DNA of 64,000 nt, from the NCBI GenBank assembly GCA_964057225.1, contig OZ059899.1:9920001-9984000 (forward strand), in the 5' to 3' direction. The DNA is from Auanema rhodensis (Eukaryota; Animalia; Nematoda). The translations under genes and the position numbers were made by a program. Positions 1 to 64,000 of the stretch are shown here, piece by piece. The stretch's first letter is position 1. Each line of letters starts with the position of its first letter. The notes under the pieces are model-generated. The model searched no databases and was not told where the DNA came from. It saw nothing but the letters and a program-made list of their open reading frames with translations.

Positions 1-409
1 GATTTTTCTACGATTACATAAAACTCTCGTTTGATATACAAAAAGGAGAGGAATAACGTTTCCAGGATATCAATGATATCGAAACTAGTGATATTGTAGA
101 AAAATGTAATGTCAGCTCCATAGTTTTTCTCTTAATTTCTCTCATCACAATAGTCTTAGTTTTTTTTCATAAGAGTTTCTGAAATCTTAGTTGAACAAGG
201 CAGTATATATTTTTTTCTGGAATTCGAAAGCATTTGGGATGGAAATTAGAACGAAAAGAACTAGTTTTTTCTATTTTAAAACAAACAATAATAAACAAAA
301 TGAAAAGATTGTTAGATATCCAATTTAAACTTATACATTTACTTCGATAAAGAGCCTATTAGTTTGAAATTTTATGTCTTACAGTTCTCCAACAGAACAG
401 ACTGATCCT

Positions 410-654
410 GATTGCTCTATGATTACATAAAACTCTCGTTTGATATAAAAGCATATTGGATAGAAATTTCGAAAGCATTTTGGATGGAAATTAGAACGAA
501 AAGAACTAATTTTTTCTATTTTAAAACAAACAATAATAAACAAAATGAAAAGATTGTTAGATATCCAATTTTAACTCATACATTTACTTCGATGAAGAGC
601 CTATTAGATTGAAATTTTATGTCTTACAGTTCTCCAACAGAACAGACTGATCCT
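410..654 (+). repeat. Representative S monomer (245 bp)
   Basis: The head is followed directly by AAAGCATATTGGATAGAAATTTCG and then the shared tail. It lacks the GAATTC site present in L and T. Confidence 0.97.
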
Positions 655-1063
655 GATTTCTCTATGATTTCATGAAACTCTCGTTTGATATACAAAAAGG
701 AGAGGAATAACGTTTCCAGGATATCAATGATATCGAATCTAGTGATATTGTAGAAAAATGCAATGTCAGCTCCATAGTTTTTCTCTTAATTTCTCTCATC
801 ACAATAGTCTTAGTTTTTTTCATAAGAGTTTCTGAAATCTTAGTTGAACAAGGCAGTATATATTTTTTTCTGGAATTCGAAAGCATTTGGGATGGAAATT
901 AGAAAGAAAAGAACTAGTTTTTCCTACTTTAAAACAAACAATAAGAAATAAAATGAAAAAGATTGTTAGATATCCAATTTAAACTTATACATTTACTTCG
1001 ATAAAGAGCCTATTAGTTTGAAATTTTATGTCTTACAGTTCTCCAACAGAACAGACTGATCCT

Positions 1064-1473
1064 GATTTCTCTATGATTACATAAAACTCTCGTTAGAAAT
1101 ACAAAATAGAGAGGAATAACGTTTCCAGGATATCAATGATATCGAATCTAGTGATATTATAGAAAAATGTAATGTCAGCTCCATAGTTTTTCTCTTAATT
1201 TCTCTCATCACAATAGTCTTAGTTTTTTTTCATAAGAGTTTCTGAAATCTTAGTTGAACAAGGCAGTATATATTTTTTTCTGGAATTCGAAAGCATTTGG
1301 GATGGAAATTAGAAAGAAAAGAACTAGTTTTTCCTACTTTAAAACAAACAATAAGAAATAAAATAAAAAAGATTGTTAGATATCCAATTTAAACTTATAC
1401 ATTTACTACGATAAAGAGCCTATTAGTTTGAAATTTTATGTCTTACAGTTCTCCAACAGAACAGACTGATCCT
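1064..1473 (+). repeat. Representative L monomer (410 bp)
   Basis: Head, then a middle segment (GAGGAATAACGTTTCCAGGATATCAATGATATC...CTTAGTTGAACAAGGCAGTATATATTTTTTTCTGGAATTC), then the shared tail. Confidence 0.97.
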
Positions 1474-4400
1474 GATTTTTCTACGATTACATAAAACTCT
1501 CGTTTGATATAAAAGCATATTGGATAGAAATTTCGAAAGCATTTTGGATGGAAATTAGAACGAAAAGAACTAGTTTTTTCTATTTTAAAACAAACAATAA
1601 TAAACAAAATGAAAAGATTGTTAGATATCCAATTTAAACTTATACATTTACTTCGATAAAGAGCCTATTAGTTTGAAATTTTATGTCTAACAGTTCTCCA
1701 ACAGAACAGACTGATCCTGATTGCTCTATGATTACATAAAACTCTCGTTAGAAATACAAAATAGAGAGGAATAACGTTTCCAGGATATCAATGATATCGA
1801 ATCTAGTGATATTGTAGAAAAATGTAATGTCAGCTCCATAGTTTTTCTCTTAATTTCTCTCATCACAATAGTCTTAGTTTTTTTTCATAAGAGTTTCTGA
1901 AATCTTAGTTGAACAAGGCAGTATATATTTTTTTCTGGAATTCGAAAGCATTTGGGATGGAAATTAGAAAGAAAAGAACTAGTTTTTCCTACTTTAAAAC
2001 AAACAATAAGAAATAAAATGAAAAAGATTGTTAGATATCCAATTTAAACTTATACATTTACTTCGATAAAGAGCCTATTAGTTTGAAATTTTATGTCTTA
2101 CAGTTCTCCAACAGAACAGACTGATCCTGATTTCTCTATGATTACATAAAACTCTCGTTAGAAATACAAAATAGAGAGGAATAACGTTTCCAGGATATCA
2201 ATGATATCGAATCTAGTGATATTGTAGAAAAATGTAATGTCAGCTCCATAGTTTTTCTCTTAATTTCTCTCATCACAATAGTCTTAGTTTTTTTTCATAA
2301 GAGTTTCTGAAATCTTAGTTGAACAAGGCAGTATATATTTTTTTCTGGAATTCGAAAGCATTTGGGATGGAAATTAGAAAGAAAAGAACTAGTTTTTCCT
2401 ACTTTAAAACAAACAATAAGAAATAAAATAAAAAAGATTGTTAGATATCCAATTTAAACTTATACATTTACTACGATAAAGAGCCTATTAGTTTGAAATT
2501 TTATGTCTTACAGTTCTCCAACAGAACAGACTGATCCTGATTTTTCTACGATTACATAAAACTCTCGTTTGATATAAAAGCATATTGAATAGAAATTTCG
2601 AAAGCATTTTGGATGGAAATTAGAACGAAAAGAACTAGTTTTTTCTATTTTAAAACAAACAATAATAAACAAAATGAAAAGATTGTTAGATATCCAATTT
2701 AAACTTATACATTTACTTCGATAAAGAGCCTATTAGTTTGAAATTTTATGTCTTACAGTTCTCCAACAGAACAGACTGATCCTGATTGCTCTATGATTAC
2801 ATAAAACTCTCGTTTGATATAAAAGCATATTGGATAGAAATTTCGAAAGCATTTTGGATGGAAATTAGAACGAAAAGAACTAGTTTTTCGATTTTAAAAC
2901 AAACAATAATAAACAAAATGAAAAGATTGTTAGATATCCAATTTAAACTTATACATTTACTTCGATAAAGAGCCTATTAGTTTGAAATTTTATGTCTTAC
3001 AGTTCTCCAACAGAACAGACTGATCCTGATTTCTCTATGATTACATAAAACTCTCGTTTGATATAGAAGCATATTGGATAGAAATTTCGAAAGCATTTTG
3101 GATGGAAATTAGAACGAAAAGAACTAGTTTTTTCTATTTTAAAACAAACAATAATAAACAAAATGAAAAGATTGTTAGATATCCAATTTTAACTTATACA
3201 TTTACTTCGATGAAGAGCCTATTAGATTGAATTTTTATGTCTTACAGTTCTCCAACAGAACAGACTGATCCTGATTTTTCTACGATTACATAAAACTCTC
3301 GTTTGATATACAAAAAGGAGAGGAATAACGTTTCCAGGATTTCAATGATATCGGAACTAGTGATATTGTAGAAAAATGTAATGTCAGCTCCATAGTTTTT
3401 CTCTTAATTTCTCTCATCACAATAGTCTTAGTTTTTTTTCATAAGAGTTTCTGAAATCTTAGTTGAACAAGGCAGTATATATTTTTTTCTGGAATTCGAA
3501 AGCATTTGGGATGGAAATTAGAAAGAAAAGAACTAGTTTTTCCTACTTTAAAACAAACAATAAGAAATAAAATGAAAAAGATTGTTAGATATCCAATTTA
3601 AACTTATACATTTACTTCGATAAAGAGCCTATTAGTTTGAAATTTTATGTCTTACAGTTCTCCAACAGAACAGACTGATCCTGATTGCTCTATGATTACA
3701 TAAAACTCTCGTTTGATATAAAAGCATATTGGATAGAAATTTCGAAAGCATTTTGGATGGAAATTAGAACGAAAAGAACTAATTTTTTCTATTTTAAAAC
3801 AAACAATAATAAACAAAATGAAAAGATTGTTAGATATCCAATTTTAACTTATACATTTACTTCGATGAAGAGCCTATTAGATTGAATTTTTATGTCTTAC
3901 AGTTCTCCAACAGAACAGACTTATCCTGATTGCTCTATGATTACATAAAACTCTCGTTTGATATAGAAAAAGGAGAGGAATAACGTTTCCAGGATATCAA
4001 TGATATCGAATCTAGTGATATTGTAGAAAAATGTAATGTCAGCTCCATAGTTTTTCTCTTAATTTCTCTCATCACAATAGTCTTAGTTTTTTTTCATAAG
4101 AGTTTCTGAAATCTTAGTTGAACAAGGCAGTATATATTTTTTTCTGGAATTCGAAAGCATTTGGGATGGAAATTAGAAAGAAAAGAACTAGTTTTTTCTA
4201 TTTTAAAACAAACAATAATAAACAAAATGAAAAGATTGTTAGATATCCAATTTAAACTTATACATTTACTTCGATAAAGAGCCTATTAGTTTGAAATTTT
4301 ATGTCTTACAGTTCTCCAACAGAACAGACTGATCCTGATTTTTCTATGATTACATAAAACTCTCGTTTGATATACAGAATAGAGAGGAATAACGTTTCCA

Positions 4401-5355
4401 GGATATCAATGATATCGAATCTAGTGATATTGTGGAAAAATGTAATGTCAGCTCCATAGTTTTTCTCTTAATTTCTCTCATCACAATAGTCTTAGTTTTT
4501 TTTTCATAAGAGTTTCTGAAATCTTAGTTGAACAAGGCAGTATATATTTTTTTCTGGAATTCGAAAGCATTTGGGATGGAAATTAGAAAGAAAAGAACTA
4601 GTTTTTCTTACTTTAAAACAAACAATAAGAAATAAAATGAAAAAGATTGTTAGATATCCAATTTAAACTTATACATTTACTTCGATAAAGAGCCTATTAG
4701 TTTGAAATTTTATGTCTTACAGTTCTCCAACAGAACAGACTGATCCTGATTTCTCTATGATTACATAAAACTCTCGTTTGATATACAAAAAGGAGAGGAA
4801 TAACGTTTCCAGGATATCAATGATATCGAATCTAGTGATATTGTAGAAAAATGTCATGTCAGCTCCATAGTTTTTCTCTTAATTTCTCTCATCACAATAG
4901 TCTTAGTTTTTTTTCATGAGAGTTTCTGAAATCTTAGTTGAACAAGGCAGTATATATTTTTTTCTGGAATTCGAAAGCATTTAGGATGGAAATTAGAAAG
5001 AAAAGAACTAGTTTTTCCTACTTTAAAACAAACAATAAGAAATAAAATGAAAAAGATTGTTAGATATCCAATTTAAACTTATACATTTACTTCGATAAAG
5101 AGCCTATTAGTTTGAAATTTTATGTCTTACAGTTCTCCAACAGAACAGACTGATCCTGATTTCTCTATGATTTCATAAAACTCTCGTTTGATATACAAAA
5201 AGGAGAGGAATAACGTTTCCAGGATATCAATGATATCGAATCTAGTGATATTGTAGAAAAATGTAATGTCAGCTCCATAGTTTTTCTCTTAATTTCTCTC
5301 ATCACAATAGTCTTAGTTTTTTTTCATAAGAGTTTCTGAAATCTTAGTTGAACAA

Positions 5356-5428
5356 GGCCGCGTGGCGCAATGGATAACGCGTCTGCCTACGGAGCAGAAG
5401 ATTGTAGGTTCGAATCCTGCCGTGATCG
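5356..5428 (+). tRNA. tRNA-Arg-ACG: tRNA-Arg(ACG), copy 1, variant G70A (C3.A70 acceptor-stem mismatch)
   Basis: 73-nt cloverleaf with anticodon arm TCTGC-CTACGGA-GCAGA and T-arm GTAGG-TTCGAAT-CCTGC. The 3' end reads CGTGATCG rather than CGTGGTCG (A at 5425). Confidence 0.9.
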
Positions 5429-5432
5429 TAAA

Positions 5433-5439
5433 TTTTTTT
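5433..5439 (+). terminator. RNA polymerase III terminator (T7), representative
   Basis: TAAA then TTTTTTT directly after the tRNA 3' end. The same run occurs at 6451-6457, 7468-7474, 10783-10789, 13522-13528, 14375-14381 and 32171-32177. Oligo-T is the established Pol III terminator. Confidence 0.85.
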
Positions 5440-6373
5440 CATTTCACTTGTCATTCATAAAAATCGAATTTATCTTCTTCAACGATTTGTTTTGCAATGT
5501 GTCATAAGAATTTCATAGTTGAACAAAACGTTTTTTAAGAAGTTTTTTTGTTGTCAACATATATATTTTCCTGGAATTCGAAAGCATTTGGGATGGAAAT
5601 TAGAAAGAAAAGAACTAGTTTTTCCTACTTTAAAACAAACAATAAGAAATAAAATGAAAAAGATTGTTAGATATCCAATTTAAACTTATACATTTACTTT
5701 GATAAAGAGCCTATTAGTTTGAAATTTTATGTCTTACAGTTCTCCAACAGAACAGACTGATCCTGATTTCTCTATGATTACATAAAACTCTCGTTTGATA
5801 TACAAAATAGAGAGGAATAACGTTTCCAGGATATCAATGATATCGAATCTAGTGATATTGTGGAAAAATGTGATGTCAGCTCCATAGTTTTTCTCTTAAT
5901 TTCTCTCATCACAATAGTCTTAGTTTTTTTTTCATAAGAGTTTCTGAAATCTTAGTTGAACAAGGCAGTATATATTTTTTTCTGGAATTCGAAAGCATTT
6001 AGGATGGAAATTAGAAAGAAAAGAACTAGTTTTTCCTACTTTAAAACAAACAATAAGAAATAAAATGAAAAAGATTGTTAGATATCCAATTTAAACTTAT
6101 ACATTTACTTCGATAAAGAGCCTATTAGTTTGAAATTTTATGTCTTACAGTTCTCCAACAGAACAGACTGATCCTGATTTCTCTATGATTTCATAAAACT
6201 CTCGTTTGATATACAAAAAGGAGAGGAATAACGTTTCCAGGATATCAATGATATCGAATCTAGTGATATTGTAGAAAAATGTAATGTCAGCTCCATAGTT
6301 TTTCTCTTAATTTCTCTCATCACAATAGTCTTAGTTTTTTTTCATAAGAGTTTCTGAAATCTTAGTTGAACAA

Positions 6374-6446
6374 GGCCGCGTGGCGCAATGGATAACGCGT
6401 CTGCCTACGGAGCAGAAGATTGTAGGTTCGAATCCTGCCGTGGTCG
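6374..6446 (+). tRNA. tRNA-Arg-ACG: tRNA-Arg(ACG), copy 2, array-consensus sequence
   Basis: GGCCGCGTGGCGCAATGGATAACGCGTCTGCCTACGGAGCAGAAGATTGTAGGTTCGAATCCTGCCGTGGTCG. Acceptor stem GGCCGCG/CGTGGTC, A box TGGCGCAATGG, B box GGTTCGAATCC, ACG anticodon, discriminator G, no encoded CCA (eukaryotic type). Confidence 0.97.
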
Positions 6447-7192
6447 TAAATTTTTTTCATTTCACTTGTCATTTATAAAAATCGAATTTATCTTCTTCAA
6501 CGATTTGTTTTGCAATGTGTCATAAGAATTTCATAGTTGAACAAAACGTTTTTTAAGAAGTTTTTTTGTTGTCAACATATATATTTTCCTGGAATTGGAA
6601 AGCATTTGGGATGGAAATTAGAAAGAAAAGAACTAGTTTTTTCTATTTTAAAACAAACAATAATAAACAAAATGAAAAGATTGTTAGATATCCAATTTAA
6701 ACTTATACATTTACTTCGATAAAGAGCCTATTAGTTTGAAATTTTATGTCTTACAGTTCTCCAACAGAACAGACTGATCCTGATTTCTCTATGATTACAT
6801 AAAACTCTCGTTTGATATACAAAATAGAGAGGAATAACGTTTCCAGGATATCAATGATATCGAATCTAGTGATATTGTGGAAAAATGTAATGTCAGCTCC
6901 ATAGTTTTTCTCTTAATTTCTCTCATCACAATAGTCTTAGTTTTTTTTTCATAAGAGTTTCTGAAATCTTAGTTGAACAAGGCAGTATATATTTTTTTCT
7001 GGAATTCGAAAGCATTTAGGATGGAAATTAGAAAGAAAAGAACTAGTTTTTCCTACTTTAAAACAAACAATAAGAAATAAAATGAAAAAGATTGTTAGAT
7101 ATCCAATTTAAACTTATACATTTACTTCGATAAAGAGCCTATTAGTTTGAAATTTTATGTCTTACAGTTCTCCAACAGAACAGACTGATCCT

Positions 7193-7799
7193 GATTTCTC
7201 TATGATTACATAAAACTCTCGTTTGATATACAAAAAGGAGAGGAATAACGTTTCCAGGATATCAATGATATCGAATCTAGTGATATTGTAGAAAAATGTA
7301 ATGTCAGCTCCATAGTTTTTCTCTTAATTTCTCTCATCACAATAGTCTTAGTTTTTTTTCATAAGAGTTTCTGAAATCTTAGTTGAACAAGGCCGCGTGG
7401 CGCAATGGATAACGCGTCTGCCTACGGAGCAGAAGATTGTAGGTTCGAATCCTGCCGTGGTCGTAAATTTTTTTCATTTCACTTGTCATTTATAAAAATC
7501 GAATTTATCTTCTTCAACGATTTGTTTTGCAATGTGTCATAAGAATTTCATAGTTGAACAAAACGTTTTTTAAGAAGTTTTTTTGTTGTCAACATATATA
7601 TTTTCCTGGAATTCGAAAGCATTTGGGATGGAAATTAGAAAGAAAAGAACTAGTTTTTCCTACTTTAAAACAAACAATAAGAAATAAAATGAAAAAGATT
7701 GTTAGATATCCAATTTAAACTTATACATTTACTTCGATAAAGAGCCTATTAGTTTGAAATTTTATGTCTTACAGTTCTCCAACAGAACAGACTGATCCT
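7193..7799 (+). repeat. Representative T monomer (607 bp) containing tRNA-Arg(ACG)
   Basis: Matches L up to ...GTTGAACAAGGC, then 200 bp of tRNA body and 3' flank, then rejoins L at ATATATATTTTCCTGGAATTC. Other T monomers start at 5158, 6176, 10508, 13247, 14100 and 31896. Confidence 0.97.
7391..7463 (+). tRNA. tRNA-Arg-ACG: tRNA-Arg(ACG), copy 3, array-consensus sequence
   Basis: Identical to copy 2; intact cloverleaf and A/B boxes. Confidence 0.97.
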
Positions 7800-10705
7800 G
7801 ATTTCTCTATGATTACATAAAACTTTCGTTTGATATAAAAGCATATTGGATAGAAATTTCGAAAGCATTTTGGATGGAAATTAGAACGAAAAGAACTAGT
7901 TTTTTCTATTTTAAAACAAACAATAATAAACAAAATGAAAAGAATGTTAGATATCCAATTTAAACTTATACATTTACTTCGATAAAGAGCCTATTAGTTT
8001 GAAATTTTATGTCTTACAGTTCTCCAACAGAACAGACTGATCCTGATTTCTCTATGATTACATAAAACTCTCGTTTGATATACAAAATAGAGAGGAATAA
8101 CGTTTCCAGGATATCAATGATATCGAATCTAGTGATATTGTGGAAAAATGTGATGTCAGCTCCATAGTTTTTCTCTTAATTTCTCTCATCACAATAGTCT
8201 TAGTTTTTTTTCATAAGAGTTTCTGAAATCTTAGTTGAACAAGGCAGTATATATTTTTTTCTGGAATTCGAAAGCATTTGGGATGGAAATTAGAAAGAAA
8301 AGAACTAGTTTTTTCTATTTTAAAACAAACAATAATAAACAAAATGAAAAGATTGTTAGATATCCAATTTAAACTTATACATTTACTTCGATAAAGAGCC
8401 TATTAGTTTGAAATTTTATGTCTTACAGTTCTCCAACAGAACAGACTGATCCTGATTTCTCTATGATTACATAAAACTCTCGTTTGATATACAAAATAGA
8501 GAGGAATAACGTTTCCAGGATATCAATGATATCGAATCTAGTGATATTGTGGAAAAATGTAATGTCAGCTCCATAGTTTTTCTCTTAATTTCTCTCATCA
8601 CAATAGTCTTAGTTTTTTTTTCATAAGAGTTTCTGAATTCTTAGTTGAACAAGGCAGTATATATTTTTTTCTGGAATTCGAAAGCATTTGGGATGGAAAT
8701 TAGAAAGAAAAGAACTAGTTTTTCTTACTTTAAAACAAACAATAAGAAATAAAATGAAAAAGATTGTTAGATATCCAATTTAAACTTATACATTTACTTC
8801 GATAAAGAGCCTATTAGTTTGAAATTTTATGTCTTACAGTTCTCCAACAGAACAGACTGATCCTGATTTCTCTATGATTACATAAAACTCTCGTTTGATA
8901 TACAAAAAGGAGAGGAATAACGTTTCCAGGATATCAATGATATCGAATCTAGTGATATTGTAGGAAAATGTAATGTCAGCTCCATAGTTTTTCTCTTAAT
9001 TTCTCTCATCACAATAGTCTTAGTTTTTTTTCATGAGAGTTTCTGAAATCTTAGTTGAACAAGGCAGTATATATTTTTTTCTGGAATTCGAAAGCATTTA
9101 GGATGGAAATTAGAAAGAAAAGAACTAGTTTTTCCTACTTTAAAACAAACAATAAGAAATAAAATGAAAAAGATTGTTAGATATCCAATTTAAACTTATA
9201 CATTTACTTCGATAAAGAGCCTATTAGTTTGAAATTTTATGTCTTACAGTTCTCCAACAGAACAGACTGATCCTGATTTCTCTATGATTACATAAAACTC
9301 TCGTTTGATATACAAAAAGGAGAGGAATAACGTTTCCAGGATATCAATGATATCGAATCTAGTGATATTGTGGAAAAATGTAATGTCAGCTCCATAGTTT
9401 TTCTCTTAATTTCTCTCATCACAATAGTCTTAGTTTTTTTTTCATAAGAGTTTCTGAAATCTTAGTTGAACAAGGCAGTATATATTTTTTTCTGGAATTC
9501 GAAAGCATTTGGGATGGAAATTAGAAAGAAAAGAACTAGTTTTTCCTACTTTAAAACAAACAATAAGAAATAAAATGAAAAAGATTGTTAGATATCCAAT
9601 TTAAACTTATTCATTTACTTCGATAAAGAGCCTATTAGTTTGAAATTTTATGTCTTACAGTTCTCCAACAGAACAGACTGATCCTGATTTCTCTATGATT
9701 ACATAAAACTCTCGTTTGATATACAAAATAGAGAGGAATAACGTTTCCAGGATATCAATGATATCGAATCTAGTGATATTGTAGAAAAATGTAATGTCAG
9801 CTCCAAAGTTTTTCTCTTAATTTCTCTCATCACAATAGTCTTAGTTTTTTTTTCATAAGAGTTTCTGAAATCTTAGTTGAACAAGGCAGTATATATTTTT
9901 TTCTGGAATTCGAAAGCATTTGGGATGGAAATTAGAAAGAAAAGAACTAGTTTTTCCTACTTTAAAACAAACAATAAGAAATAAAATGAAAAAAATTGTT
10001 AGATATCCAATTTAAACTTATTCATTTACTTCGATAAAGAGCCTATTAGTTTGAAATTTTATGTCTTACAGTTCTCCAACAGAACAGACTGATCCTGATT
10101 TCTCTATGATTACATAAAACTCTCGTTTGATATACAAAATAGAGAGGAATAACGTTTCCAGGATATCAATGATATCGAATCTAGTGATATTGTGGAAAAA
10201 TGTAATGTCAGCTCCATAGTTTTTCTCTTAATTTCTCTCATCACAATAGTCTTAGTTTTTTTTTCATAAGAGTTTCTGAAATCTTAGTTGAACAAGGCAG
10301 TATATATTTTTTTCTGGAATTCGAAAGCATTTGGGATGAAAATTAGAAAGAAAAGAACTAGTTTTTCCTACTTTAAAACAAACAATAAGAAATAAAATGA
10401 AAAAGATTGTTAGATATCCAATTTAAACTTATACATTTACTTCGATAAAGAGCCTATTAGTTTGAAATTTTATGTCTTACAGTTCTCCAACAGAACAGAC
10501 TGATCCTGATTTCTCTATGATTACATAAAACTCTCGTTTGATATACAAAAAGGAGAGGAATAACGTTTCCAGGATATCAATGATATCGAATCTAGTGATA
10601 TTGTAGAAAAATGTAATGTCAGCTCCATAGTTTTTCTCTTAATTTCTCTCATCACAATAGTCTTAGTTTTTTTTCATAAGAGTTTCTGAAATCTTAGTTG
10701 AACAA

Positions 10706-10778
10706 GGCCGCGTGGCGCAATGGATAACGCGTCTGCCTACGGAGCAGAAGATTGTAGGTTCGAATCCTGCCGTGGTCG
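10706..10778 (+). tRNA. tRNA-Arg-ACG: tRNA-Arg(ACG), copy 4, array-consensus sequence
   Basis: Identical to copy 2. Confidence 0.97.
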
Positions 10779-13444
10779 TAAATTTTTTTCATTTCACTTG
10801 TCATTTATAAAAATCGAATTTATCTTCTTCAACGATTTGTTTTGCAATGTGTCATAAGAATTTCATAGTTGAACAAAACGTTTTTTAAGAAGTTTTTTTG
10901 TTGTCAACATATATATTTTCCTGGAATTCGAAAGCATTTGGGATGGAAATTAGAAAGAAAAGAACTAGTTTTTCCTACTTTAAAACAAACAATAAGAAAT
11001 AAAATGAAAAAGATTGTTAGATATCCAATTTAAACTTATACATTTACTTCGATAAAGAGCCTATTAGTTTGAAATTTTATGTCTTACAGTTCTCCAACAG
11101 AACAGACTGATCCTGATTTCTCTATGATTACATAAAACTTTCGTTTGATATAAAAGCATATTGGATAGAAATTTCGAAAGCATTTTGGATGGAAATTAGA
11201 ACGAAAAGAACTAGTTTTTTCTATTTTAAAACAAACAATAATAAACAAAATGAAAAGATTGTTAGATATCCAATTTAAACTTATACATTTACTTCGATAA
11301 AGAGCCTATTAGTTTGAAATTTTATGTCTTACAGTTCTCCAACAGAACAGACTGATCCTGATTTCTCTATGATTACATAAAACTCTCGTTTGATATACAA
11401 AATAGAGAGGAATAACGTTTCCAGGATATCAATGATATCGAATCTAGTGATATTGTGAAAAAATGTGATGTCAGCTCCATAGTTTTTCTCTTAATTTCTC
11501 TCATCACAATAGTCTTAGTTTTTTTTTCATAAGAGTTTCTGAAATCTTAGTTGAACAAGGCAGTATATATTTTTTTCTGGAATTCGAAAGCATTTCGGAT
11601 GGAAATTAGAAAGAAAAGAACTAGTTTTTCTTACTTTAAAACAAACAATAAGAAATAAAATGAAAAAGATTGTTAGATATCCAATTTAAACTTATACATT
11701 TACTTCGATAAAGAGCCTATTAGTTTGAAATTTTATGTCTTACAGTTCTCCAACAGAACAGACTGATCCTGATTTCTCTATGATTACATAAAACTTTCGT
11801 TTGATATAAAAGCATATTGGATAGAAATTTCGAAAGCATTTTGGATGGAAATTAGAACGAAAAGAACTAGTTTTTTCTATTTTAAAACAAACAATAATAA
11901 ACAAAATGAAAAGATTGTTAGATATCCAATTTAAACTTATACATTTACTTCGATAAAGAGCCTATTAGTTTGAAATTTTATGTCTTACAGTTCTCCAACA
12001 GAACAGACTGATCCTGATTTCTCTATGATTACATAAAACTCTCGTTTGATATACAAAATAGAGAGGAATAACGTTTCCAGGATATCAATGATATCGAATC
12101 TAGTGATATTGTGGAAAAATGTGATGTCAGCTCCATAGTTTTTCTCTTAATTTCTCTCATCACAATAGTCTTAGTTTTTTTTTCATAAGAGTTTCTGAAA
12201 TCTTAGTTGAACAAGGCAGTATATATTTTTTTCTGGAATTCGAAAGCATTTGGGATAGAAATTAGAAAGAAAAGAACTAGTTTTTCTTACTTTAAAACAA
12301 ACAATGAGAAATAAAATGAAAAAGATTGTTAGATATCCAATTTAAACTTATACATTTACTTCGATAAAGAGCCTATTAGTTTGAAATTTTATGTCTTACA
12401 GTTCTCCAACAGAACAGACTGATCCTGATTTCTCTATGATTACATAAAACTCTCGTTTGATATACAAAAAGGAGAGGAATAACGTTTCCAGGATATCAAT
12501 GATATCGAATCTAGTGATATTGTGGAGAAATGTAATGTCAGCTCCATAGTTTTTCTCTTAATTTCTCTCATCACAATAGTCTTAGTTTTTTTTCATGAGA
12601 GTTTCTGAAATCTTAGTTGAACAAGGCAGAATATATTTTTTTCTGGAATTCGAAAGCATTTAGGATGGAAATTAGAAAGAAAAGAACTAGTTTTTCCTAC
12701 TTTAAAACAAACAATAAGAAATAAAATGAAAAAGATTGTTAGATATCCAATTTAAACTTATACATTTACTTCGATAAAGAGCCTATTAGTTTGAAATTTT
12801 ATGTCTTACAGTTCTCCAACAGAACAGACTGATCCTGATTTCTCTATGATTACATAAAACTTTCGTTTGATATACAAAAAGGAGAGGAATAACGTTTCCA
12901 GGATATCAATGATATCGAATCTAGTGATATTGTAGAAAAATGTAATGTCAGCTCCATAGTTTTTCTCTTAATTTCTCTCATCACAATAGTCTTAGTTTTT
13001 TTTCATGAGAGTTTCTGAAATCTTAGTTGAACAAGGCAGTATATATTTTTTTCTGGAATTCGAAAGCATTTAGGATGGAAATTAGAAAGAAAAGAACTAG
13101 TTTTTCCTACTTTAAAACAAACAATAAGAAATAAAATGAAAAAGATTGTTAGATATCCAATTTATACTTATACATTTACTTCGATAAAGAGCCTATTAGT
13201 TTGAAATTTTATGTCTTACAGTTCTCCAACAGAACAGACTGATCCTGATTTCTCTATGATTTCATAAAACTCTCGTTTGATATACAAAAAGGAGAGGAAT
13301 AACGTTTCCAGGATATCAATGATATCGAATCTAGTGATATTGTAGAAAAATGTAATGTCAGCTCCATAGTTTTTCTCTTAATTTCTCTCATCACAATAGT
13401 CTTAGTTTTTTTTCATAAGAGTTTCTGAAATCTTAGTTGAACAA

Positions 13445-13517
13445 GGCCGCGTGGCGCAATGGATAACGCGTCTGCCTACGGAGCAGAAGATTGTAGGTTC
13501 GAATCCTGCCGTGGTCG
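13445..13517 (+). tRNA. tRNA-Arg-ACG: tRNA-Arg(ACG), copy 5, array-consensus sequence
   Basis: Identical to copy 2. Confidence 0.97.
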
Positions 13518-14297
13518 TAAATTTTTTTCATTTCACTTGTCATTTATAAAAATCGAATTCATCTTCTTCAACGATTTGTTTTGCAATGTGTCATAAGAAT
13601 TTCATAGTTGAACAAAACGTTTTTTAAGAAGTTTTTTTGTTGTCAACATATATATTTTCCTGGAATTCGAAAGCATTTGGGATGGAAATTAGAAAGAAAA
13701 GAACTAGTTTTTCCTACTTTAAAACAAACAATAAGAAATAAAATGAAAAAGATTGTTAGATATCCAATTTAAACTTATACATTTACTTCGATAAAGAGCC
13801 TATTAGTTTGAAATTTTATGTCTTACAGTTCTCCAACAGAACAGACTGATCCTGATTTCTCTATGATTACATAAAACTCTCGTTTGATATAAAAGCATAT
13901 TGGATAGAAATTTCGAAAGCATTTTGGATGAAAATTAGAAAGAAAAGAACTAGTTTTTCCTACTTTAAAACAAACAATAAGAAATAAAATGAAAAAGATT
14001 GTTAGATATCCAATTTAAACTTATACATTTACTTCGATAAAGAGCCTATTAGTTTGAAATTTTATGTCTTACAGTTCTCCAACAGAACAGACTGATCCTG
14101 ATTTCTCTATGATTACATAAAACTCTCGTTTGATATACAAAAAGGAGAGGAATAACGTTTCCAGGATATCAATGATATCGAATCTAGTGATATTGTAGAA
14201 AAATGTAATGTCAGCTCCATAGTTTTTCTCTTTATTTCTCTCATCACAATAGTCTTAGTTTTTTTTCATAAGAGTTTCTGAAATCTTAGTTGAACAA

Positions 14298-14370
14298 GGC
14301 CGCGTGGCGCAATGGATAACGCATCTGCCTACGGAGCAGAAGATTGTAGGTTCGAATCCTGCCGTGGTCG
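14298..14370 (+). tRNA. tRNA-Arg-ACG: tRNA-Arg(ACG), copy 6, variant G26A
   Basis: Reads AACGCATCTG instead of AACGCGTCTG (A at 14323, hinge position 26). All stems remain intact. Confidence 0.93.
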
Positions 14371-16340
14371 TAAATTTTTTTCATTTCACTTGTCATTTAT
14401 AAAAATCGAATTTATCCTCTTCAACGATTATTTTTGCAATGTGTCATAAGAATTTCATAGTTGAACAAAACGTTTTTTAAGAAGTTTTTTTGTTGTCAAC
14501 ATATATATTTTCCTGGAATTCGAAAGCATTTGGGATGGAAATTAGAAAGAAAAGAACTAGTTTTTTCTACTTTAAAACAAACAATAAGAAATAAAATGAA
14601 AAAGATTGTTAGATATCCAATTTAAACTTATACATTTACTTTGATAAAGAGCCTATTAGTTTGAAATTTTATGTCTTACAGTTCTCCAACAGAACAGACT
14701 GATCCTGATTTCTCTATGATTACATAAAACTCTTGTTTGATATACAAAATAGAGAGGAATAACGTTTCCAGGATATCAATGATATCGAATCTAGTGATAT
14801 TGTAGAAAAATGTAATGTCAGCTTCATAGTTTTTCTCTTAATTTCTCTCATCACAATAGTCTTAGTTTTTTTTCATAAGAGTTTCTGAAATCTTAGTTGA
14901 ACAAGGCAGTATATATTTTTTTCTGGAATTCGAAAGCATTTGGGATGGAAATTAGAAAGAAAAGAACTAGTTTTTCCTACTTTAAAACAAACAATAAGAA
15001 ATAAAATGAAAAAGATTGTTAGATATCCATTTTAAACTTATACATTTACTTCGATAAAGAGCCTATTAGTTTGAAATTTTATGTCTTACAGTTCTCCAAC
15101 AGAACAGACTGATCCTGATTTTTCTACGATTACATAAAACTCTCGTTTGATATAAAAGCATATTGGATAGAAATTTCGAAAGCATTTTGGATGGAAATTA
15201 GAACGAAAAGAACTAGTTTTTTCTATTTTAAAACAAACAATAATAAACAAAATGAAAAGATTGTTAGATATCCAATTTAAACTTATACATTTACTTCGAT
15301 AAAGAGCCTATTAGTTTGAAATTTTATGTCTTACAGTTCTCCAACAGAACAGACTGATCCTGATTGCTCTATGATTACATAAAACTCTCGTTTGATATAA
15401 AAGCATATTGGATAGAAATTTCGAAAGCATTTTGGATGGAAATTAGAACGAAAAGAACTAGTTTTTCTATTTTAAAACAAACAATAATAAACAAAATGAA
15501 AAGATTGTTAGATATCCAATTTAAACTTATACATTTACTTCGATAAAGAGCCTATTAGTTTGAAATTTTATGTCTTACAGTTCTCCAACAGAACAGACTG
15601 ATCCTGATTGCTCTATGATTACATAAAACTCTCGTTTGATATAAAAGCATATTGGATAGAAATTTCGAAAGCATTTTGGATGGAAATTAGAACGAAAAGA
15701 ACTAGTTTTTCTATTTTAAAACAAACAATAATAAACAAAATGAAAAGATTGTTAGATATCCAATTTAAACTTATACATTTACTTCGATAAAGAGCCTATT
15801 AGTTTGAAATTTTATGTCTTACAGTTCTCCAACAGAACAGACTGATCCTGATTGCTCTATGATTACATAAAACTCTCGTTTGATATAGAAGCATATTGGA
15901 TAGAAATTTCGAAAGCATTTTGGATGGAAATTTGAAAGAAAAGAACTAGTTTTTTCTACTTTAAAACAAACAATAAGAAATAAAATGAAAAAGATTGTTA
16001 GATATCCAATGTAAACTTATACATTTACTTCGATAAAGAGCCTATTAGTTCGAAATTTTATGTCTTACAGTTCTCCAACAGAACAGACTGATCCTGATTT
16101 CTCTATGATTACATAAAACTCTCGTTTGATATAAAAGCATATTGGATAGAAATTTCGAAAGCATTTTGGATGGAAATTAGAACGAAAAGAACTAGTTTTT
16201 TCTATTTTAAAACAAACAATAATAAACAAAATGAAAAGATTGTTAGATATCCAATTTTAACTTATACATTTACTTCGATGAAGAGCCTATTAGATTGAAT
16301 TTTTATGTCTTACAGTTCTCCAACAGAACAGACTTATCCT

Positions 16341-18959
16341 GATTTTTCTACGATTACATAAAACTCTCGTTTGATATACAAAAAGGAGAGGAATAACGTT
16401 TCCAGGATATCAATGATATCGAATCTAGTGATATTGTAGAAAAATGTAATGTCAGCTCCATAGTTTTTCTCTTAATTTCTCTCATCACAATAGTCTTAGA
16501 TTTTTTCATAAGAGTTTCTGAAATCTTAGTTGAACAAGGCAGTATATATTTTTTTCTGGAATTCGAAAGCATTTGGGATGGAAATTAGAAAGAAAAGAAC
16601 TAGTTTTTCCTACTTTAAAACAAACAATAAGAAATAAAATGAAAAAGATTGTTAGATATCCAATTTAAACTTATACATTTACTTCGATAAAGAGCCTATT
16701 AGTTTGAAATTTTATGTTTTACAGTTCTCCAACAGAACAGACTGATCCTGATTTCTCTATGATTACATAAAACTCTCGTTTGATATAAAAGCATATTGGA
16801 TAGAAATTTCGAAAGCATTTTGGATGGAAATTAGAACGAAAAGAACTAGTTTTTTCTATTTTAAAACAAACAATAATAAACAAAATGAAAAGATTGTTAG
16901 ATATCCAATTTTAACTTATACATTTACTTCGATGAAGAGCCTATTAGATTGAATTTTCATGTCTTACAGTTCTCCAACAGAACAGACTTATCCTGATTTT
17001 TCTACGATTACATAAAACTCTCGTTTGATATACAGAAAGGGGAGGAATAACGTTTCCAGGATATCAATGATATCGAATCTAGTGATATTGTAGAAAAATG
17101 TAATGTCAGCTCCATAGTTTTTCTCTTAATTTCTCTCATCACAATAGTCTTAGTTTTTTTTCATAAGAGTTTCTGAAATCTTAGTTGAACAAGGCAGTAT
17201 ATATTTTTTTCTGGAATTCGAAAGCATTTGGGATGAAAATTAGAAAGAAAAGAACTAGTTTTTCCTACTTTAAAACAAACAATAAGAAATAAAATGAAAA
17301 AGATTGTTAGATATCCAATTTAAACTTATACATTTACTTCGATAAAGAGCCTATTAGTTTGAAATTTTATGTCTTACAGTTCTCCAACAGAACAGACTGA
17401 TCCTGATTTCTCTATGATTACATAAAACTCTCGTTTGATATAAAAGCATATTGGATAGAAATTTCGAAAGCATTTTGGATGGAAATTAGAACGAAAAGAA
17501 CTAGTTTTTTCTATTTTAAAACAAACAATAATAAACAAAATGAAAAGATTGTTAGATATCCAATTTTAACTTATACATTTACTTCGATGAAGAGCCTATT
17601 AGATTGAATTTTTATGTCTTACAGTTCTCCAACAGAACAGACTGATCCTGATTTTTCTACGATTACATAAAACTCTCGTTTGATATACAAAAAGGAGAGG
17701 AATAACGTTTCCAGGATATCAATGATATCGAATCTAGTGATATTGTAGAAAAATGTAATGTCAGCTCCATAGTTTTTCTCTTAATTTCTCTCATCACAAT
17801 AGTCTTAGTTTTTTTTCATAAGAGTTTCTGAAATCTTAGTTGAACAAGGCAGTATATATTTTTTTCTGGAATTCGAAAGCATTTGGGATGAAAATTAGAA
17901 AGAAAAGAACTAGTTTTTCCTACTTTAAAACAAACAATAAGAAATAAAATGAAAAAGATTGTTAGATATCCAATTTAAACTTATACATTTACTTCGATAA
18001 AGAGCCTATTAGTTTGAAATTTTATGTCTTACAGTTCTCCAACAGAACAGACTGATCCTGATTTCTCTATGATTACATAAAACTCTCGTTTGATATAAAA
18101 GCATATTGGATAGAAATTTCGAAAGCATTTTGGATGGAAATTAGAACGAAAAGAACTAGTTTTTTCTATTTTAAAACAAACAATAATAAACAAAATGAAA
18201 AGATTGTTAGATATCCAATTTTAACTTATACATTTACTTCGATGAAGAGCCTATTAGATTGAATTTTTATGTCTTACAGTTCTCCAACAGAACAGACTGA
18301 TCCTGATTTTTCTACGATTACATAAAACTCTCGTTTGATATACAAAAAGGAGAGGAATAACGTTTCCAGGATATCAATGATATCGAATCTAGTGATATTG
18401 TAGAAAAATGTAATGTCAGCTCCATAGTTTTTCACTTAATTTCTCTCATCACAATAGTCTTAGTTTTTTTTCATAAGAGTTTCTGAAATCTTAGTTGAAC
18501 AAGGCAGTATATATTTTTTTCTGGAATTCGAAAGCATTTGGGATGAAAATTAGAAAGAAAAGAACTAGTTTTTCCTACTTTAAAACAAACAATAAGAAAT
18601 AAAATGAAAAAGATTGTTAGATATCCAATTTAAACTTATACATTTACTTCGATAAAGAGCCTATTAGTTTGAAATTTTATGTCTTACAGTTCTCCAACAG
18701 AACAGACTGATCCTGATTTCTCTATGATTACATAAAACTCTCGTTTGATATAAAAGCATATTGGATAGAAATTTCAAAAGCATTTTGGATGGAAATTAGA
18801 ACGAAAAGAACTAGTTTTTTCTATTTTAAAACAAACAATAATAAACAAAATGAAAAGATTGTTAGATATCCAATTTTAACTTATACATTTACTTCGATGA
18901 AGAGCCTATTAGATTGAATTTTTATGTCTTACAGTTCTCCAACAGAACAGACTGATCCT
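16341..18959 (+). repeat. (L-S)x4 dimeric higher-order repeat, ~655 bp
   Basis: L starts at 16341, 16995, 17650 and 18305, each followed by one S. Confidence 0.88.
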
Positions 18960-21904
18960 GATTTTTCTACGATTACATAAAACTCTCGTTTGATATACAA
19001 AAAGGAGAGGAATAACGTTTCCAGGAAATCAATGATATCGAATCTAGTGATATTGTAGAAAAATGTAATGTCAGCTCCATAGTTTTTCTCTTAATTTCTC
19101 TCATCACAATAGTCTTAGTTTTTTTTCATAAGAGTTTCTGAAATCTTAGTTGAACAAGGCAGTATATATTTTTTTCTGGAATTCGAAAGCATTTGGGATG
19201 GAAATTAGAAAGAAAAGAACTAGTTTTTCCTACTTTAAAACAAACAATAAGAAATAAAATGAAAAAGATTGTTAGATATCCAATTTAAACTTATACATTT
19301 ACTTCGATAAAGAGCCTATTAGTTTGAAATTTTATGTCTTACAGTTCTCCAACAGAACAGACTGATCCTGATTTTTCTACGATTACATAAAACTCTCGTT
19401 TGATATACAAAAAGGAGAGGAATAACGTTTCCAGGATATCAATGATATCGAATCTAGTGATATTGTAGAAAAATGTAATGTCAGCTCCATAGTTTTTCTC
19501 TTAATTTCTCTCATCACAATAGTCTTAGTTTTTTTCATAAGAGTTTCTGAAATCTTAGTTGAACAAGGCAGTATATATTTTTTTCTGGAATTCGAAAGCA
19601 TTTGGGATGAAAATTAGAAAGAAAAGAACTAGTTTTTCCTACTTTAAAACAAACAATAAGAAATAAAATGAAAAAGATTGTTAGATATCCAATTTAAACT
19701 TATACATTTACTTCGATAAAGAGCCTATTAGTTTGAAATTTTATGTCTTACAGTTCTCCAACAGAACAGACTGATCCTGATTTCTCTATGATTACATAAA
19801 ACTCTCGTTTGATATAAAAGCATATTGGATAGAAATTTCGAAAGCATTTTGGATGGAAATTAGAAAGAAAAGAACTAGTTTTTCCTACTTTAAAACAAAC
19901 AATAAGAAATAAAATGAAAAAGATTGTTAGATATCCAATTTAAACTTATACATTTACTTCGATAAAGAGCCTATTACTTTGAAATTTTATGTCTTACAGT
20001 TCTCCAACAGAACAGATTGATCCTGATTTCTCTATGATTACATAAAACTCTCGTTTGATACAAAAGCATATTGGATAGAAATTTCGAAAGCATTTTGGAT
20101 GGAAATTAGAACGAAAAGAACTAGTTTTTTCTATTTTAAAACAAACAATAATAAACAAAATGAAAAGATTGTTAGATATCCAATTTTAACTTATACATTT
20201 ACTTCGATGAAGAGCCTATTAGATTGAATTTTTATGTCTTACAGTTCTCCAACAGAACAGACTGATCCTGATTTTTCTACGATTACATAAAACTCTCGTT
20301 TGATATACAAAAAGGAGAGGAATAACGTTTCCAGGAAATCAATGATATCGAATCTAGTGATATTGTAGAAAAATGTAATGTCAGCTCCATAGTTTTTCTC
20401 TTAATTTCTCTCATCACAATAGTCTTAGTTTTTTTTCATAAGAGTTTCTGAAATCTTAGTTGAACAAGGCAGTATATATTTTTTTCTGGAATTCGAAAGC
20501 ATTTGGGATGAAAATTAGAAAGAAAAGAACTAGTTTTTCCTACTTTAAAACAAACAATAAGAAATAAAATGAAAAAGATTGTTAGATATCCAATTTAAAC
20601 TTATACATTTATTTCGATAAAGAGCCTATTAGTTTGAAATTTTATGTCTTACAGTTCTCCAACAGAACAGACTGATCCTGATTTTTCTACGATTACATAA
20701 AACTCTCGTTTGATATAAAAGCATATTGGATAGAAATTTCGAAAGCATTTTGGATGGAAATTAGAACGAAAAGAACTAGTTTTTTCTATTTTAAAACAAA
20801 CAATAATAAACAAAATGAAAAGATTGTTAGATATCCAATTTAAACTTATACATTTACTTCGATAAAGAGCCTATTAGTTTGAAATTTTATGTCTTACAGT
20901 TCTCCAACAGAACAGACTGATCCTGATTGCTCTATGATTACATAAAACTCTCGTTTGATATAAAAGCATATTGGATAGAAATTTCGAAAGCATTTTGGAT
21001 GGAAATTAGAACGAAAAGAACTAGTTTTTCTATTTTAAAACAAACAATAATAAACAAAATGAAAAGATTGTTAGATATCCAATTTAAACTTATACATTTA
21101 CTTCGATAAAGAGCCTATTAGTTTGAAATTTTATGTCTTACAGTTTTCCAACAGAACAGACTGATCCTGATTGCTCTATGATTACATAAAACTCTCGTTT
21201 GATATAAAAGCATATTGGATAGAAATTTCGAAAGCATTTTGGATGGAAATTAGAACGAAAAGAACTAGTTTTTCTATTTTAAAACAAACAATAATAAACA
21301 AAATGAAAAGATTGTTAGATATCCAATTTAAACTTATACATTTACTTCGATAAAGAGCCTATTAGTTTGAAATTTTATGTCTTACAGTTCTCCAACAGAA
21401 CAGACTGATCCTGATTGCTCTATGATTACATAAAACTCTCGTTTGATATAGAAGCATATTGGATAGAAATTTCGAAAGCATTTTGGATGGAAATTTGAAA
21501 GAAAAGAACTAGTTTTTCCTACTTTAAAACAAACAATAAGAAATAAAATGAAAAAGATTGTTAGATATCCAATTTAAACTTATACATTTACTTCGATGAA
21601 GAGCCTATTAGATTGAATTTTTATGTCTTACAGTTCTCCAACAGAACAGACTGATCCTGATTTCTCTATGATTACATAAAACTCTCGTTTGATATAAAAG
21701 CATATTGGATAGAAATTTCGAAAGCATTTTGGATGGAAATTTGAAAGAAAAGAACTAGTTTTTCCTACTTTAAAACAAACAATAAGAAATAAAATGAAAA
21801 AGATTGTTAGATATCCAATTTTAACTTATACATTTACTTCGATGAAGAGCCTATTAGATTGAATTTTTATGTCTTACAGTTCTCCAACAGAACAGACTGA
21901 TCCT

Positions 21905-24900
21905 GATTTTTCTACGATTACATAAAACTCTCGTTTGATATACAAAAAGGAGAGGAATAACGTTTCCAGGATATCAATGATATCGAATCTAGTGATATTG
22001 TAGAAAAATGTAATGTCAGCTCCATAGTTTTTCTCTTAATTTTTCTCATCACAATAGTCTTAGTTTTTTTTCATAAGAGTTTCTGAAATCTTAGTTGAAC
22101 AAGGCAGTATATATTTTTTTCTGGAATTCGAAAGCATTTGGGATGGAAATTAGAAAGAAAAGAACTAGTTTTTCCTACTTTAAAACAAACAATAAGAAAT
22201 AAAATGAAAAAGATTGTTAGATATCCAATTTAAACTTATACATTTACTTCGATAAAGAGCCTATTAGTTTGAAATTTTATGTCTTACAGTTCTCCAACAG
22301 AACAGACTGATCCTGATTGCTCTATGATTACATAAAACTCTCGTTTGATATAAAAGCATATTGGATAGAAATTTCGAAAGCATTTTGGATGGAAATTAGA
22401 ACGAAAAGAACTAGTTTTTTCTATTTTAAAACAAACAATAATAAACAAAATGAAAAGATTGTTAGATATCCAATTTTAACTTATACATTTACTTCGATGA
22501 AGAGCCTATTAGATTGAAATTTTATGTCTTACAGTTCTCCAACAGAACAGACTGATCCTGATTTTTCTACGATTACATAAAACTCTCGTTTGATATACAA
22601 AAAGGAGAGGAATAACGTTTCCAGGATATCAATGATATCGAATCTAGTGATATTGTAGAAAAATGTAATGTCAGCTCCATAGTTTTTCTCTTAATTTCTC
22701 TCATCACAATAGTCTTAGTTTTTTTTCATAAGAGTTTCTGAAATCTTAGTTGAACAAGGCAGTATATATTTTTTTCTGGAATTCGAAAGCATTTGGGATG
22801 AAAATTAGAAAGAAAAGAACTAGTTTTTCCTACTTTAAAACAAACAATAAGAAATAAAATGAAAAAGATTGTTAGATATCCAATTTAAACTTATACATTT
22901 ACTTCGATAAAGAGCCTATTAGTTTGAAATTTTATGTTTTACAGTTCTCCAACAGAACAGACTGATCCTGATTTCTCTATGATTACATAAAACTCTCGTT
23001 TGATATAAAAGCATATTGGATAGAAATTTCGAAAGCATTTTGGATGGAAATTAGAACGAAAAGAACTAGTTTTTTCTATTTTAAAACAAACAATAATAAA
23101 CAAAATGAAAAGATTGTTAGATATCCAATTTTAACTTATACATTTACTTCGATGAAGAGCCTATTAGATTGAATTTTCATGTCTTACAGTTCTCCAACAG
23201 AACAGACTTATCCTGATTTTTCTACGATTACATAAAACTCTCGTTTGATATACAGAAAGGAGAGGAATAACGTTTCCAGGATATTAATGATATCGAATCT
23301 AGTGATATTGTAGAAAAATGTATTGTCAGCTCCATAGTTTTTCTCTTAATTTCTCTCATCACAATAGTCTTAGTTTTTTTTCATAAGAGTTTCTGAAATC
23401 TTAGTTGAACAAGGCAGTATATATTTTTTTCTGGAATTCGAAAGCATTTGGGATGAAAATTAGAAAGAAAAGAACTAGTTTTTCCTACTTTAAAACAAAC
23501 AATAAGAAATAAAATGAAAAAGATTGTTAGATATCCAATTTAAACTTATACATTTACTTCGATAAAGAGCCTATTAGTTTGAAATTTTATGTCTTACAGT
23601 TCTCCAACAGAACAGACTGATCCTGATTTCTCTATGATTACATAAAACTCTCGTTTGATATAAAAGCATATTGGATAGAAATTTCGAAAGCATTTTGGAT
23701 GGAAATTAGAACGAAAAGAACTAGTTTTTTCTATTTTAAAACAAACAATAATAAACAAAATGAAAAGATTGTTAGATATCCAATTTTAACTTATACATTT
23801 ACTTCGATGAAGAGCCTATTAGATTGAATTTTTATGTCTTACAGTTCTCCAACAGAACAGACTGATCCTGATTTTTCTACGATTACATAAAACTCTCGTT
23901 TGATATACAAAAAGGAGAGGAATAACGTTTCCAGGATATCAATGATATCGAATCTAGTGATATTGTAGAAAAATGTAATGTCAGCTCCATAGTTTTTCTC
24001 TTAATTTCTCTCATCACAATAGTCTTAGTTTTTTTTCATAAGAGTTTCTGAAATCTTAGTTGAACAAGGCAGTATATATTTTTTTCTGGAATTCGAAAGC
24101 ATTTGGGATGAAAATTAGAAAGAAAAGAACTAGTTTTTCCTACTTTAAAACAAACAATAAGAAATAAAATGAAAAAGATTGTTAGATATCCAATTTAAAC
24201 TTATACATTTACTTCGATAAAGAGCCTATTAGTTTGAAATTTTATGTTTTACAGTTCTCCAACAGAACAGACTGATCCTGATTTCTCTATGATTACATAA
24301 AACTCTCGTTTGATATAAAAGCATATTGGATAGAAATTTCGAAAGCATTTTGGATGGAAATTAGAACGAAAAGAACTAGTTTTTTCTATTTTAAAACAAA
24401 CAATAATAAACAAAATGAAAAGATTGTTAGATATCCAATTTTAACTTATACATTTACTTCGATGAAGAGCCTATTAGATTGAATTTTCATGTCTTACAGT
24501 TCTCCAACAGAACAGACTTATCCTGATTTTTCTACGATTACATAAAACTCTCGTTTGATATACAGAAAGGAGAGGAATAACGTTTCCAGGATATCAATGA
24601 TATCGAATCTAGTGATATTGTAGAAAAATGTATTGTCAGCTCCATAGTTTTTCTCTTAATTTCTCTCATCACAATAGTCTTAGTTTTTTTTCATAAGAGT
24701 TTCTGAAATCTTAGTTGAACAAGGCAGTATATATTTTTTTCTGGAATTCGAAAGCATTTGGGATGAAAATTAGAAAGAAAAGAACTAGTTTTTCCTACTT
24801 TAAAACAAACAATAAGAAATAAAATGAAAAAGATTGTTAGATATCCAATTTAAACTTATACATTTACTTCGATAAAGAGCCTATTAGTTTGAAATTTTAT

Positions 24901-27144
24901 GTTTTACAGTTCTCCAACAGAACAGACTGATCCTGATTTCTCTATGATTACATAAAACTCTCGTTTGATATAAAAGCATATTGGATAGAAATTTCGAAAG
25001 CATTTTGGATGGAAATTAGAACGAAAAGAACTAGTTTTTTCTATTTTAAAACAAACAATAATAAACAAAATGAAAAGATTGTTAGATATCCAATTTTAAC
25101 TTATACATTTACTTCGATGAAGAGCCTATTAGATTGAATTTTCATGTCTTACAGTTCTCCAACAGAACAGACTTATCCTGATTTTTCTACGATTACATAA
25201 AACTCTCGTTTGATATACAGAAAGGAGAGGAATAACGTTTCCAGGATATCAATGATATCGAATCTAGTGATATTGTAGAAAAATGTATTGTCAGCTCCAT
25301 AGTTTTTCTCTTAATTTCTCTCATCACAATAGTCTTAGTTTTTTTTCATAAGAGTTTCTGAAATCTTAGTTGAACAAGGCAGTATATATTTTTTTCTGGA
25401 ATTCGAAAGCAGTTGGGATGAAAATTAGAAAGAAAAGAACTAGTTTTTCCTACTTTAAAACAAACAATAAGAAATAAAATGAAAAAGATTGTTAGATATC
25501 CAATTTGAACTTATACATTTACTTCGATAAAGAGCCTATTAGTTTGAAATTTTATGTCTTACAGTTCTCCAACAGAACAGACTGATCCTGATTTCTCTAT
25601 GATTACATAAAACTCTCGTTTGATATAAAAGCATATTGGATAGAAATTTCGAAAGCATTTTGGATGGAAATTAGAACGAAAAGAACTAGTTTTTTCTATT
25701 TTAAAACAAACAATAATAAACAAAATGAAAAGATTGTTAGATATCCAATTTTAACTTATACATTTACTTCGATGAAGAGCCTATTAGATTGAATTTTTAT
25801 GTCTTACAGTTCTCCAACAGAACAGACTGATCCTGATTTTTCTACGATTACATAAAACTCTCGTTTGATATACAAAAAGGAGAGGAATAACGTTTCCAGG
25901 ATATCAATGATATCGAATCTAGTGATATTGTAGAAAAATGTAATGTCAGCTCCATAGTTTTTCTCTTAATTTCTCTCATCACAATAGTCTTAGTTTTTTT
26001 TCATAAGAGTTTCTGAAATCTTAGTTGAACAAGGCAGTATATATTTTTTTCTGGAATTCGAAAGCATTTGGGATAAAAATTAGAAAGAAAAGAACTAGTT
26101 TTTCCTACTTTAAAACAAACAATAAGAAATAAAATGAAAAAGATTGTTAGATATCCAATTTAAACTTATACATTTACTTCGATAAAGAGGCTATTAGTTT
26201 GAAATTTTATGTCTTACAGTTCTCCAACAGAACAGACTGATCCTGATTTCTCTATGATTACATAAAACTCTCGTTTGATATAAAAGCATATTGGATAGAA
26301 ATTTCGAAAGCATTTTGGATGGAAATTAGAACGAAAAGAACTAGTTTTTTCTATTTTAAAACAAACAATAATAAACAAAATGAAAAGATTGTTAGATATC
26401 CAATTTTAACTTATACATTTACTTCGATGAAGAGCCTATTAGATTGAATTTTTATGTCTTACAGTTCTCCAACAGAACAGACTGATCCTGATTTTTCTAC
26501 GATTACATAAAACTCTCGTTTGATATACAAAAAGGAGAGGAATAACGTTTCCAGGAAATCAATGATATCGAATCTAGTGATATTGTAGAAAAATGTAATG
26601 TCAGCTCCATAGTTTTTCTCTTAATTTCTCTCATCACAATAGTCTTAGTTTTTTTTCATAAGAGTTTCTGAAATCTTAGTTGAACAAGGCAGTATATATT
26701 TTTTTCTGGAATTCGAAAGCATTTGGGATAAAAATTAGAAAGAAAAGAACTAGTTTTTCCTACTTTAAAACAAACAATAAGAAATAAAATGAAAAAGATT
26801 GTTAGATATCCAATTTAAACTTATACATTTACTTCGATAAAGAGGCTATTAGTTTGAAATTTTATGTCTTACAGTTCTCCAACAGAACAGACTGATCCTG
26901 ATTTCTCTATGATTACATAAAACTCTCGTTTGATATGAAAGCATATTGGATAGAAATTTCGAAAGCATTTTGGATGGAAATTAGAACGAAAAGAACTAGT
27001 TTTTTCTATTTTAAAACAAACAATAATAAACAAAATGAAAAGATTGTTAGATATCCAATTTTAACTTATACATTTACTTCGATGAAGAGCCTATTAGATT
27101 GAATTTTTATGTCTTACAGTTCTCCAACAGAACAGACTGATCCT
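21905..27144 (+). repeat. (L-S)x8 dimeric higher-order repeat, 655 bp
   Basis: L starts at 21905, 22560, 23215, 23870, 24525, 25180, 25835 and 26490, an exact 655-bp period. Confidence 0.9.
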
Positions 27145-30100
27145 GATTTTTCTACGATTACATAAAACTCTCGTTTGATATACAAAAAGGAGAGGAATAA
27201 CGTTTCCAGGAAATCAATGATATCGAATCTAATGATATTGTAGAAAAATGTAATGTCAGCTCCATAGTTTTTCTCTTAATTTCTCTCATCACAATAGTCT
27301 TAGTTTTTTTTCATAAGAGTTTCTGAAATCTTAGTTGAACAAGGCAGTATATATTTTTTTCTGGAATTCGAAAGCATTTGGGATGGAAATTAGAAAGAAA
27401 AGAACTAGTTTTTCCTACTTTAAAACAAACAATAAGAAATAAAATGAAAAAGATTGTTAGATATCCAATTTAAACTTATACATTTACTTCGATAAAGAGC
27501 CTATTAGTTTGAAATTTTATGTCTTACAGTTCTCCAACAGAACAGACTGATCCTGATTTTTCTACGATTACATAAAACTCTCGTTTGATATACAAAAAGG
27601 AGAGGAATAACGTTTCCAGGATATCAATGATATCGAATCTAGTGATATTGTAGAAAAATGTAATGTCAGCTCCATAGTTTTTCTCTTAATTTCTCTCATC
27701 ACAATAGTCTTAGTTTTTTTTCATAAGAGTTTCTAAAATCTTAGTTGAACAAGGCAGTATATATTTTTTTCTGGAATTCGAAAGCATTTGGGATGAAAAT
27801 TAGAAAGAAAAGAACTAGTTTTTCCTACTTTAAAACAAACAATAAGAAATAGAATGAAAAAGATTGTTAGATATCCAATTTAAACTTATACATTTACTTC
27901 GATAAAGAGCCTATTAGTTTGAAATTTTATGTCTTACAGTTCTCCAACAGAACAGACTGATCCTGATTTCTCTATGATTACATAAAACTCTCGTTTGATA
28001 TAAAAGCATATTGGATAGAAATTTCGAAAGCATTTTGGATGGAAATTAGAACGAAAAGAACTAGTTTTTTCTATTTTAAAACAAACAATAATAAACAAAA
28101 TGAAAAGATTGTTAGATATCCAATTTTAACTTATACATTTACTTCGATGAAGAGCCTATTAGATTGAATTTTTATGTCTTACAGTTCTCCAACAGAACAG
28201 ACTGATCCTGATTTTTCTACGATTACATAAAACTCTCGTTTGATATACAAAAAGGAGAGGAATAACGTTTCCAGGAAATCAATGATATCGAATCTAGTGA
28301 TATTGTAGAAAAATGTAATGTCAGCTCCATAGTTTTTCTCTTAATTTCTCTCATCACAATAGTCTTAGTTTTTTTTCATAAGAGTTTCTGAAATCTTAGT
28401 TGAACAAGGCAGTATATATTTTTTTCTGGAATTCGAAAGCATTTGGGATGAAAATTAGAAAGAACAGAACTAGTTTTTCCTACTTTAAAACAAACAATAA
28501 GAAATAAAATGAAAAAGATTGTTAGATATCCAATTTAAACTTATACATTTACTTCGATAAAGAGCCTATTAGTTTGAAATTTTATGTCTTACAGTTCTCC
28601 AACAGAACAGACTGATCCTGATTTCTCTATGATTACATAAAACTCTCGTTTGATATAAAAGCATATTGGATAGAAATTTCGAAAGCATTTTGGATGGAAA
28701 TTAGAACGAAAAGAACTAGTTTTTTCTATTTTAAAACAAACAATAATAAACAAAATGAAAAGATTGTTAGATATCCAATTTTAACTTATACATTTACTTC
28801 GATGAAGAGCCTATTAGATTGAATTTTTATGTCTTACAGTTCTCCAACAGAACAGACTGATCCTGATTTTTCTACGATTACATAAAACTCTCGTTTGATA
28901 TACAAAAAGGAGAGGAATAACGTTTCCAGGAAATCAATGATATCGAATCTAGTGATATTGTAGAAAAATGTAATGTCAGCTCCATAGTTTTTCTCTTAAT
29001 TTCTCTCATCACAATAGTCTTAGTTTTTTTTCATAAGAGTTTCTGAAATCTTAGTTGAACAAGGCAGTATATATTTTTTTCTGGAATTCGAAAGCATTTG
29101 GGATGGAAATTAGAAAGAAAAGAACTAGTTTTTCCTACTTTAAAACAAACAATAAGAAATAAAATGAAAAAGATTGTTAGATATCCAATTTAAACTTATA
29201 CATTTACTTCGATAAAGAGCCTATTAGTTTGAAATTTTATGTCTTACAGTTCTCCAACAGAACAGACTGATCCTGATTTCTCTATGATTACATAAAACTC
29301 TCGTTTGATATACAAAAAGGAGAGGAATAACGTTTCCAGGATATCAATGATATCGAATCTTGTGATATTGTAGAAAAATGTAATGTCAGCTCCATAGTTT
29401 TTCTCTTAATTTCTCTCATCACAATAGTCTTAGTTTTTTTTCATAAGAGTTTCTGAAATCTTAGTTGAACAAGGCAGTATATATTTTTTTCTGGAATTCG
29501 AAAGCATTTGGGATGGAAATTAGAAAGAAAAGAACTAGTTTTTCCTACTTTAAAACAAACAATAAGAAATAAAATGAAAAAGATTGTTAGATATCCAATT
29601 TAAACTTATACATTTACTTCGATAAAGAGCCTATTAGTTCGAAATTTTATGTCTTTCAGTTCTCCAACAGAACAGACTGATCCTGATTTCTCTATGATTA
29701 CATAAAACTCTCGTTTGATATAAAAGCATATTGGATAGAAATTTCGAAAGCATTTTGGATGGAAAGTAGAACGAAAAGAACTAGTTTTTTCTATTTTAAA
29801 ACAAACAATAATAAACAAAATGAAAAGATTGTTAGATATCCAATTTTAACTTATACATTTACTTCGATGAAGAGCCTATTAGATTGAATTTTTATGTCTT
29901 ACAGTTCTCCAACAGAACAGACTTATCCTGATTTTTCTACGATTACATAAAACTCTCGTTTGATATACAAAAAGGAGAGGAATAACGTTTCCAGGATATC
30001 AATGATATCGAATCTAGTGATATTGTAGAAAAATGTAATGTCAGCTCCATAGTTTTTCTCTTAATTTCTCTCATCACAATAGTCTTAGTTTTTTTTCATA

Positions 30101-32093
30101 AGAGTTTCTGAAATCTTAGTTGAACAAGGCAGTATATATTTTTTTCTGGAATTCGAAAGCATTTGGGATGAAAATTAGAAAGAAAAGAACTAGTTTTTCC
30201 TACTTTAAAACAAACAATAAGAAATAAAATGAAAAAGATTGTTAGATATCCAATTTAAACTTATACATTTACTTCGATAAAGAGCCTATTAGTTTGAAAT
30301 TTTATGTCTTACAGTTCTCCAACAGAACAGACTGATCCTGATTTCTCTATGATTACATAAAACTCTCGTTTGATATAAAAGCATATTGGATAGAAATTTC
30401 GAAAGCATTTTGGATGGAAATTAGAACGAAAAGAACTAGTTTTTTCTATTTTAAAACAAACAATAATAAACAAAATGAAAAGATTGTTAGATATCCAATT
30501 TTAACTTATACATTTACTTCGATGAAGAGCCTATTAGATTGAATTTTTATGTCTTACAGTTCTCCAACAGAACAGACTTATCCTGATTTTTCTACGATTA
30601 CATAAAACTCTCGTTTGATATACAAAAAGGAGAGGAATAACGTTTCCAGGATATCAATGATATCGAATCTAGTGATATTGTAGAAAAATGTAATGTCAGC
30701 TCCATAGTTTTTCTCTTAATTTCTCTCATCACAATAGTCTTAGTTTTTTTTCATAAGAGTTTCTGAAATCTTAGTTGAACAAGGCAGTATATATTTTTTT
30801 CTGGAATTCGAAAGCATTTGGGATGAAAATTAGAAAGAAAAGAACTAGTTTTTCCTACTTTAAAACAAACAATAAGAAATAAAATGAAAAAGATTGTTAG
30901 ATATCCAATTTAAACTTATACATTTACTTCGATAAAGAGCCTATTAGTTTGAAATTTTATGTCTTACAGTTCTCCAACAGAACAGACTGATCCTGATTTC
31001 TCTATGATTACATAAAACTCTCGTTTGATATAAAAGCATATTGGATAGAAATTTCGAAAGCATTTTGGATGGAAATTAGAACGAAAAGAACTAGTTTTTT
31101 CTATTTTAAAACAAACAATAATAAACAAAATGAAAAGATTGTTAGATATCCAATTTTAACTTATACATTTACTTCGATGAAGAGCCTATTAGATTGAATT
31201 TTTATGTCTTACAGTTCTCCAACAGAACAGACTTATCCTGATTTTTCTACGATTACATAAAACTCTCGTTTGATATACAAAAAGGAGAGGAATAACGTTT
31301 CCAGGATATCAATGATATCGAATCTAGTGATATTGTAGAAAAATGTAATGTCAGCTCCATAGTTTTTCTCTTAATTTCTCTCATCACAATAGTCTTAGTT
31401 TTTTTTCATGAGAGTTTCTGAAATCTTAGTTGAACAAGGCAGTATATATTTTTTTCTGGAATTCGAAAGCATTTAGGATGGAAATTAGAAAGAAAAGAAC
31501 TAGTTTTTCCTACTTTAAAACAAACAATAAGAAATAAAATGAAAAAGATTGTTAGATATCCAATTTAAACTTATACATTTACTTCGATAAAGAGCCTATT
31601 AGTTTGAAATTTTATGTCTTACAGTTCTCCAACAGAACAGACTGATCCTGATTTCTCTATGATTACATAAAACTCTCGTTTGATATAAAAGCATATTGGA
31701 TAGAAATTTCGAAAGCATTTTGGATGAAAATTAGAAAGAAAAGAACTAGTTTTTCCTACTTTAAAACAAACAATAAGAAATAAAATGAAAAAGATTGTTA
31801 GATATCCAATTTAAACTTATACATTTACTTCGATAAAGAGCCTATTAGTTTGAAATTTTATGTCTTACAGTTCTCCAACAGAACAGACTGATCCTGATTT
31901 CTCTATGATTACATAAAACTCTCGTTTGATATACAAAAAGGAGAGGAATAACGTTTCCAGGATATCAATGATATCGAATCTAGTGATATTGTAGAAAAAT
32001 GTAATGTCAGCTCCATAGTTTTTCTCTTAATTTCTCTCATCACAATAGTCTTAGTTTTTTTTCATAAGAGTTTCTGAAATCTTAGTTGAACAA

Positions 32094-32166
32094 GGCCGCG
32101 TGGCGCGATGGATAACGCATCTGCCTACGGAGCAGAAGATTGTAGGTTCGAATCCTGCCGTGGTCG
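32094..32166 (+). tRNA. tRNA-Arg-ACG: tRNA-Arg(ACG), copy 7, variants A14G + G26A (possible pseudogene)
   Basis: Reads TGGCGCGATGG (G at 32107 replaces near-invariant A14 in the A box) and AACGCATCTG (A at 32119). Stems, anticodon and B box are intact. Confidence 0.85.
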
Positions 32167-34137
32167 TAAATTTTTTTCATTTCACTTGTCATTTATAAAA
32201 ATCGAATTTATCTTCTTCAACGATTATTTTTGCAATGTGTCATAAGAATTTCATAGTTGAACAAAACGTTTTTTAAGAAGTTTTTTTGTTGTCAACATAT
32301 ATATTTTCCTGGAATTCGAAAGCATTTGGGATGGAAATTAGAAAGAAAAGAACTAGTTTTTTCTACTTTAAAACAAACAATAAGAAATAAAATGAAAAAG
32401 ATTGTTAGATATCCAATTTAAACTTATACATTTACTTCGATAAAGAGCCTATTAGTTTGAAATTTTATGTCTTACAGTTCTCCAACAGAACAGACTGATC
32501 CTGATTTCTCTATGATTACATAAAACTCTTGTTTGATATACAAAATAGAGAGGAATAACGTTTCCAGGATATCAATGATATCGAATCTAGTGATATTGTA
32601 GAAAAATGTAATGTCAGCTTCATAGTTTTTCTCTTAATTTCTCTCATCACAATAGTCTTAGTTTTTTTTCATAAGAGTTTCTGAAATCTTAGTTGAACAA
32701 GGCAGTATATATTTTTTTCTGGAATTCGAAAGCATTTGGGATGGAAATTAGAAAGAAAAGAACTAGTTTTTCCTACTTTAAAACAAACAATAAGAAATAA
32801 AATGAAAAAGATTGTTAGATATCCAATTTAAACTTATACATTTACTTCGATAAAGAGCCTATTAGTTTGAAATTTTATGTCTTACAGTTCTCCAACAGAA
32901 CAGACTGATCCTGATTTTTCTACGATTACATAAAACTCTCGTTTGATATAAAAGCATATTGGATAGAAATTTCGAAAGCATTTTGGATGGAAATTAGAAC
33001 GAAAAGAACTAGTTTTTTCTATTTTAAAACAAACAATAATAAACAAAATGAAAAGATTGTTAGATATCCAATTTAAACTTATACATTTACTTCGATAAAG
33101 AGCCTATTAGTTTGAAATTTTATGTCTTACAGTTCTCCAACAGAACAGACTGATCCTGATTGCTCTATGATTACATAAAACTCTCGTTTGATATAAAAGC
33201 ATATTGGATAGAAATTTCGAAAGCATTTTGGATGGAAATTAGAACGAAAAGAACTAGTTTTTCTATTTTAAAACAAACAATAATAAACAAAATGAAAAGA
33301 TTGTTAGATATCCAATTTAAACTTATACATTTACTTCGATAAAGAGCCTATTAGTTTGAAATTTTATGTCTTACAGTTCTCCAACAGAACAGACTGATCC
33401 TGATTGCTCTATGATTACATAAAACTCTCGTTTGATATAAAAGCATATTGGATAGAAATTTCGAAAGCATTTTGGATGGAAATTAGAACGAAAAGAACTA
33501 GTTTTTCTATTTTAAAACAAACAATAATAAACAAAATGAAAAGATTGTTAGATATCCAATTTAAACTTATACATTTACTTCGATAAAGAGCCTATTAGTT
33601 TGAAATTTTATGTCTTACAGTTCTCCAACAGAACAGACTGATCCTGATTGCTCTATGATTACATAAAACTCTCGTTTGATATAGAAGCATATTGGATAGA
33701 AATTTCGAAAGCATTTTGGATGGAAATTTGAAAGAAAAGAACTAGTTTTTCCTACTTTAAAACAAACAATAAGAAATAAAATGAAAAAGATTGTTAGATA
33801 TCCAATTTAAACTTATACATTTACTTCGATGAAGAGCCTATTAGATTGAATTTTTATGTCTTACAGTTCTCCAACAGAACAGACTGATCCTGATTTCTCT
33901 ATGATTACATAAAACTCTCGTTTGATATAAAAGCATATTGGATAGAAATTTCGAAAGCATTTTGGATGGAAATTTGAAAGAAAAGAACTAGTTTTTCCTA
34001 CTTTAAAACAAACAATAAGAAATAAAATGAAAAAGATTGTTAGATATCCAATTTTAACTTATACATTTACTTCGATGAAGAGCCTATTAGATTGAATTTT
34101 TATGTCTTACAGTTCTCCAACAGAACAGACTGATCCT

Positions 34138-36919
34138 GATTTTTCTACGATTACATAAAACTCTCGTTTGATATACAAAAAGGAGAGGAATAACGTTTCC
34201 AGGATATCAATGATATCGAATCTAGTGATATTGTAGAAAAATGTAATGTCAGCTCCATAGTTTTTCTCTTAATTTCTCTCATCACAATAGTCTTAGTTTT
34301 TTTTCATAAGAGTTTCTGAAATCTTAGTTGAACAAGGCAGTATATATTTTTTTCTGGAATTCGAAAGCGTTTGGGATGGAAATTAGAAAGAAAAGAACTA
34401 GTTTTTCCTACTTTAAAACAAACAATAAGAAATAAAATGAAAAAGATTGTTAGATATCCAATTTAAACTTATACATTTACTTCGATAAAGAGCCTATTAG
34501 TTTGAAATTTTATGTCTTACAGTTCTCCAACAGAACAGACTGATCCTGATTGCTCTATGATTACATAAAACTCTCGTTTGATATAAAAGCATATTGGATA
34601 GAAATTTCGAAAGCATTTTGGATGGAAATTAGAACGAAAAGAACTAGTTTTTTCTATTTTAAAACAAACAATAATAAACAAAATGAAAAGATTGTTAGAT
34701 ATCCAATTTAAACTTATACATTTACTTCGATAAAGAGCCTATTAGTTTGAAATTTTATGTCTTACAGTTCTCCAACAGAACAGACTGATCCTGATTGCTC
34801 TATGATTACATAAAACTCTCGTTTGATATAAAAGCATATTGGATAGAAATTTCGAAAGCATTTTGGATGGAAATTAGAACGAAAAGAACTAGTTTTTCTA
34901 TTTTAAAACAAACAATAATAAACAAAATGAAAAGATTGTTAGATATCCAATTTAAACTTATACATTTACTTCGATAAAGAGCCTATTAGTTTGAAATTTT
35001 ATGTCTTACAGTTCTCCAACAGAACAGACTGATCCTGATTGCTCTATGATTACATAAAACTCTCGTTTGATATAGAAGCATATTGGATAGAAATTTCGAA
35101 AGCATTTTGGATGGAAATTTGAAAGAAAAGAACTAGTTTTTCCTACTTTAAAACAAACAATAAGAAATAAAATGAAAAAGATTGTTAGATATCCAATTTA
35201 AACTTATACATTTACTTCGATGAAGAGCCTATTAGATTGAATTTTTATGTCTTACAGTTCTCCAACAGAACAGACTGATCATGATTTCTCTATGATTACA
35301 TAAAACTCTCGTTTGATATAAAAGCATATTGGATAGAAATTTCGAAAGCATTTTGGATGGAAATTTGAAAGAAAAGAACTAGTTTTTCCTACTTTAAAAC
35401 AAACAATAAGAAATAAAATGAAAAAGATTGTTAGATATCCAATTTTAACTTATACATTTACTTCGATGAAGAGCCTATTAGATTGAATTTTTATGTCTTA
35501 CAGTTCTCCAACAGAACAGACTGATCCTGATTTTTCTACGATTACATAAAACTCTCGTTTGATATACAAAAAGGAGAGGAATAACGTTTCCAGGATATCA
35601 ATGATATCGAATCTAGTGATATTGTAGAAAAATGTAATGTCAGCTCCATAGTTTTTCTCTTAATTTCTCTCATCACAATAGTCTTAGTTTTTTTTCATAA
35701 GAGTTTCTGAAATCTTAGTTGAACAAGGCAGTATATATTTTTTTCTGGAATTCGAAAGCATTTGGGATGGAAATTAGAAAGAAAAGAACTAGTTTTTCCT
35801 ACTTTAAAACAAACAATAAGAAATAAAATGAAAAAGATTGTTAGATATCCAATTTAAACTTATACATTTACTTCGATAAAGAGCCTATTAGTTTGAAATT
35901 TTATGTCTTACAGTTCTCCAACAGAACAGACTGATCCTGATTGCTCTATGATTACATAAAACTCTCGTTTGATATAAAAGCATATTGGATAGAAATTTCG
36001 AAAGCATTTTGGATGGAAATTAGAACGAAAAGAACTAGTTTTTTCTATTTTAAAACAAACAATAATAAACAAAATGAAAAGATTGTTAGATATCCAATTT
36101 AAACTTATACATTTACTTCGATAAAGAGCCTATTAGTTTGAAATTTTATGTCTTACAGTTCTCCAACAGAACAGACTGATCCTGATTGCTCTATGATTAC
36201 ATAAAACTCTCGTTTGATATAAAAGCATATTGGATAGAAATTTCGAAAGCATTTTGGATGGAAATTAGAACGAAAAGAACTAGTTTTTCTATTTTAAAAC
36301 AAACAATAATAAACAAAATGAAAAGATTGTTAGATATCCAATTTAAACTTATACATTTACTTCGATAAAGAGCCTATTAGTTTGAAATTTTATGTCTTAC
36401 AGTTCTCCAACAGAACAGACTGATCCTGATTGCTCTATGATTACATAAAACTCTCGTTTGATATAGAAGCATATTGGATAGAAATTTCGAAAGCATTTTG
36501 GATGGAAATTTGAAAGAAAAGAACTAGTTTTTCCTACTTTAAAACAAACAATAAGAAATAAAATGAAAAAGATTGTTAGATATCCAATTTAAACTTATAC
36601 ATTTACTTCGATGAAGAGCCTATTAGATTGAATTTTTATGTCTTACAGTTCTCCAACAGAACAGACTGATCCTGATTTCTCTATGATTACATAAAACTCT
36701 CGTTTGATATAAAAGCATATTGGATAGAAATTTCGAAAGCATTTTGGATGGAAATTTGAAAGAAAAGAACTAGTTTTTCCTACTTTAAAACAAACAATAA
36801 GAAATAAAATGAAAAAGATTGTTACATATCCAATTTTAACTTATACATTTACTTCGATGAAGAGCCTATTAGATTGAATTTTTATGTCTTACAGTTCTCC
36901 AACAGAACAGACTGATCCT
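34138..36919 (+). repeat. (L-S-S-S-S)x2 higher-order repeat, 1391 bp
   Basis: L starts at 34138, 35529 and 36920. Identical spurious ORFs at 33404, 34795 and 36186 are spaced 1391 bp apart. Confidence 0.88.
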
Positions 36920-39900
36920 GATTTTTCTACGATTACATAAAACTCTCGTTTGATATACAAAAAGGAGAGGAATAACGTTTCCAGGATATCAATGATATCG
37001 AATCTAGTGATATTGTAGAAAAATGTAATGTCAGCTCCATAGTTTTTCTCTTAATTTCTCTCATCACAATAGTCTTAGTTTTTTTTCATAAGAGTTTCTG
37101 AAATCTTAGTTGAACAAGGCAGTATATATTTTTTTCTGGAATTCGAAAGCATTTGGGATGGAAATTAGAAAGAAAAGAACTAGTTTTTCCTACTTTAAAA
37201 CAAACAATAAGAAATAAAATGAAAAAGATTGTTAGATATCCAATTTAAACTTATACATTTATTTCGATAAAGAGCCTATTAGTTTGAAATTTTATGTCTT
37301 ACAGTTCTCCAACAGAACAGACTGATCCTGATTGCTCTATGATTACATAAAACTCTCGTTTGATATAAAAGCATATTGGATAGAAATTTCGAAAGCATTT
37401 TGGATGGAAATTAGAACGAAAAGAACTAGTTTTTTCTATTTTAAAACAAACAATAATAAACAAAATGAAAAGATTGTTAGATATCCAATTTTAACTTATA
37501 CATTTACTTCGATGAAGAGCCTATTAGATTGAAATTTTATGTCTTACAGTTCTCCAACAGAACAGACTGATCCTGATTTTTCTACGATTACATAAAACTC
37601 TCGTTTGATATACAAAAAGGAGAGGAATAACGTTTCCAGGATATCAATGATATCGAATCTAGTGATATTGTAGAAAAATGTAATGTCAGCTCCATAGTTT
37701 TTCTCTTAATTTCTCTCATCACAATAGTCTTAGTTTTTTTTCATAAGAGTTTCTGAAATCTTAGTTGAACAAGGCAGTATATATTTTTTTCTGGAATTCG
37801 AAAGCATTTGGGATGAAAATTAGAAAGAAAAGAACTAGTTTTTCCTACTTTAAAACAAACAATAAGAAATAAAATGAAAAAGATTGTTAGATATCCAATT
37901 TAAACTTATACATTTACTTCGATAAAGAGCCTATTAGTTTGAAATTTTATGTTTTACAGTTCTCCAACAGAACAGACTGATCCTGATTTCTCTATGATTA
38001 CATAAAACTCTCGTTTGATATAAAAGCATATTGGATAGAAATTTCGAAAGCATTTTGGATGGAAATTAGAACGAAAAGAACTAGTTTTTTCTATTTTAAA
38101 ACAAACAATAATAAACAAAATGAAAAGATTGTTAGATATCCAATTTTAACTTATACATTTACTTCGATGAAGAGCCTATTAGATTGAATTTTTATGTCTT
38201 ACAGTTCTCCAACAGAACAGACTGATCCTGATTTTTCTACGATTACATAAAACTCTCGTTTGATATACAAAAAGGAGAGGAATAACGTTTCCAGGATATC
38301 AATGATATCGAATCTAGTGATATTGTAGAAAAATGTAATGTCAGCTCCATAGTTTTTCTCTTAATTTCTCTCATCACAATAGTCTTAGTTTTTTTTCATA
38401 AGAGTTTCTGAAATCTTAGTTGAACAAGGCAGTATATATTTTTTTCTGGAATTCGAAAGCATTTGGGATGAAAATTAGAAAGAAAAGAACTAGTTTTTCC
38501 TACTTTAAAACAAACAATAAGAAATAAAATGAAAAAGATTGTTAGATATCCAATTTAAACTTATACATTTACTTCGATAAAGAGCCTATTAGTTTGAAAT
38601 TTTATGTCTTACAGTTCTCCAACAGAACAGACTGATCCTGATTTCTCTATGATTACATAAAACTCTCGTTTGATATAAAAGCATATTGGATAGAAATTTC
38701 GAAAGCATTTTGGATGGAAATTAGAACGAAAAGAACTAGTTTTTTCTATTTTAAAACAAACAATAATAAACAAAATGAAAAGATTGTTAGATATCCAATT
38801 TTAACTTATACATTTACTTCGATGAAGAGCCTATTAGATTGAATTTTTATGTCTTACAGTTCTCCAACAGAACAGACTGATCCTGATTTTTCTACGATTA
38901 CATAAAACTCTCGTTTGATATACAAAAAGGAGAGGAATAACGTTTCCAGGAAATCAATGATATCGAATCTAGTGATATTGTAGAAAAATGTAATGTCAGC
39001 TCCATAGTTTTTCTCTTAATTTCTCTCATCACAATAGTCTTAGTTTTTTTTCATAAGAGTTTCTGAAATCTTAGTTGAACAAGGCAGTATATATTTTTTT
39101 CTGGAATTCGAAAGCATTTGGGATGGAAATTAGAAAGAAAAGAACTAGTTTTTCCTACTTTAAAACAAACAATAAGAAATAAAATGAAAAAGATTGTTAG
39201 ATATCCAATTTAAACTTATACATTTACTTCGATAAAGAGCCTATTAGTTTGAAATTTTATGTCTTACAGTTCTCCAACAGAACAGACTGATCCTGATTTT
39301 TCTACGATTACATAAAACTCTCGTTTGATATACAAAAAGGAGAGGAATAACGTTTCCAGGATATCAATGATATCGAATCTAGTGATATTGTAGAAAAATG
39401 TAATGTCAGCTCCATAGTTTTTCTCTTAATTTCTCTCATCACAATAGTCTTAGTTTTTTTTCATAAGAGTTTCTGAAATCTTAGTTGAACAAGGCAGTAT
39501 ATATTTTTTTCTGGAATTCGAAAGCATTTGGGATGAAAATTAGAAAGAAAAGAACTAGTTTTTCCTACTTTAAAACAAACAATAAGAAATAAAATGAAAA
39601 AGATTGTTAGATATCCAATTTAAACTTATACATTTACTTCGATAAAGAGCCTATTAGTTTGAAATTTTATGTCTTACAGTTCTCCAACAGAACAGACTGA
39701 TCCTGATTTCTCTATGATTACATAAAACTCTCGTTTGATATAAAAGCATATTGGATAGAAATTTCGAAAGCATTTTGGATGGAAATTAGAACGAAAAGAA
39801 CTAGTTTTTTCTATTTTAAAACAAACAATAATAAACAAAATGAAAAGATTGTTAGATATCCAATTTTAACTTATACATTTACTTCGATGAAGAGCCTATT

Positions 39901-39949
39901 AGATTGAATTTTTATGTCTTACAGTTCTCCAACAGAACAGACTGATCCT

Positions 39950-42819
39950 GATTTTTCTACGATTACATAAAACTCTCGTTTGATATACAAAAAGGAGAGG
40001 AATAACGTTTCCAGGAAATCAATGATATCGAATCTAGTGATATTGTAGAAAAATGTAATGTCAGCTCCATAGTTTTTCTCTTAATTTCTCTCATCACAAT
40101 AGTCTTAGTTTTTTTTCATAAGAGTTTCTGAAATCTTAGTTGAACAAGGCAGTATATATTTTTTTCTGGAATTCGAAAGCATTTGGGATGGAAATTAGAA
40201 AGAAAAGAACTAGTTTTTCCTACTTTAAAACAAACAATAAGAAATAAAATGAAAAAGATTGTTAGATATCCAATTTAAACTTATACATTTACTTCGATAA
40301 AGAGCCTATTAGTTTGAAATTTTATGTCTTACAGTTCTCCAACAGAACAGACTGATCCTGATTTTTCTACGATTACATAAAACTCTCGTTTGATATACAA
40401 AAAGGAGAGGAATAACGTTTCCAGGATATCAATGATATCGAATCTAGTGATATTGTAGAAAAATGTAATGTCAGCTCCATAGTTTTTCTCTTAATTTCTC
40501 TCATCACAATAGTCTTAGTTTTTTTTCATAAGAGTTTCTGAAATCTTAGTTGAACAAGGCAGTATATATTTTTTTCTGGAATTCGAAAGCATTTGGGATG
40601 AAAATTAGAAAGAAAAGAACTAGTTTTTCCTACTTTAAAACAAACAATAAGAAATAAAATGAAAAAGATTGTTAGATATCCAATTTAAACTTATACATTT
40701 ACTTCGATAAAGAGCCTATTAGTTTGAAATTTTATGTCTTACAGTTCTCCAACAGAACAGACTGATCCTGATTTTTCTACGATTACATAAAACTCTCGTT
40801 TGATATACAAAAAGGAGAGGAATAACGTTTCCAGGATATCAATGATATCGAATCTAGTGATATTGTAGAAAAATGTAATGTCAGCTCCATAGTTTTTCTC
40901 TTAATTTCTCTCATCACAATAGTCTTAGTTTTTTTCCATAAGAGTTTCTGAAATCTTAGTTGAACAAGGCAGTATATATTTTTTTCTGGAATTCGAAAGC
41001 ATTTGGGATGAAAATTAGAAAGAAAAGAACTAGTTTTTCCTACTTTAAAACAAACAATAAGAAATAAAATGAAAAAGATTGTTAGATATCCAATTTAAAC
41101 TTATACATTTACTTCGATAAAGAGCCTATTAGTTTGAAATTTTATGTCTTACAGTTCTCCAACAGAACAGACTGATCCTGATTTTTCTACGATTACATAA
41201 AACTCTCGTTTGATATACAAAAAGGAGAGGAATAACGTTTCCAGGATATCAATGATATCGAATCTAGTGATATTGTAGAAAAATGTAATGTCAGCTCCAT
41301 AGTTTTTCTCTTAATTTCTCTCATCACAATAGTCTTAGTTTTTTTCCATAAGAGTTTCTGAAATCTTAGTTGAACAAGGCAGTATATATTTTTTTCTGGA
41401 ATTCGAAAGCATTTGGGATGAAAATTAGAAAGAAAAGAACTAGTTTTTCCTACTTTAAAACAAACAATAAGAAATAAAATGAAAAAGATTGTTAGATATC
41501 CAATTTAAACTTATACATTTACTTCGATAAAGAGCCTATTAGTTTGAAATTTTATGTCTTACAGTTCTCCAACAGAACAGACTGATCCTGATTTTTCTAC
41601 GATTACATAAAACTCTCGTTTGATATACAAAAAGGAGAGGAATAACGTTTCCAGGATATCAATGATATCGAATCTAGTGATATTGTAGAAAAATGTAATG
41701 TCAGCTCCATAGTTTTTCTCTTAATTTCTCTCATCACAATAGTCTTAGTTTTTTTCCATAAGAGTTTCTGAAATCTTAGTTGAACAAGGCAGTATATATT
41801 TTTTTCTGGAATTCGAAAGCATTTGGGATGAAAATTAGAAAGAAAAGAACTAGTTTTTCCTACTTTAAAACAAACAATAAGAAATAAAATGAAAAAGATT
41901 GTTAGATATCCAATTTAAACTTATACATTTACTTCGATAAAGAGCCTATTAGTTTGAAATTTTATGTCTTACAGTTCTCCAACAGAACAGACTGATCCTG
42001 ATTTCTCTATGATTACATAAAACTCTCGTTTGATATACAAAAAGGAGAGGAATAACGTTTCCAGGATATCAATGATATCGAATCTAGTGATATTGTAGAA
42101 AAATGTAATGTCAGCTCCATAGTTTTTCTCTTAATTTCTCTCATCACAATAGTCTTAGTTTTTTTCCATAAGAGTTTCTGAAATCTTAGTTGAACAAGGC
42201 AGTATATATTTTTTTCTGGAATTCGAAAGCATTTGGGATGAAAATTAGAAAGAAAAGAACTAGTTTTTCCTACTTTAAAACAAACAATAAGAAATAAAAT
42301 GAAAAAGATTGTTAGATATCCAATTTAAACTTATACATTTACTTCGATAAAGAGCCTATTAGTTTGAAATTTTATGTCTTACAGTTCTCCAACAGAACAG
42401 ACTGATCCTGATTTTTCTACGATTACATAAAACTCTCGTTTGATATACAAAAAGGAGAGGAATAACGTTTCCAGGATATCAATGATATCGAATCTAGTGA
42501 TATTGTAGAAAAATGTAATGTCAGCTCCATAGTTTTTCTCTTAATTTCTCTCATCACAATAGTCTTAGTTTTTTTCCATAAGAGTTTCTGAAATCTTAGT
42601 TGAACAAGGCAGTATATATTTTTTTCTGGAATTCGAAAGCATTTGGGATGAAAATTAGAAAGAAAAGAACTAGTTTTTCCTACTTTAAAACAAACAATAA
42701 GAAATAAAATGAAAAAGATTGTTAGATATCCAATTTAAACTTATACATTTACTTCGATAAAGAGCCTATTAGTTTGAAATTTTATGTCTTACAGTTCTCC
42801 AACAGAACAGACTGATCCT
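39950..42819 (+). repeat. Run of seven consecutive L monomers (410 bp)
   Basis: L starts at 39950, 40360, 40770, 41180, 41590, 42000 and 42410. Confidence 0.9.
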
Positions 42820-45800
42820 GATTTCTCTATGATTACATAAAACTCTCGTTTGATATAAAAGCATATTGGATAGAAATTTCGAAAGCATTTTGGATGGAAA
42901 TTAGAACGAAAAGAACTAGTTTTTTCTATTTTAAAACAAACAATAATAAACAAAATGAAAAGATTGTTAGATATCCAATTTTAACTTATACATTTACTTC
43001 GATGAAGAGCCTATTAGATTGAATTTTTATGTCTTACAGTTCTCCAACAGATTAGACTGATCCTGATTTTTCTACGATTACATAAAACTCTCGTTTGATA
43101 TACAAAAAGGAGAGGAATAACGTTTCCAGGAAATCAATGATATCGAATCTAGTGATATTGTAGAAAAATGTAATGTCAGCTCCATAGTTTTTCTCTTAAT
43201 TTCTCTCATCACAATAGTCTTAGTTTTTTTTCATAAGAGTTTCTGAAATCTTAGTTGAACAAGGCAGTATATATTTTTTTCTGGAATTCGAAAGCATTTG
43301 GGATGGAAATTAGAAAAAAAAGAACTAGTTTTTCCTACTTTAAAACAAACAATAAGAAATAAAATGAAAAAGATTGTTAGATATCCAATTTAAACTTATA
43401 CATTTACTTCGATAAAGAGCCTATTAGTTTGAAATTTTATGTCTTACAGTTCTCCAACAGAACAGACTGATCCTGATTTTTCTACGATTACATAAAACTC
43501 TCGTTTGATATACAAAAAGGAGAGGAATAACGTTTCCAGGATATCAATGATATCGAATCTAGTGATATTGTAGAAAAATGTAATGTCAGCTCCATAGTTT
43601 TTCTCTTAATTTCTCTCATCACAATAGTCTTAGTTTTTTTTCATAAGAGTTTCTGAAATCTTAGTTGAACAAGGCAGTATATATTTTTTTCTGGAATTCG
43701 AAAGCATTTGGGATGAAAATTAGAAAGAAAAGAACTAGTTTTTCCTACTTTAAAACAAACAATAAGAAATAAAATGAAAAAGATTGTTAGATATCCAATT
43801 TAAACTTATACATTTACTTCGATAAAGAGCCTATTAGTTTGAAATTTTATGTCTTACAGTTCTCCAACAGAACAGACTGATCCTGATTTCTCTATGATTA
43901 CATAAAACTCTCGTTTGATATAAAAGCATATTGGATAGAAATTTCGAAAGCATTTTGGATGGAAATTAGAAAGAAAAGAACTAGTTTTTCCTACTTTAAA
44001 ACAAACAATAAGAAATAAAATGAAAAAGATTGTTAGATATCCAATTTAAACTTATACATTTACTTCGATAAAGAGCCTATTACTTTGAAATTTTATGTCT
44101 TACAGTTCTCCAACAGAACAGACTGATCCTGATTTCTCTATGATTACATAAAACTCTCGTTTGATATAAAAGCATATTGGATAGAAATTTCGAAAGCATT
44201 TTGGATGGAAATTAGAACGAAAAGAACTAGTTTTTTCTATTTTAAAACAAACAATAATAAACAAAATGAAAAGATTGTTAGATATCCAATTTTAACTTAT
44301 ACATTTACTTCGATGAAGAGCCTATTAGATTGAATTTTTATGTCTTACAGTTCTCCAACAGAACAGACTGATCCTGATTTTTCTACGATTACATAAAACT
44401 CTCGTTTGATATACAAAAAGGAGAGGAATAACGTTTCCAGGAAATCAATGATATCGAATCTAGTGATATTGTAGAAAAATGTAATGTCAGCTCCATAGTT
44501 TTTCTCTTAATTTCTCTCATCACAATAGTCTTAGTTTTTTTTCATAAGAGTTTCTGAAATCTTAGTTGAACAAGGCAGTATATATTTTTTTCTGGAATTC
44601 GAAAGCATTTGGGATAGAAATTAGAAAGAAAAGAACTAGTTTTTCCTACTTTAAAACAAACAATAAGAAATAAAATGAAAAAGATTGTTAGATATCCAAT
44701 TTAAACTTATACATTTACTTCGATAAAGAGCCTATTAGTTTGAAATTTTATGTCTTACAGTTCTCCAACAGAACAGACTGATCCTGATTTTTCTACGATT
44801 ACATAAAACTCTCGTTTGATATACAAAAAGGAGAGGAATAACGTTTCCAGGATATCAATGATATCGAATCTAGTGATATTGTAGAAAAATGTAATGTCAG
44901 CTCCATAGTTTTTCTCTTAATTTCTCTCATCACAATAGTCTTAGTTTTTTTTCATAAGAGTTTCTGAAATCTTAGTTGAACAAGGCAGTATATATTTTTT
45001 TCTGGAATTCGAAAGCATTTGGGATGGAAATTAGAAAGAAAAGAACTAGTTTTTCCTACTTTAAAACAAACAATAAGAAATAAAATGAAAAAGATTGTTA
45101 GATATCCAATGTAAACTTATACATTTACTTCGATAAAGAGCCTATTAGTTCGAAATTTTATGTCTTACAGTTCTCCAACAGAACAGACTGATCCTGATTG
45201 CTCTATGATTACATAAAACTCTCGTTTGATATAAAAGCATATTGGATAGAAATTTCGAAAGCATTTTGGATGGAAATTAGAACGAAAAGAACTAGTTTTT
45301 CTATTTTAAAACAAACAATAATAAACAAAATGAAAAGATTGTTAGATATCCAATTTAAACTTATACATTTACTTCGATAAAGAGCCTATTAGTTTGAAAT
45401 TTTATGTCTTACAGTTCTCCAACAGAACAGACTGATCCTGATTGCTCTATGATTACATAAAACTCTCGTTTGATATAAAAGCATATTGGATAGAAATTTC
45501 GAAAGCATTTTGGATGGAAATTAGAACGAAAAGAACTAGTTTTTCTATTTTAAAACAAACAATAATAAACAAAATGAAAAGATTGTTAGATATCCAATTT
45601 AAACTTATACAATTACTTCGATAAAGAGCCTATTAGTTTGAAATTTTATGTCTTACAGTTCTCCAACAGAACAGACTGATCCTGATTGCTCTATGATTAC
45701 ATAAAACTCTCGTTTGATATAGAAGCATATTGGATAGAAATTTCGAAAGCATTTTGGATGGAAATTTGAAAGAAAAGAACTAGTTTTTCCTACTTTAAAA

Positions 45801-48800
45801 CAAACAATAAGAAATAAAATGAAAAAGATTGTTAGATATCCAATTTAAACTTATACATTTACTTCGATGAAGAGCCTATTAGATTGAATTTTTATGTCTT
45901 ACAGTTCTCCAACAGAACAGACTGATCCTGATTTCTCTATGATTACATAAAACTCTCGTTTGATATAAAAGCATATTGGATAGAAATTTCGAAAGCATTT
46001 TGGATGGAAATTTGAAAGAAAAGAACTAGTTTTTCCTACTTTAAAACAAACAATAAGAAATAAAATGAAAAAGATTGTTAGATATCCAATTTTAACTTAT
46101 ACATTTACTTCGATGAAGAGCCTATTAGATTGAATTTTTATGTCTTACAGTTCTCCAACAGAACAGACTGATCCTGATTTTTCTACGATTACATAAAACT
46201 CTCGTTTGATATACAAAAAGGAGAGGAATAACGTTTCCAGGATATCAATGATATCGAATCTAGTGATATTGTAGAAAAATGTAATGTCAGCTCCATAGTT
46301 TTTCTCTTAATTTCTCTCATCACAATAGTCTTAGTTTTTTTTCATAAGAGTTTCTGAAATCTTAGTTGAACAAGGCAGTATATATTTTTTTCTGGAATTC
46401 GAAAGCATTTGGGATGGAAATTAGAAAGAAAAGAACTAGTTTTTCCTACTTTAAAACAAACAATAAGAAATAAAATGAAAAAGATTGTTAGATATCCAAT
46501 TTAAACTTATACATTTACTTCGATAAAGAGCCTATTAGTTTGAAATTTTATGTCTTACAGTTCTCCAACAGAACAGACTGATCCTGATTTCTCTATGATT
46601 ACATAAAACTCTCGTTTGATATAAAAGCATATTGGATAGAAATTTCGAAAGCATTTTGGATGGAAATTAGAACGAAAAGAACTAGTTTTTTCTATTTTAA
46701 AACAAACAATAATAAACAAAATGAAAAGATTGTTAGATATCCAATTTTAACTTATACATTTACTTCGATGAAGAGCCTATTAGATTGAATTTTTATGTCT
46801 TACAGTTCTCCAACAGAACAGACTGATCCTGATTTTTCTACGATTACATAAAACTCTCGTTTGATATACAAAAAGGAGAGGAATAACGTTTCCAGGAAAT
46901 CAATGATATCGAATCTAGTGATATTGTAGAAAAATGTAATGTCAGCTCCATAGTTTTTCTCTTAATTTCTCTCATCACAATAGTCTTAGTTTTTTTTCAT
47001 AAGAGTTTCTGAAATCTTAGTTGAACAAGGCAGTATATATTTTTTTCTGGAATTCGAAAGCATTTGGGATGGAAATTAGAAAAAAAAGAACTAGTTTTTC
47101 CTACTTTAAAACAAACAATAAGAAATAAAATGAAAAAGATTGTTAGATATCCAATTTAAACTTATACATTTACTTCGATAAAGAGCCTATTAGTTTGAAA
47201 TTTTATGTCTTACAGTTCTCCAACAGAACAGACTGATCCTGATTTTTCTACGATTACATAAAACTCTCGTTTGATATACAAAAAGGAGAGGAATAACGTT
47301 TCCAGGATATCAATGATATCGAATCTAGTGATATTGTAGAAAAATGTAATGTCAGCTCCATAGTTTTTCTCTTAATTTCTCTCATCACAATAGTCTTAGT
47401 TTTTTTTCATAAGAGTTTCTGAAATCTTAGTTGAACAAGGCAGTATATATTTTTTTCTGGAATTCGAAAGCATTTGGGATGGAAATTAGAAAGAAAAGAA
47501 CTAGTTTTTTCTACTTTAAAACAAACAATAAGAAATAAAATGAAAAAGATTGTTAGATATCCAATGTAAACTTATACATTTACTTCGATAAAGAGCCTAT
47601 TAGTTCGAAATTTTATGTCTTACAGTTCTCCAACAGAACAGACTGATCCTGATTTCTCTATGATTACATAAAACTCTCGTTTGATATAAAAGCATATTGG
47701 ATAGAAATTTCGAAAGCATTTTGGATGGAAATTAGAACGAAAAGAACTAGTTTTTTCTATTTTAAAACAAACAATAATAAACAAAATGAAAAGATTGTTA
47801 GATATCCAATTTTAACTTATACATTTACTTCGATGAAGAGCCTATTAGATTGAATTTTTATGTCTTACAGTTCTCCAACAGAACAGACTTATCCTGATTT
47901 TTCTACGATTACATAAAACTTTCGTTTGATATACAAAAAGGAGAGGAATAACGTTTCCAGGATATCAATGATATCGAATCTAGTGATATTGTAGAAAAAT
48001 GTAATGTCAGCTCCATAGTTTTTCTCTTAATTTCTCTCATCACAATAGTCTTAGTTTTTTTTCATAAGAGTTTCTGAAATCTTAGTTGAACAAGGCAGTA
48101 TATATTTTTTTCTGGAATTCGAAAGCATTTGGGATGGAAATTAGAAAGAAAAGAACTAGTTTTTCCTACTTTAAAACAAACAATAAGAAATAAAATGAAA
48201 AAGATTGTTAGATATCCAATTTAAACTTATACATTTATTTCGATAAAGAGCCTATTAGTTTGAAATTTTATGTCTTACAGTTCTCCAACAGAACAGACTG
48301 ATCCTGATTTTTCTACGATTACATAAAACTCTCGTTTGATATAAAAGCATATTGGATAGAAATTTCGAAAGCATTTTGGATGGAAATTAGAACGAAAAGA
48401 ACTAGTTTTTTCTATTTTAGAACAAACAATAATAAACAAAATGAAAAGATTGTTAGATATCCAATTTAAACTTATACATTTACTTCGATAAAGAGCCTAT
48501 TAGTTTGAAATTTTATGTCTTACAGTTCTCCAACAGAACAGACTGATCCTGATTGCTCTATGATTACATAAAACTCTCGTTTGATATAAAAGCATATTGG
48601 ATAGAAATTTCGAAAGCATTTTGGATGGAAATTAGAACGAAAAGAACTAGTTTTTCTATTTTAAAACAAACAATAATAAACAAAATGAAAAGATTGTTAG
48701 ATATCCAATTTAAACTTATACATTTACTTCGATAAAGAGCCTATTAGTTTGAAATTTTATGTCTTACAGTTCTCCAACAGAACAGACTGATCCTGATTGC

Positions 48801-51800
48801 TCTATGATTACATAAAACTCTCGTTTGATATAAAAGCATATTGGATAGAAATTTCGAAAGCATTTTGGATGGAAATTAGAACGAAAAGAACTAGTTTTTC
48901 TATTTTAAAACAAACAATAATAAACAAAATGAAAAGATTGTTAGATATCCAATTTAAACTTATACAATTACTTCGATAAAGAGCCTATTAGTTTGAAATT
49001 TTATGTCTTACAGTTCTCCAACAGAACAGACTGATCCTGATTGCTCTATGATTACATAAAACTTTCGTTTGATATAGAAGCATATTGGATAGAAATTTCG
49101 AAAGCATTTTGGATGGAAATTTGAAAGAAAAGAACTAGTTTTTCCTACTTTAAAACAAACAATAAGAAATAAAATGAAAAAGATTGTTAGATATCCAATT
49201 TAAACTTATACATTTACTTCGATGAAGAGCCTATTAGATTGAATTTTTATGTCTTACAGTTCTCCAACAGAACAGACTGATCCTGATTTCTCTATGATTA
49301 CATAAAACTCTCGTTTGATATAAAAGCATATTGGATAGAAATTTCGAAAGCATTTTGGATGGAAATTTGAAAGAAAAGAACTAGTTTTTCCTACTTTAAA
49401 ACAAACAATAAGAAATAAAATGAAAAAGATTGTTAGATATCCAATTTTAACTTATACATTTACTTCGATGAAGAGCCTATTAGATTGAATTTTTATGTCT
49501 TACAGTTCTCCAACAGAACAGACTGATCCTGATTTTTCTACGATTACATAAAACTCTCGTTTGATATACAAAAAGGAGAGGAATAACGTTTCCAGGATAT
49601 CAATGATATCGAATCTAGTGATATTGTAGAAAAATGTAATGTCAGCTCCATAGTTTTTCTCTTAATTTCTCTCATCACAATAGTCTTAGTTTTTTTTCAT
49701 AAGAGTTTCTGAAATCTTAGTTGAACAAGGCAGTATATATTTTTTTCTGGAATTCGAAAGCATTTGGGATGGAAATTAGAAAGAAAAGAACTAGTTTTTC
49801 CTACTTTAAAACAAACAATAAGAAATAAAATGAAAAAGATTGTTAGATATCCAATTTAAACTTATACATTTACTTCGATAAAGAGCCTATTAGTTTGAAA
49901 TTTTATGTCTTACAGTTCTCCAACAGAACAGACTGATCCTGATTTCTCTATGATTACATAAAACTCTCGTTTGATATAAAAGCATATTGGATAGAAATTT
50001 CGAAAGCATTTTGGATGGAAATTAGAACGAAAAGAACTAGTTTTTTCTATTTTAAAACAAACAATAATAAACAAAATGAAAAGATTGTTAGATATCCAAT
50101 TTTAACTTATACATTTACTTCGATGAAGAGCCTATTAGATTGAAATTTTATGTCTTACAGTTCTCCAACAGAACAGACTGATCCTGATTTTTCTACGATT
50201 ACATAAAACTCTCGTTTGATATACAAAAAGGAGAGGAATAACGTTTCCAGGATATCAATGATATCGAATCTAGTGATATTGTAGAAAAATGTAATGTCAG
50301 CTCCATAGTTTTTCTCTTAATTTCTCTCATCACAATAGTCTTAGTTTTTTTTCATAAGAGTTTCTGAAATCTTAGTTGAACAAGGCAGTATATATTTTTT
50401 TCTGGAATTCGAAAGCATTTGGGATGAAAATTAGAAAGAAAAGAACTAGTTTTTCCTACTTTAAAACAAACAATAAGAAATAAAATGAAAAAGATTGTTA
50501 GATATCCAATTTAAACTTATACATTTACTTCGATAAAGAGCCTATTAGTTTGAAATTTTATGTTTTACAGTTCTCCAACAGAACAGACTGATCCTGATTT
50601 CTCTATGATTACATAAAACTCTCGTTTGATATAAAAGCATATTGGATAGAAATTTCGAAAGCATTTTGGATGGAAATTAGAACGAAAAGAACTAGTTTTT
50701 TCTATTTTAAAACAAACAATAATAAACAAAATGAAAAGATTGTTAGATATCCAATTTTAACTTATACATTTACTTCGATGAAGAGCCTATTAGATTGAAT
50801 TTTTATGTCTTACAGTTCTCCAACAGAACAGACTGATCCTGATTTTTCTACGATTACATAAAACTCTCGTTTGATATACAAAAAGGAGAGGAATAACGTT
50901 TCCAGGATATCAATGATATCGAATCTAGTGATATTGTAGAAAAATGTAATGTCAGCTCCATAGTTTTTCTCTTAATTTCTCTCATCACAATAGTCTTAGT
51001 TTTTTTTCATAAGAGTTTCTGAAATCTTAGTTGAACAAGGCAGTATATATTTTTTTCTGGAATTCGAAAGCATTTGGGATGAAAATTAGAAAGAAAAGAA
51101 CTAGTTTTTCCTACTTTAAAACAAACAATAAGAAATAAAATGAAAAAGATTGTTAGATATCCAATTTAAACTTATACATTTACTTCGATAAAGAGCCTAT
51201 TAGTTTGAAATTTTATGTCTTACAGTTCTCCAACAGAACAGACTGATCCTGATTTCTCTATGATTACATAAAACTCTCGTTTGATATAAAAGCATATTGG
51301 ATAGAAATTTCGAAAGCATTTTGGATGGAAATTAGAACGAAAAGAACTAGTTTTTTCTATTTTAAAACAAACAATAATAAACAAAATTAAAAGAATGTTA
51401 GATATCCAATTTAAACTTATACATTTACTTCGATAAAGAGCCTATTAGTTTGAAATTTTATGTCTTACAGTTCTCCAACAGAACAGACTGATCCTGATTG
51501 CTCTATGATTACATAAAACTCTCGTTTGATATAAAAGCATATTGGATAGAAATTTCGAAAGCATTTTGGATGGAAATTAGAACGAAAAGAACTAGTTTTT
51601 CTATTTTAAAACAAACAATAATAAACAAAATGAAAAGATTGTTAGATATCCAATTTAAACTTATACATTTACTTCGATAAAGAGCCTATTAGTTTGAAAT
51701 TTTATGTCTTACAGTTCTCCAACAGAACAGACTGATCCTGATTGCTCTATGATTACATAAAACTCTCGTTTGATATAAAAGCATATTGGATAGAAATTTC

Positions 51801-54800
51801 GAAAGCATTTTGGATGGAAATTAGAACGAAAAGAACTAGTTTTTCTATTTTAAAACAAACAATAATAAACAAAATGAAAAGATTGTTAGATATCCAATTT
51901 AAACTTATACATTTACTTCGATAAAGAGCCTATTAGTTTGAAATTTTATGTCTTACAGTTCTCCAACAGAACAGACTGATCCTGATTGCTCTATGATTAC
52001 ATAAAACTCTCGTTTGATATAGAAGCATATTGGATAGAAATTTCGAAAGCATTTTGGATGGAAATTTGAAAGAAAAGAACTAGTTTTTCCTACTTTAAAA
52101 CAAACAATAAGAAATAAAATGAAAAAGATTGTTAGATATCCAATTTAAACTTATACATTTACTTCGATGAAGAGCCTATTAGATTGAATTTTTATGTCTT
52201 ACAGTTCTCCAACAGAACAGACTGATCCTGATTTCTCTATGATTACATAAAACTCTCGTTTGATATAAAAGCATATTGGATAGAAATTTCGAAAGCATTT
52301 TGGATGGAAATTTGAAAGAAAAGAACTAGTTTTTCCTACTTTAAAACAAACAATAAGAAATAAAATGAAAAAGATTGTTAGATATCCAATTTTAACTTAT
52401 ACATTTACTTCGATGAAGAGCCTATTAGATTGAATTTTTATGTCTTACAGTTCTCCAACAGAACAGACTGATCCTGATTTTTCTACGATTACATAAAACT
52501 CTCGTTTGATATACAAAAAGGAGAGGAATAACGTTTCCAGGATATCAATGATATCGAATCTAGTGATATTGTAGAAAAATGTAATGTCAGCTCCATAGTT
52601 TTTCTCTTAATTTCTCTCATCACAATAGTCTTAGTTTTTTTTCATAAGAGTTTCTGAAATCTTAGTTGAACAAGGCAGTATATATTTTTTTCTGGAATTC
52701 GAAAGCATTTGGGATGGAAATTAGAAAGAAAAGAACTAGTTTTTCCTACTTTAAAACAAACAATAAGAAATAAAATGAAAAAGATTGTTAGATATCCAAT
52801 TTAAACTTATACATTTACTTCGATAAAGAGCCTATTAGTTTGAAATTTTATGTCTTACAGTTCTCCAACAGAACAGACTGATCCTGATTGCTCTATGATT
52901 ACATAAAACTCTCGTTTGATATAAAAGCATATTGGATAGAAATTTCGAAAGCATTTTGGATGGAAATTAGAACGAAAAGAACTAGTTTTTTCTATTTTAA
53001 AACAAACAATAATAAACAAAATGAAAAGATTGTTAGATATCCAATTTTAACTTATACATTTACTTCGATGAAGAGCCTATTAGATTGAAATTTTATGTCT
53101 TACAGTTCTCCAACAGAACAGACTGATCCTGATTTTTCTACGATTACATAAAACTCTCGTTTGATATACAAAAAGGAGAGGAATAACGTTTCCAGGATAT
53201 CAATGATATCGAATCTAGTGATATTGTAGAAAAATGTAATGTCAGCTCCATAGTTTTTCTCTTAATTTCTCTCATCACAATAGTCTTAGTTTTTTTTCAT
53301 AAGAGTTTCTGAAATCTTAGTTGAACAAGGCAGTATATATTTTTTTCTGGAATTCGAAAGCATTCGGGATGGAAATTAGAAAGAAAAGAACTAGTTTTTC
53401 CTACTTTAAAACAAACAATAAGAAATAAAATGAAAAAGATTGTTAGATATCCAATTTAAACTTATACATTTACTTCGATAAAGAGCCTATTAGTTTGAAA
53501 TTTTATGTCTTACAGTTCTCCAACAGAACAGACTGATCCTGATTGCTCTATGATTACATAAAACTCTCGTTTGATATAAAAGCATATTGGATAGAAATTT
53601 CGAAAGCATTTTGGATGGAAATTAGAACGAAAAGAACTAGTTTTTTCTATTTTAAAACAAACAATAATAAACAAAATGAAAAGATTGTTAGATATCCAAT
53701 TTTAACTTATACATTTACTTCGATGAAGAGCCTATTAGATTGAAATTTTATGTCTTACAGTTCTCCAACAGAACAGACTGATCCTGATTTTTCTACGATT
53801 ACATAAAACTCTCGTTTGATATACAAAAAGGAGAGGAATAACGTTTCCAGGATATCAATGATATCGAATCTAGTGATATTGTAGAAAAATGTAATGTCAG
53901 CTCCATAGTTTTTCTCTTAATTTCTCTCATCACAATAGTCTTAGTTTTTTTTCATAAGAGTTTCTGAAATCTTAGTTGAACAAGGCAGTATATATTTTTT
54001 TCTGGAATTCGAAAGCATTTGGGATGAAAATTAGAAAGAAAAGAACTAGTTTTTCCTACTTTAAAACAAACAATAAGAAATAAAATGAAAAAGATTGTTA
54101 GATATCCAATTTAAACTTATACATTTACTTCGATAAAGAGCCTATTAGTTTGAAATTTTATGTCTTACAGTTCTCCAACAGAACAGACTGATCCTGATTT
54201 CTCTATGATTACATAAAACTCTCGTTTGATATAAAAGCATATTGGATAGAAATTTCGAAAGCATTTTGGATGGAAATTAGAAAGAAAAGAACTAGTTTTT
54301 CCTACTTTAAAACAAACAATAAGAAATAAAATGAAAAAGATTGTTAGATATCCAATTTAAACTTATACATTTACTTCGATAAAGAGCCTATTAGTTTGAA
54401 ATTTTATGTCTTACAGTTCTCCAACAGAACAGACTGATCCTGATTTCTCTATGATTACATAAAACTCTCGTTTGATATAAAAGCATATTGGATAGAAATT
54501 TCGAAAGCATTTTGGATGGAAATTAGAAAGAAAAGAACTAGTTTTTCCTACTTTAAAACAAACAATAAGAAATAAAATGAAAAAGATTGTTAGATATCCA
54601 ATTTAAACTTATACATTTACTTCGATAAAGAGCCTATTAGATTGAATTTTTATGTCTTACAGTTCTCCAACAGAACAGACTGATCCTGATTTTTCTACGA
54701 TTACATAAAACTCTCGTTTGATATACAAAAAGGAGAGGAATAACGTTTCCAGGAAATCAATGATATCGAATCTAGTGATATTGTAGAAAAATGTAATGTC

Positions 54801-56270
54801 AGCTCCATAGTTTTTCTCTTAATTTCTCTCATCACAATAGTCTTAGTTTTTTTTCATAAGAGTTTCTGAAATCTTAGTTGAACAAGGCAGTATATATTTT
54901 TTTCTGGAATTCGAAAGCATTTGGGATGGAAATTAGAAAGAAAAGAACTAGTTTTTCCTACTTTAAAACAAACAATAAGAAATAAAATGAAAAAGATTGT
55001 TAGATATCCAATTTAAACTTATACATTTACTTCGATAAAGAGCCTATTAGTTTGAAATTTTATGTCTTACAGTTCTCCAACAGAACAGACTGATCCTGAT
55101 TTTTCTACGATTACATAAAACTCTCGTTTGATATACAAAAAGGAGAGGAATAACGTTTCCAGGATATCAATGATATCGAATCTAGTGATATTGTAGAAAA
55201 ATGTAATGTCAGCTCCATAGTTTTTCTCTTAATTTCTCTCATCACAATAGTCTTAGTTTTTTTTCATAAGAGTTTCTGAAATCTTAGTTGAACAAGGCAG
55301 TATATATTTTTTTCTGGAATTCGAAAGCATTTGGGATGAAAATTAGAAAGAAAAGAACTAGTTTTTCCTACTTTAAAACAAACAATAAGAAATAAAATGA
55401 AAAAGATTGTTAGATATCCAATTTAAACTTATACATTTACTTCGATAAAGAGCCTATTAGTTTGAAATTTTATGTCTTACAGTTCTCCAACAGAACAGAC
55501 TGATCCTGATTTCTCTATGATTACATAAAACTCTCGTTTGATATAAAAGCATATTGGATAGAAATTTCGAAAGCATTTTGGATGGAAATTAGAAAGAAAA
55601 GAACTAGTTTTTCCTACTTTAAAACAAACAATAAGAAATAAAATGAAAAAGATTGTTAGATATCCAATTTAAACTTATACATTTACTTCGATAAAGAGCC
55701 TATTAGTTTGAAATTTTATGTCTTACAGTTCTCCAACAGAACAGACTGATCCTGATTTCTCTATGATTACATAAAACTCTCGTTTGATATAAAAGCATAT
55801 TGGATAGAAATTTCGAAAGCATTTTGGATGGAAATTAGAACGAAAAGAACTAGTTTTTTCTATTTTAAAACAAACAATAATAAACAAAATGAAAAGATTG
55901 TTAGATATCCAATTTTAACTTATACATTTACTTCGATGAAGAGCCTATTAGATTGAATTTTTATGTCTTACAGTTCTCCAACAGAACAGACTGATCCTGA
56001 TTTTTCTACGATTACATAAAACTCTCGTTTGATATACAAAAAGGAGAGGAATAACGTTTCCAGGAAATCAATGATATCGAATCTAGTGATATTGTAGAAA
56101 AATGTAATGTCAGCTCCATAGTTTTTCTCTTAATTTCTCTCATCACAATAGTCTTAGTTTTTTTTCATAAGAGTTTCTGAAATCTTAGTTGAACAAGGCA
56201 GTATATATTTTTTTCTGGAATTCGAAAGCATTTGGGATGAAAATTAGAAAGAAAAGAACTAGTTTTTCCT

Positions 56271-56291
56271 ACTTTAAATCATAGAGAAATC
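56271..56291. other. Orientation-switch (inversion) breakpoint
   Basis: ...TTTTTCCTACTTTA[AA]TCATAGAGAAATC...: the forward L matches through 56278 and the reverse monomer matches from 56277. Confidence 0.96.
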
Positions 56292-59200
56292 AGGATCAGT
56301 CTGTTCTGTTGGAGAACTGTAAGACATAAAATTTCAAACTAATAGGCTCTTTATCGAAGTAAATGTATAAGTTTAAATTGGATATCTAACAATCTTTTTC
56401 ATTTTATTTCTTATTGTTTGTTTTAAAGTAGGAAAAACTAGTTCTTTTCTTTCTAATTTTCATCCCAAATGCTTTCGAATTCCAGAAAAAAATATATACT
56501 GCCTTGTTCAACTAAGATTTCAGAAACTCTTATGAAAAAAAACTAAGACTATTGTGATGAGAGAAATTAAGAGAAAAACTATGGAGCTGACATTACATTT
56601 TTCTACAATATCACTAGATTCGATATCATTAATATCCTGGAAACGTTATTCCTCTTCTTTTTGTATATCAAACGAGAGTTTTATGTAATCGTAGAAAAAT
56701 CAGGATAAGTCTGTTCTGTTGGAGAACTGTAAGACATAAAAATTCAATCTAATAGGCTCTTCATCGAAGTAAATGTATAAGTTAAAATTGGATATCTAAC
56801 AATCTTTTCATTTTGTTTATTATTGTTTGTTTTAAAATAGAAAAAACTAGTTCTTTTCGTTCTAATTTCCATCCAAAATGCTTTCGAAATTTCTATCCAA
56901 TATGCTTTTATATCAAACGAGAGTTTTATGTAATCATAGAGAAATCAGGATCAGTCTGTTCTGTTGGAGAACTGTAAGACATAAAATTTCAAACTAATAG
57001 GCTCTTTATCGAAGTAAATGTATAAGTTTGAATTGGATATCTAACAATCTTTTTCATTTTATTTCTTATTGTTTGTTTTAAAGTAGGAAAAACTAGTTCT
57101 TTTCTTTCTAATTTTCATCCCAAATGCTTTCGAATTCCAGAAAAAAAAATATACTGCCTTGTTCAACTAAGATTTCAGAAACTCTTATGAAAAAAAACTA
57201 AGACTATTGTGATGAGAGAAATTAAGAGAAAAACTATGGAGCTGACATTACATTTTTCTACAATATCACTAGATTCGATATCATTGATATCCTGGAAACG
57301 TTATTCCTCTCCTTTTTGTATATCAAACAAGAGTTTTATGTAATCGTAGAAAAATCAGGATCAGTCTGTTCTGTTGGAGAACTGTAAGACATAAAATTTC
57401 AAACTAATAGGCTCTTTATCGAAGTAAATGTATAAGTTTAAATTGGATATCTAACAATCTTTTTCATTTTATTTCTTATTGTTTGTTTTAAAGTAGGAAA
57501 AACTAGTTCTTTTCTTTCTAATTTCCATCCCAAATGCTTTCGAATTCCAGAAAAAAATATATACTGCCTTGTTCAACTAAGATTTCAGAAACTCTTATGA
57601 AAAAAAACTAAGACTATTGTGATGAGAGAAATTAAGAGAAAAACTATGGAGCTGACATTACATTTTTCTACAATGTCACTAGATTCGATATCATTGATAT
57701 CCTGGAAACGTTATTCCTCTCCTTTTTGTATATCAAACGAGAGTTTTATGTAATCGTAGAAAAATCAGGATCAGTCTGTTCTGTTGGAGAACTGTAAGAC
57801 ATAAAAATTCAATCTAATAGGCTCTTCATCGAAGTAAATGTATAAGTTAAAATTGGATATCTAACAATCTTTTCATTTTGTTTATTATTGTTTGTTTTAA
57901 AATAGAAAAAACTAGTTCTTTTCGTTCTAATTTCCATCCAAAATGCTTTCGAAATTTCTATCCAATATGCTTTTATATCAAACGAGAGTTTTATGTAATC
58001 ATAGAGAAATCAGGATCAGTCTGTTCTGTTGGAGAACTGTAAGACATAAAATTTCAAACTAATAGGCTCTTTATCGAAGTAAATGTATAAGTTTAAATTG
58101 GATATCTAACAATCTTTTTCATTTTATTTCTTATTGTTTGTTTTAAAGTAGGAAAAACTAGTTCTTTTCTTTCTAATTTCCATCCCAAATGCTTTCGAAT
58201 TCCAGAAAAAAATATATACTGCCTTGTTCAACTAAGATTTCAGAAACTCTTATGAAAAAAAACTAAGACTATTGTGATGAGAGAAATTAAGAGAAAAACT
58301 ATGGAGCTGACATTACATTTTTCTACAATATCACTAGATTCGATATCATTGATATCCTGGAAACGTTATTCCTCTCCTTTTTGTATATCAAACAAGAGTT
58401 TTATGTAATCGTAGAAAAATCAGGATCAGTCTGTTCTGTTGGAGAACTGTAAGACATAAAATTTCAAACTAATAGGCTCTTTATCGAAGTAAATGTATAA
58501 GTTTAAATTGGATATCTAACAATCTTTTTCATTTTATTTCTTATTGTTTGTTTTAAAGTAGGAAAAACTAGTTCTTTTCTTTCTAATTTCCATCCCAAAT
58601 GCTTTCGAATTCCAGAAAAAAATATATACTGCCTTGTTCAACTAAGATTTCAGAAACTCTTATGAAAAAAAACTAAGACTATTGTGATGAGAGAAATTAA
58701 GAGAAAAACTATGGAGCTGACATTACATTTTTCTACAATGTCACTAGATTCGATATCATTGATATCCTGGAAACGTTATTCCTCTCCTTTTTGTATATCA
58801 AACGAGAGTTTTATGTAATCGTAGAAAAATCAGGATCAGTCTGTTCTGTTGGAGAACTGTAAGACATAAAAATTCAATCTAATAGGCTCTTCATCGAAGT
58901 AAATGTATAAGTTAAAATTGGATATCTAACAATCTTTTCATTTTGTTTATTATTGTTTGTTTTAAAATAGAAAAAACTAGTTCTTTTCGTTCTAATTTCC
59001 ATCCAAAATGCTTTCGAAATTTCTATCCAATATGCTTTTATATCAAACGAGAGTTTTATGTAATCATAGAGAAATCAGGATCAGTCTGTTCTGTTGGAGA
59101 ACTGTAAGACATAAAATTTCAAACTAATAGGCTCTTTATCGAAGTAAATGTATAAGTTTAAATTGGATATCTAACAATCTTTTTCATTTTATTTCTTATT

Positions 59201-62200
59201 GTTTGTTTTAAAGTAGGAAAAACTAGTTCTTTTCTTTCTAATTTTCATCCCAAATGCTTTCGAATTCCAGAAAAAAAAATATACTGCCTTGTTCAACTAA
59301 GATTTCAGAAACTCTTATGAAAAAAAACTAAGACTATTGTGATGAGAGAAATTAAGAGAAAAACTATGGAGCTGACATTACATTTTTCTACAATATCACT
59401 AGATTCGATATCATTGATATCCTGGAAACGTTATTCCTCTCCTTTTTGTATATCAAACAAGAGTTTTATGTAATCGTAGAAAAATCAGGATCAGTCTGTT
59501 CTGTTGGAGAACTGTAAGACATAAAATTTCAAACTAATAGGCTCTTTATCGAAGTAAATGTATAAGTTTAAATTGGATATCTAACAATCTTTTTCATTTT
59601 ATTTCTTATTGTTTGTTTTAAAGTAGGAAAAACTAGTTCTTTTCTTTCTAATTTCCATCCCAAATGCTTTCGAATTCCAGAAAAAAATATATACTGCCTT
59701 GTTCAACTAAGATTTCAGAAACTCTTATGAAAAAAAACTAAGACTATTGTGATGAGAGAAATTAAGAGAAAAACTATGGAGCTGACATTACATTTTTCTA
59801 CAATGTCACTAGATTCGATATCATTGATATCCTGGAAACGTTATTCCTCTCCTTTTTGTATATCAAACGAGAGTTTTATGTAATCGTAGAAAAATCAGGA
59901 TCAGTCTGTTCTGTTGGAGAACTGTAAGACATAAAAATTCAATCTAATAGGCTCTTTATCGAAGTAAATGTATAAGTTTAAATTGGATATCTAACAATCT
60001 TTTTCATTTTATTTCTTATTGTTTGTTTTAAAGTAGGAAAAACTAGTTCTTTTCTTTCTAATTTTCATCCCAAATGCTTTCGAATTCCAGAAAAAAAAAT
60101 ATACTGCCTTGTTCAACTAAGATTTCAGAAACTCTTATGAAAAAAAACTAAGACTATTGTGATGAGAGAAATTAAGAGAAAAACTATGGAGCTGACATTA
60201 CATTTTTCTACAATATCACTAGATTCGATATCATTGATATCCTGGAAACGTTATTCCTCTCCTTTTTGTATATCAAACAAGAGTTTTATGTAATCGTAGA
60301 AAAATCAGGATCAGTCTGTTCTGTTGGAGAACTGTAAGACATAAAATTTCAAACTAATAGGCTCTTTATCGAAGTAAATGTATAAGTTTAAATTGGATAT
60401 CTAACAATCTTTTTCATTTTATTTCTTATTGTTTGTTTTAAAGTAGGAAAAACTAGTTCTTTTCTTTCTAATTTCCATCCCAAATGCTTTCGAATTCCAG
60501 AAAAAAATATATACTGCCTTGTTCAACTAAGATTTCAGAAACTCTTATGAAAAAAAACTAAGACTATTGTGATGAGAGAAATTAAGAGAAAAACTATGGA
60601 GCTGACATTACATTTTTCTACAATGTCACTAGATTCGATATCATTGATATCCTGGAAACGTTATTCCTCTCCTTTTTGTATATCAAACGAGAGTTTTATG
60701 TAATCGTAGAAAAATCAGGATCAGTCTGTTCTGTTGGAGAACTGTAAGACATAAAAATTCAATCTAATAGGCTCTTCATCGAAGTAAATGTATAAGTTAA
60801 AATTGGATATCTAACAATCTTTTCATTTTGTTTATTATTGTTTGTTTTAAAATAGAAAAAACTAGTTCTTTTCGTTCTAATTTCCATCCAAAATGCTTTC
60901 GAAATTTCTATCCAATATGCTTTTATATCAAACGAGAGTTTTATGTAATCATAGAGAAATCAGGATCAGTCTGTTCTGTTGGAGAACTGTAAGACATAAA
61001 ATTTCAAACTAATAGGCTCTTTATCGAAGTAAATGTATAAGTTTAAATTGGATATCTAACAATCTTTTTCATTTTATTTCTTATTGTTTGTTTTAAAGTA
61101 GGAAAAACTAGTTCTTTTCTTTCTAATTTCCATCCCAAATGCTTTCGAATTCCAGAAAAAAATATATACTGCCTTGTTCAACTAAGATTTCAGAAACTCT
61201 TATGAAAAAAAACTAAGACTATTGTGATGAGAGAAATTAAGAGAAAAACTATGGAGCTGACATTACATTTTTCTACAATATCACTAGATTCGATATCATT
61301 GATATCCTGGAAACGTTATTCCTCTCCTTTTTGTATATCAAACAAGAGTTTTATGTAATCGTAGAAAAATCAGGATCAGTCTGTTCTGTTGGAGAACTGT
61401 AAGACATAAAATTTCAAACTAATAGGCTCTTTATCGAAGTAAATGTATAAGTTTAAATTGGATATCTAACAATCTTTTTCATTTTATTTCTTATTGTTTG
61501 TTTTAAAGTAGGAAAAACTAGTTCTTTTCTTTCTAATTTCCATCCCAAATGCTTTCGAATTCCAGAAAAAAATATATACTGCCTTGTTCAACTAAGATTT
61601 CAGAAACTCTTATGAAAAAAAACTAAGACTATTGTGATGAGAGAAATTAAGAGAAAAACTATGGAGCTGACATTACATTTTTCTACAATGTCACTAGATT
61701 CGATATCATTGATATCCTGGAAACGTTATTCCTCTCCTTTTTGTATATCAAACGAGAGTTTTATGTAATCGTAGAAAAATCAGGATCAGTCTGTTCTGTT
61801 GGAGAACTGTAAGACATAAAAATTCAATCTAATAGGCTCTTCATCGAAGTAAATGTATAAGTTAAAATTGGATATCTAACAATCTTTTCATTTTGTTTAT
61901 TATTGTTTGTTTTAAAATAGAAAAAACTAGTTCTTTTCGTTCTAATTTCCATCCAAAATGCTTTCGAAATTTCTATCCAATATGCTTTTATATCAAACGA
62001 GAGTTTTATGTAATCATAGAGAAATCAGGATCAGTCTGTTCTGTTGGAGAACTGTAAGACATAAAATTTCAAACTAATAGGCTCTTTATCGAAGTAAATG
62101 TATAAGTTTAAATTGGATATCTAACAATCTTTTTCATTTTATTTCTTATTGTTTGTTTTAAAGTAGGAAAAACTAGTTCTTTTCTTTCTAATTTCCATCC

Positions 62201-64000
62201 CAAATGCTTTCGAATTCCAGAAAAAAATATATACTGCCTTGTTCAACTAAGATTTCAGAAACTCTTATGAAAAAAACTAAGACTATTGTGATGAGAGAAA
62301 TTAAGAGAAAAACTATGGAGCTGACATTACATTTTTCTACAATATCACTAGATTCGATATCATTGATATCCTGGAAACGTTATTCCTCTCCTTTTTGTAT
62401 ATCAAACGAGAGTTTTATGTAATCGTAGAAAAATCAGGATAAGTCTGTTCTGTTGGAGAACTGTAAGACATAAAAATTCAATCTAATAGGCTCTTCATCG
62501 AAGTAAATGTATAAGTTAAAATTGGATATCTAACAATCTTTTCATTTTGTTTATTATTGTTTGTTTTAAAATAGAAAAAACTAGTTCTTTTCGTTCTAAT
62601 TTCCATCCAAAATGCTTTCGAAATTTCTATCCAATATGCTTTTATATCAAACGAGAGTTTTATGTAATCATAGAGAAATCAGGATCAGTCTGTTCTGTTG
62701 GAGAACTGTAAGACATAAAATTTCAAACTAATAGGCTCTTTATCGAAGTAAATGTATAAGTTTAAATTGGATATCTAACAATCTTTTTCATTTTATTTCT
62801 TATTGTTTGTTTTAAAGTAGGAAAAACTAGTTCTTTTCTTTCTAATTTTCATCCCAAATGCTTTCGAATTCCAGAAAAAAATATATACTGCCTTGTTCAA
62901 CTAAGATTTCAGAAACTCTTATGAAAAAAAACTAAGACTATTGTGATGAGAGAAATTAAGAGAAAAACTATGGAGCTGACATTACATTTTTCTACAATAT
63001 CACTAGATTCGATATCATTGATATCCTGGAAACGTTATTCCTCTCCTTTTTGTATATCAAACGAGAGTTTTATGTAATCGTAGAAAAATCAGGATAAGTC
63101 TGTTCTGTTGGAGAACTGTAAGACATAAAAATTCAATCTAATAGGCTCTTCATCGAAGTAAATGTATAAGTTAAAATTGGATATCTAACAATCTTTTCAT
63201 TTTGTTTATTATTGTTTGTTTTAAAATAGAAAAAACTAGTTCTTTTCGTTCTAATTTCCATCCAAAATGCTTTCGAAATTTCTATCCAATATGCTTTTAT
63301 ATCAAACGAGAGTTTTATGTAATCATAGAGAAATCAGGATCAGTCTGTTCTGTTGGAGAACTGTAAGACATAAAATTTCAAACTAATAGGCTCTTTATCG
63401 AAGTAAATGTATAAGTTTAAATTGGATATCTAACAATCTTTTTCATTTTATTTCTTATTGTTTGTTTTAAAGTAGGAAAAACTAGTTCTTTTCTTTCTAA
63501 TTTTCATCCCAAATGCTTTCGAATTCCAGAAAAAAATATATACTGCCTTGTTCAACTAAGATTTCAGAAACTCTTATGAAAAAAAACTAAGACTATTGTG
63601 ATGAGAGAAATTAAGAGAAAAACTATGGAGCTGACATTACATTTTTCTACAATATCACTAGATTCGATATCATTGATATCCTGGAAACGTTATTCCTCTC
63701 CTTTTTGTATATCAAACGAGAGTTTTATGTAATCGTAGAAAAATCAGGATCAGTCTGTTCTGTTGGAGAACTGTAAGACATAAAATTTCAAACTAATAGG
63801 CTCTTTATCGAAGTAAATGTATAAGTTTAAATTGGATATCTAACAATCTTTTTCATTTTATTTTTTATTGTTTGTTTTAAAGTAGGAAAAACTAGTTCTT
63901 TTCTTTCTAATTTCCATCCCAAATGCTTTCGAATTCCAGAAAAAAATATATACTGCCTTGTTCAACTAAGATTTCAGAAACTCTTATGAAAAAAAACTAA
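56277..64000 (-). repeat. Same satellite in inverted orientation (L and S monomers only, no T seen)
   Basis: From 56277 the sequence is the reverse complement of the same monomers (AATCATAGAGAAATCAGGATCAGTCTGTTCTGTTGGAGAACTG...). Order moving right from the junction: L S L L S L L S L L L L S L L S L S L S L, then a partial L at the edge. Confidence 0.99.
56947..62026 (-). repeat. L-L-S higher-order repeat (1065 bp), five units, one lacking S
   Basis: L pairs marked by AAACAAGAG then CAATGTCACT (plus-strand reading) begin at 56947, 58012, 59077, 59897 and 60962, with spacings of 1065, 1065, 820 and 1065. Confidence 0.87.

What the first reader, a model, noticed from the sequence alone, without database searches (positions are those of the whole stretch)
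5158..14706. A satellite family apparently born from a tRNA-gene array: every L monomer keeps the 5' flank and first three bases of tRNA-Arg
Seen: T reads ...GTTGAACAA-GGC-CGCGTGG(tRNA)...GTCAAC-ATATATATTTTCCTGGAATTC, while L reads ...GTTGAACAA-GGC-AGTATATATTTTTTTCTGGAATTC. L therefore lacks exactly 200 bp (5359-5558 in copy 1): tRNA nt 4-73, the terminator and the 3' flank. There is a 1-bp C overlap and a net +3 bp of fixed local differences (607-200+3=410). The breakpoint lies inside the tRNA, leaving GGC in about 90 L copies. Inference: T is ancestral, one deletion made L, a further rearrangement made S, and the gene-less derivatives now outnumber T about 25:1. Established: tRNA-derived SINEs keep the tRNA body, and tandem tRNA arrays such as those of Entamoeba have tRNAs in every unit. 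Here the spacer was amplified and the gene lost, with all three stages in one array.
Basis: partly seen in the sequence, partly recalled or inferred. Interest (0 to 1): 0.85.

Follow-up and report, generated by a model that had tools for sequence, protein, structure and literature searches.

The report
Satellite DNA descended from tRNA-Arg repeats
A nematode satellite array mixes a few 607-bp units that carry a whole tRNA-Arg gene with many shorter units that are the same sequence minus the gene, so it most likely shows a tRNA-gene repeat decaying into ordinary satellite DNA; this route is already known for ribosomal-gene repeats.

Summary
The whole 64-kb window is one satellite array of 7 T units (607 bp, each with a tRNA-Arg(ACG) gene), 90 L units (408-411 bp) and 91 S units (244-246 bp). 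All 90 L units read ...AACAAGGCAG and lack the tRNA body, its terminator and about 120 bp of 3' flank.

The reading needs two changes.
- Contigs from runs under three coded organism labels also hold empty units that read GGCCG|TATATA. That is a clean 199-bp gap after tRNA base 5, followed by the T-type tail. The window's GGCAG is one substitution away. So L most likely keeps five tRNA bases, the fourth mutated, not three bases plus 3 bp of filler.
- Contig depth puts T at roughly 10-20% of tail-bearing units genome-wide, against 7% in this window. This is a crude measure.

I favour deletion from T (about 0.7) but it is not proven. All three forms occur under all three labels, no informative outgroup was reached, and the monomer tree gives no polarity.

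The array is built of higher-order repeats (655-bp S+L dimers dominate), block duplications and one foldback inversion. Spacer-derived satellites are known for rDNA and 5S rDNA; this is a tRNA-array variant. A first-stage note reports the same family in the window 60 kb upstream.

The parts
1..56278 (+). Satellite array in + orientation. It mixes T, L and S units, and the dominant period is 655 bp (S+L).
56279..64000 (-). The same satellite in inverted orientation, after a foldback junction. The inverted arms are 55900-56281 and 56419-56800.
   Evidence: 382-nt arms, 99% complementary, 137 nt between them.
4970..5576 (+). T unit 1 (607 bp), with tRNA-Arg(ACG) at 5356-5428. This copy has G70 changed to A, which breaks the C3-G70 pair.
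   Evidence: (53.4 bits).
5361..5559 (+). The 199-bp segment present in T and absent from L. It holds tRNA bases 6-73, the T7 terminator and about 120 bp of 3' flank.
5577..5987 (+). Example L unit. Its junction GGCAG|TATATAT lies at 5964-5975.
5988..6594 (+). T unit 2, with the tRNA at 6374-6446.
7005..7611 (+). T unit 3, with the tRNA at 7391-7463. This unit was the reference for laying the public-run contigs.
7612..7857 (+). Example S unit. It is head bases 1-226 plus a 20-nt near-copy of the head start (7838-7857).
10320..10926 (+). T unit 4, with the tRNA at 10706-10778.
13059..13665 (+). T unit 5, with the tRNA at 13445-13517.
13912..14518 (+). T unit 6, with the tRNA at 14298-14370.
31708..32314 (+). 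T unit 7, with the tRNA at 32094-32166 carrying A14 changed to G. It lies in a block (31444-34796) that is 99.0% identical to 13648-16998.

Best explanation
A 607-bp stretch around one tRNA-Arg(ACG) gene was amplified head to tail, as first-stage notes report for other tRNA genes of this nematode genome.

One unit then lost 199 bp in a single blunt deletion. The loss ran from tRNA base 6 through the Pol III terminator and about 120 bp of 3' flank. It left the 5' flank and the bases GGCCG. That empty unit lost the A box, B box and terminator and can no longer be a Pol III gene.

The empty unit spread by unequal exchange and block duplication. In the lineage that fills this window it acquired a C-to-A change (GGCAG) and a longer T run, giving L.

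A second deletion removed the tail and was patched with a 20-nt copy of the adjoining head start, giving S.

S and L were then co-amplified as higher-order repeats (655-bp S+L dimers, 5S+L blocks), with multi-kb block duplications and one foldback inversion.

Shown: the anatomy, the junctions, the counts, the repeat hierarchy, and the presence of all forms in runs under three organism labels.
Inferred: the direction (T first), the single origin of the empty units, and the repair mechanisms.
For: 1. L and T are colinear and about 98-100% identical on both sides of one gap. 90 of 90 L units share one junction.

2. Contigs of public runs hold a second empty junction, AACAAGGCCG|TATATA.TTTCCTG. 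It appears as a skip of 199 bp with no filler (X1, side 44) and as matching loose ends in X1 (5 contigs) and X4 (2 contigs). In X7 the related form is deeper than the GGCAGT form (1678 against 813).

3. The four empty-junction variants are each one step from GGCCGT and two steps from one another. So the founder empty unit carried five correct tRNA 5' bases. A deletion explains that for free. An insertion needs about a 1-in-1000 coincidence or a 5-nt microhomology.

4. The T-specific part runs about 120 bp past the T7 terminator and has no A tail, so it is not a retro-copy.

5. Copies of the tRNA at other loci in X4 and X7 leave the T sequence at 7386 and at 7471-7480, on both sides. One X4 12.6-kb contig matches only 7391-7474. 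Among the rows shown, none joins the T 3' flank to another 5' flank.

6. The T-specific 3' flank has 10 sites polymorphic at 10% or more, shared across the three organism labels. So T is old, not a recent insertion. The tRNA has 0 of 73 such sites (Fisher p=0.015 against the flank).

7. The T tRNAs have an intact cloverleaf, B box GGTTCGAATCC and terminator.

8. First-stage notes, unchecked, report tRNA-Asp, tRNA-His and tRNA-Met arrays in the same genome.
Against: - No polarity from phylogeny. T units fall in an unresolved polytomy among L units and need 3 label changes on the tree.
- All three forms are present under all three organism labels examined. The fourth label gave only two depth-2 contigs. 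So no outgroup shows a pure-T or a pure-L state.
- The junction series T / GGCCG-empty / GGCAG-empty can formally be read in either direction.
- Only 18 of 84 loose ends and 15 of 31 joints were displayed, so a donor locus could have been missed.
- Within the window the tRNA is no better conserved than its flank (3 of 73 against 5 of 130 variable sites). Two of the seven copies carry probably harmful changes, A14G and C3-A70.
- A possible decayed copy of the 5' flank inside the T 3' flank is not significant (p=0.02 to 0.5 depending on scoring).
Confidence: 0.7

Rival explanations
1. Insertion. The empty unit came first. A DNA fragment carrying tRNA-Arg bases 6-73 plus about 125 bp of its 3' flank was copied into it from another tRNA-Arg locus by microhomology-mediated template switching at GGCCG. 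This made T, which then spread modestly.
For: T is the rare form, 7 of 188 units here. T units cluster, 6 within 9.5 kb, and are very alike at 0.86% mean difference. Many other tRNA-Arg(ACG) copies exist, especially in X7, where tRNA depth exceeds the flank depth. Five-base microhomology is within the range used by replication-based repair (general knowledge).
Against: The other-locus tRNA-Arg copies that were shown differ in both flanks and at about 9 of 84 positions, so they are not donors. The insert would have to begin exactly at tRNA base 6 and restore a perfect acceptor stem. The T-specific flank is polymorphic and shared under three organism labels, so it is not young. The right-hand junction has no microhomology.
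Confidence: 0.12
2. Capture. The original satellite was the 245-bp S-type head repeat. A roughly 385-bp piece of a tRNA-Arg locus (tail, gene and 3' flank) was captured into it to give T, and L arose from T by deletion. On this reading the satellite was not born from a tRNA array.
For: S is as numerous as L in the window. The head is the only part common to all units. Head haplotypes of the T type are shared with S.
Against: S has no sequence of its own. Its only private 20 nt is a 17-of-20 copy of the head start that follows it. That looks like a templated patch at a deletion joint, not an ancestral junction. Head-to-tail depth ratios in reads (0.9, 1.4 and 0.5) do not show S dominating genome-wide, though the measure is crude.
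Confidence: 0.08
3. One reading: a 200-bp deletion after tRNA base 3 with a 1-bp C overlap and a 3-bp filler (AGT). The GGCCG empties in reads would then be independent second deletions.
For: A pairwise alignment can be drawn this way. Deletions with 1-bp microhomology and short fillers are typical of polymerase-theta end joining in nematodes (general knowledge).
Against: It needs two or more independent deletions with ends within 2 bp of each other. A single deletion plus one substitution explains all four junction variants.
Confidence: 0.07

Closest known systems
Satellites derived from the spacers of tandem rRNA gene arrays: rDNA IGS-derived satellites in plants, the 5S rDNA-derived 5SHindIII satellite of Hoplias, and PcP190 of frogs (PMC12692304; PMC4201667; PMC11675491)
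   Same: A tandem array of RNA genes seeds a non-coding satellite that shares spacer sequence with it. The gene is lost or truncated, and the derivative outgrows the parent.
   Different: The parent here is a tRNA gene unit, not rDNA. The parent and derivative units are still interleaved in one array. PcP190 keeps most of the transcribed 5S region, whereas here 68 of 73 gene bases are gone.
Tandem tRNA gene arrays: Entamoeba (PMC2652664), the Arabidopsis chromosome 1 Tyr-Tyr-Ser array (PMC2886086), the human 1q23.3 tRNA VNTR (PMC4041453), and tandem tRNA blocks in germline-restricted DNA of Auanema rhodense (preprint 10.64898/2026.08.27.747507)
   Same: Head-to-tail units, each built around a Pol III tRNA gene. 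The T units here fit that description.
   Different: In those arrays every unit carries genes. Here only 7 of 188 units do, and the rest are deletion derivatives.
tRNA-related or SINE-derived tandem repeats: newt PolIII/TAN from tRNA-Glu retroposition, Xenopus OAX, Rana/PolIII, and SINE-derived satellites of reptiles (cited in PMC12054243; PMC10702118)
   Same: Satellite DNA with a tRNA connection.
   Different: Those repeats keep the tRNA-like body with its promoter boxes and arose through retroposition. Here the body is what was lost. The T-specific DNA runs past the terminator and shows no retroposition marks.

Membership tests
Tandem tRNA gene array (tDNA satellite) | Head-to-tail repetition of one unit | tested here: met
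   188 consecutive units with no other sequence in 64 kb.
Tandem tRNA gene array (tDNA satellite) | Every unit, or nearly every unit, carries a tRNA gene | tested here: not met
   7 of 188 units. Rfam at E<=1, run over 4900-15000, finds no other tRNA-like piece. No local similarity of the tRNA to the rest of the unit.
Tandem tRNA gene array (tDNA satellite) | Genes look functional (cloverleaf, A and B boxes, T-run terminator) | tested here: met
   53-58 bits, B box GGTTCGAATCC, and a T7 run 4 nt downstream. Two of seven copies carry A14G or a C3-A70 mismatch. Expression was not tested.
tRNA-derived SINE / SINE-derived satellite | The repeat keeps a tRNA-related body with internal promoter boxes | tested here: not met
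   L keeps 5 of 73 bases and S keeps none.
tRNA-derived SINE / SINE-derived satellite | Marks of retroposition (copy ends at the transcript end, A-rich tail, target duplications) | tested here: not met
   The T-specific DNA extends about 120 bp beyond the Pol III terminator. There is no A tail.
Satellite derived from the spacer of a tandem RNA-gene array (rDNA IGS / 5S type) | The monomer is homologous to the spacer of a gene-bearing tandem unit | tested here: met
   L equals T minus 199-200 bp and is otherwise about 98-100% identical.
Satellite derived from the spacer of a tandem RNA-gene array (rDNA IGS / 5S type) | The gene-bearing unit is ancestral to the gene-less one | tested here: inconclusive
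   Junction logic favours it. The tree is uninformative, and no outgroup state was obtained.
Satellite derived from the spacer of a tandem RNA-gene array (rDNA IGS / 5S type) | The parent array is ribosomal (45S or 5S) | tested here: not met
   The parent gene is tRNA-Arg(ACG).
Higher-order-repeat satellite | Multi-monomer blocks repeat with higher identity than neighbouring monomers share | tested here: met
   The best self-match lag is 655 bp (S+L), then 410 bp. Recurring haplotype strings include S3-S4-S10-S6-S8-L9. A 3.35-kb block is duplicated at 99.0%.

The most novel reading that the evidence does not exclude
In this nematode, tRNA-gene arrays sit in satellite blocks that may be germline-restricted, that is, removed from somatic cells by programmed DNA elimination. 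This is reported for tandem tRNA blocks in Auanema rhodense. Genes confined there cannot serve the soma, so selection on them relaxes and gene-less deletion derivatives take over. On this reading tRNA arrays are a recurrent birthplace of satellites in such genomes. This Arg family would be the advanced stage of a series whose earlier stages are the Asp, His and Met arrays.
Probability: 0.2. Interest if true: 0.7.

Novelty: new variant of a known kind. Interest (0 to 1): 0.5.

Why it matters
Few satellites have a traceable birth. Here the parent unit, a probable founder empty unit and two derived monomer types coexist with base-exact junctions. The steps from a Pol III gene repeat to bulk satellite (deletion, patching, higher-order amplification) can therefore be read directly. 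It extends to tRNA genes a route that is documented for rDNA and 5S arrays. If the array proves to be germline-restricted, it would link satellite birth to programmed DNA elimination. The case also warns annotators: tRNA counts in such genomes include satellite-embedded copies of uncertain use.

Tried and rejected
- Monomer tree of the 389 shared columns of 97 T and L units. Branches are too short, and T lies in a polytomy with L. It gives no polarity and shows only local clustering.
- A decayed copy of the 5' flank (TCATAAGA.TTTC...TAGTTGAACAA) inside the T 3' flank, which would have tied T-specific DNA to shared DNA. Shuffle tests give p=0.5, 0.2 and 0.02 under three scorings, so I do not rely on it.
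- Hidden decayed tRNA pieces elsewhere in the unit. None found (at E<=1, p=0.2 and 0.6).
- Weak Y_RNA matches in the tail (23 bits against a threshold of 38, E 0.3-0.6). I treat them as chance.
- One metagenome scan with an 18-mer spanning the junction. It returned 9 loci, all matching only 16-23 nt around the pattern or short low-identity stretches there, so all are chance.
- Coding potential. There is no ORF of 90 aa or more in the window.
- Organism identity. Run labels are coded. Papers on nematode DNA elimination describe a very similar genome type in Auanema rhodense, but give no unit of 245, 410 or 607 bp in the text, and no supplement is held. Identity is not established.
- Assembly artefact. 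Rejected, because all junctions recur in independent runs.
Full report
WHAT IS THERE

The whole 64-kb window is one AT-rich satellite array with no ORF of 90 aa or more. A 31-nt head anchor cuts it into 188 consecutive units. Seven are 607 bp (T), 90 are 408-411 bp (L) and 91 are 244-246 bp (S). Units run on the + strand to about 56278 and on the - strand after that.

ARAGORN finds seven tRNA-Arg(ACG) genes, one per T unit. Rfam scores the six in range at 53-58 bits against a gathering score of 29. Each gene has the B box GGTTCGAATCC and a T7 run 4 nt past its 3' end.

CHECK OF THE OBSERVATION

- The T and L consensus sequences align without ambiguity for 389 bp, up to ...GTTGAACAAGGC. T then has 200 bp that L lacks, and both end in ...CTGGAA.
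- All 90 L units read AACAAGGCAG, with 84 identical across the whole 42-nt junction region. All 7 T units read AACAAGGCCGCGTGG.
- S is head bases 1-226 followed by 20 nt (AAAGCATATTGGATAGAAAT). That 20 nt is a 17-of-20 copy of the head start that comes next.

EVIDENCE FROM PUBLIC RUNS

The T unit 7005-7650 was laid against contigs of four public runs under four coded organism labels.

- Labels A, B and C all hold the shared parts and the T-specific 3' flank.
- All three also hold the L junction (7393 to 7594 with AGT between, or the matching loose ends) and the S junction (7230 back to 7005 with the 20-nt patch). The forms are therefore real and older than whatever separates these labels.
- Label D gave only two contigs at depth 2, which is uninformative.
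- T-flank depth relative to tail depth is 0.21, 0.14 and 0.11 in A, B and C, against 7 of 97 (0.07) in the window. Summed contig depth is a crude measure. It still suggests T is commoner elsewhere, in line with the first-stage note on the window 60 kb upstream (s1-373180).

A second empty junction is the most useful result.

- It reads AACAAGGCCG directly joined to TATATA.TTTCCTG. This is a 199-bp skip (7395 to 7595) with no filler.
- It appears as a joint in X1 (side 44) and X7, and as concordant loose ends in X1 (5 contigs on each side) and X4 (2 contigs).
- In X7 the closely related form (7395 to 7594 with a T between) is deeper than the AGT form (1678 against 813).
- Minor forms GGCCTT and GGACGT also occur.
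- All four variants are one step from GGCCGT and two steps from each other.

The simplest history is therefore one blunt 199-bp deletion (5361-5559 in copy 1) that left tRNA bases 1-5. Later point changes followed. The family filling this window has base 4 changed from C to A and a T run longer by two. The GGCCG form also keeps the T-type tail (TTTCCTG), so it sits between T and L.

DIRECTION

For deletion:
- The founder empty unit held five correct bases of the acceptor stem. A deletion explains that for free. An insertion needs a coincidence of about 1 in 1000, or a 5-nt microhomology at the left end with none at the right.
- The T-specific DNA runs about 120 bp past the terminator and has no A tail, so it is not a retro-copy.
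- tRNA-Arg(ACG) copies at other loci in B and C leave the T sequence on both sides, at 7386 and at 7471-7480. The one long contig shown differs at 9 of 84 positions. No displayed record joins the T 3' flank to a foreign 5' flank.
- The T 3' flank carries 10 sites polymorphic at 10% or more, shared under all three labels. So T is not a recent arrival.
- The tRNA itself has no such site (0 of 73 against 10 of 130, p=0.015). That fits some constraint across the copy population.

Against certainty:
- The monomer tree is a polytomy with T scattered among L (3 label changes).
- No outgroup state was obtained.
- Only part of the joints and loose ends was displayed.
- Within the window the tRNA varies as much as its flank (3 of 73 against 5 of 130 sites). 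Two copies carry likely harmful changes, A14G at 32094 and G70A at 5356.

HOW THE ARRAY GREW

- Head haplotypes show two head classes and several recombinants, arranged in recurring strings. The main ones are S1-L0 and S13-L15 dimers and S3-S4-S10-S6-S8-L9 hexamers.
- The strongest self-match lag is 655 bp (S+L), ahead of 410 bp. Amplification therefore acts on multi-monomer blocks.
- The T unit at 31708 lies in a block of at least 3.35 kb that is 99.0% identical to 13648-16998. T units are carried along by block duplication.
- At about 56279 a + head joins a reverse-complement head. The arms are 382 nt long and 99% complementary, with 137 nt between them. This is a foldback junction.
- The S joint is a deletion with a short copy of adjacent sequence. 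It resembles the templated patches left by polymerase-theta end joining, which is prominent in the C. elegans germline. That comparison rests on general knowledge and is inference here.

FUNCTION

- L and S lack the A box, B box and terminator, and match no Rfam family above threshold. They are non-coding satellite.
- Five of the seven T genes look competent for Pol III transcription. Expression was not tested, because the one read-laying run went on the DNA comparison.

COMPARISON WITH WHAT IS KNOWN

- Tandem tRNA arrays are known in Entamoeba (PMC2652664), Arabidopsis (PMC2886086) and human 1q23.3 (PMC4041453).
- A 2026 preprint on the nematode Auanema rhodense annotates 19,554 tRNA loci and places tandem tRNA blocks in germline-restricted DNA (10.64898/2026.08.27.747507). 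In all these arrays the units carry genes.
- tRNA-related satellites of amphibians and SINE-derived satellites keep the tRNA-like body (PMC12054243; PMC10702118).
- Gene-less satellites derived from spacers are established for rDNA IGS and 5S arrays (PMC12692304; PMC4201667).
- The present case works like the spacer-derived type but starts from a tRNA unit, and it still has parent and offspring interleaved. I file it as a new variant of a known kind.
- First-stage notes (unchecked) report tRNA-Asp, tRNA-His and tRNA-Met arrays and a candidate elimination break site in the same genome. That motivates the germline-restriction reading in the novel case.
- The organism is a nematode according to those notes. 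Its identity was not established.

OPERATORS' NOTES

Noticed in passing
window 55900-56800 (switch at about 56279): Foldback junction. The array changes strand where a + head (to base ~58 of the unit) joins a reverse-complement head. The inverted arms are 382 nt long and 99% complementary, with 137 nt between them.
   Followed up: partly
window 13648-16998 and 31444-34796: A block of at least 3.35 kb (S-T-L-S-S-S-S...) is duplicated at 99.0% identity 17.8 kb away. It carries a T unit with it.
   Followed up: partly
window 1-56200: The dominant period is 655 bp (S+L dimer), not the 410-bp monomer. L units that follow an S carry a distinct head class, and 5S+L (~1636 bp) blocks recur six or more times.
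   Followed up: partly
window 7838-7857 and every S unit end: The only S-private sequence is a 20-nt, 17-of-20 copy of the head start that follows it. TRF calls it a 24-bp, 2-copy repeat. It looks like a templated patch at a deletion joint.
   Followed up: partly
window 7391-7474 as laid on runs X4 and X7: Other tRNA-Arg(ACG) copies with unrelated flanks exist. In X7 their summed depth exceeds that of the satellite around them, which hints at another high-copy tRNA-Arg locus or array under that organism label.
   Followed up: no
window 7523-7524 and 7551: The T units of this window mostly carry minority states in the 3' flank. The read contigs show the other base at 86-100% under all three organism labels, so this array holds a local T subfamily.
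   Followed up: no
window 5516-5526 against 5346-5356: An 11-nt exact repeat TAGTTGAACAA, preceded by TCATAAGA.TTTC, occurs both upstream of the tRNA and inside its 3' flank. It may be the relic of an older ~170-bp duplication, but it is not statistically secure (p=0.02-0.5).
   Followed up: yes
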